A stretch of 64,000 nucleotides of DNA from Candidatus Dadabacteria bacterium. GTDB taxonomy: Bacteria; Desulfobacterota_D; UBA1144; Nemesobacterales; CSP1-2. The notes beneath the pieces are model-generated. The model was not told the DNA's origin. It saw nothing but the letters and a program-made list of their open reading frames with translations, and did not search any database. Position 1 is the first letter of the stretch. The number at the start of each line of letters is the position of its first letter. The DNA lies in assembly GCA_963805855.1 (NCBI GenBank), contig CAWDVW010000007.1, forward strand, positions 352,001 through 416,000, given 5' to 3'. This document shows, piece after piece, positions 1 through 64,000 of this stretch. Made by a program: the position numbers and the translations under genes.

Positions 1-424
1 CAATGGAAACATCCGGTGTGGCCAGTTTCTCTCCGTATCTATCCTCGCGTTTTATCCAGGAGATTTCCGTATCGTTTCCTAAACTGCTTACTATATCCCT
101 AAGTTTTGATGCCGGAGCATAAGGATTATCATTTATCTCACTACCTTCGACAATTGGTACCTCCTCGTCAAGAAGATTTATCAGACTTCTGATCAATCTT
201 GTTTTTGCCTGACCTCTTTCACCTATGAACATTATGTCATGACCTGCTAGTATTGCGTTTTCCAGTTGAGGTATGACGCTGTCTTCATATCCGATTATGT
301 TTGGGAAAATTTGTTCTCTTCTTTTAAGCTTACCTATCAAATTCTTCCTCATTTCCTCCTTTACCGACAAAACTTTGTACTCGGTTGACCTTAGCTCACC
401 AATGGTGCTCGGCTTTTGATGCAT
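1..424 (-). CDS. Magnesium chelatase ChlI-like AAA+ ATPase, N-terminal part (runs off window start)
   Basis: Manual translation MHQKPSTIGELRS...IIGYEDSVIPQLENAILAGHDIMFIGERGQAKTRLIRSL...EKLATPDVSI; variant Walker A GERGQAKT; AGGAGG RBS at 435-440 on minus strand. Confidence 0.75.
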   Translation of the reverse strand, partial: MHQKPSTIGELRSTEYKVLSVKEEMRKNLIGKLKRREQIFPNIIGYEDSVIPQLENAILAGHDIMFIGERGQAKTRLIRSLINLLDEEVPIVEGSEINDNPYAPASKLRDIVSSLGNDTEISWIKREDRYGEKLATPDVSI

Positions 425-727
425 GTACTGTTTTCCTCCTCATTCTTTACAAAACAAGAATAATTGTAATTTTAGCTGGAGATTGTAGTTGTTGAAATGA
501 AAATATGATATTGAAAGATTGTGGAATTTTAGTGTTTTTTTCAAATTTATATTTTTCGTTATTACGACTATATACATTCTTAATTAACTCATCCGAATAA
601 TTATCATTATATGAAGCCTTTCTTCAAATTACAAATAAATAAATTAATATTCCTTTTTTCACTGAATAGAAAGTTGTGCAGAAACAAGTAAAGTATTTCC
701 ATTTATGGTTGAAATATATGGGTCTAA

Positions 728-1426
728 ATGAAAGGATTTTATATCGGGAGAAAGACTGTGGGAAAGGAATTCCTCAGGTCCATACTCAAATTTGTTAAAG
801 ACACCGAACGTAGAGTAGCTAAATTTGCTGACTCGACAGATGATGAACTTGTCGAGCTTTTCGTAAAGGAAAACAATCAAGGTGCATTTGAAGAGATATT
901 TAATCGATATGTGGATAAGATCTATGGAATTTCACTACGGATAACTCGTAATCCAGCTAGAGCTGAAGAGGTTCTCCAGGAGGTATTTCTTACTCTAATA
1001 ACAAAGGCGGACACGTTTCGTGGAGAAGCAAAGTTCTCAAGCTGGCTCTATAGGGTCACCGTAAACACGAGCTTTATGCATCTAAGAGCCGAAAAGAAGT
1101 ATGAAAGTACGCTAAGTTTAGAGAATTATGTTCCTTATGACGAAAAAGGGACATTGATGGGAAGGATTAAAGCAAAGGATTGGAGCAGCAGACCCGATAT
1201 ATTAATTTTTAGAAAAGAGGGTCTTGAATTAATTGAGAAAGCAATTAACGAGCTTCCTGAGTCCTATAGGGTTGTTTTCCATCTAAGGGATGTGGAAGGA
1301 TTGTCGAATGAGGAGATTTCGAATATACTTGATTTATCCATACCCGCCGTGAAATCCAGACTGCACAGGGCAAGGCTATTCTTAAGAGATAAGCTTTCAG
1401 ATTATTTTGATGAATGGGTAGGCTAA
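728..1426 (+). CDS. ECF RNA polymerase sigma-70 factor
   Basis: Region 2 (AEEVLQEVFL...FSSWLYRVTVN) and region 4 (LRDVEGLSNEEIS...VKSRLHRAR). Confidence 0.9.
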   Translation: MKGFYIGRKTVGKEFLRSILKFVKDTERRVAKFADSTDDELVELFVKENNQGAFEEIFNRYVDKIYGISLRITRNPARAEEVLQEVFLTLITKADTFRGEAKFSSWLYRVTVNTSFMHLRAEKKYESTLSLENYVPYDEKGTLMGRIKAKDWSSRPDILIFRKEGLELIEKAINELPESYRVVFHLRDVEGLSNEEISNILDLSIPAVKSRLHRARLFLRDKLSDYFDEWVG

Positions 1427-1430
1427 CATA

Positions 1431-1667
1431 ATGTTGTGTAAGGACATAGTAGAAAACATAATGGGATACATCGAAGCCGAGTTAGATTATGAGACTCTGG
1501 TTGAGTTGGAGAAGCATCTGGATATGTGTCCCGAGTGCACGGCTTTTATAAGAACATATAAGAGGATGCTTAGCCTGACGGGTAGACTCAGAGAAAAATC
1601 ATTTGTCACGCCGGAAGTGAGGTCAAGACTCAAGGAGTTGTTATTGTCTAAGATAAAATCCCAGTAA
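1431..1667 (+). CDS. Zinc-binding anti-sigma factor (zf-HC2/ZAS)
   Basis: HLDMCPEC = HxxxCxxC motif, directly downstream of the ECF sigma gene. Confidence 0.85.
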   Translation: MLCKDIVENIMGYIEAELDYETLVELEKHLDMCPECTAFIRTYKRMLSLTGRLREKSFVTPEVRSRLKELLLSKIKSQ

Positions 1668-1748
1668 GGGGATGTGACTTGGATTAACTATTTAGTGAAA
1701 AATTTGATCAGTACCACGCCTAGACTTCTAGATATTTAACAAGCATCA

Positions 1749-2243
1749 TCACTTGTCCAAATCCTTTAATTCCCTATCGACCATCTTAAGATATTCCTTA
1801 TCTTCTTTGGCATTTTGCACCTTTTCGATATTTATTTCTTGCCCCGTGGTGACTTTTGATCGGTGCAAAAACAACCCTATGCCGATACCACCTAAGACTA
1901 CTGCCAACGCAGGTAATATCCACAACAGCAGATTTACTCCCTTTACCGGAGGATAGCCGAGTATACTGTCGCCATATCTATTCACGAAATAATTGATTAT
2001 TTCCTCTTTGCTCTCTCCCGCTTCTAACTTCTCTCTAATTATTGAACGCATGTCTTTTGCAAGCTCCGAATTTGATTCAGCGACACTCTGTCCCTGACAG
2101 ACGGGACACATTAGTAGATAGGAGATTTCACGAGCCTCGTCATCAATGCTCTCAGAGAACGAGACCGATTTTGATACGAAGGTGGCTAAAACAATAAGTG
2201 TAAATACGATAAAAACCTGTTTTTTACTTATGTGTTTAAGCAT
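1749..2243 (-). CDS. ccmH: Cytochrome c-type biogenesis protein CcmH/NrfF
   Basis: LMCPVCQGQSVAESNS..A.DMR..I...L..G.S.EEI..YFV.RYG signature. Confidence 0.9.
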   Translation of the reverse strand: MLKHISKKQVFIVFTLIVLATFVSKSVSFSESIDDEAREISYLLMCPVCQGQSVAESNSELAKDMRSIIREKLEAGESKEEIINYFVNRYGDSILGYPPVKGVNLLLWILPALAVVLGGIGIGLFLHRSKVTTGQEINIEKVQNAKEDKEYLKMVDRELKDLDK

Positions 2244-2251
2244 ATATTAAT

Positions 2252-2818
2252 TTAATTACCTTTCCGGGTTAACCCGTCTGTGTCATGATTTAAGAGTGCT
2301 TTTCCTAGATAGAAGTCAATAATTTCCTCGTTAAGGGGACCGGTATATTTTTCAGTTATTTTCCCTGAAGGATCAATAAAGTAGGTTTCAGGAACTCCTG
2401 CAACACCATAATCAACCCCAATTTGACCCCCGGGATCCTTTCCATTTGGATAACTCCCTCCATATTTCTTAACGTATGAGAGCGCGTTAGCATCGTCGTC
2501 CCATATGTTTACGCCGAGAAAAGCCACTTGTTTATCCTTATATTTCATCCATGAGGATTCAAGCGCCGGGGCTTCATCCCTGCACGGTATACACCATGAT
2601 GCCCAGAAATTTAGTAGAACGGCTTTACCTTTAAGGTCTGAAAGCTTTACAGTGCTGCCGTCGAAGAGCGCAAGTGCAAAATCTGGCGCCTCATACCCGA
2701 CGAGAGGAGATTTTTTAATGATGGTTCTATTCCCAAATATTGCATAACCCATGATGCTTAAAATGAGTATAATAGCAACGAATATCGCTAATCGACTGAA
2801 TATGCTCAGGAGTTTCAT
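2252..2818 (-). CDS. TlpA/CcmG-like thiol:disulfide oxidoreductase
   Basis: N-terminal TM helix, LNFWASWCIPC, GVPETYFID. Confidence 0.9.
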   Translation of the reverse strand: MKLLSIFSRLAIFVAIILILSIMGYAIFGNRTIIKKSPLVGYEAPDFALALFDGSTVKLSDLKGKAVLLNFWASWCIPCRDEAPALESSWMKYKDKQVAFLGVNIWDDDANALSYVKKYGGSYPNGKDPGGQIGVDYGVAGVPETYFIDPSGKITEKYTGPLNEEIIDFYLGKALLNHDTDGLTRKGN

Positions 2819-2937
2819 CGGTTATTCCTCATCCGCTTCATTAATAATATCTCGTCAGTATGTTTTTATAATATTGATATAATACCAGCAAATAACTGGT
2901 TAAAAAATCCATTTAAAGTGCAAATCAGAAAAGTAAT

Positions 2938-2963
2938 GCCTGGCCGCTTATGCCAGGCTTCTT
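2938..2963 (+). terminator. Hairpin, possible intrinsic terminator
   Basis: GCCTGGC-cgcttat-GCCAGGC followed by TTCTT. Confidence 0.35.
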
Positions 2964-3020
2964 CTCTGCAAACTCAGCGGGCACCGTGAGGGCTGTTTCA
3001 ACAATCCTGTATTCACTGAA

Positions 3021-3049
3021 AGATCTCTCACATTTAGTTCGAGATGACA
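3021..3049. repeat. REP-like element (..TCTCTC..TTCGAGATGAC family)
   Basis: agatctctcacatttagttcgagatgaca; related copy at 26109-26140. Confidence 0.55.
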
Positions 3050-3235
3050 GGTCGGGAGATAAAATATTCCAAATCCCAGTGAAATTTCGAGAAGAGCAAG
3101 TAATCTTTCTTTTGAGGTCATTGCTAGGATCTCCATGACCAAACAAGCTCTCTGTAACTAGCAAAGGTCTTAGTCATGAGTTCGCTGAGTTATGTTTGAT
3201 TGAGATTGGCAAGGATAATCCAGACAGGTCAATTT

Positions 3236-3727
3236 CTATTTTTGTTGATCAGCCTGATTATTTGTGTTTTTCTGACCTGGTTTAAAGCTGCAACCACTGA
3301 GCGTAATATAACAAATCAACCCGTTTTCCTTGAAGTCTTTATTTTCTATCGATTGATACTCACCCTGTAAAGATATTACATCCCCGGGTTCGGTTTGAGA
3401 TAGTACTGTTTTAAAATCGTTCGAATTACAAATACATCCTACTGCATAACCAGGCTTGGAAAAGATATCTACAGTAAACATGTCTTCGTTATTCATACAA
3501 ATTGATAAATTCGATACTTTTTCACCGACTGTTATTTTAGTTGCTATTTGTTTATCTGAATATAGCTGAAAAGCAGAACTGGGGTCACCCGCGTAGAGCT
3601 TACACGTTTCTTCAAATGATGGTATTTCCACCGGTTTATTTTCTTGTGCCATAACCTGCAGCAGTGAGATGGCAAAGAAAAACAGTAGAAAAAATATCAT
3701 TATTGTTGAAAACCGGCGATTAATCAT
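3236..3727 (-). CDS. Exported protein, probable tRNA_anti-like OB fold
   Basis: Signal peptide; Y..D...A...Y..K.I, PGDVISLQG and ITLSGC pattern resembling that family. Confidence 0.5.
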   Translation of the reverse strand: MINRRFSTIMIFFLLFFFAISLLQVMAQENKPVEIPSFEETCKLYAGDPSSAFQLYSDKQIATKITVGEKVSNLSICMNNEDMFTVDIFSKPGYAVGCICNSNDFKTVLSQTEPGDVISLQGEYQSIENKDFKENGLICYITLSGCSFKPGQKNTNNQADQQK

Positions 3728-3817
3728 ATTTTAATGAAAGTGTCAGAGATTTGTGGGTGAAAATAAAATATTATATCTCGTACGTTAAGTCAATAGCTAT
3801 CGGAAGTTATCACGAGT

Positions 3818-4441
3818 TTATTTCTTGCTGGCTCTCAAACCAACAAGTTTCCAAAGACCATGGGTGAAGTTAATTATCTTTTCAACCTTAAAATTTGATA
3901 TTTCAACCAGAGAATTCAATTCGTTTGATGAATATATTTTTACATGATATTTGCTCAAGAGTTTCAAAATAATGTTAAGTAACTTGAACTGGAAGGAATC
4001 CCTGCACCAGTCCACTATAATCAGCTTTCCATTCGGCCTTAGCAACCGATAAAAATTATTAAGTACTCTAAGTGGTTCGGGATAGTAATGTAATGCACTG
4101 ACGCAAAGTATTTTTGAAAAGTAGTCGTCTGAAAAATCGAGATCATGAACGTCCTGATGGCTTATAAAAACGTTCTCAAATTTAATTAAACGGCCCTCAG
4201 CTATATCAAGCATTTCCTTTGAGATATCGGTCAAATAGAATTTTCCCTCGCCTTTCGTTTTGGAGATTATCGTCTCGATGAGTAATCCAGTACCTCCACT
4301 CGCATCCAGAATAATGTCATCCGCTTTTGGTTCTAACAATCCGATAGCAACCTTATGTGTTGCTTCAAGGTATCCCTCCCACCTCTTGTCATAATAATGG
4401 GCAACGTAGTCGTATTTCTCTTTAGCTCGATTTAAACTCAC
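3818..4441 (-). CDS. Class I SAM-dependent methyltransferase (UbiE-like)
   Basis: ILDASGGTG motif I, DIS.EML, LLRPNGKLIIVDW. Confidence 0.85.
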   Translation of the reverse strand: MSLNRAKEKYDYVAHYYDKRWEGYLEATHKVAIGLLEPKADDIILDASGGTGLLIETIISKTKGEGKFYLTDISKEMLDIAEGRLIKFENVFISHQDVHDLDFSDDYFSKILCVSALHYYPEPLRVLNNFYRLLRPNGKLIIVDWCRDSFQFKLLNIILKLLSKYHVKIYSSNELNSLVEISNFKVEKIINFTHGLWKLVGLRASKK

Positions 4442-4800
4442 TTTTACTGAATATATTTTGCCTTTAAAATATTAAATCCAAAATTGCTTAGGCTTAAATG
4501 AGACTCCGTTCGTGAATGGAAATTTGGTTATCATGCCAAAGATAGTGCAACTGATGACAGCAAGCGGAATGAGGAATTAGATTTCCGAATTATAGTCGTG
4601 ACAAGATGACGCAATCGGGTGGCGAGTCGAAATGGCGGATTGTGTTGAGAAATTGAAATTTAATGGTGTGCTGCTCATCGTTTATTCTCTGACAGTTTTC
4701 GTATTTCCAAGATTTTTGCGGAAATCGAATTATATAAGATGGTATAATAGTAAGAATAGTTCCAATTGCTTGATGGCAATTGAAGAACATCAAGGGAAAA

Positions 4801-5520
4801 ATGAGAGTTCAAATAGCGTTAATCAGTGGATGCAATTGTGGGGGATCATGTAGCTGTTGCAATGATTCATCCGTAAGAGTAGATTCACTTTCCGAAAGAA
4901 TTGATACCAAGAATTCCGGGTTACACAGGAGGGCCCTTTTTCTTTCCTATTTCACAGTTGGATACAATTTCCTGGAGGGAATAGTATCAATCTTTGCAGG
5001 CCTTCTAGCTGGAAGTATTGCACTTGTAGGATTTGGTCTCGATAGCTTTGTCGAATCTCTCTCAGGCGGGGTAATGATCTGGAGGTTCAGTCAACATGGA
5101 CGAGTATCCGAAGAGGAAGAGGCGAAGATAGAGGCTAAGGCCACAAAACTCGTTGCCGTTGCATTCTTTTTCCTCGGTGCGTATGTATTATATGAATCTG
5201 CAAAGAAGTTATATTTTCAAGAAATCCCCGATCCAAGTGTTTTGGGGATTATCATCGCATTTATTTCTATTATAGTAATGCCCATTCTCTTCTATATGAA
5301 ATACAAAACCGCGAGAATGATTGAAAGCAGGAGTTTGTTAGGGGATTCAAAACAAACGCTCGCCTGTGTTTTTCTATCTGCAGCATTGCTTGTTGGATTG
5401 GGGCTTAACTACCTTTATGGCCTCTGGTGGGCAGACCCGCTGGTCGGATTTATGATAGTGGTATTTCTAATAAGAGAAGGTTATAACACTCTAAAAGAGG
5501 CGAGACTTTGCAGCTGCTAG
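4801..5520 (+). CDS. Cation efflux (CDF-like) membrane protein with Cys-rich termini
   Basis: SIALVGFGLDSFVES and WWADP motifs, about 6 TM helices; N-term CNCGGSCSCC, C-term LCSC; ATG 4801 preferred over TTG 4780. Confidence 0.75.
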   Translation: MRVQIALISGCNCGGSCSCCNDSSVRVDSLSERIDTKNSGLHRRALFLSYFTVGYNFLEGIVSIFAGLLAGSIALVGFGLDSFVESLSGGVMIWRFSQHGRVSEEEEAKIEAKATKLVAVAFFFLGAYVLYESAKKLYFQEIPDPSVLGIIIAFISIIVMPILFYMKYKTARMIESRSLLGDSKQTLACVFLSAALLVGLGLNYLYGLWWADPLVGFMIVVFLIREGYNTLKEARLCSC

Positions 5521-5658
5521 TTGCCAAGGTTATGTATCGGTTAAGATCGAATGCTAATTAACGGATATTTTTTCTGATTGCCTTCGAAACTTAATAAGGG
5601 TTTTACATCGCCGGTTAGTTCAAAATACCCTAAGATTCTCGACGAGTTTTCCCTTTGA

Positions 5659-5711
5659 GTAGGTCACGAGTCCCTTCGATTGGACTCAGGGCAGGCTTGC
5701 TCGTGACAGAC
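5659..5711. repeat. GTAG-type REP with 25-nt loop insertion
   Basis: GTAGGTCACGAG[TCCCTTCGATTGGACTCAGGGCAGG]CTTGCTCGTGAC. Confidence 0.65.
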
Positions 5712-5819
5712 GTTGTAGAAGGACTGTCCTTCTCGTCTGTTGAAGGTATATATATCTTTCGCAGCCAGCTGGTCTAGACAAGCTTATGTATTAATGCGTG
5801 GCAATTTCCAAATTCAGGC

Positions 5820-5862
5820 TTGACATTGTTCGTATTTCCATTATTCTAAAACTATGGAATTA
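5820..5862 (+). promoter_or_regulatory. sigma70 promoter and probable ArsR operator of the ars operon
   Basis: TTGACA(5820)-16 nt-TATTCT(5842); inverted TTCCA...TGGAA overlapping the -10 and start codon. Confidence 0.55.
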
Positions 5863-6201
5863 CACGCCAGCAACGAAAACATAGCAAATTATGCAGATAT
5901 GCTATCGGCAATGGGCACGGAGGCACGGCTCAGGATTATGAGGCTTTTGCTTTCGGCTTATCCTGAAGGCGTGGTTGTCGGTGAGATTCAGGCGGCACTT
6001 GGAATTCCAGGATCGACCCTGTCGCATCACCTTGAAAGGTTAAAACGCGTCGATCTGATTAAGATCAGACGTGACAAACAATTCTTATGGTATTCGGCAA
6101 ATTCCAAGGCGCTGGAGGATTTGCTCTCTTTTCTTTTCGCCGAGTGCTGTTCTCGTAGTCGTGCCGTGAGACCTGAGACAATTGCATCGATTTGCAAATA
6201 G
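5854..6201 (+). CDS. arsR: ArsR/SmtB family repressor
   Basis: RLRIMRLL...STLSHHL..L; C-terminal FLFAECC; heads arsM-arsC. Confidence 0.9.
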   Translation: MELHASNENIANYADMLSAMGTEARLRIMRLLLSAYPEGVVVGEIQAALGIPGSTLSHHLERLKRVDLIKIRRDKQFLWYSANSKALEDLLSFLFAECCSRSRAVRPETIASICK

Positions 6202-6211
6202 GAGGTGTTTC

Positions 6212-7072
6212 ATGAGTTCCACTAATAGAGACGAAGTACCTGCGGGAGGCTCAGGAGTTGATGACAGTCTTAAGGAGACTGTGAGGAAAAAATATAGTAA
6301 ATTAGCGCAACAGATTGCTGGTGAGGGTAGTTCCTCATGTTGCGGAGGTTACGGAGGGCAAAAAAAGTTTGATTCCATTACGTCTACTTTATATCAATCT
6401 GATCAATCGGCTGGAATCCCAATCGAAGTTTTACTAATATCCCTTGGTTGCGGTAATCCGACTGCGCTTGCCGAGCTCAATCCGGACGAGATTGTGCTTG
6501 ATCTTGGGTCGGGCGGTGGAATAGATGTATTACTGTCAGCGAAGAGGGTAGGGCCGACTGGTAAGGTATTTGGAATTGATATGAGTGATGAGATGCTGGC
6601 ATTGGCTCGTGATAATCAAAGAAAATCTGGGATTGAAAACGTAGAGTTCCTGAAAGGCGAAATTGAAAATATTCCGCTTCCAGACGGTGTTGTCGACGTT
6701 ATCATCTCAAACTGTGTTATCAACCTCTCGGTAAACAAGGATCGCGCACTAAAAGAGGCCTTCCGTGTACTGAAACCAGGCGGTCGTCTTGCGGTATCAG
6801 ATATAGTATTCAGAGGGACAATGCCTGTTGAGATTCGAAGGAACGTAGAACTCTGGATAGGTTGCATTGCTGGTGCCCTCGAGGAAACCGAGTATAAACC
6901 CAAATTGGAGCGGGCTGGTTTCGTCGATATTAGTGTGGAGGCTACACGTATCTACAATGTCGAAGATGCGAGAGGTTTTCTCCAGGATTCAGGGGTAGAT
7001 TTAGATAACCTTGCGACACCCGTCGATGGAAAAATCATGAGTGCATTTGTACGCGCTAAGAAACATAGCTAG
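6212..7072 (+). CDS. arsM: Arsenite S-adenosylmethyltransferase
   Basis: SSCCG, SLGCGNP, VLDLGSGGGID, SNCVINL, WIGCIAGAL; GGAGG RBS at 6201 supports ATG 6212. Confidence 0.92.
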   Translation: MSSTNRDEVPAGGSGVDDSLKETVRKKYSKLAQQIAGEGSSSCCGGYGGQKKFDSITSTLYQSDQSAGIPIEVLLISLGCGNPTALAELNPDEIVLDLGSGGGIDVLLSAKRVGPTGKVFGIDMSDEMLALARDNQRKSGIENVEFLKGEIENIPLPDGVVDVIISNCVINLSVNKDRALKEAFRVLKPGGRLAVSDIVFRGTMPVEIRRNVELWIGCIAGALEETEYKPKLERAGFVDISVEATRIYNVEDARGFLQDSGVDLDNLATPVDGKIMSAFVRAKKHS

Positions 7073-7125
7073 GTGCCGGGGGACAACCGTTTAAACTATA
7101 GTAGTGTTTATTCGATAGGAAAAAT

Positions 7126-7563
7126 ATGGCCAAGAAAAAAGTACTGTTCGTATGTGTTCACAATAGTGCGCGTAGTCAATTGGCCGAAGAATTGCTCAGA
7201 GAAATTGCCGGAAATAGATTTGAGGCTGAAAGCGCAGGATTAGAACCTGGCGTACTGAATCCTTATGTTGCAGAAGTTTTAAAGGAAGAGGGAATAGATA
7301 TAACCGGCAAGAAAACTAAATCGGTATTTGACCTATTAAAAGCAGGAAGGCATTACACGTATGTTGTAACAGTATGTGATGAAACATCGGCAGAGGCATG
7401 TCCGGTATTCCCCTCATGTGAGGAACGATTTCACTGGAGTTTCCCCGACCCGTCAAAATTTGTCGGGACCGATGAGGAAAAAATTGAGCAAGTGAGGGAA
7501 ATCAAGAATCTAATCAAAGCGAACATAGAGGCGTGGATAAAGGGTAGGGATAGTGCTTCCTGA
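7126..7563 (+). CDS. arsC: Arsenate reductase, LMW-PTP (thioredoxin-coupled) type
   Basis: FVCVHNSARSQ P-loop, VTVCD...ACPVFP, HWSFPDP. Confidence 0.92.
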   Translation: MAKKKVLFVCVHNSARSQLAEELLREIAGNRFEAESAGLEPGVLNPYVAEVLKEEGIDITGKKTKSVFDLLKAGRHYTYVVTVCDETSAEACPVFPSCEERFHWSFPDPSKFVGTDEEKIEQVREIKNLIKANIEAWIKGRDSAS

Positions 7564-7697
7564 ACCCTTTACAGTTTCAACGGTTTTGCTTCCTTGCCTC
7601 GTGTAGGCCAATGCTAAATGTCAATCCCGATTGGAGATTATCCAACACTTTTGACTATTCTCCCAATTCGTTAAAGAATAAAACCTCTCAGCTATTC

Positions 7698-8543
7698 CTA
7701 CCGATGCGGCATGCCTCCTCCAGGTCCCATACCGTGATCTGGTTCCATTCCATCGTGAAAGCCATCGTGATTCATGTCACCATCATGAAATCCGTCATGG
7801 TTCATATCATCGTCGTGAAAACCATCGTGGTCAAAGTCGTCATCATAATATCCATCGTGGTTGGCATCTTCAACGTTCCCACATATGTAATCGGGGTCAT
7901 GAAAATCCATAGTTCCATTCCCATTCGTGTCTACTTCTTGAAGCGGGTTATGCATGGGCATGGCAAAGCTATGGTCGGAATGTAAGGTGATCGCTCCCAG
8001 GTCGACAGGATTATTCCCCGAAGATAGGCAGAACTGATCGTCAAAATCTCCTATATGCTCCGGACCACACTGAAACGCCATAAAATCCCGAAATTCATCC
8101 ATCATTCCAGGGCCGGTATGGGCTGTAAAGCTCATTGTATAACAATCGTCAACTGGGAGATTAAGACTAAACCCTCCGGTTGCGGGGTCAGTATCAGTTT
8201 CATGGACTGAGCCATTTCTTCCCATTGCACTCACGATGAATGTTCCAGCTTGCCCTGTAGCATATGCACTGCAAGGCGAAATAAGGTCATAAAGATTCAT
8301 ACCTAAGATAATTGTTTTGTTAGTGCCCGGGTAAAATTGCATTGCTATTCCTTCACTGACAACTCCGGTGACTTCTCTCGTTTGCATTCCTGGCATAGAC
8401 CCATCATCCCCTTGGTGGTCTCCCCCTCCATCACAAGCGGTGACAAAAAATACACTGAAAAGAATCAATATTAAAAAGCCTAATTGTGGACACTCTATGT
8501 TCGGCATACGCCTTTTTCTTAGGACTCTTAATTTGTGAGACAT
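7698..8543 (-). CDS. Hypothetical lipoprotein with His/Asp decapeptide repeats
   Basis: Lipobox FFVTA-C; C-terminal (D/N)HDG(F/Y)(H/Y)DxD repeats; AAGGAG RBS. Confidence 0.75.
   Translation of the reverse strand: MSHKLRVLRKRRMPNIECPQLGFLILILFSVFFVTACDGGGDHQGDDGSMPGMQTREVTGVVSEGIAMQFYPGTNKTIILGMNLYDLISPCSAYATGQAGTFIVSAMGRNGSVHETDTDPATGGFSLNLPVDDCYTMSFTAHTGPGMMDEFRDFMAFQCGPEHIGDFDDQFCLSSGNNPVDLGAITLHSDHSFAMPMHNPLQEVDTNGNGTMDFHDPDYICGNVEDANHDGYYDDDFDHDGFHDDDMNHDGFHDGDMNHDGFHDGMEPDHGMGPGGGMPHR
7748..7870 (-). repeat. Four imperfect 30-nt tandem coding repeats
   Basis: Encodes ANHDGYYDDD-FDHDGFHDDD-MNHDGFHDGD-MNHDGFHDG. Confidence 0.8.
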
Positions 8544-8581
8544 ATCAAATCGCTCCTTATTTTTAGTTTCTTGATTTGTGC

Positions 8582-8597
8582 TGCAATTAATATGCCG
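8582..8597 (-). promoter_or_regulatory. Putative sigma54 (-24/-12) promoter
   Basis: Minus strand CGGCATATTAATTGCA = GG-N10-GC, about 40 nt upstream of the lipoprotein start. Confidence 0.55.
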
Positions 8598-9016
8598 AGG
8601 ATTTATTCAATAGTTCTTCATGATTTGAGGGTGGTTACTGCAAAACCTTTGTACGAATTCACTACATTGGACATGTTTTAGGTTCGTTGAAGTTTTTGCT
8701 CATAATGGGTGGAGTAACTATAAAAGCCTTTGTTGAGATGCTCGTCGAACAAACTTTAGCTCAAGAAGCTGTCCGACAATTAGAATTAGTGGATGGGATG
8801 CCCCATTTTGGAGACAATAATTATGTGAAAGTTGTGGCTTGAAATTGGAATCTTTGTTATCCAATACTTCTATCAGAGTCTGATATTCTAGATCGTAAAG
8901 TGGTCTTCGAGCACTGCACTGCCTTTTCGGAATGTTAATTCGCTATATACAGTATCATCACAATAAGCGGTATCTTCATGATTGTACGAAAAATGTCTCA
9001 ATTCTCTGCGACATGG

Positions 9017-9481
9017 CTATTTACTTGGTAATAATGCCTTATAAGTATTTTTAGATAGCCGAACGGTAACCTTCTCAGTTTGAGGGCAAATTCCCTCGCC
9101 TTTATCATCTTCTACCGTTTTCATGCTTGCCCCATCATGTTCAAGTTTTCTAAGCTCTCGTCTGAGTGTGGTAAGCTCCGCTAATTTCTGTTCGAGATCA
9201 ATGTTCCGCTGTCTCAAAAGTTCTCGAACATGACTGCATGGCGCGAACCCTCTATTCCCTAAAGCAAGGATCTCTGTGATTTCTCTCAAGGTGAATCCTA
9301 GACTCTGGGCTTTTTTTATGAAATTAATCCACCTTATTATATCTTGAGAATAAACCCTGTAGTTATTCCTCTCTCGTTTTGGTTTGGGCAAAAGACTTAT
9401 TTGCTCATGATAGCGGATGGTTTTAGGCTTCGCCTTAGTCTATTTGGCTACCTCACCGATGAAAATCGGTTTCTCTTTCAT
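9017..9481 (-). pseudogene. MerR-family heavy-metal regulator with in-frame TAG at codon 14
   Basis: MKEKPIFIGEVAK*TKAKPKTIRYHEQISLLPKPKR..NNYRVY..FIKKAQSLGFTLREI..PCSHV..GICP; TAG at 9440-9442. Confidence 0.8.
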
Positions 9482-9520
9482 ATATCTATCCTTCAGATCA
9501 ATTAATTTGCATCTAAGATC

Positions 9521-9552
9521 ACTATAAACTTTACAGTATAGCGGAAAGTCAA
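9521..9552 (-). promoter_or_regulatory. MerR-type promoter/operator
   Basis: TTGACT-20 nt-TATAGT with dyad ACTTTccgcTATActgtAAAGT spanning the elongated spacer. Confidence 0.75.
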
Positions 9553-9618
9553 GTCCTCTTTACTGGGCTCATACTGAGATTCTATCTTGTTCATAGCCAA
9601 AAGGACAACCCGATTATA

Positions 9619-9645
9619 TTCCCGCGGTAAAACCACGGGGATTCA
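9619..9645. repeat. IS200/IS605-like hairpin end remnant
   Basis: CCCGCGGTAAAACCACGGGGATTC, similar in architecture to the hairpins at 25701, 26267 and 31381. Confidence 0.4.
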
Positions 9646-9808
9646 AAAGGTAAAATTAATAAACGTCTCCCTGGCTACTGAGCATTTTGGGATGTGAGAT
9701 CAGATGTTAGAATATAGTATCAAATAAGGGAAATTTTTGTATTATGGACCTGAATTATATTCTTATTGATAGGTTGGTCCCAGTTTAATTGATTTTGGAT
9801 TACGAAAT

Positions 9809-10480
9809 ATGCGCATTTTGATGGTTGAGGACGATAGGAAGACGGCTGCTTTTATCAGCAAGGGATTGTCTGAAAATGGATTTATAGTGGATATCGCTGG
9901 TAATGGCGACGAAGGGCTACTCCTCGCACAAAGGCGTGAATACGACCTCATTATCCTCGATGTAATGCTCCCGGAGAAGGATGGATGGTCTGTTATGACG
10001 GAAATAAGACGTGGTAGCAATCCCATTCCGGTTCTTTTTCTTACGGCTCGCGACTCTGTTCACGACCGAGTAAAAGGACTAGAACTTGGAGGAGACGACT
10101 ATCTGGTCAAGCCTTTTGCATTCTCCGAACTACTTGCCCGCATACGCTCTGTGCTTCGTCGTGGCTCATCCAGGCAATCAGAAATAGTTTCGATTGCAGA
10201 TCTGGAGATAGATCTTGTGAGGCATAAAGCCACACGCGGCGAGAAACAACTTGGCTTGACAGCGAAGGAATTTGCTCTTTTGTCTCTTCTGGCGAGAAGA
10301 AAAGGCGAGGTTCTGTCACGAACTTATATCGCGGAACAGGTGTGGGACATGAATTTTGATAGTGACAGCAATGTTGTCGATGTGGCGGTTCGAAGACTTC
10401 GTAGAAAAGTGGATGACCCTTTTACTGAAAAGCTGATTCGCACTATCCGTGGTGTAGGTTATGTTATCGAAGACTCCTGA
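9809..10480 (+). CDS. cusR: Heavy-metal response regulator (CusR/CzcR, OmpR family)
   Basis: [59 protein letters not shown]. Confidence 0.9.
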
Positions 10481-11921
10481 GAAAATAATAAAAAAGATAT
10501 ATTCTCCAATCGTATCTTGGTGCCAGTCGATCACCGGAAGGCTAGCTCTTCTCTACACATTGTCAGCCCTTGGTATGCTTACCCTGGCTACAATATTTTT
10601 GTACTGGGAGCTTAAAACCAATTTGGAATTGGATGAGAACCAGTTCCTGGCGGACAAAATTAATGTTATACGAGTTATTCTAAGCAACCATCCCTCCAAT
10701 CCACTAGCCCTGGATGAAGAGGTCAAATTAGAGGAAGCGGCTCACAAGTTTGCAATTTACTATTCAAGGGTATTAGACGAGAAAGAGCACACTCTTATTG
10801 AGACCCCTCAGATGGCTAACATAATTACTAAGGATCTGTTTCCGCAACCAATTGGTCTTGTGGAAAAGCCTGTAGAAGGGGTAAAATGGAAATCGCCTAA
10901 CGGTAATTTCTACCTACTAATGGCAGCTTGGGCGGAGCTCGATCATTCCTCTGGGGAAAAGCGACTTCTCCAGTTAGCACTAGATGTGTCAAAAGAAGAA
11001 ACCCTGATACATGATTACCGTCGAAACGTAATAGTTGTAATTCTTATAGGTGTCTTATTCTCAGCTGGAGCAGGCGTATCGATTGCGCGTAAAGGGATGC
11101 AGCCACTGCGGGAGATAACAAGTCTTGCACGACGAATCACAGCAGTCCAGCTCGGGGATCGGATTGATGCGGCGCGATGGCCAAGGGAGTTGAAAGACCT
11201 TGCCACTGCGTTCGATGAGATGCTCAACCGTCTTGAGGATTCGTTTACTCAACTATCACAGTTTTCCGCAGACCTGGCCCATGAACTACGCACCCCTATT
11301 AATAACCTCTTAGGCGAAGCTGAGGTTGCTCTTTTAAGATCCAGAAGTCCCGACGAGTATCGTCAGGTCATTGAATCTAGCCTGGAGGAATATGGAAGGC
11401 TCTCTCGAATGATCGACAGCCTACTTTTTCTGGCACGTGCTGAATGCAAAGATGCCCAAATTAATCGATCCGTGCTCGAAGCACATGAAGAGATCGAAAT
11501 TGTTCGTGAATTTCACGAGGCTTTTGCCGAAGAGAAAGGGATCAATGTCGTCTGCCATGGAAACGCTCGCCTGAATGTGGATTCAATCTTATTTCGTCGA
11601 GCCGTGAGCAACCTGCTTTCCAATGCGCTCCACTACACCCTCCCTGGAGGAAAGATTGCCCTTTGCGTAAAGCAATTGGATGGTCAAGGTGTTGAAGTCA
11701 TCGTAAGTGACACCGGTTTCGGAATTGGACAAGAACATCTTCCAAAAGTTTTTGATCGCTTCTACAGAACCAACCTTGCAAGGTCTCAATGCCCTCAAGG
11801 CTCTGGGTTGGGATTGGCTTTGGTCAAGTCCATTATGGACCTCCATGGCGGTACAGTTGCGATTCAGAGCGTGCCTAGTATGGGAACGATGGTTATACTG
11901 AGATTTCCCCAGCAAACCTAA
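10461..11921 (+). CDS. cusS: Heavy-metal sensor histidine kinase (CusS/CzcS)
   Basis: 2 [37 protein letters not shown]. Confidence 0.9.
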
Positions 11922-11930
11922 GACCAAAGA

Positions 11931-11971
11931 AAAATTACAAAATTGTAATCCTCCCGTCATCTTCCTGTCAT
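11931..11971 (+). promoter_or_regulatory. CusR/CopR-type box plus 11-bp-period half-site repeats
   Basis: AAAATTACAAAATTGTAAT palindrome, then TGTAAT-5-CGTCAT-5-TGTCAT. Confidence 0.7.
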
Positions 11972-12134
11972 TCAGTGGCAATAGAATTTCCAAAGTTAGA
12001 CAGAAAACGGTTCAAGGAATAATCATGATTTTGCGTTTTCCAGGAAGCTTCAAAGTGAGCCTTTTTTTCTAGTCCACCTTATTCGGGTGCCAATGTCATT
12101 CCGACTTTTTCAACCTAGTCAAAAAGGATGAAAT

Positions 12135-13691
12135 ATGAAGAAACTCAAGATTGGAATAATAGATTTTATAACTAAAGCACCAAATCGATCCTTGTGGGCA
12201 CGTCTCATGCATGCTAATCTCGCCGGAATTATGCCCCAAGTTATTGCCTGCTGGTGTGAAAGCCTTGGGCATGAGGTCTCGTTATTCCTATATACTGGCA
12301 TCGAGGACCTTGACAAAGAAGTGCCGAAAGACGTTGATGTCGTTTTTATTAGTGCATTTTCGCAATCTGCTTTGCAGGCATACGCATTAAGTAGTAGGTA
12401 TAGGCGCGACGGAGTGATCACCGTGCTAGGTGGCCCCCATGCTCGTTGTTATCCAGAGGATGCACAGAAGTACTTTGACTATATTCTGGGTATGACAGAT
12501 GAAAAACTATGCCGGGATCTGCTGCAGGGCTGCGCGCAACAACGACCCCTCGGGCAGTACTTGTCCGCACCTAGACAGCCAACGACTCTTCCGGGAGTCC
12601 GCGAACGCTGGAAGTATATCTCACAAGCGCTTGTAAAGGCCCCTTGGATAAAGGTTGTGCCAATGATCGGTAGTATGGGATGTCCTTATACCTGCAGTTT
12701 TTGCATTGATGCCAATCAGCCTTATCAACCCCTCGAATTTGATGTAATAAGGGACGATCTACGATTCTTACTAAAGAAGTTTGACCGGCCCCTCGTAAGC
12801 TGGTATGACCCGAATTTCGGTGTTAGGTTCGATGATTATATGGAAACGCTGGAGGAAGCGGTTCCAGCTAACAGTGTAGATTTTATTGCGGAGAGTAGTT
12901 TATCCATCCTTTCGGAGCCACACCTAAGACGCCTACAACATAATGGATTCAAGGCTATCTTACCTGGAATTGAATCTTGGTTTGATATGGGGAATAAGTC
13001 AAAAACCGGTCAGAGGCAGGGAATGGAGAAACTCATTGTTGTTTCAGAGCATGTGAACACGATTTTGCGCTATATCCCTTATGTGCAGACAAACTTTGTA
13101 ATTGGACTGGATAGCGATGAAGCCCCTGAATCATTTGAGTTAACAAAAAGATTTGTAGATATGTCACCTGCAGCCTTTCCTGCTTACCCACTTCTAACGG
13201 CTTTTGGCCAAGCTGCTCCAATAAATCTTCAATACCAACGCCAGAATCGGGTTATACCATTTCCTTTTCATTTCCTCAATAACAATCACGCTATGAATGT
13301 AAAGCCAAAAAACTATTCCTGGCCCGAATTTTATGATCATTTGATTGATCTGGCCGAGTATTCATTTTCATGGCGATCTATTTACAACCGTTTCCGCGCG
13401 ACTACTTCTAGAATACCAAGATGGATGAACCTTATGCGTGCGGTATCAAGCGAGGGATTTGGGAGAATCAAATTTTATCGAAAAGTTCGAAGCCTTCTGG
13501 ATACCGACAGAAAATTCAGAGACTACTTTGAAGGAGAAACCATCGATCTTCCGCAGTTTCACGCGAGTATTATTAAGAAAGACCTCGGTAAGCTATGGGA
13601 ATGGCTACCGTCGGGAGCACTGTATCACGACCCCAATGCTTATCTCAACGCGGAGCTACAAAAGAAAAATGAGCAGCGACTACGTGCTTAA
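12135..13691 (+). CDS. B12-binding-domain radical SAM protein
   Basis: N-terminal cobalamin-binding-like domain (FISAFS, VLGGPHA), GCPYTCSFC, GIES, NFVIGLDSD. Confidence 0.85.
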   Translation: MKKLKIGIIDFITKAPNRSLWARLMHANLAGIMPQVIACWCESLGHEVSLFLYTGIEDLDKEVPKDVDVVFISAFSQSALQAYALSSRYRRDGVITVLGGPHARCYPEDAQKYFDYILGMTDEKLCRDLLQGCAQQRPLGQYLSAPRQPTTLPGVRERWKYISQALVKAPWIKVVPMIGSMGCPYTCSFCIDANQPYQPLEFDVIRDDLRFLLKKFDRPLVSWYDPNFGVRFDDYMETLEEAVPANSVDFIAESSLSILSEPHLRRLQHNGFKAILPGIESWFDMGNKSKTGQRQGMEKLIVVSEHVNTILRYIPYVQTNFVIGLDSDEAPESFELTKRFVDMSPAAFPAYPLLTAFGQAAPINLQYQRQNRVIPFPFHFLNNNHAMNVKPKNYSWPEFYDHLIDLAEYSFSWRSIYNRFRATTSRIPRWMNLMRAVSSEGFGRIKFYRKVRSLLDTDRKFRDYFEGETIDLPQFHASIIKKDLGKLWEWLPSGALYHDPNAYLNAELQKKNEQRLRA

Positions 13692-13851
13692 ATGCCGTAC
13701 GTCATGGCTGCTCTTGGGGTGCGTTTACGATGCACAACTCAGGCTAGACTAGCTGCTACTGTTATATTATGGAGTGGTAAAACGGTCATATACATATTTG
13801 AAGATTCAAGCCTTTTTCGGTTTTCTGAATTTTATTCATCAAAAACTATTA

Positions 13852-14634
13852 TTAGTCCGTTACCGTTGGTACGGATTGGAGTTTCCTGCCGATTATTATT
13901 CCGTAACCAACGTACTTACTCTGGAAAATTTGTTCCGATTTTTTTATTCTAAAAAATCCATTTATTCCCCATGTTCTTAAGATTTTTAATATGATTTTGA
14001 AACGCTCCTTTACCCCCAATTTATCCTTTATGTTTATTATCCATTTTGGGAATAGGTAAGATTTATCCACTGTCTTCACATCTATGAGCCCGGCTCTCTC
14101 AAACAGATCTTTCCATCCCTCAATCGTCTCAGGTTTTTCACCTTCAATCTTGTCGAGGGGTTGCTTCATCTGCTCAGGCGTATCCTCTTTCCAGCAGATA
14201 TCGTGGATCCCTACATATCCTCCAGGACGTACGACTCTCACCATTTCAGCGATCGCTAGTTTTTTTTCAAGAACACATGTTGTGCACTCTGAAATTACAA
14301 CATCAAACGTGTTATCAGTAAAAGGTAAGTCGTGCGCATCAGCTTTTTTGAATTCAACAGTTAAGTTTTTTTCTTTCCCTTTCCTTCTGGCTTTTTCAAT
14401 CATGTAATCGGAGGCATCTATTCCGATAACGTGACAAGAGAAGCTCTCTGCCAAGTAACAGGCGCTGTGACCAGTTCCCGAAGCTACATCCAGAACTTTT
14501 GAGTTTCTTCCGACATGGCATAGTTCTGCGAGCTCTTTCGTTATTTCCAATTCCCCGGGATGGAAAATTTCCAATCCCAAATCTTGGCTTTCAATGAGAT
14601 TTTCTAGAGAGGGTTTTGCGTCTAGCGATTTCAC
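13852..14634 (-). CDS. Class I SAM-dependent methyltransferase
   Basis: HPGELEIT, VLDVASGTG, DAHDLPF.DNTFDVVISEC, VRPGGYV. Confidence 0.85.
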   Translation of the reverse strand: MKSLDAKPSLENLIESQDLGLEIFHPGELEITKELAELCHVGRNSKVLDVASGTGHSACYLAESFSCHVIGIDASDYMIEKARRKGKEKNLTVEFKKADAHDLPFTDNTFDVVISECTTCVLEKKLAIAEMVRVVRPGGYVGIHDICWKEDTPEQMKQPLDKIEGEKPETIEGWKDLFERAGLIDVKTVDKSYLFPKWIINIKDKLGVKERFKIILKILRTWGINGFFRIKKSEQIFQSKYVGYGIIIGRKLQSVPTVTD

Positions 14635-14928
14635 ATTCGTTTAATCAATGTCTTGTTAAAGGAAAGGCCGAATCATCGAAGGCAGCGATTCTAGTTCCTC
14701 TTGATGACGTATAAACCATTTTCCGTCGCTGTAAATATGCTGATACGCGACGCTTGGCGCTTCTCGAAAGGATTGACTATCTTGTGCACTCGTCTTCATG
14801 CCTGCCTAGACGGGCTGAAGCATAAGAGGATCAGCCTAACTCCTCAATAGCGAACCGCGTAAAAGGACGAACTCATCCGGCTACTGATCCGGCGCAGGAA
14901 TTCTAAACTACCATTCCCCCGAAATATG

Positions 14929-15468
14929 CTATTCCTGTTTTTCAGGAGGAGCTTGTTCCTTGCTCTCCATTTTCATCATTTGACCAGGCATCATAGGTGT
15001 CGGGGCCATAATTTTTTTGAAATTTTCCACACCAATTGTTTTTCTTATTGATACAAGGCCGTTTACGTAGAGATCAGCCATGGCAAGACTGATATCGTTA
15101 GAGTTTTTGATTTCCTCTTTTACCTTCGAGGGGTCAAAATTGGGGTCGTGCAACATATCCATGACCTTAATGTGGGAGATTTTAAAATCAGCATCTTTTT
15201 GAACGATCGGATACAGATACGTTTCATTTATCTTCGACAGCTCCTTTTTCTGTTCGTCGTTAAGATCCAGATTATTCGCTTTCATCAAAAGATGGTGAAT
15301 CATCATGCCATACATCGAAGTGTGCTTTCCCCCCATCATCCCGTGCATTCTCATCATACCCGGACCAGGCATACCCTTCTGTCCCGGTTTTTGCTGCACA
15401 GGGCCCTCTGCAAATGAGAAATTGGCCAAACACATTATGACAGCGATTGAAATTATAAATCTTCTCAT
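14929..15468 (-). CDS. Spy/CpxP-like periplasmic protein, Met/Gly/His-rich (probable Cu/Ag-binding)
   Basis: Signal peptide, GMMRMHGMMGG, LDLNDEQ (LTxxQ-like). Confidence 0.65.
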   Translation of the reverse strand: MRRFIISIAVIMCLANFSFAEGPVQQKPGQKGMPGPGMMRMHGMMGGKHTSMYGMMIHHLLMKANNLDLNDEQKKELSKINETYLYPIVQKDADFKISHIKVMDMLHDPNFDPSKVKEEIKNSNDISLAMADLYVNGLVSIRKTIGVENFKKIMAPTPMMPGQMMKMESKEQAPPEKQE

Positions 15469-15637
15469 ATTTATTACCTCCTGAGTCCAATTATCATTTC
15501 AAATTGGTCTTATTTTACTTATTTAGATTTAAACCTATTTTGTGACGGTGTCAACATATTCAATCTCATGAAATCTCACTTCATCTACATTTTCTGTAAA
15601 TCCGTTCTGAGATAAAAATTTACTCATTTATGCTTGT

Positions 15638-15799
15638 TCATCTCTCAATTCTAAGAAATTTCGCATTTATGGCGACGATTACTGTACTCAGTGACATTAG
15701 CACAGCGCCTAGTGCTGGGCTCAGAAGTATTCTTAAAGGATATAGAACCCCTGCAGCGAGAGGGATAGCAACTACATTGTATCCGGTAGCCCAGGCAAG
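15638..15799 (-). pseudogene. C-terminal remnant of a CopB-type (P1B-3) copper ATPase
   Basis: Manual translation [53 protein letters not shown]; rest of gene absent. Confidence 0.85.
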
Positions 15800-15886
15800 G
15801 GATCCTGCCGGAATCAAGAAATAATCGGCTTTCCCTCCAGGGGGAAAATCCCTGTCCGGGGAACTCTCACTATTGTTGCTTTTGCT

Positions 15887-16441
15887 TTAAGGTTCATGAT
15901 GATGCTCATGAATATTTCCCTGGTCATGATTGGGCGCTTTTTCCTTTTCTATCATCGCTTTATATTCTTCGGGAGTCAGGTCGGGAAGCTGCCTCAGGAA
16001 GGCTACAATTGACCATAGTTCTTCTTCACTGTGAGTGGGTCCAAAGGCGGGCATTCCTGTCATTTTAATTCCGTTCTTGGTAATCCAATAGAGCTCCTCT
16101 GAGCTCAATTCCTCAATGACATCGGCGAGGTCTGGCGGTTCGGGATATAGTCCTTTCCCTATTTCGGAGGGTTTGACACCTGGAGCACCATGACATCCGA
16201 CACACATTTCATTATAGTGATTGAATCCCGTCTTAACCATTGAGTCATCATCAAGCGAAGGAACGGTAATACCTCCTGCATGGGATCTGATTGACTGTTC
16301 TGTCGCAGTGTTCAATATAAATTCTGTAAGTTTTGTGTGGGGCTTAGTAGCTGCGACATCATACTTCCCCATGTAGATGAAGATAAAAAAGCCTACGATA
16401 ACAAGTATAATAAAAATTAAGATTGTCCATATCACTTTCAT
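15887..16441 (-). CDS. Membrane-anchored monoheme cytochrome c, His-rich tail
   Basis: CVGCHGAPG, GIKMTGMPAFG, HEHHHEP. Confidence 0.9.
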   Translation of the reverse strand: MKVIWTILIFIILVIVGFFIFIYMGKYDVAATKPHTKLTEFILNTATEQSIRSHAGGITVPSLDDDSMVKTGFNHYNEMCVGCHGAPGVKPSEIGKGLYPEPPDLADVIEELSSEELYWITKNGIKMTGMPAFGPTHSEEELWSIVAFLRQLPDLTPEEYKAMIEKEKAPNHDQGNIHEHHHEP

Positions 16442-17074
16442 CTCTTACCTCCTTATTGCAAAGTCATTATCTATTATCTTGATTCATATTACCATAACAT
16501 GATTATTTATTATCATATAAATTGTTATTGAGTCATGAAGCAAGGAATTGGGAGTCCTTGTTATCTGCCATGAACTTATTTGATGGTGGCATCACGACGG
16601 TGTGATAGTGAATGGCAATACAGAAAGCAGCGACCTGTACACATTTTCTCTATTCAGAGAGTGATATGGGTTTCTCGTTTTTTTATGAATAATCTGAAAA
16701 AATGTAAGAAGTGCAAGTGATGCCGATTTCGAGTTCAAATAGAAACTTCAAAGTCTAAAATGCTTTTCTCTGTGTAGTAAAGTAATAGTTTATGAATACG
16801 TTGTAATAGCCTGTAAATATTATATGATTATTAAATTATAGTTTTTTAAATGCTCAACTTTCTTCACTTCCCTATTGCAAATAGTCAGTGGAATTTTAAA
16901 AGGTGTTAAAATCATAAACGTCAAGACCTCCTACCGTTGGACCTACTTTTCAATTACTAATATCAATTTCATCAATGTGACTCAAAAAAAGTAATTTTAT
17001 GCGCAATCCGGTAGAATATTATGCGGGTTAGTGTTCATTCATAGGTTTTATAAGAAATTTATTTCACAAAGGGC

Positions 17075-17551
17075 TTGAAAAACATGATAGTAAAGTCATT
17101 GTATCTTATTTTCCTAGTACTCGCATTGATTAGTTGCAGTGCTGACAAAGGGGAGTGCCCATTTTGTTATGTAAAAATGCCACACGACGCAAGGGTCATG
17201 GTTTCAGTTGAGGGCGAATCGACACCTAAAATGGCTTGTAGCATCACCTGCGTTCTCAATTATCAGAGAACAACTGGAAAGGAAATTAAATTTCTACGCG
17301 TTTCTGACTTTTATTCCGGAAACTTTTTGAACCCCCAAAAGGCATTTTATGTAATAGGAAGCGATGTAAATCCTTTTCATAAATACTTGCATAGTCATCT
17401 TTTCTCCGACTCTAGGACTCCATTTTATTTGGATTGGAGTAGGTACACACCGACGGTACTTGCCTTTGCCTCCAGAGACGATGCTGAAAAATTTCAAAGA
17501 GATCATGGGGGGAGAGTTGCTACATCTTCCATACTACAGCTAGATAAATAG
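17075..17551 (+). CDS. NosL-family lipoprotein (copper chaperone-like)
   Basis: Lipobox LIS-C, CPFC..M, CSITC, DFYSG...AFYVIGSDV, AFAS.DDA.KF...HGG. Confidence 0.75.
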   Translation: MKNMIVKSLYLIFLVLALISCSADKGECPFCYVKMPHDARVMVSVEGESTPKMACSITCVLNYQRTTGKEIKFLRVSDFYSGNFLNPQKAFYVIGSDVNPFHKYLHSHLFSDSRTPFYLDWSRYTPTVLAFASRDDAEKFQRDHGGRVATSSILQLDK

Positions 17552-17686
17552 TTATCTTTTAGACCCAGAGAAAAATCAAATATATAATAAGAAAGTATTC
17601 TTTTTTTATATAGTCCTATCGGCTCAATGCTAGTTTACCCGTTTTTACCGCCGGTTAGGATTCGGAAAATAGCCTATACAATTAGA

Positions 17687-18694
17687 CTAAGTCTTTACAT
17701 TCCTTAGAAATTCTGCTGTTTCTTCCGGAAGGGAAGTATTTATGAAGATTCCCGAGCCGATTTCAAACCCGGCCACTGTTGTGAGTCTTGGTATGATCTG
17801 AATATGCCAGAGGTAATAGCTCTTATTTTCGTCGTCCACGGGTGCAGTATGGATCACGAAGTTAAAGTCAGGATTATTGAGTGACTTATAAATCTTTAGT
17901 AGGGTGATTTGTAACATGCTTGCAAGGTCAGGAATGTCTTCGGTAGGGATGTTGCCAAAGGAGGATAAATGCCTTCTCGGAGCTATCCATGTTTCAAAGG
18001 CGGAACGGGAAGCAAAGGGATGAAAAACAACGAATTTATCCGTTTTTAAAACTATTCGTTTTTCAGCCGTCAATTCATCCTCACATATATCGCAGTATAT
18101 GCACCTTCCTGTATCGTCGAAGTACGCAGTAGCAACTTCATACTTTTTTCTTACGTGCATTGGCACTACGGGAGTTGCCACAAGCTGTGAATGGGGATGA
18201 ACCAGCGAAGTACCGGCCGATTCTCCGTGGTTCTTAAAAATTATAATCAGCTTAATCATAGGGTCTTTTTTTAATGCGTTATATCTTTCCCTATACGCCC
18301 TTAAAATATCCTCTACCTCTTTTTGATTCATGAGAGGGATGAGCCTATTATGGTATGGGCTTTCAATAATTACCTCGTGGGCGCCGATACCGTCCATTTT
18401 TCTGAAAAACTTGTTTTCCTTTCTTTCTATTGTTCCTCCGCGTACTAGTGCGGCGTACTTATTGGGAGTTACTCTTACAAGCCAGTTTGACTCACTGGCT
18501 TTATTTGATTCGGTATAAGCAAGCACTTCTGGAGGGGTCTGGGATTCGTTGCCTGGACAAAATGGGCAAGAAGCAACAAATGGGGGCAATTCTTCTTTGT
18601 CACCCCTTCTTATAAAGTCATGCGGTCTCTTACCCCTTTCCGTCGCAATAATCACCCATTCTTTAGTGGTAGGGTCTTGTCGAATCTCCGGCAT
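17687..18694 (-). CDS. galT: Galactose-1-phosphate uridylyltransferase (GalT family)
   Basis: R.KRP, CPFCPGNE, NKY.AL, G.HEVIIE, AGTSLVHPHSQ. Confidence 0.9.
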   Translation of the reverse strand: MPEIRQDPTTKEWVIIATERGKRPHDFIRRGDKEELPPFVASCPFCPGNESQTPPEVLAYTESNKASESNWLVRVTPNKYAALVRGGTIERKENKFFRKMDGIGAHEVIIESPYHNRLIPLMNQKEVEDILRAYRERYNALKKDPMIKLIIIFKNHGESAGTSLVHPHSQLVATPVVPMHVRKKYEVATAYFDDTGRCIYCDICEDELTAEKRIVLKTDKFVVFHPFASRSAFETWIAPRRHLSSFGNIPTEDIPDLASMLQITLLKIYKSLNNPDFNFVIHTAPVDDENKSYYLWHIQIIPRLTTVAGFEIGSGIFINTSLPEETAEFLRNVKT

Positions 18695-18962
18695 AATTTA
18701 ATTCCTTATTCTAGGTATTCTGATAGATTATCATGAGAGTCTATTTGGGCCTAAATTTACGACTTATCCTCGGGATATCTTTTAATTCGATTCAGATAAC
18801 TTCTCATCAGCCTAATTGCGTTTTTGTAATCCCTGCCCAAGGTAAATTGCTGCCACAGGCATACGTGAGAATGGTAACAATTATTAGCAATATAACGTTT
18901 TCCATTTAGATATCCAGTTGTTTTAAAATCTTATAAATTTCCTTATAGATGTCAGTGTTTTT

Positions 18963-21900
18963 TCAATCTTCGATTTTTGATAGGCCCCTTCCCCTCCAGA
19001 TTTCATAAATTGCAGGGATTATGATGAGTGTGAGAATCGTTGATGTTACGAGGCCACCCACCATAGGTGCTGCAATACGTTTCATTACGTCGGCGCCTGC
19101 CCCGTGACTCCACATAAGTGGAAGAAGCCCCATTATCATTGCCATAACGGTCATCATTTTCGGTCTAACCCTTTGTACCGCTCCGTCGTGTATGGCCTTT
19201 GCCAGGCTCTTTGAATCTTTTTGCCCTTCTTTAATCATCTTCTCATAAAACTCATCGAGGTAGATGATCATTACCACCCCTGTTTGAGCGGCAAGCCCAG
19301 CAAGAGCGATAATCCGACCCATGCCGCGACACTCATATTATATCCCAGAATATACAGGAGCCATATACCGCCGACAAGGCGAAAGGAACAGAAAGAATTA
19401 CATAAGTTTCCGTGATTGAATTAAAATTCAAGAATAAAAGGAGAAAGATTATTAGAAGAGTAAGAGGTACTACTAATTTCAGTCTCTCTTTTACCCTGTG
19501 CAGATATTGATACTGTCCGGCCACTCCATGTGATATCCCGGCGGTAGCTTTACATTTTCTCAACAACTTTTTTCGCTTTTTTTACATAACCCAATATTCC
19601 TTCCCCTCATGTCAACATAAACATAGCCAACCTTTTGCCTCCTCCTTTTTTATCTCCGGATGGGCCCGATTGAAATACGAATATCGGCCAACTGGTCTAT
19701 TGGAATCTGCGCGCCAGAGGGTGTGGAACAAAACTCTTTCAAGCTCCTTATGTCCATTCGTAGTTCCCTTGATATCTAACATTTACAGGATATCTCTCCG
19801 GACCTTCGATAGTCCTTGTAATATTATTACCCCCAATTGCTGTTTCTATAACATCTTCTACATTCTCAACATTCAGTCCATAGCTGCTGCTTGATCGCGT
19901 TTGATACTCAAAGTCCAAGAAGTATCCACCCGTTATCCTTTCTGCAAACACACTCCTCGTTCCCGGGAATCCCTGAAGCGCACCTTCTATTGTATTTCCT
20001 ATTTCCTCGATTTTTAAGCTAGGCCCAAAAACCTTTATCCCGATAGGTTCTAAAGCCCGTTGTTAGCATCTCAACGTTTGCTTTTATGGGCATCCAGAAT
20101 ATGTTCGCCATTCCGGGAAATTTTACATTCTGATTCATTTCAGATACCAGCATGTCCCATGTCATTCCTTTTCGCCACTCGCTCCTTTGGCTTGAGGGTA
20201 ACCACAGTTTCAACCATGCTGAGAGGGGCCGGATCAGTAGCCGTCTCCGCGCGACCAATTTTTCCGAAACACCCGCTCAACCTCGGGAACTCCATTAGCA
20301 TTTTATCCTGGGTATGGAGAATTTTCGCGGCTTCGGTTATAGAGATTCCCGGCACTGCGGTACGGCATGTAGAGTATCGTCCCTTCGTTCAATGCGGAGG
20401 CATGAATTCGGAGCCGAGCTGGAGAAAGGGAAAAATGGTTAAGATCAGAATTACAGCTGATGCTAATAAAACTGTTTTTTTGAAACGGAGAACTAACGTT
20501 ACCACAGGATCATAGAGCTTTATAAGTAATCGGCTTATCGGGTTTTCTCTTCCGGCCTGATTTTTCCCTTTATCAGAAGGACGATTAAAGCGGGGTGATC
20601 GTTATTGCTAGAAGAGGGCAAAGAACATGGAAAATGTTTTTGTGAAGGCGAGGGGTTTAAATAGCCTTCCCTCCTGGGATTCCAATGTAAATACAGGTAA
20701 GAAAGAAACCGTTATGATAAAAAGTGAAAAGAAAATCGGTCTTCCCACCTCTTTCATCCCATCGAGAATAACATCGAGTCTTCGTCCTTTTCCCCTCTGT
20801 CTGCCATTTCTCGAGCTTCTTGTGCACATTCTCCACAAGCACTATTGAGGCATCGACCATAGCCCCTATAGCAATCGCTATTCCACCGAGAGACATAATA
20901 TTAGAGGTTAGCTTCATGTAGTACATGGGTATAAAGGCCATTAAAACGGCGAGCGGGATCGTCAGGATAGGAATTATCGAGCTCCTGAAAGTGAAAAAGA
21001 AAAATCACAATGACGATACTTACTATAATACTCTCCTCAATGAGTTTTCCCTTCAGCGTCTCGATAGCGCGGCGATGAGGTCAGAGCGATCGTAAGTGGT
21101 TACTACTTTACACCCTTCGGGCAGAGACGGCTTTATATCTTCGATTTTTTCTTTACCTTTCGATAACATTGAGAGCATTCTCGCCGTAGCGCATAATGAC
21201 GATTCCTCCTACCGTTTCTCCTTTTCCGTCTAGCTCGGCTAGCCCCTTCTCATATCGGATCCGAGCTGCACGTTTGCGATATCCCGTATATAGACAGGAG
21301 TACCATTACCATTTGTGCCCACAAGGACCTTCTCGATGTCTTCAACCGATTTTATGTATCCCCTTCCCCTTACGAAGAATTCTGTAGTGGCGAACTCGAC
21401 AACCCTTCCTCCCACGTCGTTATTGCCCTTCCTAATTGCTTTTATAACCTGATTTATCGGTATACCATATGCGAAGAGTTTATTCGGATCAATTTCTATC
21501 TGATATTGCTTTACAAAGCCTCCCACACTTGCAACCTCAGCAACCCCGGGTACAGCTTCAAGCCAATACCGAAGATACCAATCTTGGAATGAACGCAGTT
21601 CGGCTAGATCGTTTTTTCCGCTTTCATCTACAAGGGCGTATTCAAAGACCCATCCAACCCCTGTTGCGTCCGGTCCTAATGTGGGGGTGACCCCTTCGGG
21701 AAACTTTCCTGTAACTTCGTTCAGATATTCAAGTACACGGCTCCTTGCCCAATATATATCCGTCCCATCCTCGAATATTATATATATAAAGGACAGTCCA
21801 AACATCGACTGTCCGCTAACAAACTTGACTTTGGGGGCGGCAATCATAGTGGTGACAATTGGGTATGTAATCTGGTCTTCAACGAGGTCTGGACTACGAC

Positions 21901-22063
21901 CTTCCCATTCGGTAAATACTATAACTTGGGCGTCAGAGAGGTCTGGAATTGCATCCAGTGGTGTATTTTTCATCGCCCAGAATCCCCAGCTGGCAACGAA
22001 TAATACGAAGACTACAGTTAAGAATTTGTTCCTCGCAGTAAACTCAATAATTTTCTCTATCAT
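18963..22063 (-). pseudogene. cusA: CusA/CzcA heavy-metal RND efflux permease, multiply frameshifted
   Basis: Fragments in several frames: [71 protein letters not shown]. Confidence 0.85.
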
Positions 22064-22104
22064 TTCTCTTCCCCTTAGTATGTTTTCCGTTGAGTTTTAG
22101 TTTC

Positions 22105-23611
22105 TTAATTCCATTCACATTCATAAATCAATGGATATGTCTCTGGCCTCGACTCTTGGGTCTTTCCCGGCTCCTTTTCGAATTCCATCTCATATGTAGG
22201 TTCACTTTTTTCTGGTGGATTCTCACCCCAAGTTGCCACCGCGGCCTGGATCTGGCTCTCCGCATCAATCAGGAAATTTGCGCGGGACACAACGGCGTCT
22301 CCTTTATTTAAGCCTCTCAGTACCTCATAATAATCATCGACTTTTTGACCTAGTTCGACCCTTCTTATCTGCATTTTCCCTTCCCCCATGTCCACAAAAA
22401 CGAGGTCTTGTTTTCCCGTTCGTAAAACCGCGCTGGCGGGGATGGTCAATTTTTCGCCCAGCGGAATCTCGATCTCGACATTGGCGTACATTTCAGGGAG
22501 GAGTTTTAAATCAGGATTTGGAAACTCTATTCGGACTTTTGTTGTCCTGGTCTCAGGCTGAAGGTGCGGCCATATGAACGTGACCTTTCCAGTGAAGACT
22601 TGGCCTGGAAGAGAAGCAACAGTCATCGAAACTTCTTGACCCAGCTTAACGAGCGAAATTTCATTCTCGTATATGTCCGCGTTAACCCAAACGTTGCTAT
22701 GATCTGCAATCTTATAGATTATTGTGTTTGGTTCTACAAACATGTTTTCAAAGGCGTTCTTGTACATGACATGACCCGAGATGGGAGAATAAATCACAAG
22801 GCTCTTCTTTACCTTTCCGGTTTGCTCTAGATCCCTGATTTGCTGTTCTGAAATGTCCCAGAGCTCTAGTCTCCTCTTCGAAGCTTCTAACAGGGAGTTA
22901 GCGCTATCTGAGATCTCGACGAATTTGCTGTCTCCTAGAATCCTTTTAGATTTTAGGGCAAGAAGATATTCCTCCTGGGTCGAAACAAGTTCGGGGCTAT
23001 AGATTGAAAATAGGGAGTCTCCTTTTTTTACGTGCTGCCATGTGTAATCAACAAACACCTTTTCAATCCATCCGCTTATCTTTGTGTGTATCTGCTCGAT
23101 CTTGGTTTCATCGAGCACTACCATTCCCACGGTACGGATGACCTTTGTCATATCTCGGGTGGTGACGGGCTCTCGTCTTAACACCGATGATTTGCTGCCG
23201 TTCCGGGGATACGATAAATTTGGACGGTGAATCCATACCTTGCTTGTCCGAAGAAGATTTTTCCATGCTCATTCCAGGCATATGATGCATTCCCTGCATG
23301 TCGTTCAATTTCTCACGCGGTTTTTCTTCATTCGAAGTTTGTTTTTTCATCACCGGTACTAAATCCATCTTGCAAATTGGGCAGGTTCCGGGATCTTTAA
23401 GCCTCACGGATGGATGCATTGTGCAGGTCCAGTATTCGATGTCTCCTTCTTCAGTAAGTACGGGCCTATACTGATGTTCATGGCCTTTAGAAAAGAGGGG
23501 AATCTCTTTCAAAACGGGGATCTTGTAGCCGAATTTGTAGAGAACTATGGCAACAAAAATTATGACGATGAAAACGGAAGCAATCTTTAGCATTTTTTTT
23601 CTATTAATCAT
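22105..23611 (-). pseudogene. cusB: CusB-type RND adaptor with N-terminal heavy-metal-binding domain, frameshift near 23180
   Basis: YWTCTMHP...PGTCPICKMDL; IYSPELVSTQEEYL; LLPEMYA; NFLIDAES; GGAGGA RBS before ATG 23611. Confidence 0.85.
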
Positions 23612-23633
23612 TTCAGTGTCCTCCCAATTAATT

Positions 23634-23716
23634 TCCTCCCCCACGAGTGGGGGAGGATTAAGGTGGGGGTTTACCTGCACCCCCATCCTCACCTTCCCCC
23701 TCAAGGGGGAAGGGAA
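23634..23716. repeat. REP-like double hairpin (CCTCCCC..GGGGAGG family)
   Basis: TCCTCCCCCAC-GA-GTGGGGGAGGA and CCTTCCCCCT-CA-AGGGGGAAGG in inverted arrangement. Confidence 0.75.
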
Positions 23717-24979
23717 GAGCCGTTTGATTGCGTCAAGTCCACGCCCGTAATTTCCTCCAGTCTCGCAATTGCCTTGTGATACTGTGCTAGCTGTCTGTAG
23801 TATTCAATTTCGAAGTTGAAAAGGGTCGTAAGGTTATTCAGGAGCGTGAGAAAATCTATGTCCCCGACCTGATAGCCAGATATCGCCGAATTAAGGGATA
23901 GATTTGATTGAGGTATGATGCCATCCCTGTACAGGTCGATAAGATTCTCTGACGTTTTGGCGGAGAGGTAATTATCATTTATCATGAACAAGACGTCTTG
24001 CTTTTCACTAGAGTATTCTGCCCTTGCTGCACTCAATTCTAGAGCTGCTTCCTGAACACCAAACCTCTGTTTACGCCAAAAATAGAGGGGCACTCTTAAA
24101 CCCACGTCTACTTCCCGATACCCTGGATTCCGCCACCCATCATGCCCATAATTCCCGGTGAAACACCTATGGAGAAGTCGGGATAGTATTGTTTCTTGGC
24201 CAGGTTTAGCGCTTCCGTTTCACTCTCCACAATCTTTTCTCTCATTTTCAGGATAGGAGAGTTATCTTCAATCAGTTTATAAAGATCCTTTGCCGTTAAG
24301 TTTAGGGCTGGTTTCTCTAAATCTTCCGGGGCCCCTAACGTATCCACAGGGGGCCGATTGAGAATACTGTTTATCTTTGATTCAATAACCCCTTTTTGCT
24401 GTCGGAGAATCTCAAGCTGTTCGATAAATTTAGAGACCTCTACCTGCGCCCTTATGACATCCTGCTGAATCCCAAGTCCCACCTCGTACTTCGCCTCAGA
24501 AATCTTAAGAAATTTCTCTGATAGCTCCTTATTCTTTTGCGTGATTTCGATTGACTTAACAATCAGGTACCAGTCATAATACGCCTGCTTAAGATCCGCT
24601 GTTACCTTCCTTAAAACCGCTTCGTAAGATTGCTCTTGTGCTTCAGCCTTTTGTTTGGCGACCTTTTCTTTGAGGGAAAGCTTTCCGGGAAATGGTAGTT
24701 CTTGAGTAAATGGAAACCGTAACATACTATTGCCGAATTCATTGAGGGTTATACGGTCAAATTCCACGTTTTGCCACCTGACTCCAATAGTTGGGTCAGG
24801 CAACGAGCCTTCCTGCGAAGGCCGCTTGGTAGACGCTTCCCACCGAGCCCTCGCAGCTTTTATGTCGGGGTTGTTTGAAGGGCCTCTTCTACAAGTGATT
24901 CTAGCCTTACAGGTTGATTTGCGTGAGAATTGGCTCCTAAAAAAACCGTAACAATTATCATTCCTAAGAAAATTTTCAT
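23701..24979 (-). pseudogene. TolC/CusC-family outer membrane factor, frameshifted
   Basis: LPDP..G, QELPFPGKL.L, KYEVG.G.QQDV..AQ, YQVG.IDFLTLL; frame breaks near 24106 and 24880-24950. Confidence 0.8.
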
Positions 24980-25262
24980 CTTAACCTCCCTAGTCAAAAA
25001 CTCTCGACCTTAAACAATTAATCAAATATACGCCAAACAAAGCATGCTTATCAACGTCGATATGATATTTTATTATTAAGCATAATCTCTTACCCCTAAT
25101 TTTTTAAGGTTTCACAAAGAATCCTTTCCATACTATTTTTCAAATCTGAATTACAAATCTGTTATTTTGGAGCGCCTCTGTAGGGGTTTCTTATTGCGGA
25201 AGAAATGCAGTGCCACGCATTTGCCGCAACTCTCCTGTACAGAGGAAGTGTAGAGGTCAGAA

Positions 25263-25658
25263 TTAAAGTAAAAGGGAAGAGTTTGAAACGTATAAATCTG
25301 GTGGGTCGTGCTCTCTTACACTGATACTCAAGCTTGACTTACGACATTTATTTATTTCAGGGCTCGTATTGTTTACGAATGAAACATCTAATCTTAGATC
25401 TTTGAACGCTAGATGGTCATTCTGCGGAGCATTAGGAAGTGATTCAAAACAGCACCTAAAAGCCCCGTGATTCATAACATGTTCGTTTAAATAATAATCA
25501 GAAGCATCGCTCTTGTGTTGATTTTGAGCATGAACTTCCGTCTTCATGGAATGGCAATTCGAGTTACTTGAGGGAACTGAAGCATAGACCGATGTTGAAC
25601 CGAAGCCCGAGTAGCATGCAAGTAAAGTCAGAACCAAAACCAGGTTTAGATTCTTCAT
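25263..25658 (-). CDS. Small Cys/His protein with C-terminal xxPP motif (DUF2946-like), typically upstream of metal transport operons
   Basis: Signal-like N-term, NCHSM, RCC, EHDPP; position upstream of cusCBA. Confidence 0.55.
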   Translation of the reverse strand: MKNLNLVLVLTLLACYSGFGSTSVYASVPSSNSNCHSMKTEVHAQNQHKSDASDYYLNEHVMNHGAFRCCFESLPNAPQNDHLAFKDLRLDVSFVNNTSPEINKCRKSSLSISVREHDPPDLYVSNSSLLL

Positions 25659-25667
25659 CTGTATCAA

Positions 25668-25696
25668 AATATATTATTGAAAATTGCGATTGTCAA
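25668..25696 (-). promoter_or_regulatory. sigma70 promoter
   Basis: TTGACA-17 nt-TATATT, 9 nt upstream of ATG 25658. Confidence 0.55.
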
Positions 25697-25758
25697 GGTC
25701 AATGAAACTTCCTGCGGCAAGCTGCAGGGTATCATAATAGAAACTGAATGTCTTAGAT

Positions 25759-25796
25759 CTCATTGCAAGAGACTCGAAAAGTCTCGAAGCAATCTC
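25759..25796. repeat. REP (GTCATTGCGAG..GAAGCAATC family)
   Basis: ctcattgcaagagactcgaaaagtctcgaagcaatctc; near-identical copy at 38333-38370. Confidence 0.75.
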
Positions 25797-25897
25797 CCTC
25801 GAAATTGGCAGAGCCCTTAGTTATGCATCACATTTTAGGTTTAATCTAGCAGATTGCTTCGCCAGTCTTTCGCTGCGCTCCGGCTTAGGCTCGCAAT

Positions 25898-26246
25898 TGT
25901 AAATGTTAGATATTTCGTGGACAAAATCCTAACAAGAATAAATTTCCTGGAAATTTGCTTATCCGTCATCCTCGAATGTTTTAATCGGGGATCCATTGTT
26001 TAATCTTTCATTTTCTTTGTCTTGATACAAAGAAACAAAAATCAAGGGCTTACAAAAAACGCTTGCGTATCGAGCGAATGCGAGATATCTATTGCTATAA
26101 TTAATTAGTTCTCTCAGTCACTTTGCTCCTTCGAGATGACAGTAATGATTGTCACTTTTCTTAACGCTTCCGGAATTGATTTTGGCAATTTTTTGAATGC
26201 CCGTTTAAGAACTAAGATACTGTCCTCGAATTACGTAACATCTACA
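25898..26246. mobile_element. 349-bp MITE with TGT..ACA inverted ends and 5-bp GCAAT target duplication
   Basis: IRL TGTAAATGTTAGATATTTCGTGGACA; IRR (revcomp) TGTAGATGTTACGTAATTCGAGGACA; GCAAT at 25893-25897 and 26247-26251. Confidence 0.8.
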
Positions 26247-26432
26247 GCAATGACAGGGAAGGGGGGACCCTGTAGCAAGCTACAGGAAATTCACTGGCTA
26301 AAGTTGGATATTACCGATGGGAGGAGGAGTAATTATCATCTGGAACTTTCGATGCCCCCATGTAAATGTCTTGAAACTCTCAAGCTATAAATAATTTCAT
26401 ATGATGTTAATATAAGCCTAGATGAAATAATC

Positions 26433-28610
26433 ATGAGCAAGTTGATAATAGCTTCAAACAGATTGCCCATAACGATTACTAAGAGAAAGGGGAAATTTAA
26501 GGTTCAATCAAGTACCGGCGGTCTGGTAACAGCATTAGGCGGATTAGAGGATTCTCAACGGCACGTATGGATAGGATGGCCGGGCATTTCTATGAGTCCT
26601 TCTAATCCCGAAGCAAACGATATAAAGGCCTTATTGGAACCCGAGGATTATCACCCGGTTTTTCTCTCCAGACACGACATTGATGATTATTATCACGGTT
26701 TTTGTAACGAAACGATTTGGCCTCTTTTTCACTACTTTGTCCAGTTTGCCGTGTATGATAAGGATTATTGGAAAGCCTATAAAAGGGTGAATGAGGCATT
26801 CTGTGATGAGATAATGGAGATAGCTGGGCCGGAGGACGTTATCTGGATACATGATTACCATCTTATGATTCTGCCTAAGCTCTTAAAGGAAAAGTTGCCA
26901 GGGGCAAAAATTGGATTCTTTTTGCATATACCGTTTCCGTCTTCCGAAATCTTCCGCTTGATTCCCTGGTGCAAGGATATCATAGAAGGCCTTCTCGGGG
27001 CTGACTTAATAGGGTTTCACACCTTTGATTACGTCAGGCATTTTCTAGAAAGCGTCCGACGTATATTGGGATACGAGCATGCGCTTGGTCAAATCACGGT
27101 GCATTCCCGTGCTGTAAAGGTTGATGCCTTTCCAATGGGGGTGGACTACGAAAAATTTTCAAGCGCCGTTCACAATCCGGATGTTCAAAAGAGAGTTAGA
27201 AGTCTGCGGCAGGAAATAGGCGAGGAGTTTAACATAATCCTATCGATTGATAGGCTTGATTATACGAAAGGAATTCCTCAAAGGCTGGAAGCATTCGATC
27301 TCTTTTTGAAACGAAACCCCGGCTACAAGGGCAAGGCGATATTAATATTGGTCGCAGTACCGTCCCGCACAGAGGTTAAGCGTTACAAAATATTAAAACA
27401 ACAGGTAGACAATCTCGTTGGAGATATAAATGGTCGACATGGCAAAATTGGCTGGATTCCTATTTGGTATTTGTATCGGTCATTCCGATTTAACGACCTC
27501 GCAGCCCTATACTCTATTTCCGATGTTATTTTTGTTACGCCCCTGAGGGATGGTATGAACTTAATTGCTAAGGAGTATGTTGCAACTAAAAATGATGGAA
27601 ATGGAGTACTCATACTGGGAGAAATGGCTGGAACGGCAAAGGAGTTAATCGAGGCCATTATCATAAATCCAAATGATGTAGAAGCAACAGCAGATTCTCT
27701 GAAAGTCGCATTAGAAATGCCTACTGACGAACGGGCTAGTCGAATGGAAACTATGAGACTCAGACTTAAGCGTTACGATGTCAGAAGGTGGGTAAGCGAT
27801 TTTATGGAAAAGCTCGATCATATCACGGATGTTCAGAAGCAGATGAAATCAAGAGTATTATCACCGGATTTTAGAAGGAAAATAACAGAAGGGTATTCAG
27901 AGGCTCAAAATCGCTTATTCTTGCTGGACTATGACGGCACATTGATGCCATTCAATGAAAACCCAGAAAGGGTAGAGCCAGACCATGATCTAGTTGAGAC
28001 ACTGACGTCTCTGGTTTCCAGGCAAAATAATCAATTGGTCGTTATTAGTGGTCGGGGCAGAAAAACCTTAGAGGGATGGGTTGATAAATTAACCGATGGC
28101 TTAGTCGCAGAACACGGGGTATGGATTAAGGACGAAGAGTGGAAAGCTATCGAAAACCTCTCGGATGAATGGAAGAAAGACATCAGGCCGATACTCGAAA
28201 CTTATGTCGATAGGACTCCGGGCTCATTTATTGAAGAGAAGGATTATTCTCTAGTCTGGCATTTTAGAAAAGTCGATCCGGCATTGGCCATGGTTAGGGT
28301 AGGGGAGTTAAAGGAAATTCTTTTACATATAACTGGAAGCTTTAATGTAGGGGTTCTCGAGGGTAACAAGGTGATTGAGATCAAGAATGCTGAGGTAAAT
28401 AAGGGTAGGGCGGCGCGGTATTGGCTTTCTAAGGCGAAATGGGATTTTATATTATCGATTGGCGATGATTCCACAGATGAAGATATCTTTGAGGCGCTCC
28501 CAGATTGGGCATATTCGATTAAAGTCGGCTTAGGCCCATCAAAGGCAAGATTTACTATCCCTTCCTTTATCGAAGTGAGAGAGCTACTAAAGGAATTGGC
28601 AGTCGTGTGA
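26433..28610 (+). CDS. otsAB: Bifunctional trehalose-6-phosphate synthase/phosphatase
   Basis: SNRLP, GGL, WIHDYHL, FFLHIPFP, DRLDYTKGI, DGMNL; HAD domain LDYDGTL, GDD.TDED. Confidence 0.95.
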   Translation: MSKLIIASNRLPITITKRKGKFKVQSSTGGLVTALGGLEDSQRHVWIGWPGISMSPSNPEANDIKALLEPEDYHPVFLSRHDIDDYYHGFCNETIWPLFHYFVQFAVYDKDYWKAYKRVNEAFCDEIMEIAGPEDVIWIHDYHLMILPKLLKEKLPGAKIGFFLHIPFPSSEIFRLIPWCKDIIEGLLGADLIGFHTFDYVRHFLESVRRILGYEHALGQITVHSRAVKVDAFPMGVDYEKFSSAVHNPDVQKRVRSLRQEIGEEFNIILSIDRLDYTKGIPQRLEAFDLFLKRNPGYKGKAILILVAVPSRTEVKRYKILKQQVDNLVGDINGRHGKIGWIPIWYLYRSFRFNDLAALYSISDVIFVTPLRDGMNLIAKEYVATKNDGNGVLILGEMAGTAKELIEAIIINPNDVEATADSLKVALEMPTDERASRMETMRLRLKRYDVRRWVSDFMEKLDHITDVQKQMKSRVLSPDFRRKITEGYSEAQNRLFLLDYDGTLMPFNENPERVEPDHDLVETLTSLVSRQNNQLVVISGRGRKTLEGWVDKLTDGLVAEHGVWIKDEEWKAIENLSDEWKKDIRPILETYVDRTPGSFIEEKDYSLVWHFRKVDPALAMVRVGELKEILLHITGSFNVGVLEGNKVIEIKNAEVNKGRAARYWLSKAKWDFILSIGDDSTDEDIFEALPDWAYSIKVGLGPSKARFTIPSFIEVRELLKELAVV

Positions 28611-28745
28611 TCCTCGGTGTTGTGAATAGCTGTTCGATTCTCTGTAATAAAAAAATGTGTCTTTTGTCTTATCTTCGGACATATTTGTTGTAAAAGTTAA
28701 GAGTTAATCATAAAATTGTGCATTGTTTAGGACGTTTACAAGCTA

Positions 28746-28774
28746 TTGACATAATAGTCCATATCCTCTAAAAT
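28746..28774 (+). promoter_or_regulatory. Near-consensus sigma70 promoter
   Basis: TTGACA-17 nt-TAAAAT; AGGAGG RBS at about 28800. Confidence 0.75.
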
Positions 28775-28812
28775 TGATGTTAATTTAAAAGACAAAACAA
28801 GGAGGGTATATA

Positions 28813-30723
28813 ATGGATTTAATTAGAATGCTGGAAAAGACATTGAGTACATCTTCTAATTTAACTTGGAAGGGCTTGAAGGCTGTAAATGAATTTATGC
28901 CTGCTAAACCCTTTCAGCCAAACTGGGCACATGCACCGCTACCTAAATCACAAAAGAGAACTAAGCCCCCTCTTGGATTGCCTAGGGAAACCGATTCTCT
29001 TTGCCCGAAATGTGTGAGAGAATTGAGGGATGATATACAAGCAGACCGTATAAACTGGCAGGATGTGATAAAAACCAATCCAGGAATGATAACAGCTCGT
29101 ATCTACGAGGATGATGGAAAGGTTCTGATGGAAAAAACCTGCGAAAGACATGGACGATGTGAAGATTTAATCGCTATTGATAAAGACTTTTTCTTACATA
29201 TGGAATCACTATTTATGGGCGATGACATGCCAATTCCCGAAAATATGCTTCGCAACCATGGTGCTTCATCAATTAAATACAGCCGGGGAGCCTGCCTCAA
29301 TGTAGACCTCACAAATCGTTGTAACATGATGTGTAGGCCCTGCTACATGGACGCAAACCAGGTTGGATATGTACATGAACTTACAATTGACGACGTTAGA
29401 AAAATTTTGACAGACGCCGCAAATTTTAAACCAAGACGGCAGACAGCCGTAATGTTTGCGGGTGGCGAACCCACCATTTCGCCTATTTTTCTTGAGTCAT
29501 GCAAGATCGCAAGGGAACTCGGATTCTTTTCCGTCCAAGCCGCGACAAATGGTTTGAGATTTGCCCTTGAGCCGGGTTTTGCTGAAAAAGCAAAGGAGGC
29601 CGGCTTACGAATAGCTTATCTTCAGTTTGACGGCGTTAGTAATCAAGCGCATGCTCATAGAAAAATTGCTAACCTTTTCGATGTAAGGCAAAGAATTATA
29701 GAGAATTGCCGTAAAGCAGGAATAAATGTCATGATAGTTCCAACCATTGTTAACACGGTCAATAATGACCAGGTTGGACCGATACTCGATTTCGCAATCA
29801 ATAATGTTGGAACGATTGCGGGGATAGCCTTTCAGCCTGTGTCATTTACCGGGAGAGACGATGACATACCCGATGATCAGAGGAGAAGAGAGAGGTACAC
29901 GACTTCTCACCTGGCTCACGAGATTTCAAAATATACGGACGGAGTTATAGACCCGATGAGGGACTGGTTTCCCCTTTCGGCGCTTGCGCCATTTGCAGAT
30001 GCTGTAGACCTAACCAGGGGTATGGACGATTCCTGGGGCTCAATGAAATGTGGATGCCATCCAAACTGTGGTGCTGGTTTTGTTCTATTGGTTAATAAGC
30101 AAACCAAGGAAGTTGTTCCGGTGACAAAGATCATTAATTTCAAACAGTTGTTAAAAGACATGCTTGATATAGCAGATAATTATCGCGGTCCCAAGTGGGC
30201 AATGGCGCAAATGGGTCTATCTCTCATGAGGAACTACAAGCCTGATGAAGCTCCCAAGGGATTAGACTTCCGTAAGCTCGTAAATATCTTCCTTGAGCAA
30301 TCGGGCGCTAAAAACTTTGGATCGCCGACCAATCCTGAATTCGATTGGGGTATTATGTTTATTGCAGCGATGTGGTTTCAGGATGTATATAATTATGACT
30401 TCAGACGAACTGAAAGGTGTGTAATACCGTACGGAACTCAGATGGGAGAAATTTCCTTCTGTGCGTATAATACAGGAATCGGGTGGAGGTGGATTGTAGA
30501 AAAGGAATTCCAGAATGCAACAACAAAAGAGTGGTTTAAGGAAAAAGGAAGGCACCCAATCTATGCGAACCAGAAACCAATAGATCTTCCTGAATACGAA
30601 ACACCCGTTGACTTAAACGGGAATCCGGTACAATGGAAGGGAAGGTTGTCAAAGGTTAAATCGCCGGAATCCATAAATGGAAAAGACAAAGCAGTGGAAG
30701 AGGGTGTATCGGTTACTACATAA
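28813..30723 (+). CDS. tes: Tetraether synthase (Tes/GDGT-MAS, MJ0619)-like radical SAM enzyme
   Basis: T.SLCPKC..A.IYE.DGKV.M.KTC..HG, DLTNRCNMMCRPC, FAGGEPT, QAATNG, YLQFDG, FQPVSFTGR, HPNCG, M.FQD.YNYD..R..RC.I.Y, SFCAYN. Confidence 0.8.
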   Translation: MDLIRMLEKTLSTSSNLTWKGLKAVNEFMPAKPFQPNWAHAPLPKSQKRTKPPLGLPRETDSLCPKCVRELRDDIQADRINWQDVIKTNPGMITARIYEDDGKVLMEKTCERHGRCEDLIAIDKDFFLHMESLFMGDDMPIPENMLRNHGASSIKYSRGACLNVDLTNRCNMMCRPCYMDANQVGYVHELTIDDVRKILTDAANFKPRRQTAVMFAGGEPTISPIFLESCKIARELGFFSVQAATNGLRFALEPGFAEKAKEAGLRIAYLQFDGVSNQAHAHRKIANLFDVRQRIIENCRKAGINVMIVPTIVNTVNNDQVGPILDFAINNVGTIAGIAFQPVSFTGRDDDIPDDQRRRERYTTSHLAHEISKYTDGVIDPMRDWFPLSALAPFADAVDLTRGMDDSWGSMKCGCHPNCGAGFVLLVNKQTKEVVPVTKIINFKQLLKDMLDIADNYRGPKWAMAQMGLSLMRNYKPDEAPKGLDFRKLVNIFLEQSGAKNFGSPTNPEFDWGIMFIAAMWFQDVYNYDFRRTERCVIPYGTQMGEISFCAYNTGIGWRWIVEKEFQNATTKEWFKEKGRHPIYANQKPIDLPEYETPVDLNGNPVQWKGRLSKVKSPESINGKDKAVEEGVSVTT

Positions 30724-30730
30724 TGTAAAA

Positions 30731-30771
30731 AATGGGGACAGACACTTATTAATAAGTGCCTGTCCCTGATT
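30731..30771. terminator. Long hairpin between convergent genes (REP-like or bidirectional terminator)
   Basis: GGGACAGACACTTATT-AATAAGTGCCTGTCCC. Confidence 0.6.
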
Positions 30772-30894
30772 CATTAGTTTGATTTTCCTCCGCTACCACT
30801 AAAACTCGCGTTTCGACACATTTCATTCCCCATCAATAGTCGTTTTTACATATTGCATCGTCCATTTGAAAAATAACGGTGGAATATAGGGCTA

Positions 30895-31239
30895 TTAATA
30901 TCCAAAAAATACGGACGCTCCGATAAATCCGGGGATGACATAGAAGAGTGGCACATAATTTCCGTAGGCTTTACCGTAGTAATGACGTGAATGATAATCA
31001 TGGTTCCTGTGGTGGCCATGTCGATTAAAACGACCGTAATGATTTTCTTGATTATTTTGGTGCCAATGACCCTTATGATGTCCTGGGTTTCCATCGTGGC
31101 CTTTGTAGCTATGATCAGCACGATGTTCATACCTTCCCCTATGGTTTTTATGCCCGTCTGAGGATTTGGCTGCACCAATGTTCGTCGCGGCTAAGGAAAA
31201 TATCAACATAAGTATCGGCACGATAAAAAGTCTGTTCAT
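30895..31239 (-). CDS. Small secreted His/Gly/Arg-rich protein
   Basis: Signal peptide, His-rich core, AGGAG RBS. Confidence 0.65.
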   Translation of the reverse strand: MNRLFIVPILMLIFSLAATNIGAAKSSDGHKNHRGRYEHRADHSYKGHDGNPGHHKGHWHQNNQENHYGRFNRHGHHRNHDYHSRHYYGKAYGNYVPLFYVIPGFIGASVFFGY

Positions 31240-31374
31240 GTTCTTTCTCCTTTTCGTACGTTTTTGCTGATATTAACCCTATTTTATTCATAAGGTTTCA
31301 ACGGTGCTCCACTTAATTTAGCTGCAGAGGAAAGTAGCTTTGATATAAACGAACTTATTGTTCTGAATTGATGA

Positions 31375-31418
31375 TTTAACTAGTGAATTTCCTGTAGCTT
31401 GCTGCAGGGAGTTTCATT
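31375..31418 (-). repeat. Single-hairpin (collapsed) copy of the IS200/IS605-like element
   Basis: revcomp AATGAAACTCCCTGCAGCAAGCTACAGGAAATTCACTAGTTAAA = left flank of 25701 + right flank of 26302. Confidence 0.7.
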
Positions 31419-31569
31419 CAAAAGACATTCTAAAAGGTAATTTTGATGAAGCCGAGTATGTTCTTATAAGTATTGGTTGTCGCCGGGAGTGGGTCTGAGT
31501 TTTCGAGGATGGTTTAAATCGGAAGGATAACCGCATCGGCTATCCTTCTCAATTATCTCATGTGTATCT

Positions 31570-32880
31570 TCAAACAGCCTGTTTTAATTTTTCCTTAACT
31601 TTTCGTTCTAATGAATCCTTATACTCCTCAATGTCTATTTTGATCCTTGCTACTCCGGTTTGAATCGCAGCCTGGGCTACTGCGACTGATTCCCAAACAA
31701 GGACCCTCGGATCAAATGGCTTTGGCACTATGTATTCGGGCCCGAAGTCGAAATGCGTTTCGCCATAGGCTTTTGCCACCGTATGGTCTGCTCCCTTTTT
31801 TGCAAGGTCTGCTAACGCATGTGACGCAGCGATCTTCATTTCTTCATTAATGGCCCTGGATCTTACATCTAGTGCGCCACGAAAGATGAATGGAAAGCCA
31901 AGTACATTATTTACCTGATTTGGATAATCTGATCTGCCCGTGGCCATGATGATATCCTTCCTTGCGTCTTTTGCGTCTTCGTATGAAATCTCTGGATCTG
32001 GGTTTGCCATTGCAAATATAATCGGCTGATTAGCCATTGATTTCACCATTGCTTTTGTGACCATACCGGCTACTGAAAGGCCGAAAAAGATATCGGCACC
32101 CTTAATTGCTTCTTCAAGAGTTCTCAAATGTGTGTCAACAGCAAACCTTTCCTTCTGGGGGTTCATTCCCGCTTCCCGTCCTTTGTAGATGACACCCCTG
32201 CTATCACATAACATGATGTTTTCTCTGATAGCACCAAGCTTGATGAAAAATTCAGCGCATGAGATTGCGGCAGCCCCAGCCCCGCTGAACACGAGTCTTA
32301 ATTTACTTAAATCCTTATTGGTAATTTCACAAGCATTGAGGAGACCGGCACCGGAGATAATCGCGGTTCCATGCTGGTCGTCGTGAAAAACGGGTATATC
32401 CATCTCCTTTATCAGTTCACTTTCTATATAGAAGCATTCTGGTGCTTTTATATCCTCCAGGTTAATGCCGCCAAAGGTAGGTTCCAGATATTTTACTGTC
32501 TTAATAATTTCATCAGGATCCTCTGTGTTAAGTTCAATGTCATAAGCATCGACGTCGGCAAAGCGTTTGAAAAGGACGCTCTTACCTTCCATGACGGGTT
32601 TTCCTGCCAGCGCGCCAATATTCCCTAAACCCAAGACTGCGGTGCCATTTGAAATTACCGCTACAAGGTTCCCTCTGTTTGTATATTCATAAGATAGATT
32701 TTCGTCTTTTTCTATCTCTAAACAGGGTTCAGCAACGCCAGGGGTATAAGCAAGGGAAAGGTCCCATTGTGTTTCACAGGGTTTGGTTGGCACCACCTCG
32801 AGTTTTCCCTTACGCCCCATTCGATGGTACTCGAGCGCTGCCTGTTTCATATCCTTTTTGCGGCCGGGTGCTTTAGCCAT
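31570..32880 (-). CDS. NADP-dependent malic enzyme (MaeB-like, no PTA domain)
   Basis: [49 protein letters not shown]. Confidence 0.93.
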
Positions 32881-32938
32881 AGTATGTTAGCCCTCCAAGA
32901 TTTATTTAATTACGAATTTTTGTTCTGTATATTTCTTA

Positions 32939-33169
32939 TCAATTATGTCTGCAACCACAACTTGCTGGAGTACATGAACATCCTGACGCCATAGATTCAG
33001 AGAGAGAATCAGATTCCCCGGATTGTACGCCGAAGGTCGAGAACAGTTTTTTCAAATTGGGGCTCTCACAATTATCACATGCGACGTCGTTATCGGAATT
33101 TAAGACCAATTTTTCAAATTTACTACCACATTCTCCGCAAAGGTATTCAAAAATGGGCAATTTTCTCAC
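32939..33169 (-). CDS. FmdB-family zinc ribbon protein
   Basis: PIFEY.C..CG..FE.L...C..C.S..L.KL.S.F. Confidence 0.85.
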   Translation of the reverse strand: MRKLPIFEYLCGECGSKFEKLVLNSDNDVACDNCESPNLKKLFSTFGVQSGESDSLSESMASGCSCTPASCGCRHN

Positions 33170-33273
33170 CTCCCAAGTTAAGTCGGGGAAAATAAAGTAT
33201 AAATTTTAAATGTAAGTAGTCAATAGAGGGTATATTATAACGTAATTGGGAGCACGCGAGCAGAGTTCTACTG

Positions 33274-33359
33274 GATATTTCGGGGACAGTCTTTCAGGTC
33301 CTAAATGGGTATTCAAAAAACCAGCAAAATTGTAGGGAACTCAGATCTGCGTTCCGTAT
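33274..33359. repeat. Degenerate MITE end followed by a GTAG REP
   Basis: gatatttcggggacagtctttcaggtcctaaatgggtattcaaaaaa matches the MITE right end; GTAGGGAACTCAGATCTGCGTTCCGTA at 33332. Confidence 0.6.
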
Positions 33360-33380
33360 ATTAATGTGAAATCAGTCCGG

Positions 33381-34136
33381 TTAAAAGCTCTTCCAGAAGT
33401 CAATTCCTGCAAGGTCGAGTACCTTCTGACCATATATGTTTAAGTAGAATAGACTGTTTGTCACCATCAGTATTCCAACGGCTACAAGTGTTCCTCCTAC
33501 TATGAACTTGTAGAAACCGTAGTGCCTCTTAATCCAGCCGAAAGCCCCGAGGGCCGTTGAGAGCGCGAGTCCCGTGATTATAAACGGTAAACCCAGTCCC
33601 ACGGAGTACACGAAGAGCAACGCCGCCCCTTTCCCTGCTGCTTCTGTCGTGCTGGCATATAGGAGGATCGATGCAAGTATCGGTCCAACGCAGGGTGTCC
33701 ATCCGAAACCAAACGCGAACCCCAGAAGAAAAGTGCCTATCAGACCGAGATTCCCGTGCGGCAAGTGAAATTTGCGTTCTCTGTAGAGTTGTGGAATTTT
33801 TATTATATCCATTGAGAATAAACCGAACAGTATTATCATTATTCCGGAAATTTTTAGCAGAAGTATTTTGTTTTGTCTTAGAAATACTCCCATATAGGAT
33901 GCGGAAGCGCCTAGTAATACAAATACTACTGAGAAACCGAGTACAAAAAAAATACTGGGGATCAGTATCTTCTTTATTCTATTCTCGGCGGAGCATTCGG
34001 TTAGTTCGTTAAACGATAATTTCGAAACAAGCGATATATAACCGGGAATAAGAGGTAGCACGCATGGAGATAGAAATGATACAACACCCGCGAGAAATGC
34101 AAAAATCCAACTGACCTCTCCAGCCGGAGCCGTCAA
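33381..34136 (-). CDS. ccdA: CcdA cytochrome c biogenesis/disulfide transporter
   Basis: SFLSPCVLPLIPGY, FGWTPCVGPIL. Confidence 0.9.
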   Translation of the reverse strand: MTAPAGEVSWIFAFLAGVVSFLSPCVLPLIPGYISLVSKLSFNELTECSAENRIKKILIPSIFFVLGFSVVFVLLGASASYMGVFLRQNKILLLKISGIMIILFGLFSMDIIKIPQLYRERKFHLPHGNLGLIGTFLLGFAFGFGWTPCVGPILASILLYASTTEAAGKGAALLFVYSVGLGLPFIITGLALSTALGAFGWIKRHYGFYKFIVGGTLVAVGILMVTNSLFYLNIYGQKVLDLAGIDFWKSF

Positions 34137-34699
34137 TCTGAAATCTCCTTTAGATATTTGATAAAGGTTTTTTCTCCCTCTTCGCCGAGGAACGGACCGT
34201 AGTTCTTTTTGCTGATCTTGCCGTCTTTATCGATAAAGAATGTTGCAGGGAGGGCAACAACTCCGTACGCATTCGACACCTCACCAGAGGGATCGTGTAG
34301 GATCATATACGTGATACCAAAAGCCTCTACAAATTTTTCTGCTAAGCCTTCCTCGTCCATGACGTCGATGCCGATAAAAACAACCCCTTTATCCTTGTAC
34401 TCCTTCCATGTATTCTCAAAAAACGGCATTTCCCTTCGACATGGGGTGCACCACGATGCCCAAAAGTTGAGGACCACCGGCTTTCCCTTGAAATCAGAAA
34501 AGGCTACTTTGCCTTTTCCATTGAGTGGGGGAAGAGCGAAGGTCTTAGCATCCTGCCTGTCACCGCTTGAAGTGGTCTTGGTTTCTCCCCTTTCGCATGA
34601 CCCGATCAGAATAAGAGCGCATAATGTGATCGACAGATATAGCGGATTTCTCATGAAAATCCCCCTTTTGGTTATAATAACTGATAAATACCGTGACAT
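34133..34699 (-). CDS. TlpA-family disulfide reductase lipoprotein (start probably ATG 34654)
   Basis: LNFWASWCTPC, ALPATFFID, lipobox LIGS-C. Confidence 0.88.
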   Translation of the reverse strand: MSRYLSVIITKRGIFMRNPLYLSITLCALILIGSCERGETKTTSSGDRQDAKTFALPPLNGKGKVAFSDFKGKPVVLNFWASWCTPCRREMPFFENTWKEYKDKGVVFIGIDVMDEEGLAEKFVEAFGITYMILHDPSGEVSNAYGVVALPATFFIDKDGKISKKNYGPFLGEEGEKTFIKYLKEISD

Positions 34700-34877
34700 T
34701 AAGTTTCCCCTTTGTTGGCAAAAATTGAGTAAACAATATAAGCTATAATTGCAGATGTTGGAAGTGCAACTAACCGAGCGAGGATAATTTCATACGCAAT
34801 TGTCCGTCTCACTCCGTGATCCATCACTCGCTACGTTTCCATATAAAAGCGGAATAAAAATAACTGAGTTTAATAAC

Positions 34878-35492
34878 TCATTCAACAGATTGTCGAATCT
34901 TTAGAAGGTGGTCGCTGGTTAAATCCTCAACGGTGTCTACGTCTCTTAGCATTTCTAAACACTCGGACTTAATGCCATTGTGTCGCAATCTTTTCATAGT
35001 CTGATCGAATACGAGATTTGTGCTCCAGTCGATCTCATGAAAAACCTCCGGGATCAATCTTCTCAATCCAAGAAGATAATACCCACCATCAAAGGAGGGA
35101 CCTACGACCGCCTCCGACACCTCGAGTTTTTCGAAGGCCTTTACGATCGTCTCTGTTGTGATTTGAGGGCAGTCCGTTCCAATGACGACTGCTTTTGCCG
35201 CTCCGAGTGAGAAGGCATGACTGAAGGCATTGGACATCCTTTCCCCAAGTGAATTCCCTTTCTGTGCCATGAATGATAAGCCATTAAATTTCAGCCAGCG
35301 CACGACATCGTTTGTTCTTTCAGGTGGGTCGAAGAATATAATCTTCCTATAGTCGGCCAATTTCGATAAGTTGTAGATGAGGCTTTCCGCCATCTTTCTG
35401 TATAGCAGAGCGGCATTTTCTGAACCTATATTTTCAGCGAGCCGAGTTTTTACCTTCCCGGGCTCTGGATACTTAACAAATATTAGGAGCAT
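34878..35492 (-). CDS. TIGR04282/DUF2064 family glycosyltransferase-like protein (arsenosugar-associated)
   Basis: IFVKYPEPGKVKTRLA, Q.G..LGERM..AF, VIGTDCP, GPS.DGGYYLLGL, IDWST, L.DVDT.ED. Confidence 0.85.
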   Translation of the reverse strand: MLLIFVKYPEPGKVKTRLAENIGSENAALLYRKMAESLIYNLSKLADYRKIIFFDPPERTNDVVRWLKFNGLSFMAQKGNSLGERMSNAFSHAFSLGAAKAVVIGTDCPQITTETIVKAFEKLEVSEAVVGPSFDGGYYLLGLRRLIPEVFHEIDWSTNLVFDQTMKRLRHNGIKSECLEMLRDVDTVEDLTSDHLLKIRQSVE

Positions 35493-35516
35493 AGGATTTA
35501 TGTGGCTTTACTTCTG

Positions 35517-38039
35517 CTAACAGCAGGTTCCTCCGTCTACGCAGCATCTATAATCCTCGTTCACCTCTCTCGTAGGATCGGTAATAATAAACATCCCTTC
35601 ATAGGGAGGTTTGGCGAGTTTTTCTGCCGTGTCCGTGCAGATCTCCACGGATTCATTCCGGGGGAACAGATGGCCTTCCTCGTCGGCGATGGCTTTTAGC
35701 GGTCCCAGGTAAATTGCGCTCTGACCGATGAAGACGCATCCTGCGCTCTTTTCGAATTTATAACCCCTCACCGTGATCGAATAAAACCGATGGTTTTCTA
35801 CTGTTTTCCAGTAAATCTTGTTCAGGAGCTGTAGCCCGTAGAACCCTGCCTGTTCCAGGTATGAAATAAACTGCTCCTCCGTTAAAGATCCCGCGATACA
35901 TTCGCCCCAGAGTTCGTCATTTGTCACGATATGTTCCGGGACCTCCCTTTCAGAGATAATATCGGAAAGGACAATTCTTCCGTGATTCTTAAGTATACGC
36001 CACATCTCGGAAAAGACGCGCTTCTTGTTGGGTGAGAGGTTGATCACACAATTGGATGTGATTAAATCTACCGTCTTGTTTACAACGGGTATTTCTTCCA
36101 GGAATCCTCTCCTGAATTCTACGACGTCATAACCGAGATTTTTTGCAACAGTCGGTTTACATTCGTTTGCGATTCCAAGCATCTGATCCGTCATATCGAC
36201 TCCGATTACCCTGCCGTTTTTCCCAACCTTCTTTGCGGCGATAAAGCAATCGATTCCGGCACCGGAGCCGAGATCGACCACGGTCTCGCCCGGCTTTACA
36301 TTCGCAATGCTGATCGGGCTTCCACAGCCGTAGAATCTCTCAATGACATCATTCGGTATATGGCTGATGTCTTCTCCGGGATAGCTTGTTGGGCAGCATA
36401 GCTCCTTCTGAGGCTCCTCGGCTGCCCTTCCGTAGAACTCTCTGACAACTTCGCGCGACTTGTCAATATCAAACGTCAACACACAGTTTGAGTGGGATAA
36501 TTCAATATTGAATTCCGAGATTCCTACTGCCCCGCCATTTCGAATCCCATTTCCATTCATCTCATTCATGCCGCACGAGACAGCGCCTTCGCCCATCGCC
36601 AAAAATACACGGGGTGCATCGAAACCCGATTTATTGTTATGTTCAATTGCCTTTTCTTCGGCAAGCTCTAACAGGGTCCGGACTATCATGTATTCATGAA
36701 GGTCGGAGTAGGGGTCGGCTCCGGCTAGATCCCTTTTGCCGAAAGTGGCTCTGTTGTAAAAATAGGAGTGCTCGATGTCGCCACCCCCGCATATGAATTT
36801 CAAAAAGCAGTTGCTGCACTTTGACCTGTTCTGGACGGTCGCGCCTCTGAACATCTCAAAAACCTTGCTCTCTTCCCATATCTTCTTAAGTGACGTTTCT
36901 TTTATACTTCCTGAGCTTAATTCCTTCGTATTCGCCAGCGCTGCAGAGGGATAAACCTCGCCGTCGGAATAGACGCAGAGGCTGTCCCAGCATGAATTGC
37001 TGAGATCAAACTTCGTGAACTTTCTTGTCCTCAGCTTTGCCCTTATGGTTTCAAAATTATCGACAGTAATGCCAAGCTCGTCCGCGGTTTTCTTAACCTC
37101 TTTCACCACCTCAATCAACTCATATGTGGGAACAACCAGGTTCCTGCCGCCATTCATTATCCTTCCTGTCTGGTGTACCCAGAGCAGGTGATGGTTATTT
37201 ACGCCAAGCCGGGCCAATAGCCTGGTGATATCGGGCACATCTTTGGCATTGTGGGAATTTACGACGGTGGTTACCGTTGGGCTGAGTCCGGCCTTAACGG
37301 CCGACTCGATTCCTTTCGTAATTTTCTCAAAGGTTCCTTCACCCCTGATTGGATCATTTGCATCGGCATTCGAGCCATCGAGGCTGATCTGTGGCTTTAC
37401 GCGACCTCTGCCTGCTTCCAATAGGAGATCAATGTTGTGTCTCTTATTAAAAGACATTCCGTTGGTCAATATTATTAGCTCGGAATATTCATCGCGCGTA
37501 ACATATTCGATCAGCTCGAAGATATCCTTTCTTATGAACGGCTCACCACCGGTAAAGTAAAACCTGAATACACCGAGCTCTCGGCCTTCATCTATTATGC
37601 GTGTTATGCTGTCTGTCGGTAGACCCTTATCTTCCCAGGGTCCGGAGCTTACCAGGCAATGGGCACACTGGAGGTTACAGGAGTTATTGGTGTGTATCCA
37701 AAGCTCGCTTAGCCGGTCGGCCTTCAAGTATTCACCCCGTCCCCTGTAAGGCGCCCTCACAAATGGGTTGAGAGATAAGATCTTTTCCCTCAAAGCATCC
37801 TTTACGAATGTATTGACGTGTACCCAAGCTTTGGTTGTGCTTAACCCGAATTCCTTCGCATATAGTTTTACGATGTCATTGAAATTTCTCTTACCGTCCA
37901 TGTAGCTGAAAATTCTGGCGCCACGGGAATCTGTGCCGATCCAGTTTGGTCCTTCAGGGTCGATCAGGACGTGAAGATCATTCAGATGAATATCTGAGTA
38001 GGGTGGGGCGTGCAGGATTGATTTTTCAGATAAATCCAT
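35517..38039 (-). CDS. Fusion of PqqD/RRE-like, radical SAM, SPASM and ArsM-like methyltransferase domains
   Basis: CNLQCAHC, FTGGEP; SPASM C..C.....CGGG; ELCCP, FYGCGSP, DLGSGAGIDC, SNCVINL, WGECIAG; C-term CC..CC. Confidence 0.85.
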   Translation of the reverse strand: MDLSEKSILHAPPYSDIHLNDLHVLIDPEGPNWIGTDSRGARIFSYMDGKRNFNDIVKLYAKEFGLSTTKAWVHVNTFVKDALREKILSLNPFVRAPYRGRGEYLKADRLSELWIHTNNSCNLQCAHCLVSSGPWEDKGLPTDSITRIIDEGRELGVFRFYFTGGEPFIRKDIFELIEYVTRDEYSELIILTNGMSFNKRHNIDLLLEAGRGRVKPQISLDGSNADANDPIRGEGTFEKITKGIESAVKAGLSPTVTTVVNSHNAKDVPDITRLLARLGVNNHHLLWVHQTGRIMNGGRNLVVPTYELIEVVKEVKKTADELGITVDNFETIRAKLRTRKFTKFDLSNSCWDSLCVYSDGEVYPSAALANTKELSSGSIKETSLKKIWEESKVFEMFRGATVQNRSKCSNCFLKFICGGGDIEHSYFYNRATFGKRDLAGADPYSDLHEYMIVRTLLELAEEKAIEHNNKSGFDAPRVFLAMGEGAVSCGMNEMNGNGIRNGGAVGISEFNIELSHSNCVLTFDIDKSREVVREFYGRAAEEPQKELCCPTSYPGEDISHIPNDVIERFYGCGSPISIANVKPGETVVDLGSGAGIDCFIAAKKVGKNGRVIGVDMTDQMLGIANECKPTVAKNLGYDVVEFRRGFLEEIPVVNKTVDLITSNCVINLSPNKKRVFSEMWRILKNHGRIVLSDIISEREVPEHIVTNDELWGECIAGSLTEEQFISYLEQAGFYGLQLLNKIYWKTVENHRFYSITVRGYKFEKSAGCVFIGQSAIYLGPLKAIADEEGHLFPRNESVEICTDTAEKLAKPPYEGMFIITDPTREVNEDYRCCVDGGTCC

Positions 38040-38332
38040 AATTGTTCCTCCGGTATTAATTGCGGTTTTCTGATCTGGTAAAAATTCTTGTATCGCCTCG
38101 TTTAAGCTTACTATAATCTGACCAGAATTTCACATAAGCGACAGTATGTCGCCTATTTTGGCGTATTTAGCCGCAAATAGGATGAGATTAAGATGAAAAA
38201 ATGAACACAAAGTTTCGCAGATTCTACTTAATAACAAAAAAACGCGGCCATTCTGCTTTCCTCCCCATGTCCCCGTTCGTACGGTGGGGGTGATTATTCA
38301 TTCCCAGCAAGTGTCACGAAAAGCCTTTTACT

Positions 38333-38480
38333 GCCATTGCGAGAGACTTGAAAAGCCTCGAAGCAATCTCCAACGGTATTGGCACGGCGTTAAAACTGAC
38401 GATGTCTGTACCAGTCTTTCTGTAGGGACTGATCCCCGATTAGTCCATGTATCAATGCCCGTTTGTGAAACGGGCGCTAC
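38333..38480. repeat. REP cluster
   Basis: gccattgcgagagacttgaaaagcctcgaagcaatctc; GTAGGGACTGAT..TTAGTCC and GCCCGTTT..AAACGGGCGCTAC hairpins. Confidence 0.6.
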
Positions 38481-38538
38481 TTTGGTTAATTAATAAGAAC
38501 GAAGCCTTGGGAGGATGTGGAGGGGAGGAAAAGGAATT

Positions 38539-39012
38539 TTACTGCTCTTTTTTGTCCTCTTCCAATACTATTACTTCCAGCTGTTGGGCCTCTATTTCAT
38601 TTTTCGACCTTCTATAAATACCGCCGACCACCATGAAGTCGTCTTCCTCGACAACCCACGACGTAGGTATCGAAACATCAATAAAGTTGCCGGCGCGATC
38701 GGTGAGTTTAAAAACAACTATCGGAACACCTTCGTCCGTTTTTGCTTCGTTAATGTCGTGCGCAACGCCTTCGACGGCTACTTGTGCGCCATCAAAGGCG
38801 AGGGGATTAATAAGTATCCTTTCTATTGTTGTTCTAATACCCGTGACCTGAGGCGCCAGGATTTCCTTTTTGCCGCCGCAGGCTGCGATTGAGAAGATAA
38901 CTAAAAGTGAGGGTAGTAATTGTTTTAGTAATTCATAAAGTCTATGATTATTAATGTTAGCTCCGTTAAGTATCGTAAGAAAGTTTTCTACTTCGATTAT
39001 ATAATTTTCCAC
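38539..39012 (-). CDS. Hypothetical lipoprotein, probable OB fold (start uncertain, probably downstream)
   Basis: Lipobox SIAA-C; NP..FDG..V.VEG, FKLTD, V.V.G.Y pattern. Confidence 0.55.
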   Translation of the reverse strand: MENYIIEVENFLTILNGANINNHRLYELLKQLLPSLLVIFSIAACGGKKEILAPQVTGIRTTIERILINPLAFDGAQVAVEGVAHDINEAKTDEGVPIVVFKLTDRAGNFIDVSIPTSWVVEEDDFMVVGGIYRRSKNEIEAQQLEVIVLEEDKKEQ

Positions 39013-39100
39013 TTGAGAGTCAATACCGAGGCAACGAATTAACTTTCAAATAGATTTTAATGTGAGGCAATAGTTACCGGATGAAAAAGTAAATGATCAT

Positions 39101-39130
39101 GGGATTGCTTCGCTAACGCTCGCAATGACG
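39101..39130. repeat. REP (GATTGCTTCG..CTCGCAATGAC), uninterrupted copy
   Basis: gggattgcttcgctaacgctcgcaatgacg. Confidence 0.75.
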
Positions 39131-39180
39131 AGAATATGAAGCTATTCGCAGTAACAGTAAAAAAATGTAATATTACAATC

Positions 39181-39999
39181 ATGGAAACCAATAATATGGA
39201 TTTATTTGAAGAAAGTGGCTTTGGGATTGCAAGGATAAGAATCAAAGAAAGCGATAGTAATTATAACTACATAATATGGTGCAGTGAAACGCTTGAGAGT
39301 GCTGTAATAGATCCGCTTAATGCGTATACAATACTCGACTTCATAAGGGGACGAGGCCTGACGGTTCGTTATATTATAAACACGCATGCTCATCCCGATC
39401 ATGTTGAAGGTAACAACGCGATACTAAAGGTTACCACTTCAAAAATTCTCATACATCCGAAGGGTACGGAATTCGTTGCACCCAGACACGAGACAATAGA
39501 AGAGAACAGTGTCATCAATATCGGGAAGCAACAAATAAATGTCATTTATACGCCGGGTCATTGTCCTGAGCATATTTCATTAATCTTGGGGAGCAATATT
39601 TTTGTCGGCGACACATTATTCTTATCCGGTTGCGGCACCACAAAATTCAGGGGGGATGTTGACGAGCTTTATGAAACTATTGCCTTTAAATTAAGGACCC
39701 TTCCGGATAATTTTAGGATTTTCTGTGGGCACAATTATGCTGAGAAAAACTTGCTGTTTGCCCTGAATATTGAGCCTGAAAACAGAGCAGCAAAGGCTAA
39801 GCTTGAAGAGGTGAGAAAGTTTTTTGACAAAGGCAAAGAACCTCCACCCACAACCATTGGAGAAGAAAAGCAATATAATCCATTTCTCAGGTTTGATGAG
39901 GCTTCCCTGATTACTGAAATAAAAAAAAGGAAACCTTCTCTTGAACAAGAGCCTGAAACAATATTTCGAGAGCTTCGAGAGATGCGGAATAATTGGTGA
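39181..39999 (+). CDS. gloB: Hydroxyacylglutathione hydrolase (glyoxalase II, MBL fold)
   Basis: NYNY, THAHPDH, TPGH, GDTLF..GCG, CGHNY, TIGEEK.YNPFLR. Confidence 0.85.
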   Translation: METNNMDLFEESGFGIARIRIKESDSNYNYIIWCSETLESAVIDPLNAYTILDFIRGRGLTVRYIINTHAHPDHVEGNNAILKVTTSKILIHPKGTEFVAPRHETIEENSVINIGKQQINVIYTPGHCPEHISLILGSNIFVGDTLFLSGCGTTKFRGDVDELYETIAFKLRTLPDNFRIFCGHNYAEKNLLFALNIEPENRAAKAKLEEVRKFFDKGKEPPPTTIGEEKQYNPFLRFDEASLITEIKKRKPSLEQEPETIFRELREMRNNW

Positions 40000-40006
40000 C
40001 ATAAAA

Positions 40007-40034
40007 GTAGGGAACGCATATATGCGTTCCCTAC
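40007..40034. repeat. GTAG-type REP, perfect 28-bp palindrome
   Basis: GTAGGGAACGCATATATGCGTTCCCTAC; identical copy at 53098-53125. Confidence 0.9.
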
Positions 40035-40097
40035 ACTAATACGCATCCAATAAAACCACTTTCATCGCAATCGCAATTATTTGGTATAATCTTAGCC

Positions 40098-43000
40098 ATG
40101 GATCAGAAGCTGGAAACGGAAAAATTCAAAATTCTTCGTCAATTGCTCAGAGAGCGCATCCTCATTATGGATGGCGCAATGGGGACCATGATCCAATCTT
40201 ACAAACTTGACGAGGCGGATTTTAGAGGTGGAAGATTCAAGGATCATCAGAAGGACCTGAAGGGCAATAACGACATCTTATGCCTTACAAAACCGGATTT
40301 GGTCGAAAAAATACACAGTCAATACCTTGATGCCGGAGCGACAATTATTGAAACGAACTCATTTAACAGCACCGGAATCTCGCAGTCTGATTATGGGCTT
40401 GAAGATATTGTCTATGAGCTCAATAAAGAAGCGGCGAGAATTGCGAGAAAAGCCATAGATGAATTCTCCGCGCAAAATCGGGGGCTGAACTGTTTTGTAG
40501 CCGGGGCCCTGGGGCCGACAAACAAGACGGCTTCTATGTCTCCGGATGTAAACAATCCGGCGTACAGGAATATCACATTCGGTGAACTTTCCGATGCATA
40601 TTATGAACAAATCAGGGGTCTTGTTGAGGGAGGTGTTGATATCTTACTGGCGGAGACTGTATTCGACACGCTAAATGTAAAGGCGGTTATTTTCGCGATT
40701 GAAAGGTTCTTTGATGAGCATCATTTTAGATTGCCGGTGATGATTTCGGTGACTATTACGGATGCGTCCGGCAGGACCCTTTCAGGACAGACCGTTGAAG
40801 CGTTTTGGAACTCAGTCAGGCATGCCAGGCCTCTTTCCGTCGGGATAAACTGTTCATTAGGTGCTAAAGAAATGCGTCCGTATATGGATGAGTTGTCCGC
40901 TATCGTAGATTGCTACACAAGTTGCTATCCGAATGCCGGACTCCCGAATCCCTTGAGCGAAACAGGATACGATCAAAGCCCCGAAGAGACCTCCACATTC
41001 CTTGAGGAGTTTGCAAAAAGTGGGTTTGTAAATATCGTTGGAGGATGTTGTGGCACCACACCGGATCATATTAGTGCAATAGCAACAAAAATCAGGGACA
41101 TTCCTCCTCGAAAAATACCGATAATCCCTCCCGCTACCCGTCTCAGCGGGTTAGAACCCCTGAACATAGTAGAGGATCCGGCTCCATTCGTGTTGATAGG
41201 AGAGCGGACAAACGTTACCGGATCTCCACAATTTGCTAACCTCATCAAGGCCGACAGGTTTGAAGATGCTCTCGGAGTTGCCAAACAACAGGTGGAAAAC
41301 GGTGCGAATATTCTTGACGTCAACTTTGACGAGGCGTTGCTGGATAGCGGCGCCTGTATGATACGCTTCCTTAATCTGATCGCGTCCGAACCCGAAATCT
41401 CAAAGATTCCTATCATGATAGATAGCTCGAAGTGGTCGGTGATAGAGGCCGGACTTCAATGCGTACAGGGCAAATGCATAGTCAACTCGATCAGCCTAAA
41501 GGAAGGTGAGGAAAAATTTCTGGAACAAGCACGGCTCGTCATGCGTTACGGCGCGGCTACGATTGTTATGGCATTTGATGAGAAAGGACAGGCTGCCGAT
41601 AAAAAGGACAAGGTACGAATTTGTCAACGCGCCTACAAGCTCTTAACTGAAAAGGCAGGGATGGATCCTACGGATATAATCTTCGATCCAAATATCCTGA
41701 CTGTTGCGACGGGAATTGAAGAGCACAACAACTACGCAGTCGATTTCATCGAATCCCTCGGAGAAATAAAGGCCACATGCCCAGGGGCCCGCACCAGCGG
41801 AGGTGTCAGTAATATATCTTTCTCGTTCCGCGGTAACAATCTAGTCAGGGAGGCCATGCACTCTGCCTTTTTGTATCATGCCATAAACGCTGGCCTTGAC
41901 ATGGCGATCGTGAATGCAGGAATGCTAGCAGTCTATGAGGAGATCGACAAAGAGCTTCTTGAGATGGTCGAAGACGTACTCTTGAACAGGAGAACGGATG
42001 GTACCGAGCGACTCGTTGAATACGCGGAGAAAATTAGGGGTACAGAAAAAGCAAGGCTGAAAGACGAAGAGTCGTGGCGAAAGGGAAGTGTTAAGGAACG
42101 GCTATCGCACTCACTCGTTAAAGGAATAGTAGACTTTATTGAGGAGGATACCGAAGAGGCGCGTACGAAATACGAAAAGCCACTTGACGTTATTGAAGGT
42201 CCTCTCATGGACGGTATGAAGATCGTTGGGGAACTATTCGGAGAGGGCAAAATGTTTCTGCCCCAGGTGGTCAAGAGCGCGAGGGTAATGAAGAAAGCAG
42301 TTGCATATCTAGAACCCTTCATGGAGGCCGAAAAGAGAAACGCTAATGATCCCAGAGCTAAGGGAAAGTTTGTGATCGCAACTGTGAGGGGAGACGTACA
42401 CGACATCGGGAAGAACATTGTATCGGTTGTCCTGGGTTGTAATAATTACGAGGTAATAGATCTCGGTGTGATGGTACCGTGCGATAAAATCCTTCAAACG
42501 GCCAAAGAGGTAAATGCCAATATAATTGGAATGAGCGGCTTGATAACACCGTCTCTTGATGAAATGATCCACAATGCAAAAGAGATGGAGAGGAATGGTT
42601 TCGAGGTGCCGCTACTCATAGGGGGTGCTACCACCAGTGACGCACATACAGCTATCAAGATTGCCCCAAATTATAGTGGACCTACAATACATGTTCTGGA
42701 CGCATCATTGGTGGTAGGAGTATGCAGCAATCTGATGAATCCGGATAAGCGTAAAGTCCTTGAAGCAGAAACCATTGCAAAACAAAAGGCAACCAGAGAA
42801 CAATATGCTGCACTATCCCATAAGAAGCATTTCATACCCATTGATGAAGCCCGTCGAGAGAAATTCAAAACCAATTGGCAAGACATTCACATAGACGTGC
42901 CTAAAAGGCTGCGAATCGAGATATCGAAGGATATACCACTCGAAGAAGTAGTACCCTATATCGACTGGACTCCGTTCTTCTGGGTATGGGATCTAAAGGG

Positions 43001-43847
43001 AGTCTATCCGAAGATATTCGAGCATAAAAAGTGGGGGGAGCAGGCGCGGGCTCTTTACAATGACGCTCAAGATTTATTAAAAGAGATCATAGCCGAAAAA
43101 CGATTCCGGGTGGGAGCGGTGACCGGCATCTGGCCGGCCAACAGCGTAGGGGACGACATCGAAGTTTATGTTCATGAAAAGAGTAATAAGATTTTAGGTA
43201 CATTTCACTTCCTCAGACAGCAGCAGGACGACGCCGATAAACACGTATTTCATAGTTTGGCGGATTTTATAGCGCCCAAAGGTTCAGGGCGAAATGATTA
43301 CTTTGGGGGTTTTGTAGTGACTGCCGGTTGGGAAGTGGAGACATTCGCGGCTACCTTTTCTTCTAAACATGATGACTACCATGCAATTATGGTAAAAGCC
43401 CTCGGTGATAGATTTGCTGAGGCGCTGGCGGAATTGATGCATAAACGGGCGCGTGATAATTGGGGATTTGGAATGGACGAAGGTCTTACCTACGATGACT
43501 TAATAAAGGAAAGGTATAGGGGGATACGTCCGGCGCCGGGTTACCCATCATGTCCTGATCATACGGAGAAAGCCCTGCTATGGAAGCTACTCAAACCGGA
43601 TGAAAATATTGGTGTAGTTCTTACTGAAAATTTTGCGATGAATCCACCCAGCTCGGTTTCTGGTTGGTATATCGCTCACCCGGAAGCTAAGTATTTTCAT
43701 TTAGGAAAAATAGACCGTGATCAGGTTGAGGATTATGCTAAGAGGAAGAACATGCCTCTGCATGTCGTTGAAAAATGGCTGCAGCCAAATCTCGGATATG
43801 AACCTTCGGAATTCTCACAGCAAATAAAAGTAGCAGGGAAGCCCTAA
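40098..43847 (+). CDS. metH: Cobalamin-dependent methionine synthase
   Basis: [34 protein letters not shown]. Confidence 0.98.
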
Positions 43848-43892
43848 ATATTTCTGGTAATTAAGATAAAGTCGAAAGAGTTATCCGTTTAT

Positions 43893-44294
43893 TCAGCCCT
43901 CAGCAGGTAGTACGGAATACTTTCTGAGTATCTCCCGGAGATCTATTGAAAATCTTGATCTGGGAATTACAAGATCACAACCCGCTCTATCAGCTTCCTT
44001 TTTTAATTCGATTTGAACGTGCGATAAAAATCCGATCACTGGAATCTGTTTAAGCTCACTGCTAGATTTAATGCTTTTTATAATTTCGAGAGGGCTGCCG
44101 GCTCTGGAATTGAGATCAAATATGATCAGAGAGGGTTTTTCTGATAATATTTTCTCTTTAAACCCGTCCGGGGTTTTTACAAATTCCAGGTCTATGTCAA
44201 GAGTCTTGGCGGCTTCTCTAATCTTCGACGAGAAGAAGAGATCATCCAATACAGCTAGAATCTTTTTTCTGTGATTTTTCCTTTCACTAATCAT
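43893..44294 (-). CDS. Single-domain response regulator receiver-like protein
   Basis: DDLFFSSKI, IIFDL, IPVIGF.SHV, AGCD.V.PRS. Confidence 0.7.
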   Translation of the reverse strand: MISERKNHRKKILAVLDDLFFSSKIREAAKTLDIDLEFVKTPDGFKEKILSEKPSLIIFDLNSRAGSPLEIIKSIKSSSELKQIPVIGFLSHVQIELKKEADRAGCDLVIPRSRFSIDLREILRKYSVLPAEG

Positions 44295-44539
44295 TAACCT
44301 TTACGTAAATAGAGTGTATATTAAAGGTGTTTTTTATCAATATGATTTAGCCTGCTCAGATCCACTGAGAAATTTAGCTATTGCAAATCAGCAGTGAGAA
44401 GTTAATGATGTCTCTTAAGGGCCCCGAAGTTGTTGAGTTGTTCGAGGATTGATAATATGTGGATTGAAGGATGCCGACTCGCGACTTTGAACGTCTGATG
44501 TATGACTATTTCTCTTGATACCTCTGTGGTTGACTGGAA

Positions 44540-45262
44540 TTGCAAGTGAAAGACAATAATCGAATCAAGGCTATTTTTTTCGATGCCGCCGATACCCTAT
44601 TTTATATAAGTGATGGTCTCGGGAATGTCTATTCTTCGGTAGCAGCGAAATACGGATCAACCCCGGATCCCAAATTGGTCAAGGCCGCGTTTTCAAATGC
44701 CTTCCACTCAGCACCACCTTTAGTTTTTGGTCGACTTTCTTCTGAAGAAAGAAGGGTATCTGAAAAGAAATGGTGGTACCGCGTGGTTGAAGACGTTTTT
44801 CAAGAAGTGGGCATGTTTGACAGATTTGACTCATACTTTGACGAGCTATTTGAGCTTTTTAGACATGGTGCATGGAAATTATTTCCTGAAACTCATGGTG
44901 TATTAAACTCGCTCGAGAAGCGGGGCTTCAAATTAGGCTTAATTTCAAACTTTGATACGAGGGTGTACGATGTCTGCCAAGCGCTGGGTATATATAAATA
45001 TTTCAGGTCGTTTGTGATCTCTAGTGAAGCTGGATTCGCAAAACCCTCACCCCAAATTTTTGAAATCGCCCTTAATGAGCAGGGTGTATTGGCGGAGGAG
45101 TCTATTCATATAGGCGATAGTATAGAACATGATATACTGGGGGCAAAAACCCTGGGCATAAATGCTGTGTTGCTTGATAGGGAAGGAAAACATAAACACA
45201 GGGATGATATCTGGAAAATAAAAGATCTGAGAGGCGTTTTTCAAATTTTAGGTGACTCTTGA
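44540..45262 (+). CDS. HAD-IA family hydrolase (REG-2-like)
   Basis: FFDAADTL, ISNFD, KPSPQIF, HIGDS..HD. Confidence 0.88.
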   Translation: MQVKDNNRIKAIFFDAADTLFYISDGLGNVYSSVAAKYGSTPDPKLVKAAFSNAFHSAPPLVFGRLSSEERRVSEKKWWYRVVEDVFQEVGMFDRFDSYFDELFELFRHGAWKLFPETHGVLNSLEKRGFKLGLISNFDTRVYDVCQALGIYKYFRSFVISSEAGFAKPSPQIFEIALNEQGVLAEESIHIGDSIEHDILGAKTLGINAVLLDREGKHKHRDDIWKIKDLRGVFQILGDS

Positions 45263-45292
45263 ACATGTAAATTAATTCCTTGGAGGATCATC

Positions 45293-45733
45293 ATGAAGAC
45301 TGCAGGATTAGCCTTACTCGTAGCATCAATATGGGGCATTACGCCAATATTTGAAAAACTAAGTTTGGAAAGGGCTTCCCCTCTTACCGTGATAACGTTG
45401 CGTTTTATATTTACGGCTACGTGTTTTGGCGTTTATTCGGCCATAACGGGAGGGTATAAGGATTTCGGCTCTTTAGACGGGAAAACTCTACTCTACATCA
45501 TTCTTGCCGCCGTTTTCGGCGGCATTATTGGTCTACTCATATTTTTCACCGCGCTCAAGCAGGATTTTACCACGAAGATAGTACCTATAGCTGCTACTTT
45601 CCCACTGTTTACCGCCCTCTATGCCTTTATGTTCCTCAACGAGCATATCTCATCTCCGAGGCTTGTCGGAATTATCCTCATAGTAATTGGATTGATTCTA
45701 GTAAATTGGAATAGCCTTAGCTATTCGGATTAG
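45293..45733 (+). CDS. EamA/DMT family membrane protein
   Basis: WG..PIFEK, about 5 TM, PLFT..A..FL.E. Confidence 0.8.
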   Translation: MKTAGLALLVASIWGITPIFEKLSLERASPLTVITLRFIFTATCFGVYSAITGGYKDFGSLDGKTLLYIILAAVFGGIIGLLIFFTALKQDFTTKIVPIAATFPLFTALYAFMFLNEHISSPRLVGIILIVIGLILVNWNSLSYSD

Positions 45734-45924
45734 TCATGTTTTTTAGTTTTTCCAATACGAGTAAAGAGTACGAACGCCATGGCCGGTCTTTTCGAGGAAT
45801 CTCTCATAGCAAATTGAACAGTATCTAATTTCCAGCCCTTATTAACCCACGTATTTATCACAGCTTCCAGGTCCTCTGCCGTCACGGTTGCTAATTCTAC
45901 CACCTTGTAAGTAGTCTTTGTCAT
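45730..45924 (-). CDS. DUF4177-like small protein
   Basis: YKVVE...LE..IN.W...GW.L; overlaps the hemB stop (ATGA coupling). Confidence 0.65.
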
Positions 45925-46910
45925 TGCGCGTGCTTGGAAGAGCCCAATAATCTTGCGGCTTCCTTGGCAAAATAGGAAATAATGATATCTGCCCCCGCTC
46001 TCTTTATGCTAGTTAACATCTCCATAACCACTAGTTTTTCATCTATCCAACCGAGCCTGCCTGCAGCCTTAACCATCGAATATTCACCACTGACGTTATA
46101 GGCGGCAAGCGGATAGTCGAACTCTTCCCTGGCCGCTCTTATAACATCAAGATATGACATTGCGGGTTTCACCATCACGATGTCCGCACCCTCCTCAATG
46201 TCGAGGGCAATTTCACGCAAAGCCTCTCTAACGTTGGGCGGATCCATCTGATATTCTTTCCTGTCGCCAAATTCGGGCGAGGACTTCGCAGCCTCTCTAA
46301 ATGGTCCATAGAATGCGGATGCGTATTTCGCTGAATACGACATTATTGCCGTATCAATTAAACCATTCTCGTCCAGTGCGCTTCTAATAGCTCCAACACG
46401 GCCGTCCATCATGTCAGACGGGGCGACAATATCAGCCCCAGCCCGTGCATGCGATAATGCGATCTGTCCCAGATACTCGAGTGTTTCATCGTTATCCACT
46501 TTACCCCCTCTGATTATCCCGCAATGGCCGTGACTGGTATATCCACACATGCAAATGTCGGTTATTAGCACGATGCTATCAAACCTCTCCCTTATTTCCC
46601 TTAACGCCCTCTGGATAATGCCGTTTTCATCGTAAGCCTCCGATCCCAATTCATCTTTCAACTCAGGAACCCCAAACAAAAGGATCGCCTTAATTCCAAG
46701 TTCCTTTAACTGTTTTATCTCCTTTATTGCATTGTCTATTGACTGTCTGAATATTCCCGGCATAGAGGTAATCTCCTCTTTAAATCTCTTACCGGGAGCG
46801 ACGAACATCGGATAGACGAAATCATCCACGCTTAATTTAGTCTCACAAACCATTTCACGGATGTGTTTATTTTTCCGCAGTCTTCTTGGACGATAATCAG
46901 GGAAGTGCAT
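45921..46910 (-). CDS. hemB: Porphobilinogen synthase
   Basis: [40 protein letters not shown]. Confidence 0.97.
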
Positions 46911-47084
46911 ATTAAATCTGATTCTCAAATAATCTTATTTTAGATTTCAATATAACAAGTTTTTATATTTATGAAAAGGCTTGTATGCGATAAATTAGTC
47001 AAGCAATCGCAAAAACAGATTGCCCCCATCACCACCCCGAGTGAAATAGTCCTGTAATATTTTCGTTGCACCTGTTCCCGCAAT

Positions 47085-47289
47085 TGTAGATGTTAGATAC
47101 TGCGAGGATAGTCCCTTAGGTGCTAAATGGGCCTTCAAAAATGCCGACGAATTCGTAGGGAACGCATCCTTCGACCGAGCTCAGGACAGGTCTGCGTTCC
47201 CTACATTTCGCCTCATATAATTTGTTGGTAACGCTCTGCTAATGTTAAAGGAGGTTGCTTCGACCGACAAAGTCAGTCTCGCAATGACA
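47085..47289. mobile_element. Partial TGT-ended MITE inserted after GCAAT, followed by a GTAG REP with loop insert and another REP
   Basis: cccGCAAT|TGTAGATGTTAGATACTGCGAGGATAG; REP 47155-47204; REP 47251-47289. Confidence 0.65.
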
Positions 47290-47482
47290 TGAGAGACCAC
47301 TTCTACTGGTACCGATCCTTTAAACCTAGCCTGAGACTTATTGATTAAATTAATTCCTTCTTATTGAAATGCCTTCGTCCATTGAGTTAAATATAGCCTA
47401 TTGAAAATTTAAAATAAAAAAGGACCAATTATTGGTTTAGTATTTTTTTAAGTCATATTTATCCACATAGAAATAATTCTCG

Positions 47483-48637
47483 ATGAAAGCGAAACATAAC
47501 GAAAATCGACCCATCGTCGGCATCATAGGCGGAGGGCAGCTCGCCAGGATGACAGCCATTGCCGCATACAGACTCGGTATAGAAATAGCTATTTTGGACC
47601 CCGACATAAAAAGTCCTGCAGGACAAATAGTGCGAAAAATCGTGATTGGATCTATAAATGATATTAGAACGTTGGAAGAGCTATCCAGAATAAGCAGCTT
47701 GATTACACTAGAAAATGAGTTTGTCGATGCACCGTTGCTGGAAAAGATTGAGTCGTCAGGAGCTATTGTCTTTCCTTCGTCGAAGACCTTAGGATTGATA
47801 CAGGACAAACTCACCCAAAAGCAGACTTTGGAGTCAAGTATGATAGGGGTTCCAAAATTCATGGTGGTGTCGGATGAGAATGATATTCTTGAAGGCGGGA
47901 GAAAATATGGATGGCCGGTAATTCTCAAGGTTAGGAGGAACGCGTACGACGGTAGAGGCAATGAATCGATCAACGGTCCGGATGAGATACATTCGGCATG
48001 GAATAACCTTTACGGTGATAAACGTGATTTTATGGTTGAAGAATTTATTAGATTTAAAAAAGAGCTTGCAATTATGGTTGTAAGAAATACAAAGGGTGAG
48101 TCAGCAACATACCCTGTGGTTGAAACCATTCAAAAAGACCACATTTGCCACATAGTGAGGGCTCCCGCAGGTATCGGTGATGATATTAGTACAAACGCGG
48201 CAAATATGGCCAAGAAAGCGATTGAAGCGATTGATGGCATAGGGGTATTCGGAGTTGAAATGTTCCTCCTGGAAGATGATAGGGTACTCATAAATGAAAT
48301 TGCTCCACGACCCCACAATTCAGGGCATTACACAATCGAGGCCTGCGTTACATCACAATATGAAAATCATTTACGTGCCATTCTGGGTTATCCTTTGGGC
48401 TCGACCAGTATGGTGAGTCCCGCAGCCGTGATGGTTAACTTACTCGGCAGCGGCGATGGAGAATCAGTTGTTAAGGGACTTGATGAGGCTTTAAAGGTTA
48501 CAGGCGCTCATATTCATATATACTGTAAGGAGCACACTCGGCCGAATCGTAAGATGGGTCATCTCACAGTACTGGGGCAAAACATTGAAGAATCGTCCGA
48601 CAGGGCACTTAAGGCTGCAGGCATGATATCCTTCTGA
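47483..48637 (+). CDS. purK: N5-CAIR synthetase
   Basis: GIIGGGQLARM, YDGRG, NEIAPRPHNSGH, RKMGH. Confidence 0.96.
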   Translation: MKAKHNENRPIVGIIGGGQLARMTAIAAYRLGIEIAILDPDIKSPAGQIVRKIVIGSINDIRTLEELSRISSLITLENEFVDAPLLEKIESSGAIVFPSSKTLGLIQDKLTQKQTLESSMIGVPKFMVVSDENDILEGGRKYGWPVILKVRRNAYDGRGNESINGPDEIHSAWNNLYGDKRDFMVEEFIRFKKELAIMVVRNTKGESATYPVVETIQKDHICHIVRAPAGIGDDISTNAANMAKKAIEAIDGIGVFGVEMFLLEDDRVLINEIAPRPHNSGHYTIEACVTSQYENHLRAILGYPLGSTSMVSPAAVMVNLLGSGDGESVVKGLDEALKVTGAHIHIYCKEHTRPNRKMGHLTVLGQNIEESSDRALKAAGMISF

Positions 48638-48652
48638 AAAATTTCCAAGGAG

Positions 48653-49159
48653 GTGAGGGTACACGTGAATCCGTTAATAGGAATAGTTATGGGAAGTGAT
48701 TCAGATTTGCCGACAATGATAGCCGCATCAAAGGTGTGTGGTGAATTCAATATTCCATACGAAATGAGGATTCTGTCTGCCCACCGCACACCCGTAGATA
48801 TGGCTAAATACGCCCAGGAAGCCCACGTGAGAGGTATTAAGGTGATTATCGCAGGCGCGGGAGGTGCCGCTCATCTTCCGGGAATGATTGCCGCACATTC
48901 ACCTCTTCCTGTAATAGGTGTTCCTATCAGTACCGAAGCCCTAAGTGGCCTCGACTCCCTCTTGTCAATTGTACAGATGCCTAGTGGCGTGCCGGTTGCG
49001 ACAGTCGCAATCGGGGGCGCGAAGAATGCTGCCCTCTTGGCCATCGAAATCCTTGGTACGTCGGATAAAAAGATACTTAAGAAGATGATAGATTATAAGC
49101 AAAATGCGGCGGAAGAATCGAGACAAAAGAATAAACGCATGCCAAAGAGTAAAAAATAA
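48653..49159 (+). CDS. purE: N5-CAIR mutase (start may be GTG 48665)
   Basis: [32 protein letters not shown]. Confidence 0.97.
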
Positions 49160-49239
49160 TATCCCTGACGTATGATCACGTGCGGGTCTGATTACAAAAT
49201 CGTACCAGACTGATAATTCAGAACTTATAAGGAACTGCT

Positions 49240-52200
49240 ATGCATTCAAAGCCTAAGTTTAGAAAGAAGGTAAAACATTTTCAAAGAGTCCTGGTGGCAA
49301 ATCGAGGAGAGATTGCAATTCGAGTATTTCGCGCGTGCACCGAGCTCGGCATAAATACAGTTGCAATCTATTCTGAAGAGGATTCTTTTTCTCTGCACAG
49401 AAGCAAGGCCGACGAAGCCTACTTAATCGGGAAAGACAAGGGTCCGGTCGAGGCGTATTTGGATATAGATGGGATTATAAGTCTGGCGATTGAAAAGAAT
49501 GTTGACGCCATTCATCCCGGATACGGATTCTTATCTGAAAATCCAGATCTCGCTAGGGCATGTATTGATGCGGGGATATCCTTCATTGGTCCCCCTCCAG
49601 AGGTGACTGAGCTGATGGGCGATAAGGCGGCAGCGAGGAGATTGGCCACCAGGTCGGGGGTACCTATCGTTCCCGGAACAGAGGGATTTGTGGAAAATGA
49701 TGAACAAGCTATCAAGTTTTCAAGAGGCGCCGGGTTCCCGGTGATTATAAAGGCTGCCCACGGCGGGGGAGGCAGGGGAATTAGAATCAACTATGATCAA
49801 AAGTCTCTGATAGAGAACCTTCCACAGGCTAGGTCAGAGGCGAAGGCGGCATTCGGAAGTGATGCCGTACTACTAGAAAAATACATTGAAAATCCAAAAC
49901 ATGTAGAAGTGCAGGTCCTGGGTGATCAATACGGTAACGTGATTCATTTATTTGAACGCGACTGTTCCGTTCAAAGAAGACATCAGAAGGTGACGGAACT
50001 GGCGCCCGCATTAACGCTTGACCGTGATTTTAAGGAGAGGATTTATGATGCGGCTCTCCGATTATCTAATGCCGCGAATTATACAAGTGCGGGCACGGTT
50101 GAATTTTTAGTCGACCTAAAGGGAAATTTCTATTTTATCGAGATGAACACCCGCATCCAGGTAGAACACACCGTCACAGAACTGATTACCGGTGTGGATC
50201 TTGTCCAAGCCCAGATACGAATTGCAGAAGGTCATAGATTGCACGACCCCCAAACAGGGATTCCCAGGGGTTCCGCGTTAAGATGTAACGGATATGCGCT
50301 ACAGTGCCGCATTACTACAGAAGATCCGACAAATAACTTTACCCCTGATATAGGTCGATTAATTGCGTATCGGTCCCCCGGTGGATTCGGAATAAGGCTT
50401 GATGCCGCCAGTGCCTATGTAGGTGCCGCGATCACGCCGTATTACGATTCCATGCTGGTAAAAGTTACCTCTTGGGGTTTAACATTTGATCAGTGTGTCA
50501 AGAAGATGGATAGGGCGCTGCAAGAGTTTCGCATCCGAGGGGTTAAAACAAATATCCCTTTCCTGATTAAGCTGATCAGGCATCCTGTGTTCAAAAGAGG
50601 GGAATGCACAACGAGTTTTCTCCAGGATCACCCGGAAGTCTTTGACATAAAGGAACCACGGGACAGGGCTACCAGGCTTTTGAACTTTATTGGAGATGTC
50701 ACTATAAACCAATCCCTTAAGAAGCCCAAGACCTGGGAAGAACATCCACCCCTAAGACCGATTTTACCGTCAACAGACCACAACAGGTCAGTGGTTCCTG
50801 AACACAGACAGGTTTTTGACCGGGAGGGTCCGGAGGGATTATCAAAGTGGATTTTGAAACAAAAACGTTTGCTTGTGACAGACACGACATTTCGCGATGC
50901 TCATCAATCTCTGCTCGCGACGCGACTGAGAACCTATGATATGCATAATATCGCAAAGGCAACTGGCCATTTGGGGAGAAATATTTATTCATTCGAGATG
51001 TGGGGTGGGGCGACATTCGACGTATGTCTGAGATTTCTCAAAGAATGCCCCTGGAACCGAGTTTCAAAGCTCCGGGAATCTATGCCTCACGCCATCCTCC
51101 AAATGCTGCTCCGCGGCGCTAATGCTGTCGGATATGCCAACTACCCGGATAATATCGTAAGAGAATTCATAAGAGAGGCAGCAAGGTGTGGGATAGACCT
51201 ATTCAGAATCTTTGATTGCTTCAATTGGATCCCGAATATGAAGGTTTCAATAGAAACGGCCCTTGACACAGGCAAGATAGTTGAAGCAGCAATATGTTAT
51301 TCAGGAGATATTACCGACCCAAAACGGGATAAATACACGCTTAAGTACTACGTAGATCTCGCGAGGGAACTTTCGAAAATGCATGTCCACCTTATCGCGA
51401 TCAAGGATATGGCCGGACTATGTAAACCCTTTGCGGCGGAAAAGCTGGTCCGCGCTATAAAAGAAGAAACGGGGCTCCCCTTGCATTTTCACACACATGC
51501 GACCAGCGGAAACGGGGAGGCAACAGTTCTCAAAGCTGCCGAAGCAGGCGCGGACATTGTTGATTCGGCCATCAGCTCATTATCTGGACTGACCTCTCAG
51601 CCTAGTTTAAATGCGGTTGTCGCTGCCCTGGAAGGAACTGAGCGGGACACGTTGATCGATGTAAAGGACTTAAACAAACTCTCAACATACTGGGAGGCGG
51701 TCAGAGGCTATTATGCGCCATTTGAAGGGGATATGAAATCTTCCAATGCAGATGTGTATCTATACGAAATCCCAGGCGGTCAATACACAAACCTGCGTTC
51801 ACAGGCCCAATTGCTTGGATTAGGAGATAGGTGGGAAGATATAAAACAGATGTACGCCGAGGCAAATAAACTCTTTGGCGATATCATTAAGGTGACTCCA
51901 TCTTCAAAGGCGGTGGGGGACATGGCCCTATTTTTGGTTCAGAACGATCTCAAACCAGATGATGTTATAGAGAAAGCCGACCAATTGACCTTTCCCAAAT
52001 CTGTTATCGATATGATGGAGGGACACCTCGGGCAGACCCTGGGAGGATTTCCTCCTGACATTCAAAAGGCTATTTTAAGAGATAAAACACCGATAAATGT
52101 AAGACCAGGGGAGTTAATCCCACCGGCAGATTTCAATGGCAACAGAAAGAGATTAGAGCTGGAGCTAAATCATCGCATAACAGATCAGGATTTGGTCTCA

Positions 52201-52719
52201 GCCTTTCTTTATCCGGGAGTCTTTGAAGAATTCGATAAGCATAGGACGCTCTACGGAGACATTTCTGTCGTTCCCACATCCGCGTTCTATTATGGGATGG
52301 AGCCAGGAGAAGAGACCACTTTAGAGATTGAGGAAGGCAAAACGATTCTCGTAAAGCTTTTTGCCATTGGGGAAAGCGAGCCTGATGGAAGGGTGCCACT
52401 ACTGTTTGAGGTTAATGGTCAGCCTCGACCGGTGAGGGTGTTGGATAAATCAGCTACAGGCGCATCTATAAAGGCTAGACCAAGAGCAGACATAAAAAAC
52501 CCTCTGGAAGTTGGGGCACCGCTAGGCGGCAAGGTAGTGAATCTGCTTGTTAAAGAGGGGGATAAAATAAGCCACGATCAGCCCTTGTTTACGATAGAAG
52601 CGATGAAGATGAGAACTAATATCAAAGCCATAAATGAGGGCGTTGTTTCGAAGGTTCTAATATCCGAGGGGGACAGTGTTGACGCGGGGGAGCTAGTTCT
52701 ACGGCTGTCTGATGAATGA
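49240..52719 (+). CDS. pyc: Pyruvate carboxylase
   Basis: ANRGEIA, RDCSVQRRHQK, DTTFRDAHQSL, IKDMAG, EAMKM. Confidence 0.97.
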   Translation: MHSKPKFRKKVKHFQRVLVANRGEIAIRVFRACTELGINTVAIYSEEDSFSLHRSKADEAYLIGKDKGPVEAYLDIDGIISLAIEKNVDAIHPGYGFLSENPDLARACIDAGISFIGPPPEVTELMGDKAAARRLATRSGVPIVPGTEGFVENDEQAIKFSRGAGFPVIIKAAHGGGGRGIRINYDQKSLIENLPQARSEAKAAFGSDAVLLEKYIENPKHVEVQVLGDQYGNVIHLFERDCSVQRRHQKVTELAPALTLDRDFKERIYDAALRLSNAANYTSAGTVEFLVDLKGNFYFIEMNTRIQVEHTVTELITGVDLVQAQIRIAEGHRLHDPQTGIPRGSALRCNGYALQCRITTEDPTNNFTPDIGRLIAYRSPGGFGIRLDAASAYVGAAITPYYDSMLVKVTSWGLTFDQCVKKMDRALQEFRIRGVKTNIPFLIKLIRHPVFKRGECTTSFLQDHPEVFDIKEPRDRATRLLNFIGDVTINQSLKKPKTWEEHPPLRPILPSTDHNRSVVPEHRQVFDREGPEGLSKWILKQKRLLVTDTTFRDAHQSLLATRLRTYDMHNIAKATGHLGRNIYSFEMWGGATFDVCLRFLKECPWNRVSKLRESMPHAILQMLLRGANAVGYANYPDNIVREFIREAARCGIDLFRIFDCFNWIPNMKVSIETALDTGKIVEAAICYSGDITDPKRDKYTLKYYVDLARELSKMHVHLIAIKDMAGLCKPFAAEKLVRAIKEETGLPLHFHTHATSGNGEATVLKAAEAGADIVDSAISSLSGLTSQPSLNAVVAALEGTERDTLIDVKDLNKLSTYWEAVRGYYAPFEGDMKSSNADVYLYEIPGGQYTNLRSQAQLLGLGDRWEDIKQMYAEANKLFGDIIKVTPSSKAVGDMALFLVQNDLKPDDVIEKADQLTFPKSVIDMMEGHLGQTLGGFPPDIQKAILRDKTPINVRPGELIPPADFNGNRKRLELELNHRITDQDLVSAFLYPGVFEEFDKHRTLYGDISVVPTSAFYYGMEPGEETTLEIEEGKTILVKLFAIGESEPDGRVPLLFEVNGQPRPVRVLDKSATGASIKARPRADIKNPLEVGAPLGGKVVNLLVKEGDKISHDQPLFTIEAMKMRTNIKAINEGVVSKVLISEGDSVDAGELVLRLSDE

Positions 52720-52727
52720 AGTGATAC

Positions 52728-52776
52728 GTATGGAACACATATCCTTCGACTACGCTCAGGACAGGTATGCGTTCCC
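52728..52776. repeat. GTAG-type REP with 24-nt central insertion
   Basis: GTATGGAACACATA[TCCTTCGACTACGCTCAGGACAGG]TATGCGTTCCC. Confidence 0.75.
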
Positions 52777-52834
52777 AGGTTTTGTTTTTCAATAGATCAG
52801 GTTAACCATCGAGTATTTGAATCAGTCTACAAAA

Positions 52835-53125
52835 TTAGCAATTAACTATTTTTCTATAGTATTCCTTACTACTCGTACCGATATTAGTCAGATTTTCTAT
52901 ATCGGCTTCCCATTTTAGTGGATTATATCTGATATATTCCCTGATTTTGTTAAAGCTTCTTTCGGTTCTGATTATATGATCGTAGAATGATTTTTGCCAT
53001 TGAAATTTACTATGTTCGCATGAATACCTGATTTTACGGGTAACAGATGATTTGTATTATTGTACTATAGTCGATAATAGCATCTTTGTCCTGTTGGGTA
53101 GGGAACGCATATATGCGTTCCCTAC
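52835..53125 (-). pseudogene. Truncated REP-associated tyrosine transposase (RAYT/TnpA-REP) remnant
   Basis: Manual translation [31 protein letters not shown]...FQWQKSFYDHIIRTE..FNKIREYIRYNPLKWEADIEN. Confidence 0.85.
53098..53125. repeat. GTAG-type REP, perfect 28-bp palindrome
   Basis: GTAGGGAACGCATATATGCGTTCCCTAC. Confidence 0.9.
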
Positions 53126-53131
53126 ATGTAA

Positions 53132-53665
53132 TTATACATCTGTATGTCTGACTTGGTTTCTCCGTATATTGTCAAGAGCATTTTCTTCGATTTTAATTCT
53201 TCTTCGAATCAAAATCAAATTGACGATACTGAATAGTATTGACGTTAAATAACAGGAGAATATCAATGGGATGACCGCTATCTCCAATATGACTGCTATG
53301 TAATTTGGATGTTTAAGGTATTTATAGGGGCCCGTGCTTACGCGCTCGGAGCCTGGAACGACGAGGACCTTGGTATTCCAATACACCCCTAAGCTCGATA
53401 TAGCCCAGTACCTGAGTATCTGGGCAATCAAAAAAATAAGCAGGAATACGAGCCAAAATTTGTTTAACTCCCTTTGAAGCGAAAATTTCTCGAGCACGAG
53501 AGAGATAAGAAAGGCAACGTGCGTGACCACAATGTACTTGTAACCATCTCTGTCGAATTCGAGAGCCCCTTTTGATTTGACTATTTGCTCATTACGCTTT
53601 GCAAGACGTAGCTCTAGAAGGCGCTGTGAAACGAGAAGGGCGAGGAATATCCAAAAAAAGATCAT
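53132..53665 (-). CDS. Isoprenylcysteine carboxyl methyltransferase family (BpsB/SrsB-like)
   Basis: QRLLEL..AKRN, LRYW.I.SLG.YWNT, GPYKYLKHPNY, RIKIEE.AL. Confidence 0.88.
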   Translation of the reverse strand: MIFFWIFLALLVSQRLLELRLAKRNEQIVKSKGALEFDRDGYKYIVVTHVAFLISLVLEKFSLQRELNKFWLVFLLIFLIAQILRYWAISSLGVYWNTKVLVVPGSERVSTGPYKYLKHPNYIAVILEIAVIPLIFSCYLTSILFSIVNLILIRRRIKIEENALDNIRRNQVRHTDV

Positions 53666-54747
53666 ACAACCTGGAATAAAATTATTTCAGAGCTGAAGCC
53701 GGGACCCAGCGCTGAGATAAGACCATAATCGCCGGCGCCGTATTCGCCGCTATCGAGGAAATCTTTTAAAACATACAGTACAGTAGGTGAGGACATATTG
53801 CCATGATCGCGGAGTACGTTTCTGGAATGACCGAGTGCCCCGTCGGCAAGACCAAGAGATTCTTCATAGGAATTTATGACCTTAATCCCTCCAGGGTGAA
53901 AAACATAATGCTTGACATCATTAATCGAGAGGTCATACATTTCAAGTAGCTCTTCAATATTCTCATGTACATATTTTCTCACAATTGTGGGGATGTCCTT
54001 ACTGAAGATTGCCTTGAACCCCGCATCCACTATTTCCCAACCCATTACATCCAAAGAATCATAGTAAGTCGTAGTCAGGGAATGGATTAGCTTTATGCCT
54101 CCTAGTCCGTAAAGGCGGTGTTCGCATCCTGCCACCAGAGTAGCGGCGGCGCCATCGGAGAATAGAGCCATGGCAACTATATTACTTTTAGAGTAATCTT
54201 CCCTCAATATCGAAAGGCTGCAAATTTCCAGTGCGATCAGAAGAACCGCACTCCTCGGAAAAGCTGTTGTGTACTCCATAGCCCGACTCAGACCTACAGC
54301 CCCTCCTACGCAACCCAATCCCCAGACAGGTGATCGTTTCAGGTGAGGATCGAGTCTTAAGTTATTTATTATTATGGCATCTATGGAAGGGGTTGAAATG
54401 CCCGTACTCGATATATATATGATATGATCAAAATCCGACAGGTGGGCATCTATCTTGCCGATACACTTTCCGATGGCGTCTATTGATAAAGTAGAGGCAT
54501 TCTTGACGTACTCCTCGTTTTTTTCAACAAAACTGTGAGCCTGAAAAAACCATTCCGGGGGCTGAGTGAAATGCCTGGATTCTATCATTGAGTTATCAAA
54601 AACTCTTATCATTTTATCTATATGATCGCGCTTATCGCTGAAAAGTTGATAGGTGAAATTCTTAATATCACTCTGAGAAAAGTGATATGGGACGTCAGCA
54701 AGTCCTACAGAAATCAGTTTCGGGTTACCCTCTGTCTTTGATAGCAA
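53662..54747 (-). CDS. Type III polyketide synthase (BpsA/SrsA-like)
   Basis: Catalytic triad GLGCVGG / FHPGG / GNMSS; LFSDGAAA; ALGPGF. Confidence 0.92.
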   Translation of the reverse strand: MLSKTEGNPKLISVGLADVPYHFSQSDIKNFTYQLFSDKRDHIDKMIRVFDNSMIESRHFTQPPEWFFQAHSFVEKNEEYVKNASTLSIDAIGKCIGKIDAHLSDFDHIIYISSTGISTPSIDAIIINNLRLDPHLKRSPVWGLGCVGGAVGLSRAMEYTTAFPRSAVLLIALEICSLSILREDYSKSNIVAMALFSDGAAATLVAGCEHRLYGLGGIKLIHSLTTTYYDSLDVMGWEIVDAGFKAIFSKDIPTIVRKYVHENIEELLEMYDLSINDVKHYVFHPGGIKVINSYEESLGLADGALGHSRNVLRDHGNMSSPTVLYVLKDFLDSGEYGAGDYGLISALGPGFSSEIILFQVV

Positions 54748-55001
54748 TTGGCCTCAATCTCGAAGGATAATGTTATTGGTCTAAGTTTACAAATAAAAGT
54801 TAGCTGACATATTATACTTATTCAATCAAAGGCTTAGATACGTAATGCATGACTATTGGAATATCATTTCATCCTGCTGAGTCCTGTCGTCGATCTTATC
54901 AATCCTTTTACCATAGAGAATTTAGATCTGATAACTTGGGTAGAGGCTCTTTATGGTAAACTGAACTGTAATTATAATATCTTGAAAGGAGGGAAATCAA
55001 C

Positions 55002-56471
55002 TTGGACTTTAAGCTAAGCAAACGTGATCCACTGGAAGTGAAATGCGACGTGCTGGTTTTCGGGAAGTTTGAAAATGAGAGGATTGGAGGGTTGATTAAA
55101 AAGGCAGATAAGGCCATGGAGAATGTGCTGGATCGTACATTCGAGCAAGAAAAATTTAAGGGCGAAATAGGAAAGAGTGTAATGATAAATGCCCTGGGCA
55201 AATTAAAGGCTGACCGAATCCTGATAGTCGGCCTCGGGAAAAAGTCTAAATTTAATCTCGACGTGTTAAGGAAGCTGGGAATTCACACCGCCAAAAGAAC
55301 TAATTCACTTTCGCAAAGAACAGCCTTTGCTCTTGAAATCTCGGCGAATAGGGGAAATTTCGCAGCAGTTGCTGAGGGAATGATGCTTGGGTGCTATAAC
55401 TTCAATAAGTACAAGACAAACGATAAAGGCTCTGAGGGGGACCGGACGGTGGAGTTTATCACCGATAAGGTTAGGGAGAAAATGTTCAGCGGTGAGGTTG
55501 AATACGCAAAAATCATCGCAGAAGCGACCAATTTCGCGAGAGACTTGGTGAATGAACCTCCCTTGGCCCTGACGCCAAAAAGGCTCGCCGAGATTGCAGC
55601 AGAGATTGCAAAAGATGGGAAACTCGGCTGTAAGATTTTCGATACAAAGGAGATCGAAAAGAGAGGAATGGGGGGTCTGACCGCAGTTTCAAAAGGAAGC
55701 GATGAGCCGCCAAAGTTTATACATCTAACATTTGAATCAACAAGAACGCCAAGAAAAACAGTTGCAATTGTGGGCAAGGGAATTACATTCGATTCGGGTG
55801 GCCTATGTATAAAACCCAGCGACAGCATGCGAACGATGAAGATGGACATGAGTGGAGCGGCCTGCATCCTGGGTGTCATGAAGGCACTTCCAAAGCTAAA
55901 CCCCCCGGTAAGAGTCCATGGGCTCGTCTCTGCGGCTGAAAACATGCCCGGCGGAAAGGCGTATAAACCGGACGACATAATCCGCGCACTCGACGGGAAG
56001 ACAATAGAGGTTGTCAACACAGATGCAGAGGGCAGAATTGTTCTCGCTGACGCCCTCTGCTATGCCGTTCAACTAAAGATCAAAGAAATAGTAGACCTCG
56101 CAACCCTTACCGGGGCATGCATAGTGGGACTGGGGAACTATACTGCGGGTGTAATGGGTAATAATCAACCATTGATAAATCGGATTCTCGATGCTGCAAA
56201 CCTGGCAGGCGAAAAGGTATGGCAGCTTCCGCTCGACGAAGAACTCAGAAAGGAGATTGATAGTGATGTTGCGGATGTTAAAAATGTTGGCAGTCGATGG
56301 GGAGGCGCGATTACAGCAGCAATGTTCTTAGAGAAGTTTGTCGGTGATACCCCGTGGGCGCACATCGACATTGCCGGACCAGCGTACTTAGAGAAGGGCG
56401 GCGATTGGTATCCCAAGGGCGGGACCGGTTTCGGGGTAAGAACAGTTATACGTTACCTGCTGGGACGATAA
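55002..56471 (+). CDS. pepA: Leucyl aminopeptidase (M17)
   Basis: VGKGITFDSGG, MKMDM.GAA, NTDAEGR, HIDIAG. Confidence 0.96.
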   Translation: MDFKLSKRDPLEVKCDVLVFGKFENERIGGLIKKADKAMENVLDRTFEQEKFKGEIGKSVMINALGKLKADRILIVGLGKKSKFNLDVLRKLGIHTAKRTNSLSQRTAFALEISANRGNFAAVAEGMMLGCYNFNKYKTNDKGSEGDRTVEFITDKVREKMFSGEVEYAKIIAEATNFARDLVNEPPLALTPKRLAEIAAEIAKDGKLGCKIFDTKEIEKRGMGGLTAVSKGSDEPPKFIHLTFESTRTPRKTVAIVGKGITFDSGGLCIKPSDSMRTMKMDMSGAACILGVMKALPKLNPPVRVHGLVSAAENMPGGKAYKPDDIIRALDGKTIEVVNTDAEGRIVLADALCYAVQLKIKEIVDLATLTGACIVGLGNYTAGVMGNNQPLINRILDAANLAGEKVWQLPLDEELRKEIDSDVADVKNVGSRWGGAITAAMFLEKFVGDTPWAHIDIAGPAYLEKGGDWYPKGGTGFGVRTVIRYLLGR

Positions 56472-56521
56472 TTAAATACCCAACAATACCAAAATATATC
56501 CGATGGAGAACCTTGCTATAA

Positions 56522-58168
56522 ATGCTGCAGAGAATAATTGACTCGCTTGGCAAATATAACCTTATTGAGATAGTACTTGAAGGTGAATTGCCCGAAGAAG
56601 AAGAAAAATCTCTAATACCATTTTTTCCAAGAAAGAAAAAGCTCACCATATGGGACTTAGAAAAAATATTTGATCATGCAGCGAAAAGCCAAAGCGTCAA
56701 AGGTGTCCTGCTGATAATTAGGAATCTCAAGATCGGTTTGGCGAGGGCATGGGGAATTAGAAGAAATATATGCGAGTTAAGAGAAAGCGGGAAAATGGTT
56801 TCTGTCTATCTAGAAGCTGGTGGAAATATTGAATACCTGATCAGCTCGGCCGCTGAAATGATTTTCTTTTCGCCATGGTCAACACTGAATTTGGTAGGTC
56901 TCAAAGCGGAAGTCTCTTTTCTGAAAGACACGTTTGATAGACTCGGTATAGAGGCGCAGCTCAGGGGCCTTGGTCAGTATAAAAGCGCGGCCGAAACATT
57001 TACGAGAACAAGTATGTCAGATCCCCATAGAGAGATGCTGGCTTCAATTCTTGACGACTTTTACGAGCAGTTTATTGAAAGTATTTCTCATGGCAGGGGA
57101 ACCGAAGATAATTCAATAAGAGAATTGGTGGACAGGGGTCCTTTCACGGCGGAAGACGCGCTTCGAGAGGGACTTGTGGACGGGATTGGTTATCAAGGTG
57201 ATTTCGAGGAGAAAATACGGGAGTCGCTAGCCATTCAAATAAGAAAGATAGGTGCATTAAGTTTATTGAGACTCATTAATTTTAAGGAGTTTATTCGACG
57301 TGTTATTGCAAAGATTAAAGGTAAATCTCAGGTCATCGCAATCGTGGCTGACTCAGGGATGATTTCTCACGGATCGAGCAAAGGCACCGGAATGGCAAAG
57401 ATACTGGGTTCCCAGACAATCATTAGCCACCTGAATAATCTGGCCAAAGACCGCGATGTAAAGGCGATTGTCTTACGGATTCTCACACCAGGGGGTTCTG
57501 GCCTAGCCTCTGATTTGATATGCCACCAGCTTAAGGTCATCGCCGAACAGAAACCGATTGTTGTGTCAATGTCTGACGTAGCCGCTTCCGGCGGTTATCT
57601 CATTGGATTAGGAGCTAATAAAATAGTGGCCGAACCATTCACCCTAACCGGATCGATTGGGATAATATCGGGAAAATTCAACCTACAAAAACTCTACGAC
57701 AAACTGGGAGTGGTAAAGGAATCTGTTATACGCGGCAAGAGTGCCCTGATGTTTTCCAGCTCGAGGGGTTTTACGAAGACTGAAGAAGAGAATCTATTAA
57801 AAATGATGAAATCCCTCTATAATCGGTTTGTCGAAAGGGTTGCAAGAGAGAGAAAGAAGGATTTTGAGAATGCTGAAAGCCTGTCACGGGGAAGGGTGTG
57901 GACAGGGAGACAGGCGAAAAACCATGGTCTCATAGACGAGATTGGCGGCATGAGATTAGCTATCGAAGTGGCGAAGAGAGAGGCCGGCATACCCGAGACT
58001 ATTTCTCCTATTGTTAAGTTTATTTCAAAGCCAAAAGGACTTCAATTTGATCCTTTCGCAAAGAGTATTGCATTGAAACAGCAGTTCGAAACACTGATCG
58101 AATTAGCGACTAATCTGAACGATGAATCTGCTTTCGCACTGATGCCATTCTGGATCAGAATAAGATAA
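56522..58168 (+). CDS. sppA: Signal peptide peptidase SppA (long form)
   Basis: YKSA.E.FTR, TPGGS, SMSDVAASGGY, TGSIG, GRVWTG. Confidence 0.92.
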   Translation: MLQRIIDSLGKYNLIEIVLEGELPEEEEKSLIPFFPRKKKLTIWDLEKIFDHAAKSQSVKGVLLIIRNLKIGLARAWGIRRNICELRESGKMVSVYLEAGGNIEYLISSAAEMIFFSPWSTLNLVGLKAEVSFLKDTFDRLGIEAQLRGLGQYKSAAETFTRTSMSDPHREMLASILDDFYEQFIESISHGRGTEDNSIRELVDRGPFTAEDALREGLVDGIGYQGDFEEKIRESLAIQIRKIGALSLLRLINFKEFIRRVIAKIKGKSQVIAIVADSGMISHGSSKGTGMAKILGSQTIISHLNNLAKDRDVKAIVLRILTPGGSGLASDLICHQLKVIAEQKPIVVSMSDVAASGGYLIGLGANKIVAEPFTLTGSIGIISGKFNLQKLYDKLGVVKESVIRGKSALMFSSSRGFTKTEEENLLKMMKSLYNRFVERVARERKKDFENAESLSRGRVWTGRQAKNHGLIDEIGGMRLAIEVAKREAGIPETISPIVKFISKPKGLQFDPFAKSIALKQQFETLIELATNLNDESAFALMPFWIRIR

Positions 58169-58199
58169 GACGGTTGAGGAGGTTAAATCTTAGGGTCGG

Positions 58200-59123
58200 T
58201 TATCGGTTTAGAAATTCCAGCCATTTAAAAAACTTTTTATCTTTGCCTCGAATTATATCAAAAAATCTAGCCTGCAGTCTTTTTGTGATCCTTCCGGGTT
58301 TACCATTACCTATTTTTCTGCCGTCAACCTCCCGTAAGGGGGTAATTTCGGCTGCCGTGCCGGTGAGAAATGCCTCGTCGGCAATATATAGTTCGTCTCT
58401 GGTGAATCTCTCAGTCTCGATCTCAAGTCCCTCATCGTTCGCTATCTCGATGATACAATTTCTCGTAATTCCCTCGAGTATTGAGGTGAGAGGAGGAGTC
58501 TTCAATCTCCCATTTCTCACGATGAAGATATTTTCACCGCTACCCTCTGCGACGTAGCCTTCGTTATCCAGCATTATAGCTTCATCGAATCCCAGGGATG
58601 TAACCTCAAGCTTCGCCAAAACGGAGTTAACATAGTTTCCGCTAATTTTCGCCTTGGTCATGAAGGAGTTTACGTTCATTCTGGTGTACGAGGAGATCTT
58701 GGCTTTTATGCCCTTTGTCACACCGTCACCACCGAAGTATGCGCCCCATGGGTACGCAGCGATAGCGACACGCACCGGGTTTTTCCCGGGATGCACTCCC
58801 ATAATTCCCGAGCCGATGAAAACGATTGGTCTTATATAACCCTCTTGCAGCTTGTTTTTTATGAGTAGTTCGAATATAGCATTCCTTATTTCCTTTTTCG
58901 AGAAAGGTATGGCTATTTGTGCGATATGCGCAGATGAAAAAAGCCTGTCAATATGTTCAGTCAGTCGGAATATCGCGGGACGGTTATCCTGACATTTATA
59001 AGCTCTTATTCCTTCGAACACGCCCAATCCGTAGTGGAGCGTATGTGTAAGTACATGTACGTCTGCCCGGTCCCATGGTACAAGTTTCCCATCAAACCAA
59101 ATTTTATAAGCCTTACGGGACAT
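58200..59123 (-). CDS. ilvE: Branched-chain amino acid aminotransferase
   Basis: [42 protein letters not shown]. Confidence 0.96.
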
Positions 59124-59247
59124 CAAAATCTCCTAGAAAATGGCGAAGAGTAAAAAAGCACATAGAATATTGCTTACAATATACATGGTTGTCAAGTATA
59201 TTCTGCCTATTTTCTTGACTACGGCGGTTTTCTGGGAATAATTATAT

Positions 59248-59874
59248 TTGCATATGCAAGAAAATTTATCCGGACACGTCGTAATTAAGAAATATAGCAA
59301 CAGACGTCTCTATGATACCAAACATAAAAAATATGTTACCTTAGAAGAGATCGGCGCACTTATTCGCGAGGGTAGCGAGATTAAGGTGATCGACACTCAG
59401 ACCGGAGAAGATATATCGAAGCTGATTCTGATTCAGGTGGTTTTGGAAAGCGAAAAAAATAAAGAAGATATACTTCCGGTATCCTTCCTGCACATGCTTA
59501 TAAAATATGGCAATAAGATCGCAAGAGACTTTATCGAGAACTCATTCCTCATGATGTTCCAACCGTATTTATCGTTTCAAGATAGTTTGAAAAAGAACAT
59601 GAGTTTGTGGAAGGGGACGGGGTTGATGCCGCCAGGGCTCGAGATGCCTTTTCCCTCTGAGGGACAGGATGTAACGTCAGAAAGAAAAAATGATCATGAG
59701 CCCGAGTCTTCGCCCGAGGCGGAAGAATCACAACCTTCGCCTTTGGAACTTGAGGCGCTGCGACAAAAGATAAAGGAACTCGATAACAAAATTCAGAAGT
59801 TGGATAGAGGTCATCGGGTTAAGTCGAAGAAGCGAGTTAGTCGCTCAAAAACTATTAAAGCCTCAAATCCCTGA
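59248..59874 (+). CDS. phaR: Polyhydroxyalkanoate synthesis regulator PhaR-like DNA-binding protein
   Basis: IKKYSNRRLYDT...YVTL..I..LI..G....VID..TGEDI. Confidence 0.8.
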   Translation: MHMQENLSGHVVIKKYSNRRLYDTKHKKYVTLEEIGALIREGSEIKVIDTQTGEDISKLILIQVVLESEKNKEDILPVSFLHMLIKYGNKIARDFIENSFLMMFQPYLSFQDSLKKNMSLWKGTGLMPPGLEMPFPSEGQDVTSERKNDHEPESSPEAEESQPSPLELEALRQKIKELDNKIQKLDRGHRVKSKKRVSRSKTIKASNP

Positions 59875-59916
59875 AATTTACGATTTATACGTAAAGAGTC
59901 ATAATCTGCGGTCACG

Positions 59917-60576
59917 CTATCTAATAGTCAGTGTACCGGCAGTCACAACATTATTTGATTCGAGGATTCCCCTGACTTTAACTTTTGTACCAATATCTTC
60001 ACAAAAACAGGGTTCATTCCTGCAACCCGTTATATTGGTTGTGGGGGTAATATTTACTATTACGAAAACCTTCGGATTACTGTTTCGCGTTTGTACCTCA
60101 AGCGTTCCGGTATTAACATCACAATTATTCTCTATTACAGTACCGTTAAAGTTAGTGACAATCTGATTAATAAAAATCACATTCCCGTTTTCAATGTTTA
60201 TCGTACCGAGTTCAAGTGTCGCACCTCTGTAAACATTGAGGAAAGTTGTGGCAAAAGACGGAGGGTCTAGCTGTTCTCTAAAGTCCAGTCTGGTGGATGA
60301 CCCTGAAAAAAGGCCCTCAATTATAAAGAATCCCGAGCTAGGCAGAGTGTCGGATAAGTCGGGGTTGTTATTCACAACTACAAAAGTCCCTTCGACCGGG
60401 ATACTATCGGGCACTATGCTGGTTACGTTTCCCTGAACGGTCTCAAAGCTGTCCCCTCCATCCCCTCCACCTCCACCTCCACCAAACTCAATATCACATC
60501 CCAATAAGGCAATAAGTGTTATGAATATAATATTGAGCATAACAATTTTAGGTAAAATAGAATTTTGAAGACTCAT
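59917..60576 (-). CDS. Hypothetical lipoprotein with poly-Gly linker
   Basis: Lipobox LLG-C, GGGGGGG, beta-rich C-term (KVKVRG...VTA); GGAGG RBS. Confidence 0.65.
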   Translation of the reverse strand: MSLQNSILPKIVMLNIIFITLIALLGCDIEFGGGGGGGDGGDSFETVQGNVTSIVPDSIPVEGTFVVVNNNPDLSDTLPSSGFFIIEGLFSGSSTRLDFREQLDPPSFATTFLNVYRGATLELGTINIENGNVIFINQIVTNFNGTVIENNCDVNTGTLEVQTRNSNPKVFVIVNITPTTNITGCRNEPCFCEDIGTKVKVRGILESNNVVTAGTLTIR

Positions 60577-60713
60577 ACAAATCCTCCGATTTCTCGTCTA
60601 TTTCAGCAGATCCTTAATTATAACCTTGGTAAATGAATTTTCCATTATGTTCGAAACTAATCTCATGGTAAATTGATACGGGTAATATCCTGCTGGGTTA
60701 CTGATCCTATCAA

Positions 60714-61961
60714 ATGAACACATTGGCAAAGGTTCTCTTTATAAACCACTCGGTAAGAGATGGAGGCCCGGGAAGAAGCCTTTATTATATCCTAAAGTAT
60801 ATTGATAAAACAAAGGTAAGCCCATACGTACTGGTCCCGAAACATGACGTCTTTTCAGACCTCCTTAGGAATGTCGGCCTAGCCGACAACATAATAGTCG
60901 ATCGCAGGTTCCCGGAAAACATACTGAGGCCGCGATTCGAAGAAGATAAGCAGTTCAGGGAAAACGATGGCTCAAGATTATATCCGGGAGCATTGAAATT
61001 CATATCTGTTGCTTTAAACGTAATTGACCTACTATCTCTCATATTAACTTCTCCGTTTTCAAAGACTTTCAGAGACGAAGATCTAATATACTGCAACGGA
61101 ACATTGGCTAAGATAACAGGCTCACTTATTGGCCTATTAAACCGTCGGCAGGTTATCTGGCATGTAAGAAATGTACAACAAACAAAAACACTCCTGGCTA
61201 CTATCAACCTCCTGTCTTTACTGCCCGTGGTGAAAAGGATTATTTGTGTCTCAACCGCCGCAGCGAGCCAGTTTCGTTACAGCAAAGACAAGATAACGGT
61301 TATTCATAACGGTATTGACACCGAAGAGTACGACCCCCGAAGATCTGTCGGAACGTTACGGAGAGAATACGATATCAAGAAGGGTACAGTGATCGTGGGC
61401 AGTGTAGGAAGGATTGTTCCAAGGAAAGGTTATGAATTTCTGATCGAAGCTGCGAATGCAGTTCGCAATGAGCTTGGCGATAAAAACCCCAGGGTTAAAT
61501 TTGTTGTGGTTGGTGACACACCCCATTTCTTTCGAAATGATCATCTCTATTATATAAAAGGATTGGTCAGTCAATGCGGTCTGGAGGACTACTTCATATT
61601 TACAGGTTACAAAACTGACATACGGCCTTATCTAAAAGATTTCGACATTTTTGTTATACCATCGAATTATCCAGACCCTTTTCCACGTACGGTGATAGAA
61701 GCAATGTCTTTTGCAATTCCAGTCGTGGGTTTCAGGGTAGGGGGGGTAGTAGAATCTGTCGCGAATCAAGAAACTGGCCTCTTGAGCGATCCTGGAAATA
61801 CCGGGGACATGGGCAAAAATATTTCAGATCTCATTCTTGATAAAGCGCTCAGAAAAAAAATGGGCATCGCGGGCAGGAAAAGGGCAAGCGAGTTATTTTC
61901 CGCAGAAGAGAGGTCAAAGGAAATTGAAAAGAACATTCTTGATCTCTTAAAAACCACATGA
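60714..61961 (+). CDS. Glycosyltransferase family 4
   Basis: HNGID, VGRIVPRKG, DPFPRTVIEAM, GG..E.V...TG. Confidence 0.9.
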   Translation: MNTLAKVLFINHSVRDGGPGRSLYYILKYIDKTKVSPYVLVPKHDVFSDLLRNVGLADNIIVDRRFPENILRPRFEEDKQFRENDGSRLYPGALKFISVALNVIDLLSLILTSPFSKTFRDEDLIYCNGTLAKITGSLIGLLNRRQVIWHVRNVQQTKTLLATINLLSLLPVVKRIICVSTAAASQFRYSKDKITVIHNGIDTEEYDPRRSVGTLRREYDIKKGTVIVGSVGRIVPRKGYEFLIEAANAVRNELGDKNPRVKFVVVGDTPHFFRNDHLYYIKGLVSQCGLEDYFIFTGYKTDIRPYLKDFDIFVIPSNYPDPFPRTVIEAMSFAIPVVGFRVGGVVESVANQETGLLSDPGNTGDMGKNISDLILDKALRKKMGIAGRKRASELFSAEERSKEIEKNILDLLKTT

Positions 61962-61979
61962 TTGATACTTAACCTATTA

Positions 61980-63347
61980 TTATCGAGCAATTTGTTTATA
62001 TCTTTTTCTCCGCGCCCTGAATATGAATTTCACAGGTACACCCTCAAGTGGGAGCTCATCCCGAAATCGATTTTCCAGATATCTCACATAATTATCAGGC
62101 ACTCCCTTGATGGAGTTTGTAAATATCACATAAGTGGGAGGATTGCTCATGGGCTGGGATATATAATAGAACTTGATCTCCTTGCCGCCATAATGAGGAG
62201 GAGGATTGATAGACGTGGTCTTGTTGAGTAGATTATTTAGCACCTTGGTGGTGAGCCGTCGGTATAGGTTGTCGTAAACCAGATCAACCTTTTCAAAAAT
62301 TTTATTTACGTTTTTCCCGGTCAGTGCTGAAACTAGCATTACAGGCGCGAAGTTTGTCGCTCTCAGTTTGTCTCTCACAATGTCCTGTATCCCTGGTATT
62401 TCAGAAACGTCTCTTGGCACAAGATCCCATTTGTTTAGCAAAATTATACATCCCTTACCCTTATCCTTTATTAGTTCCGAGAGTCTGGCATCTTGATGAG
62501 TGGGGCCGTCCTGTGGCTCTATCATGTGTAAAACTACGTCGGTTCTCTCTATCGATTTTATCGCCCTCATCACACTGAATCTTTCCACCGAAGAAGTGAT
62601 CTTCGACCTTCTTCTGATGCCCGCTGTATCAATAAAGATGTACTTCTTCCCCCTCCTATCTAGTATAGTATCCACCGAGTCCCTCGTGGTTCCAGGTAGA
62701 GGACTTGTCAGCAATCGCTCCTCTCCGATGATTCGATTTATAAGAGTCGATTTGCCAACATTAGGTTTTCCTATTACAGCGACCCGTATTTCTTGTTTAT
62801 CGGCGATATCATCGCTCCTGTATTCAACGACAGCTGTCCTATCCAGAATTGCGTCCAAGAGCTCGTCTATTTTCCTGCCATGTGCCGCCGATATAGTCAT
62901 AGGGTCATCAATTCCCAGTGAATGAAAATCGACTGCCCTGATTTCGTGTTTCTCATCGTCTATTTTATTGATAACACTTATTACGTTCTTATCTGATTTC
63001 CTTAGCATATCTAAGATCTCTCTATCCTGGGGCATCACACCGGACTGACCATCGAGAAGGAAGATTATCAAGTCGGCTTCTTCAATGGCTATCCGAATTT
63101 GGCCCCTAGATAGGGAAAGGTGGAGATCGTCGGTTTCGGGTTCAAACCCTCCTGTATCAACGAGCTCAAACTCCAGCCCCCTCCATTCCGCCGTTGCATA
63201 ATTCCGATCTCTCGTAACACCAGGAATATCCTCGACTATTGCCTTTCTCCACCCGATTAGCCTATTAAAAAGAGAGGATTTACCTACGTTGGGTCTTCCA
63301 ACAATTGCGACAAGAGGCTTTGTTCTCGAAATGGAATTTTGGTTCAT
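61980..63347 (-). CDS. der: Ribosome biogenesis GTPase Der
   Basis: Two G domains GRPNVGKS / GKPNVGKS, DTGG/DTAG, NKID/NKWD. Confidence 0.97.
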   Translation of the reverse strand: MNQNSISRTKPLVAIVGRPNVGKSSLFNRLIGWRKAIVEDIPGVTRDRNYATAEWRGLEFELVDTGGFEPETDDLHLSLSRGQIRIAIEEADLIIFLLDGQSGVMPQDREILDMLRKSDKNVISVINKIDDEKHEIRAVDFHSLGIDDPMTISAAHGRKIDELLDAILDRTAVVEYRSDDIADKQEIRVAVIGKPNVGKSTLINRIIGEERLLTSPLPGTTRDSVDTILDRRGKKYIFIDTAGIRRRSKITSSVERFSVMRAIKSIERTDVVLHMIEPQDGPTHQDARLSELIKDKGKGCIILLNKWDLVPRDVSEIPGIQDIVRDKLRATNFAPVMLVSALTGKNVNKIFEKVDLVYDNLYRRLTTKVLNNLLNKTTSINPPPHYGGKEIKFYYISQPMSNPPTYVIFTNSIKGVPDNYVRYLENRFRDELPLEGVPVKFIFRARRKRYKQIAR

Positions 63348-63358
63348 GGCAAATAAAT

Positions 63359-64000
63359 TCAGAACCCGATCCTTATCTTCCCATTAGAGGCTATGAGGTC
63401 ATAACCTTTATCCGCTTCAAACTCTGACCAGTGATAGGGTACGCCGTCAAAATGTAGAATATCGCCACCGGCTTCCTTCACAAATAGCACTCCGGCGGCA
63501 ATATCCCAGAGAGAGATTCGCGTAGTAATGTAGCAATCCGAGCTTCCCATACCCACGTAAGCGAGCTCGATTGCCGCCGAGCCAAGCTTACGGGCATCTT
63601 TAACATCCAGGAAAACCCGTTTAATTATGCTTAATACACGCTCTTTATCCGTTTCGCCCCCTTCACAATACAAAACATAGGCTCGCTCAAGCATATCATT
63701 TTTGGACACATTAACCATTCTTGATATGCGTCTGAAAAGATCATGGTGATATGCGCCTTTGTTCCTCATAGCCACAAATCTTTCAGCTAACATTGGGGCC
63801 TCAATAACCCCTAGCAATGGCTCGCCATTAACCCACAGGGAAATTGATATTGCGAACAGAGGGTTGTGATTTGCAAAGTTGCCTGTCCCGTCTAAAGGGT
63901 CAATAATCCAGAGGTAGTCCTTTTGTCTCGCTGTAAATCCGCTTTCTTCGGTAAGATAAGAATGGTCCGGAAAATTGTTCTCAATTGCTTCCCTGATAAT
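63359..64000 (-). CDS. suhB: Inositol monophosphatase family protein (5' end outside window)
   Basis: TEESG, WIIDPLDGTGNF, RKLGSAA.EL.YV, WDIAAG..FV.EAGG. Confidence 0.9.
   Translation of the reverse strand: MIREAIENNFPDHSYLTEESGFTARQKDYLWIIDPLDGTGNFANHNPLFAISISLWVNGEPLLGVIEAPMLAERFVAMRNKGAYHHDLFRRISRMVNVSKNDMLERAYVLYCEGGETDKERVLSIIKRVFLDVKDARKLGSAAIELAYVGMGSSDCYITTRISLWDIAAGVLFVKEAGGDILHFDGVPYHWSEFEADKGYDLIASNGKIRIGF

Follow-up and report, generated by a model that had tools for sequence, protein, structure and literature searches.

Does a bacterium that carries a relative of Tes (or GDGT-MAS), the tetraether synthase found in archaea, use it to couple lipid tails, and which lipids would it join? 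The question is raised by one gene, the only copy in its genome, in the window, that is, the whole stretch of 64,000 nucleotides analysed here; the first-pass annotation had taken it for a Tes-like enzyme and a candidate producer of membrane-spanning lipids. Proxies of past temperature and pH in wide use are built on branched GDGTs and iso-diabolic-acid lipids. Among the enzymes, Mss and Ger have been confirmed, but overall the producers and enzymes of these lipids are still unsettled. In the present study we propose, at about even chances, that the product of the gene is a functional member of a long bacterial sister family of Tes, which would couple ester-linked acyl lipid tails and would not make a tetraether. 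The locus is composed as follows.

28746..28774, + strand: putative sigma-70-like promoter (TTGACA, 17 nt, TAAAAT), agreeing with the consensus at 11 of 12 positions, more than any other site in the 3 kb scanned
28800..28806, + strand: AAGGAGG, a ribosome-binding site separated from the ATG by 7 nt, read from the sequence
28813..30723, + strand: open reading frame of the long Tes-like radical SAM enzyme without N-cluster, 636 aa plus stop, ATG start
28813..28983, + strand: N-terminal extension (residues 1-57) without archaeal Tes counterpart; the Tes profile begins at residue 60
28981..29175, + strand: rubredoxin-like zinc-ribbon domain (residues 57-121; PF23545), ligands C64, C67, C110 and H113
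29176..29292, + strand: linker (residues 122-160, approximately) that aligns with the archaeal [4Fe-4S]N motif and is devoid of conserved Cys
29308..29796, + strand: radical SAM core (residues 166-328; PF04055), with C170xxxC174xxC177 at 29320-29343
30049..30462, + strand: C-terminal cluster domain by alignment, C413-G-C415-H416-P-N-C419, M520, C536, Y540, C550
30601..30720, + strand: disordered C-terminal tail (residues 597-636), pLDDT below 50
30735..30766, no strand assigned: hairpin with a 14-bp stem, probable shared terminator of convergent genes, terminator score on the minus strand only

The protein matches the Pfam families Radical_SAM (PF04055, 4.4e-20) and Zn_ribbon_HMPTM (PF23545, 1.9e-13), and covers positions 2-484 of the 486 in the NCBIfam profile of Tes (NF045702, E 2.1e-104). 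A HMMER comparison with 7tol_A gives E 1.3e-76 over query residues 93-574. As judged from sequence, the match to the Tes family is far above chance, and the protein is a full-length homolog of archaeal Tes/GDGT-MAS at the superfamily level. The motifs on which the earlier assignment was built are all found in the translation: SLCPKC (62-67), KTCERHG (108-114), CNMMCRPC (170-177), YLQFDG (269-274), FQPVSFTGR (340-348), HPNCG (416-420), MWFQDVYNYD (520-529) and FCAYN (549-553). The AF2 model (pLDDT 85.4, pTM 0.87) superimposes on 7TOM/7TOL with a target-normalised TM of 0.88 and an rmsd of 3.1 Å over 530 aligned columns (Foldseek E 6.2e-39), the next-best fold being MoaA at TM 0.51. The model thus predicts that the overall four-domain GDGT-MAS fold is retained, the N-cluster region not being separately resolved.

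Analysis of the metal sites in 56 family members indicates which parts of the archaeal machinery are kept. The zinc-ribbon ligands C64, C67, C110 and H113 are invariant, C110 and H113 aligning to C33 and H36 of MJ0619, and the radical SAM cysteines C170, C174 and C177 are likewise invariant. At the C-terminal site C419, C536 and C550 align to three Cys in common with 7tol_A, and M520 and Y540 correspond to Met439 and Tyr459; all five residues are kept in at least 90% of the sequences. We infer from the alignment that C419, C536, C550 and M520 may be the C-terminal cluster ligands. In the long family C413 and C415 are near-invariant and H416 is invariant beside the cluster Cys C419. The [4Fe-4S]N cluster of MJ0619 is held by C73, C77 and C80 plus a His (Lloyd 2022). 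Its motif was said to be lacking here, and the alignment bears this out: no query Cys stands opposite the three-Cys motif CPYDCGLC of 7tol_A ('NGCPYDCGLCPNH' in the HMMER alignment), and CPxDCGxC is missing from all scanned full-length sequences at least 39% identical to the query. The N-terminal extension is also real, lying ahead of the start of the Tes profile; it is modelled with a helix at residues 3-28 (pLDDT 85-93), and W19, P36, W38, P42, P52, L54, G55 and P57 are kept in at least 90% of the 56 members.

The assignment to the Tes/MJ0619 family therefore holds as homology (1.3e-76 to 7TOL, TM 0.88) and not as membership of the curated equivalog, since the score of 349.9 bits lies below the cut-off of 450. 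One of the four metal centres is missing as well. Members of the long clade score 299-351 bits on NF045702, whereas the N-cluster-bearing proteins mostly reach 450-730 and the canonical copies of sister genera 543-553. The protein does count as a Tes homolog under the loose literature criterion (E < 1e-50, identity > 20%; Zeng 2022, PMC8941075). It also falls short of the TrsS profile NF045646, which gives 208.1 bits against a cut-off of 490 and matches over its N-terminal 300 positions only. In an unrooted tree a clade of 46 rows including the query is split from 40 N-cluster-bearing rows with an SH-aLRT of 100, and the query lies inside a subclade of eight rows, also at 100; these 40 rows are not sorted into bacterial and archaeal ones, and the one named, P0170, is a Thorarchaeota protein. 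The long clade spans Acidobacteriota, Polyangia, Gemmatimonadota and Latescibacterota, and the query carries its markers, the N-terminal extension and the CGCHPNCG motif. The resemblance to acidobacterial homologs suggested beforehand is thus well founded (49% identity to the copy in the 'Ca. Solibacter usitatus' MAG L067, common clade at SH-aLRT 100), and the phylogeny that had been proposed as a check groups the protein with them and places it, in this unrooted tree, outside the whole set of 40 sampled proteins that bear the N-cluster.

We propose a mechanism that follows the one put forward for GDGT-MAS, with two [4Fe-4S] clusters and a rubredoxin-like iron in place of three clusters. The radical SAM cluster bound by C170, C174 and C177 would cleave SAM, and the 5'-deoxyadenosyl radical would remove a hydrogen at the end of a lipid alkyl chain, from its terminal carbon, the resulting substrate radical being parked on the C-terminal [4Fe-4S] cluster held by C419, C536 and C550 with M520 as a labile ligand. 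A second SAM cleavage would then activate a second chain end with formation of a C(sp3)-C(sp3) bond. The substrate in this organism would most likely be an ester-linked fatty-acyl glycerolipid, and the product a diacyl lipid, either membrane-spanning (diabolic-acid-type) or macrocyclic, and not a tetraether. The same chemistry may lead elsewhere, for instance to a single lipid closed into a macrocycle, to a cross-link in mid-chain or to a C-S adduct that is stable; the products of GDGT-MAS itself include macrocyclic archaeol and GTGT as well as an intermediate bound through sulfur (Lloyd 2022). The extra C413, C415 and H416 together with the lost N-terminal cluster could alter the chemistry, and a second small radical SAM enzyme and a B12-radical SAM enzyme accompany the gene in some genomes. 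No observation sets such outcomes apart from the main reading. The enzyme retains the Met and Tyr that 1000 archaeal homologs have in common, and we consider a different lipid product unlikely.

The coupling of ester-linked acyl tails draws its context from relatives of the window's organism. In genome G008 and its metagenome twin L177 a fusion of AMP-binding, ACP and acyltransferase domains, a GT2 gene, a DAGK_cat gene and the Tes-like gene lie on one strand with intergenic gaps of 3, 3 and 85 nt. The arrangement shared by G007 and L176, its twin, opens with a divergent B12-radical SAM gene and continues with the Tes-like gene, GT2, a 379-aa radical SAM gene, a small ORF, the same fusion and DAGK_cat. 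These two clusters belong to sister genera and have a common gene set in a different order, and their Tes-like proteins are 75-77% identical to that of the window. The window's own copy is solitary, flanked by otsAB on one side and a malic enzyme gene on the other; all four partner genes have orthologs in the window's genome, where they are dispersed. Furthermore, among 61 genomes of the order the carriers of the fusion also hold a Tes-type gene in seven of seven cases, and those of the small radical SAM gene in eight of eight. The lipid cluster is found in two of the four arrangements of the query's own clade and is missing from L172 and from the window's genus. In other phyla the gene immediately upstream of the long type encodes an acyl-AMP ligase at two loci from Acidobacteriota and at one from Gemmatimonadaceae; MMPL and a lipid A-type acyltransferase are also present at one of the three. 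Across phyla no neighbour is widely shared: in 80 loci (±8 kb, ORFs clustered) no family occurs in more than nine, the commonest being an ABC ATPase (9), and DAO, cyclophilin and a histidine kinase (6 each), as counted after removal of antisense shadows of the gene and with ORF calling that is crude for high-GC DNA. The small radical SAM enzyme, in a 371-aa form, was considered as a candidate Gms and rejected, its RS motif beginning at residue 32 and its C-terminal Cys numbering only about six; archaeal Gms exceeds 420 aa and combines a helical domain at the N-terminus with a complete SPASM domain. Nor is it an obligate partner, since it occurs in only two of five long-type genomes of other phyla. 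As gene order and domain content, the clusters of the sister genera give new support to a lipid role of the long-type gene.

These clusters bear on the reading that the substrate is not a lipid but a pterin, as in the legacy name 'dihydro-6-hydroxymethylpterin dimethyltransferase', a peptide or a cofactor. The HMPTM label persists in JGI names and in the name of the Pfam domain, the window's gene has no lipid neighbours and falls outside the curated Tes family, and the related TrsS family provides a scaffold used in other systems. However, MJ0619 was re-assigned to lipid chemistry by structure and assays (Lloyd 2022), the orthologs at 75-77% identity sit in acyl-lipid clusters, the TrsS score is 208 bits against 490, and the whole GDGT-MAS fold is retained including its C-terminal domain. 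A non-lipid substrate is thus distinctly improbable.

Which lipid backbone the acyl-coupling enzyme would act on is indicated by a comparison within the family (f1/f2), where five genomes carry the long type, six the canonical Tes (543-553 bits) and none both. Long-type and canonical-type genomes are interleaved on the MetH tree, which together with the either/or distribution fits interchangeable roles. The gene is absent from five of the 15 family genomes, and one of those, 99% complete, has neither type, so that the gene appears dispensable. Ger/PlsA-type genes are present in five of the six canonical-type genomes and in none of the five long-type genomes of this lineage, counts that lack independence, as only a handful of related genera contribute to them. 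In the window's genome we found no DUF2229, the Ger/PlsA signature, no ElbD-like multidomain reductase and no archaeal-type lipid genes, and the match to PcrB/GGGPS is of 21 bits, below the cut-off; at a completeness of 93.8% these absences are provisional. The lack of DUF2229, of an ElbD reductase and of PcrB above cut-off, together with the distribution of Ger/PlsA (0/5 vs 5/6), leads us to prefer an ester over an ether substrate. The pattern of a long type without Ger fails outside this lineage, where long type and DUF2229 occur together in two of five genomes, the Solibacter-labelled MAG and Polyangium fumosum. Finally, 26 of the genome's 27 other radical SAM matches were scanned against NCBIfam (E ≤ 1e-20), with no Mss profile available: seven received no family name and none was named Mss.

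The gene content of this genome speaks against a tetraether of the branched GDGT type, implied by the earlier annotation. A true synthase of this kind would condense iso-alkyl diethers whose chains are ether-linked, the reaction suggested for Solibacter usitatus; the protein does share one clade with acidobacterial homologs including the Solibacter-labelled copy, that MAG holds the long type only (313 bits) along with a DUF2229 PlsA/Ger-like protein, and in the accessible part of Halamka 2022 one or both of the S. usitatus Tes homologs are proposed for the diether condensation. However, the search for ether-lipid genes found neither Ger/PlsA nor an ElbD-like reductase fusion in the window's genome, GGGPS stayed below threshold, and DUF2229 occurs in none of the five long-type genomes of the lineage. 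We therefore hold this product very unlikely.

An enzyme that couples acyl tails presupposes a gene in working order. The scanned region holds 13 promoter-like sites against 7.2 ± 2.5 in shuffles, so the gene's promoter is plausible and not proven; the near-consensus promoter reported before stands as a consensus match of 11/12, with its -35 hexamer at 28746. The terminator described as the gene's own is partly upheld: the hairpin begins 12 nt past the stop codon with its 14-bp stem, whereas the scored T-run belongs to the minus strand, serving a convergent small ORF, and the plus-strand tail is weakly T-rich. Members of the genus share 94-96% of the protein's amino acids; between genera the identity is 77%, with MetH at 69-75%. 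Two salt-marsh RNA libraries hold contigs identical to the gene, which is weak evidence of use because DNA carry-over is possible; being contigs and not raw reads, they are silent on the start, end and level of the transcript, and the parts not covered carry no weight. The sequencing runs that best hold this DNA, small-share runs, carry a salt marsh label. Efflux genes near the gene in the window appear fragmented. We conclude that the gene is conserved and probably in use. That it is a decaying or idle copy, as its absence from five of 15 family genomes, the 99%-complete genome with neither type and the broken look of the nearby efflux genes might suggest, is extremely improbable in view of the intact frame, ribosome-binding site, promoter-like site and conservation of all ligands, an identity at least equal to that of MetH and the identical RNA-library contigs.

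Taken against the coupling of ester-linked acyl tails are the missed curated cut-off, the missing N-cluster and the solitary position in the window. A further point against it is that Tes homologs were reported in only three of 14 acidobacteria that produce iso-diabolic acid, and that the screening of other producers yielded none. The family offers an observation that is new: two Tes types occur in either/or fashion within one bacterial family, with different partners. A broader and rather doubtful reading is that in this sediment lineage the two types serve as alternative modules: the canonical enzyme, with three clusters, would work with Ger/PlsA on ether lipids, and the long enzyme, with two, would join the fusion (an ElbD-like acyl-loading acyltransferase without the reductase), GT2 and the DAG-kinase-like protein in an undescribed pathway to ester-linked membrane-spanning (glyco)lipids, such that loss of the N-cluster would mark an ether-to-ester switch. 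The gene by itself leaves the picture of branched-lipid enzymes unchanged. The lineage nevertheless serves as a compact natural comparison, in which sister genera have canonical Tes together with Ger, or else the long type and no Ger, and the two clusters of four to six genes supply concrete partner genes for the question of product and backbone. A caution follows for metagenome surveys, in which not every Tes match stands for brGDGT potential.

Compared with known systems, the protein is nearest to GDGT-MAS/Tes of Methanocaldococcus jannaschii (MJ0619; PDB 7TOL, 7TOM; NF045702), which it matches collinearly over the full length at TM 0.88. Both have the rubredoxin-like site of three Cys and a His, the CxxxCxxC cluster, the three C-terminal Cys and the equivalents of Met439 and Tyr459. 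Unlike MJ0619, it has no [4Fe-4S]N motif, is longer at the N-terminus by about 58 residues that include a conserved helix, carries a 40-residue disordered tail and an extra CxC-H beside the cluster Cys, and stands at 30% identity and 349.9 bits against the cut-off of 450. Bacterial Tes homologs are themselves already known and have been catalogued since 2022; by the BLAST criteria of those surveys (Zeng 2022, PMC8941075; PMC11868695; PMC10087280) the protein belongs with them, in a clade including Acidobacteriota and former Deltaproteobacteria. Zeng 2022 and the later surveys have the hypothesis of bacterial membrane-spanning lipids in common with this study. In the accessible parts of PMC8941075, PMC11868695 and PMC10087280 the long N-cluster-less clade and the canonical bacterial copies are not told apart, and these surveys report no activity test for bacterial Tes homologs of either type. 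The accessible part of Table S21 of Sahonero-Canavesi 2022 likewise does not separate the two types. The partner protein of 847-857 aa has three domains in common with ElbD of Myxococcus xanthus, an acyl-AMP ligase, an ACP and an acyltransferase resembling AGPAT (domain order in PMC9131029), but is without the FAR1-like reductase domain tied to ether formation; reductase-less ElbD homologs exist outside myxobacteria, without lipid data (PMC9131029). The confirmed bacterial membrane-spanning lipid synthase is Mss of Thermotoga and Thermoanaerobacter, a radical SAM enzyme different from Tes that joins two fatty-acyl tails of ester or ether lipids under anoxic conditions (PMC13159169), and for which homology is called at E ≤ 1e-50 and identity of at least 30% (PMC13159169). 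Its reaction is the one proposed here for the long-type enzyme, and it is remotely related to Tes according to Sahonero-Canavesi 2022 (PMC13159169). If the alternative-module reading were true, the long-type pathway would be the Tes-derived counterpart of Mss.

The Tes-like gene of the window is a single ORF, whose surroundings are as follows.

21239-24803, minus strand: Cus-like efflux operon, fragmented in appearance
26433-28610, plus strand: OtsA-OtsB fusion gene (trehalose-6-phosphate synthase/phosphatase, 725 aa), directly upstream of the Tes-like gene
28746-28774, plus strand: promoter-like site TTGACA-17-TAAAAT (consensus match, 11/12)
7 nt 5' of the Tes-like ATG, plus strand: AAGGAGG
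28813..30723, plus strand: Tes-like ORF, 636 aa, ATG start
30735-30766: hairpin 3' of the Tes-like stop, 14-bp stem, T-run on the minus strand
30895-31239, minus strand: small His-rich ORF, 114 aa
downstream of the Tes-like gene, minus strand: malic enzyme gene
34878-38039, minus strand: 839-aa PqqD, radical SAM, SPASM and class I methyltransferase fusion (Pfam only)

The first-pass annotation had placed the start at 28746 because the promoter-like site begins there. Its observation of a Tes-like gene is borne out by the intact frame, by every one of the listed Tes motifs in the translation and by a match to GDGT-MAS in both sequence and fold. The gene's "own terminator" is partly right: a hairpin does follow the stop, but the associated T-run is on the minus strand and would terminate the convergent His-rich ORF. 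The latter has a hydrophobic N-terminus, a very His-rich body and no Pfam match. There is no lipid gene among the two direct neighbours, otsAB and malic enzyme, and this order is kept in genus mates (G005, and loci L170 and L171). In the Cus-like operon the outer-membrane factor is split in two ORFs, an HMBD piece and the HlyD/CusB ORF overlap, and the RND pump is in frame for its first 273 aa only, reflecting either pseudogenes or assembly frameshifts. The 839-aa fusion shows an unusual architecture and is followed by a DUF2064/CofC-like gene.

Pfam analysis of the Tes-like protein located a Radical_SAM domain at residues 166-328 and the HMPTM/MJ0619 zinc ribbon at 57-121. The NCBIfam Tes model NF045702 was covered over almost its whole length (profile positions 2-484 of 486) with 349.9 bits, below its curated cut-off of 450 bits, and the TrsS model gave 208 bits versus a cut-off of 490 bits. 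GDGT-MAS (7tol_A) was the sole solved relative by sequence (E 1.3e-76, residues 93-574). An AlphaFold2 model built from 56 family sequences (pLDDT 85.4, pTM 0.87) matched 7TOM/7TOL in Foldseek with an E of 6e-39, a target-normalised TM of 0.88 and 30% identity, the second-best fold being MoaA with a TM of 0.51.

GDGT-MAS is described as having four metal centres (Lloyd et al. 2022, PMC9433317; 2026 review, PMC13459092): a rubredoxin-like iron (C9, C12, C33, H36), the [4Fe-4S]N cluster (C73, C77, C80 plus a His), the radical-SAM cluster, and the [4Fe-4S]C cluster with three Cys and a labile Met439, Tyr459 being conserved. With an offset of 20 between PDB chain and native numbering, inferred from C33/H36 in the printed 7tol_A alignment, the window protein keeps C64/C67/C110/H113 at the rubredoxin-like site, C170/C174/C177 at the radical-SAM cluster, and C419, C536, C550, M520 (Met439) and Y540 (Tyr459) at [4Fe-4S]C, the Cys, His and Met residues being putative metal ligands. 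The first two sets are invariant in the 56-sequence alignment and the C-terminal set is kept in at least 90% of it. Where GDGT-MAS has the [4Fe-4S]N motif, the protein lacks any Cys, in agreement with the missing auxiliary motif noted at first. Unlike archaeal Tes, the long family, that is, the bacterial relatives lacking this motif, has near-invariant C413 and C415 and an invariant H416 (CGCHPNCG). The N-terminal extension, also noted previously, comprises residues 1-57, with a confident modelled helix at 3-28 and Trp/Pro positions conserved across the 56 sequences.

A word-indexed protein search scored at least 8000 relatives; among the matches listed, named ones (Polyangium, Sorangium, Latescibacteria, Zixibacteria) lie at 53-57% identity and only metagenome proteins above 57%. 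When representatives clustered at 50% identity were searched exhaustively, 5774 proteins matched at E <= 0.001 and 415 reached E <= 1e-30. Relatives are also encoded by 593 of 599 candidate stretches from species genomes. The closest of the best 80 belongs to a MAG labelled Thermodesulfobacteriota (96%), and the rest of the 80, at 57% or less, to Acidobacteriota, Polyangia, Gemmatimonadota, Latescibacterota and a few Pseudomonadota. Among the Acidobacteriota is a copy from a 'Ca. Solibacter usitatus' MAG (49% identity), which upholds the proposed resemblance to acidobacterial homologs. On NF045702 long-clade members score 299-351 bits and proteins with a second CxxxCxxC mostly 450-730. An unrooted tree (86 rows, 611 columns, IQ-TREE quick, LG+G4) separates 46 long-type from 40 N-cluster-bearing rows with SH-aLRT 100, and the window protein falls in a subclade of 8 rows (support 100) with genus mates and 75-77% relatives; being unrooted, the tree fits the long clade as sister to all Tes or as derived within Tes. 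The window protein is genuine and conserved, belongs to the long bacterial sister clade of Tes and is probably active. The Tes identity first proposed stands at the level of this clade but not at that of the curated equivalog.

Tes-type matches occur in 11 genomes of a 120-genome phylum sample. The long type is present in five (77-100% identity), namely the window's genome (G000), its genus mates G005 and G006, and G007 and G008. Six others (G002, G004, G012-G014, G015; loci L127-L132) encode canonical-type proteins of 583-590 aa with CPEHCGLC and two CxxxCxxC motifs, the gene lying directly downstream of priA in all six; three of these proteins scanned reached 543-553 bits on NF045702, above the cut-off. 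Both types never share one of the 11 genomes, and five genomes of the window's family have neither. In a MetH tree long- and canonical-type carriers are interleaved: the window's genus pairs with a genus having neither type (support 100), and G007 groups with the canonical-type G002/G004 (support 89). This is only suggestive, because it concerns one gene with modest support.

DUF2229 is the signature domain of the ether-bond enzyme Ger/PlsA (Sahonero-Canavesi 2022, PMC13159169). Within a 61-genome order sample it was found in G004, G012, G013, G014, G015 and G016, in frames of 1170-1234 aa and one partial of 446 aa (G004), that is, in 5/6 canonical-type versus 0/5 long-type genomes. The Ger/PlsA-like protein of about 1200 aa is encoded away from the canonical Tes locus in those five. 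G000 (3.11 Mb, 9 contigs, 93.8% complete) carries a single Tes-type gene, and the ether-lipid genes pointed to by the first-pass annotation were not detected in it: the profile search gave no DUF2229 match, and there is no ElbD-like reductase fusion, because NAD_binding_4 matches are confined to 308-365-aa frames. PcrB/GGGPS gave a single 21-bit match in this assembly, below threshold. G000 has 28 radical SAM matches; with the Tes-like gene and one fusion protein excluded, an NCBIfam scan of 26 (E <= 1e-20) named 19 (MiaB, MtaB, HemW, BioB x2, CofG/H, MqnC/E, RlmN, QueE and others) and left 7 unnamed. Of these, CofG and CofH belong to synthesis of the F420 chromophore, and MqnC and MqnE to the futalosine pathway for menaquinone.

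In G008 an AMP-binding/PP-binding/Acyltransferase fusion (849 aa), a GT2 (391 aa), a DAGK_cat protein (325 aa) and the long Tes-like gene lie in this order on the same strand, separated by 3, 3 and 85 nt, close to an Mla transporter. In G007 the genes after the Tes-like one are GT2, a 379-aa radical SAM, a 120-aa ORF, an 847-aa fusion of the same type and DAGK_cat, and a divergent B12-binding radical SAM lies upstream. These two arrangements recur on metagenome contigs L176 and L177 (90-98% identity), that of the window in L170 and L171, and L172 carries a fourth; a lipid cluster is present in two of the four arrangements within the protein's clade. G000 has orthologs of every partner gene, dispersed.

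C7:188247-190817: fusion ortholog
C2:544989-547710: GT2 and small radical SAM, adjacent
C2:283119-284069: DAGK_cat ortholog

The fusion resembles ElbD in its ligase, ACP and AGPAT-like domains and differs in having no FAR1-like reductase; reductase-less ElbD homologs occur outside myxobacteria, reported without lipid data (review PMC9131029). In the order sample all 7 fusion carriers (5 long, 2 canonical) and all 8 small radical SAM carriers (4 long, 4 canonical) are Tes-type genomes, and GT2 is found in G000 and 15/16 other genomes of f1 and f2, families including the window's own; these counts are not independent, because the genomes are close kin. At C2:544989-547710 (loci L112, L145, L149) GT2 directly precedes a 371-aa radical SAM whose Cys tail is twitch/SPASM-like (C283, C301, C338xC340xxxC344). 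By sequence, the solved protein closest to this radical SAM is GDGT-MAS, in the core only (E 4e-10). The radical SAM is 77-81% identical across genera, and most of the relatives it has at about 50-59% identity come from Acidobacteriota.

In other phyla the gene immediately upstream of the long-type one encodes an acyl-AMP ligase at three loci, L015 and L020 of Acidobacteriota and L034 of Gemmatimonadaceae; L015 has MMPL and a lipid A-type acyltransferase as well. A B12-binding radical SAM adjoins the long gene in three lineages, with 45% identity between the G007 and Gemmatimonadales copies, and by analogy with Gmm it is a candidate lipid methylase.

G007 (L139), 6258-7703, minus strand: B12-binding radical SAM beside the long Tes-like gene
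L033, 10067-11551: B12-binding radical SAM adjacent to it
L034, 9921-11438: B12-binding radical SAM adjacent to it
L040 (Latescibacterota), 4242-5729: B12-binding radical SAM about 2 kb upstream of it

Five genomes with the long type, all from other phyla, speak against a simple rule: their Tes-type matches are all below cut-off, DUF2229 is present in two (a Solibacter-labelled MAG and Polyangium fumosum), the small radical SAM in two and a full-length fusion homolog in three.

The metagenomes with the best DNA matches are labelled salt marsh, and contigs identical to window 29165-29470 and 30197-30433 are present in two RNA libraries from salt marsh, giving a weak hint, DNA carry-over being possible, that the gene is used.

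The best reading, to which we give an even chance, is that the enzyme couples ester-linked acyl lipids tail to tail through radical C-C bond formation; present evidence makes a tetraether unlikely as this organism's product. A role in brGDGT synthesis was proposed by Zeng 2022 (PMC8941075) for bacterial Tes homologs, of which that study found 456. Mss, the bacterial membrane-spanning lipid synthase, and Ger were confirmed by Sahonero-Canavesi 2022 (PMC13159169), who report Tes homologs in only 3/14 iso-diabolic-acid-producing acidobacteria and in none of the other screened producers of diabolic or iso-diabolic acid. A 2025 Black Sea survey (PMC11868695) states bacterial Tes activity as unconfirmed, and among the papers that literature searches listed, none announced an experimental test of such activity in its title or abstract opening. 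Bacterial Gms homologs were described as clustered with tes or mss (Garcia 2024, PMC11214058). Bacterial Tes-like proteins of this kind are already known, with a putative function; what is new here is the either/or pattern of the long type versus canonical Tes plus Ger, together with the named operon partners of the long-type gene in close orthologs.

Follow-up and report, generated by a model that had tools for sequence, protein, structure and literature searches.

A radical SAM-ArsM fusion protein of Candidatus Dadabacteria: a probable, undescribed route to C-As compounds

The fusion gene and its surroundings

The window (the whole stretch of DNA analysed here, 64,000 nucleotides from a Candidatus Dadabacteria bacterium) carries on its reverse strand a gene (P0001, 35517..38039) for a protein of 840 aa. 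From the N-terminus, its domains are of the PqqD/RRE-like, radical SAM, SPASM (modified) and ArsM (complete) types. The reading frame is intact, with zero internal stops, and its ATG (38039) is preceded by GGAGG at a spacing of 7 nt. This domain content had been read from the letters alone in the preliminary description, and both the translation and the Pfam matches agree with it (PqqD, residues 23-87, 24.6 bits, cut-off 23.4; Radical_SAM, 118-274, 84 bits; SPASM, 350-411, 34 bits; Methyltransf_31, 582-732, 103.7 bits). The motifs named there are found in the translation as well, i.e., CNLQCAHC (C121/C125/C128), YPS (363-365) and CGGGD (417-421) in the radical SAM half, LCCP (547-550), YGCG (570-573), SNCVIN (662-667) and GECIAG (712-717) in the ArsM half, and the CC..CC tail, which reads RCCVDGGTCC (831-840). 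The AlphaFold2 model of the protein is confident (pLDDT 86.2, pTM 0.82), and in structural alignments its residues 12-463 match the RRE-bearing peptide maturase CteB and its residues 545-827 match ArsM 6cx6.

The next gene on the same strand (P0002, 34878..35492, 204 aa) begins 24 nt past the fusion stop and encodes a TIGR04282/DUF2064 protein, as had been proposed. The TIGR04282 profile covers it over the full model (positions 1-189 of 189) with 209.9 bits (cut-off 134), DUF2064 matches with 116 bits, and a PDB relative is 3cgx_A (E 7.4e-37). Of the ten genomes of the phylum with the fusion, nine have TIGR04282 after it on one contig. They are followed by genes for a ResA/TlpA-like thiol-disulfide oxidoreductase (34133..34699, reverse strand) and a CcdA/DsbD-type membrane thiol-disulfide transporter (33381..34136, reverse strand; its first 4 nt overlap the end of the TlpA gene), which hold this position after TIGR04282 in both the fusion-type and the ArsS-type loci of the phylum. 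Outside this module, profile matches identify a separate, canonical arsR-arsM-arsC operon (5854..7563, forward strand), whose ArsM reaches 348.4 bits (cut-off 263); the second, detoxifying arsM of the preliminary description is thus present. No gene for ArsR, a phosphate transporter or TIGR04283 adjoins the fusion in the window; in the genome, the gene that comes closest to TIGR04283 (178 bits, cut-off 182) is located next to recG, ~135 kb from the fusion.

An Rfam search of positions 33000-39300 gave zero regulatory RNA matches at E<=1. A shared ArsR-type operator was rejected, as no similarity links the inverted repeats ahead of the fusion with those ahead of the canonical ars operon. Promoter- and terminator-like sites are not more frequent than in shuffled sequence. 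Three short contigs from two salt-marsh metatranscriptome runs match the 3' part of the fusion exactly, one of them covering the junction with the TIGR04282 gene (35475-35625). They are a weak hint of transcription, as RNA libraries can contain DNA and contigs cannot prove transcription.

Conserved residues of the two halves

The N-terminal winged-helix domain (residues 1-105, 37725..38039) is of the PqqD/RRE-like type. Among 57 family members, 24 match the PqqD profile (E<=0.01, lowest E 5.4e-10), some residues of the domain are near-invariant across phyla, and a language model, as a lead only, puts it near PqqD clusters (score 0.90). It is followed by the radical SAM core (residues 106-340, 37020..37724). 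The cysteines of its C121-x3-C125-x2-C128 motif are kept in 130 of 130 relatives, and its GGEP motif (G164, G165, E166, P167) is invariant among 57 family members. In fold and domain order, residues 12-463 of the model resemble CteB (5wgg, Z 31.3), anSMEcpe (4k36, Z 30.2), SuiB (5v1t, Z 26.9) and TigE (8vpo, Z 25.9), although the sequence identity to these proteins is only 15-19%.

Canonical SPASM domains have a seven-Cys motif and bind two auxiliary clusters. The SPASM-type domain of the fusion (residues 341-450, 36690..37019) retains C350, C355, C408, C411 and C417, but departs from that pattern by S365 and D421, which stand in for canonical cysteines throughout the family, and in this copy also by S376 and S445, where 86 of 130 relatives have Cys. 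The atypical YPS and CGGGD noted earlier are therefore real but not peculiar to this protein, as the YPC position is Ser and the CGGGC position Asp in 128 of 130 aligned relatives each. Furthermore, the SPASM CxxCx5C triad is missing from ~17 of the 130, so that cluster cysteines of this domain are dispensable in part of the family, unlike those for As(III) binding and for the radical SAM cluster. The linker after the SPASM domain (residues 451-525, 36465..36689; 489-507 predicted to be disordered) contains C489 and C519, conserved in 128 and 130 of 130 relatives, respectively. These two cysteines were assigned to the radical SAM half because the stand-alone ArsM proteins of sister families do not begin before residue ~526.

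The radical SAM half is not of the ArsS type. Only 72 residues (33% identity, cluster-binding region) can be aligned with true ArsS of the phylum, the ArsS profile TIGR04167 gives 51.1 bits at model positions 2-147 only (cut-off 300), and a Pfam search for DUF3641 at E<=0.01 found no match in the fusion.

The ArsM half consists of the methyltransferase domain (residues 526-745, 35805..36464, with C548/C549, C572, C664 and C714) and the ArsM C-terminal domain with C768 and C801, which ends in a flexible tail carrying C832, C833, C839 and C840 (residues 746-840, 35520..35804; 827-840 predicted to be disordered). In the alignment to the solved ArsM chains, C572, C664 and C714 correspond to C72, C174 and C224 of 4kw7/4fr0, and C549 to the N-terminal Cys of 5evj. 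As C44, C72, C174 and C224 (4fr0 numbering) are the As(III)-binding cysteines of ArsM, all four ligands of the proposed As-binding pattern are present, and 129-130 of 130 relatives retain them. The model shows a class I SAM methyltransferase fold with the ArsM C-terminal domain and aligns with ArsM 6cx6_B over 279 residues (Z 29.2, 34% identity), and a phmmer search matches 4kw7_A to residues 555-809 (E 6.2e-39). Nevertheless, the half stays under the NCBIfam ArsM cut-off (PRK11873/NF008823, 238.2 bits versus 263) and far under those of the AsSugarArsM (164.6 versus 400 bits) and arsinothricin ArsM models (199.3 versus 500 bits; the match includes the C-terminal part of the model). The ArsS-linked stand-alone ArsM of the phylum likewise scores below the NCBIfam cut-off (253.2 bits). 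By sequence, the ArsM half is a divergent subgroup of ArsM.

Replacement of ArsM and ArsS by the fusion

In the sister families of the same phylum, separate genes stand at the locus that holds the fusion in the window's family. All ten ArsS-type loci examined (L070-L079) have the order ArsM, a gene for 93-128 aa, a gene for 345-349 aa, DUF2064, TlpA and CcdA, and the window's family has the order fusion, TIGR04282, (PiT or Pst), TlpA and CcdA. The ArsM proteins of the ten loci (301-356 aa) are 61-67% identical to fusion residues 526-840. The 345-346 aa protein is ArsS in the five loci scanned (TIGR04167, 409.6-423.2 bits, cut-off 300), the 111-aa protein of L071 is AhpD-like (TIGR04169, 163.4 bits, cut-off 120), and family searches found ArsS and TIGR04282 adjoining ArsM in 10 of 10 loci. 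Past CcdA, a malic enzyme is encoded in nine of the ten, 75-80% identical to that of the window. The fusion thus occupies the ArsM plus ArsS position of an orthologous operon, a natural experiment with one operon and either enzyme.

The same exchange is seen among 120 genomes of the phylum, which are kin and not independent, so that few evolutionary events are counted. The fusion is intact in 10 of them and in broken pieces in one, ArsS is present in 77 (73 above cut-off), and the two never occur together. TIGR04282 was found in 87 of the 120: in 11/11 genomes with the fusion, in 75/77 with ArsS, and in 1/32 with neither, there as a partial match. In the window's own genome (93.8% complete), a search for ArsS returned no such gene, the best match (51 bits) being the fusion itself. 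The exclusivity is not absolute, because one of nine fusion genomes tested outside the phylum (G180) has a true ArsS (440 bits) besides the fusion, at a distance of 2.7 Mb. In the order around another genome (G120), 3 of 81 sampled genomes have the fusion, too few for a complementarity table.

Phylogenetically, the ArsS-linked stand-alone ArsM proteins share one clade (97/91) with the fusion ArsM domains of the window's lineage, and in the careful tree they are nested within the fusion clade (97/91; a separate 67-row tree is a quick tree only). The AU test does not reject monophyly of the fusion ArsM domains (p 0.063; the group was chosen after tree inspection), so that either the fusion or ArsM plus ArsS may be ancestral.

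The fusion family is large and spread over many uncultured phyla. Its hosts are mostly uncultured lineages, many of them known from groundwater, sediment and marsh metagenomes, and judging by source names include anammox bacteria. It has no specific name in the profile libraries searched, and we found no paper on it. Neighbours of the fusion in relatives include ArsR, PiT or PstSCAB, TIGR04283, a fused TIGR04283-TIGR04282 protein, a MerA-like flavoprotein and a DedA/VTT protein. At least one such arsenic-type neighbour occurs in 26 of 40 fusion loci, and the other 14 (mostly of Vicinamibacterales and Nitrospirae) have none within the flanks covered. A PiT or Pst transporter adjoins the fusion in 16 of the 40, and in the close relatives L080, L082 and L084 ArsR lies immediately upstream.

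Proposed function and alternatives

Judged from its sequence and genomic context, the fusion is likely to act in an arsenosugar-type pathway, where it would both methylate As(III) and, by radical chemistry, add another C-As bond; it is probably an undescribed route to compounds of this kind. The preliminary description had regarded this ArsM copy as biosynthetic and tied to ArsS/TIGR04282-type radical C-As chemistry; the replacement at the locus, the complementarity with ArsS and the adjacency of TIGR04282 speak for this. The clade shared by ArsS-linked ArsM proteins and fusion ArsM domains, the arsenic-type neighbours in relatives, the conserved cysteines of both halves, the independent natural fusions of the same parts and the published chemistry of ArsS and ArsL (see below) also favour it. 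Of the three products it offered, the arsenosugar-type one is favoured by the operon slot shared with ArsM plus ArsS.

A single chain would then perform the job that ArsM and ArsS share in arsenosugar-type operons. The ArsM half would bind As(III) on C572, C664 and C714 (with C548/C549) and, with SAM as methyl donor, convert it into a methyl- or dimethyl-arsenical in the trivalent state. We infer that this arsenical is handed to the radical SAM half via thiol ligands, for which the flexible CC..CC tail and C489/C519 of the linker are candidate carriers. There, the [4Fe-4S] cluster on C121/C125/C128 would reductively cleave a second SAM, and a carbon radical would add to As(III) to give the further C-As bond; by analogy with ArsS, a 5'-deoxyadenosyl radical may lead to a dimethylarsinoyl-adenosine-type product. 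The TIGR04282 protein would process the product of the radical step.

Some observations run against this role: the peptide-maturase architecture of the radical SAM half (including the RRE-like domain), which is unlike ArsS, the co-occurrence with ArsS in G180, the loci that lack arsenic-type neighbours, the window's own lack of ArsR, phosphate transporter and TIGR04283 genes beside the fusion, and the NCBIfam scores of the ArsM half.

It is conceivable, if rather doubtful, that the radical SAM half is not a simple counterpart of ArsS. With its descent from peptide maturases and a highly conserved RRE-like domain, but no peptide gene, this half may use a flexible part of the fusion protein itself that bears cysteines (the tail, 827-840, or the loop starting at C489 may qualify) as an internal "peptide" to carry arsenic from one active site to the other. 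The C-As product might also differ from dimethylarsinoyl-adenosine; for example, the carbon radical added to methylated As(III) may derive from a lipid or sugar substrate. This would be a third, mechanistically distinct biological C-As route and a possible source of arsenolipids.

It is unlikely that the radical SAM/Fe-S half makes no C-As bond and only supports ArsM in anoxic cells, e.g., by supplying electrons that re-reduce the disulfide cascade of ArsM in place of the lost AhpD-like thiol protein. Indeed, the AhpD-like TIGR04169 gene is displaced along with ArsS, other ArsM/AhpD fusion families exist in NCBIfam (e.g., NF041537 among the matches listed), and the habitats of the mostly uncultured hosts would suit such a function. 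However, it is the SAM-cleaving CX3CX2C and GGEP motifs that are invariant, whereas the variable cysteines are those of the electron-transferring auxiliary clusters. Besides, the TIGR04282 protein is retained in every fusion genome of the phylum, yet would have no substrate without an ArsS-like activity, and a canonical arsM for detoxification is already present in the genome.

Equally, we think it quite improbable that the fusion is a RiPP-like enzyme, in which a peptide bound by the RRE-like domain is cross-linked or otherwise altered by the radical SAM/SPASM part, and the methyltransferase adds a methyl group to a thiol or puts arsenic on this peptide. The complete RRE, radical SAM and SPASM architecture of CteB, the PqqD matches and the near-invariant N-terminal residues would fit such an enzyme. 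However, when the small ORFs of 15-90 codons on either strand within 1.5 kb of the fusion were clustered for 46 loci (1729 ORFs), none was conserved family-wide, and the preliminary description had not identified a precursor peptide, either; distant precursors and those of <15 codons are outside the scope of this set. The largest clusters (8 loci of one acidobacterial group) resemble shadow frames of neighbouring genes; such clusters, limited to close relatives, were rejected as precursor candidates. Moreover, the canonical SPASM ligands are changed in nearly all relatives and the triad is lost in some, and neither the complementarity with ArsS nor ArsR and phosphate transporters as neighbours would be expected. 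The As-modified peptide or protein considered earlier thus has nothing beyond the RRE-like domain in its favour.

That the module acts on something else than arsenic (e.g., a thiol metabolite, selenium, antimony or tellurium) and owes its name to homology only is highly improbable: the ArsM domain is under every NCBIfam ArsM cut-off, 14 of 40 loci lack arsenic-type neighbours and related NCBIfam families of methyltransferase selenoproteins are of unknown substrate (e.g., NF047649 among the matches listed), but all four As(III)-ligand cysteines are conserved, ArsR or transporters that are routes for arsenate (PiT or Pst) adjoin the fusion in relatives, and the module is interchangeable with ArsS.

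To our knowledge, only two types of radical SAM enzymes form non-methyl C-As bonds, ArsS and ArsL. If the proposed arsenosugar-type function is correct, the fusion family would be a third, unrelated type, built on a peptide-maturase scaffold, fused to its methyltransferase and present in many uncultured phyla that live in sediment, groundwater and soil. Complex organoarsenicals would then be made in anoxic habitats by organisms and genes that surveys of arsM and arsS markers do not count, and the fusion with TIGR04282 would be a compact two-gene target for learning the role of the "arsenosugar accessory" genes.

ArsS (TIGR04167, radical SAM with DUF3641) has been characterised from Synechocystis sp. 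PCC 6803 (PMC8552651, PMC13598754) and is reported to catalyse the redox-neutral adenosylation of DMAs(III) (PMC13598754). Like the fusion, the ArsM/ArsS pair joins an ArsM with four As(III) cysteines to a radical SAM enzyme, in the operon slot ahead of TIGR04282 and in genomic partnership with it, and shares the accessory genes TIGR04282, TIGR04283 and ArsR with fusion relatives. The fusion differs by being one polypeptide with a maturase-type (RRE/SPASM) radical half, and by having neither DUF3641 nor a TIGR04169 partner. ArsL is reported to be a non-canonical enzyme that releases a 3-amino-3-carboxypropyl radical and acts with ArsM in arsinothricin biosynthesis (arsQML of Burkholderia gladioli; PMC8552651, PMC13598754, bioRxiv 10.1101/2024.02.01.577332), with As(III) bound on a C-terminal Cys motif, RCCLKC (PMC13598754). 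On that description, it would share with the proposed fusion enzyme the radical formation of a C-As bond on trivalent arsenic, cysteines C-terminal to the core and an ArsM partner. However, no arsQ-type permease lies near the fusion, and its score with the arsinothricin ArsM model is low. The best 25 of its 102 NCBIfam matches include no ArsL model. From RRE-dependent maturases, the fusion differs in its replaced SPASM ligands (S365/D421), in having no precursor gene that was found, and in the fused ArsM.

ArsM has been joined to radical SAM enzymes independently elsewhere. P0164 (630 aa) is a natural fusion of Radical_SAM, DUF3641 and ArsM, i.e., of ArsS and ArsM; as in the window's protein, the radical SAM part comes first and ArsM last, and the ArsM halves are 53% identical, but its radical SAM half is of the known ArsS type. 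In P0157, P0167 and P0175, ArsM, radical SAM and SPASM are combined in the reversed order. Other natural fusions are P0228 (DUF2064 with ArsM) and P0142, in which the fusion itself is joined to a GT2 domain.

Architecture and conservation of the fusion protein

The fusion gene (35517-38039, minus strand) translates as a single open frame of 840 codons, with an ATG start 7 nt downstream of a GGAGG, and all motifs named in the preliminary description were found in the protein where it had placed them. Its observation that an RRE-like domain is fused here to a radical SAM/SPASM body and an ArsM was confirmed by Pfam, alignments and an AlphaFold2 model. Pfam recognizes PqqD (residues 23-87; 24.6 bits, cut-off 23.4), Radical_SAM (residues 118-274), SPASM (residues 350-411) and a class I methyltransferase (residues 582-732). 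No model reached its cut-off in the NCBIfam scan, and the fusion is therefore without a curated family; the top rows were arsenite methyltransferase models (PRK11873, 238.2 bits, residues 528-745), with generic radical SAM/SPASM families (NirJ2, AhbD, MftC) ranking next. The C-terminal third aligns with solved ArsM chains (E 6e-39). As read off the printed alignment, C572, C664 and C714 correspond to C72, C174 and C224 of algal ArsM, and C549 falls on the N-terminal cysteine of Chlamydomonas ArsM.

The AlphaFold2 model, built with an alignment of 57 relatives as input, is confident overall (mean pLDDT 86.2, pTM 0.82), with pLDDT below 50 in just two stretches, residues 489-507 and the final 14 residues. 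In structural alignments, residues 12-463 match CteB (Z 31.3), an RRE-bearing sactipeptide-type maturase whose fold the model shares; residues 109-524 match anSMEcpe (Z 30.2), and residues 545-827 match ArsM 6cx6 (Z 29.2, 34% identity). Pfam, the solved-structure alignment, the model and the structural matches together show that the protein really contains an RRE-like domain, a radical SAM/SPASM body of the maturase type and an ArsM complete with its C-terminal domain. The model places two putative SAM-using catalytic centres within one confident fold, and two cysteine-bearing segments are predicted to be flexible.

A word-indexed search yielded 627 relatives, of which the top 120 are mostly full-length (694-900 aa, 51-92% identical; query coverage 99-100% in 114 rows) and bear generic source names ('methyltransferase domain-containing protein', 'radical SAM protein with 4Fe4S-binding SPASM domain'). 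According to source names and record titles, hosts of the family are found among Thermodesulfobacteriota, Dadabacteria, Scalindua, other Brocadiales, Latescibacterota, Zixibacteria, Nitrospirota, Omnitrophota, Elusimicrobiota and Acidobacteriota; the named host genomes are metagenome-assembled without exception. In 130 aligned relatives, the SAM-cluster cysteines are always kept (130/130), and the ArsM cysteines are retained in 129-130. The RRE-like domain is likewise well conserved in the family. In the 130 aligned relatives, the SPASM cysteines of 'YPC' and 'CGGGC' are replaced by Ser and Asp, respectively, in 128, the CxxCx5C triad is wholly lost in ~17, and the window's fusion has Ser at positions 376 and 445, where 86 relatives have Cys. 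Two cysteines of the post-SPASM linker, C519 (130/130) and C489 (128/130), are conserved like catalytic ones. Both lie upstream of residue ~526, where stand-alone ArsMs begin, and so are part of the radical SAM half, not of ArsM. Besides its conserved As(III) ligands, the protein has two extra invariant cysteines on the radical side.

The fusion and ArsS in the phylum

The TIGR04282/DUF2064 gene reported 24 nt downstream of the fusion (34878-35492) proved to be full-length (209.9 bits, cut-off 134); 3cgx is a structural-genomics relative of its product. The separate arsM was borne out as well, as part of a canonical arsR-arsM-arsC operon (5854-7563, plus strand; ArsM 348.4 bits, cut-off 263). 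Elsewhere, the genome has one more ArsM-like gene, its third (C5:80905-81504, 37% identity). No ArsR, phosphate transporter or TIGR04283 gene was found near the fusion in the window, and the genome's best TIGR04283-like gene is located ~135 kb away beside recG (178 bits, cut-off 182).

We searched 120 genomes of the phylum with the fusion, the arsenosugar enzyme ArsS (TIGR04167) and TIGR04282. Ten possess an intact fusion (nine of the window's family and G030), and an eleventh, G012, has it only in frameshifted pieces. At that locus (G012:C126:98854-100834) the next TIGR04282 gene is broken by frameshifts too, and the pieces may stem from decay of the copy or from faulty assembly. ArsS is present in 77 genomes (73 above cut-off), and none of the 120 has both enzymes. 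ArsS is absent from the window's genome (93.8% complete), in which the fusion itself gives the highest-scoring ArsS match (51 bits). TIGR04282 occurs in 87 genomes, i.e. in 11/11 with the fusion, in 75/77 with ArsS and in 1/32 with neither, the last being an incomplete match where a contig ends. As relatives are not independent samples, this clean table counts for few events.

The best fusion match in 27 genomes, all but G003 from other families, is a stand-alone ArsM with an open frame of 320-369 aa, 57-75% identical to a stretch of the fusion that begins at residues 507-529, ends at 826-840 and takes in the terminal Cys pair; in one additional genome it is split in two pieces. All 36 genomes of genus g19 (G032-G067) possess ArsS and TIGR04282, and in none does the fusion's ArsM half find a match (E<=1e-20). 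ArsS in this genus may do without this type of ArsM or may rely on one that is very different.

Ten loci with stand-alone ArsM (L070-L079) were compared with the fusion loci. In all ten, the order is ArsM, a gene for 93-128 aa, a gene for 345-349 aa, DUF2064, TlpA and CcdA. The 345-346 aa gene is ArsS in 5/5 loci scanned (409.6-423.2 bits), and in L071 the small gene is an AhpD-like TIGR04169 (163.4 bits), with TIGR04282 (197 bits) as the DUF2064 gene; by the search coordinates, ArsM, ArsS and TIGR04282 are neighbours in 10/10. A divergent HAD hydrolase lies upstream in most of these loci, and ArsR is close to ArsM in four, including L071, L075 and L076 (L071 and L075 having the upstream arrangement of L089). 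In the window and its family loci (L080-L083, L085, L086), the order is fusion, TIGR04282, sometimes PiT or PstSCAB, TlpA and CcdA, with HAD hydrolase and ArsR upstream in several of the family loci. The malic enzyme beyond the window's CcdA has a 75-80% identical counterpart in the same place in 9/10 ArsS-type loci. Gene order and malic enzyme position together show that fusion-type and ArsS-type loci are orthologous. The PqqD-radical SAM-SPASM module, fused to ArsM, stands at the exact place of the sisters' AhpD-like gene and ArsS. Since just 72 residues of the radical half, around the cluster motif, can be aligned with ArsS, this is a non-orthologous displacement rather than divergence, and the exchange between fusion and ArsS is documented here as a direct in-locus swap.

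As to its direction, six ArsS-linked stand-alone ArsMs and this lineage's fusion domains form a clade (97/91 support) in a 31-row ArsM-domain tree, nested among fusion domains from other phyla. Judged by the nesting, ArsS may have taken the place of the fused radical half in those sister families. A single clade of all fusion domains was not rejected in an AU test (p 0.063) of a group named after the tree was seen. In either direction, one ArsM lineage appears to work with either partner.

Linkage outside the phylum and other fusions

Elsewhere, the fusion is accompanied by TIGR04283 (234.8 bits), a fused TIGR04283-TIGR04282, a MerA-like flavoprotein, VTT/DedA, PiT, PstSCAB and ArsR. Among 40 loci (the window and L001-L039), a DUF2064/TIGR04282-83 gene is found in 20, PiT in 12 and PstB in four; 26 loci carry one or more accessory genes. 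The 14 loci with none, mostly of Vicinamibacterales and Nitrospirae, have MsrQ-like, FAD-oxidase, 2OG-oxygenase and Tes-like neighbours. The window's genome has one fusion copy only. A second copy (73% identical) in G006, of the window's genus, is located at L084 with ArsR, a MerA-like flavoprotein, VTT/DedA, TIGR04283 (234.8 bits) and PstSCAB.

An exhaustive search revealed a natural ArsS(DUF3641)-ArsM fusion, a reverse-order ArsM-radical SAM-SPASM fusion (three representatives), DUF2064-ArsM and fusion-GT2 proteins, and a fusion extended by DUF5714 (seven representatives, ~1000-1080 aa). The DUF5714 tail resembles MbdU, a metal-binding double selenoprotein family (111 bits in P0207). This C-terminal domain is present in P0134, P0138, P0141, P0144, P0148, P0150, P0162 and P0207, i.e. 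in long fusions and one ArsM without the radical SAM half.

ArsS is absent from 8 of 9 fusion genomes tested outside the phylum. In G180 the fusion coexists with a true ArsS (440 bits) encoded 2.7 Mb away (L090, L091), and this ArsS has no TIGR04282/TIGR04283 neighbour. Beside the G180 fusion lie genes for an MsrQ-like protein and for a Tes-like radical SAM protein (310 bits, L090). G180, the kinship of the genomes, the RRE-like domain and the window's minimal module are evidence against a simple 'ArsS substitute'.

Proposed function and further neighbours

The preliminary description took this ArsM to be biosynthetic and linked to radical C-As chemistry, with a peptide product among the options. 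Comparative genomics supports the biosynthetic reading and leaves the peptide variant unsupported. Gene content in the phylum shows that the fusion is obligatorily paired with TIGR04282 and interchangeable with ArsS; it is an uncharacterised variant of the ArsM plus C-As-forming radical SAM system. A full-text literature search, with subscription journals largely outside its scope, found no paper on a radical SAM/SPASM-ArsM fusion. The published reaction of ArsS is a redox-neutral addition of the 5'-deoxyadenosyl radical to DMAs(III), and the arsinothricin enzyme ArsL is described as binding As(III) through a Cys motif at its C terminus (PMC13598754); ArsS is reported to act together with ArsM in Synechocystis (PMC8552651). 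In the proposed scheme for the fusion, the ArsM half would methylate As(III), and thiols would pass the methylated arsenical on to C489/C519, close to the radical site. There a radical derived from SAM would add to arsenic, and the TIGR04282 protein would then act on the arsenical product. If the addition is redox-neutral, this would account for the loss of auxiliary-cluster cysteines being tolerated and that of the SAM-cluster and linker cysteines not.

Immediately upstream of the fusion, a 157-aa ORF (38539-39012, minus strand) has a lipoprotein-like N-terminus and a promoter-like site (39023-38996, 11/12 match); it has no Pfam or NCBIfam match and no counterpart in related loci. A fused trehalose-6-phosphate synthase/phosphatase-like gene (26433-28610, plus strand, 725 aa; annotated from translation only) is syntenic with L078 and L086 (60-69% identity). 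The gene at 28813-30723 (plus strand, 636 aa), 4.8 kb from the fusion, encodes a radical SAM protein of the Tes (tetraether-lipid-synthase) type (349.9 bits, below the cut-off of 450). No such gene is found in the window's family relatives (L080-L086). Seven acidobacterial loci (L005, L020, L022, L023, L031, L035, L039) have one with 49% identity at a distance of 2-5 kb from the fusion. The proximity may reflect chance synteny in the two lineages or may point to a chemistry of arsenic lipids.
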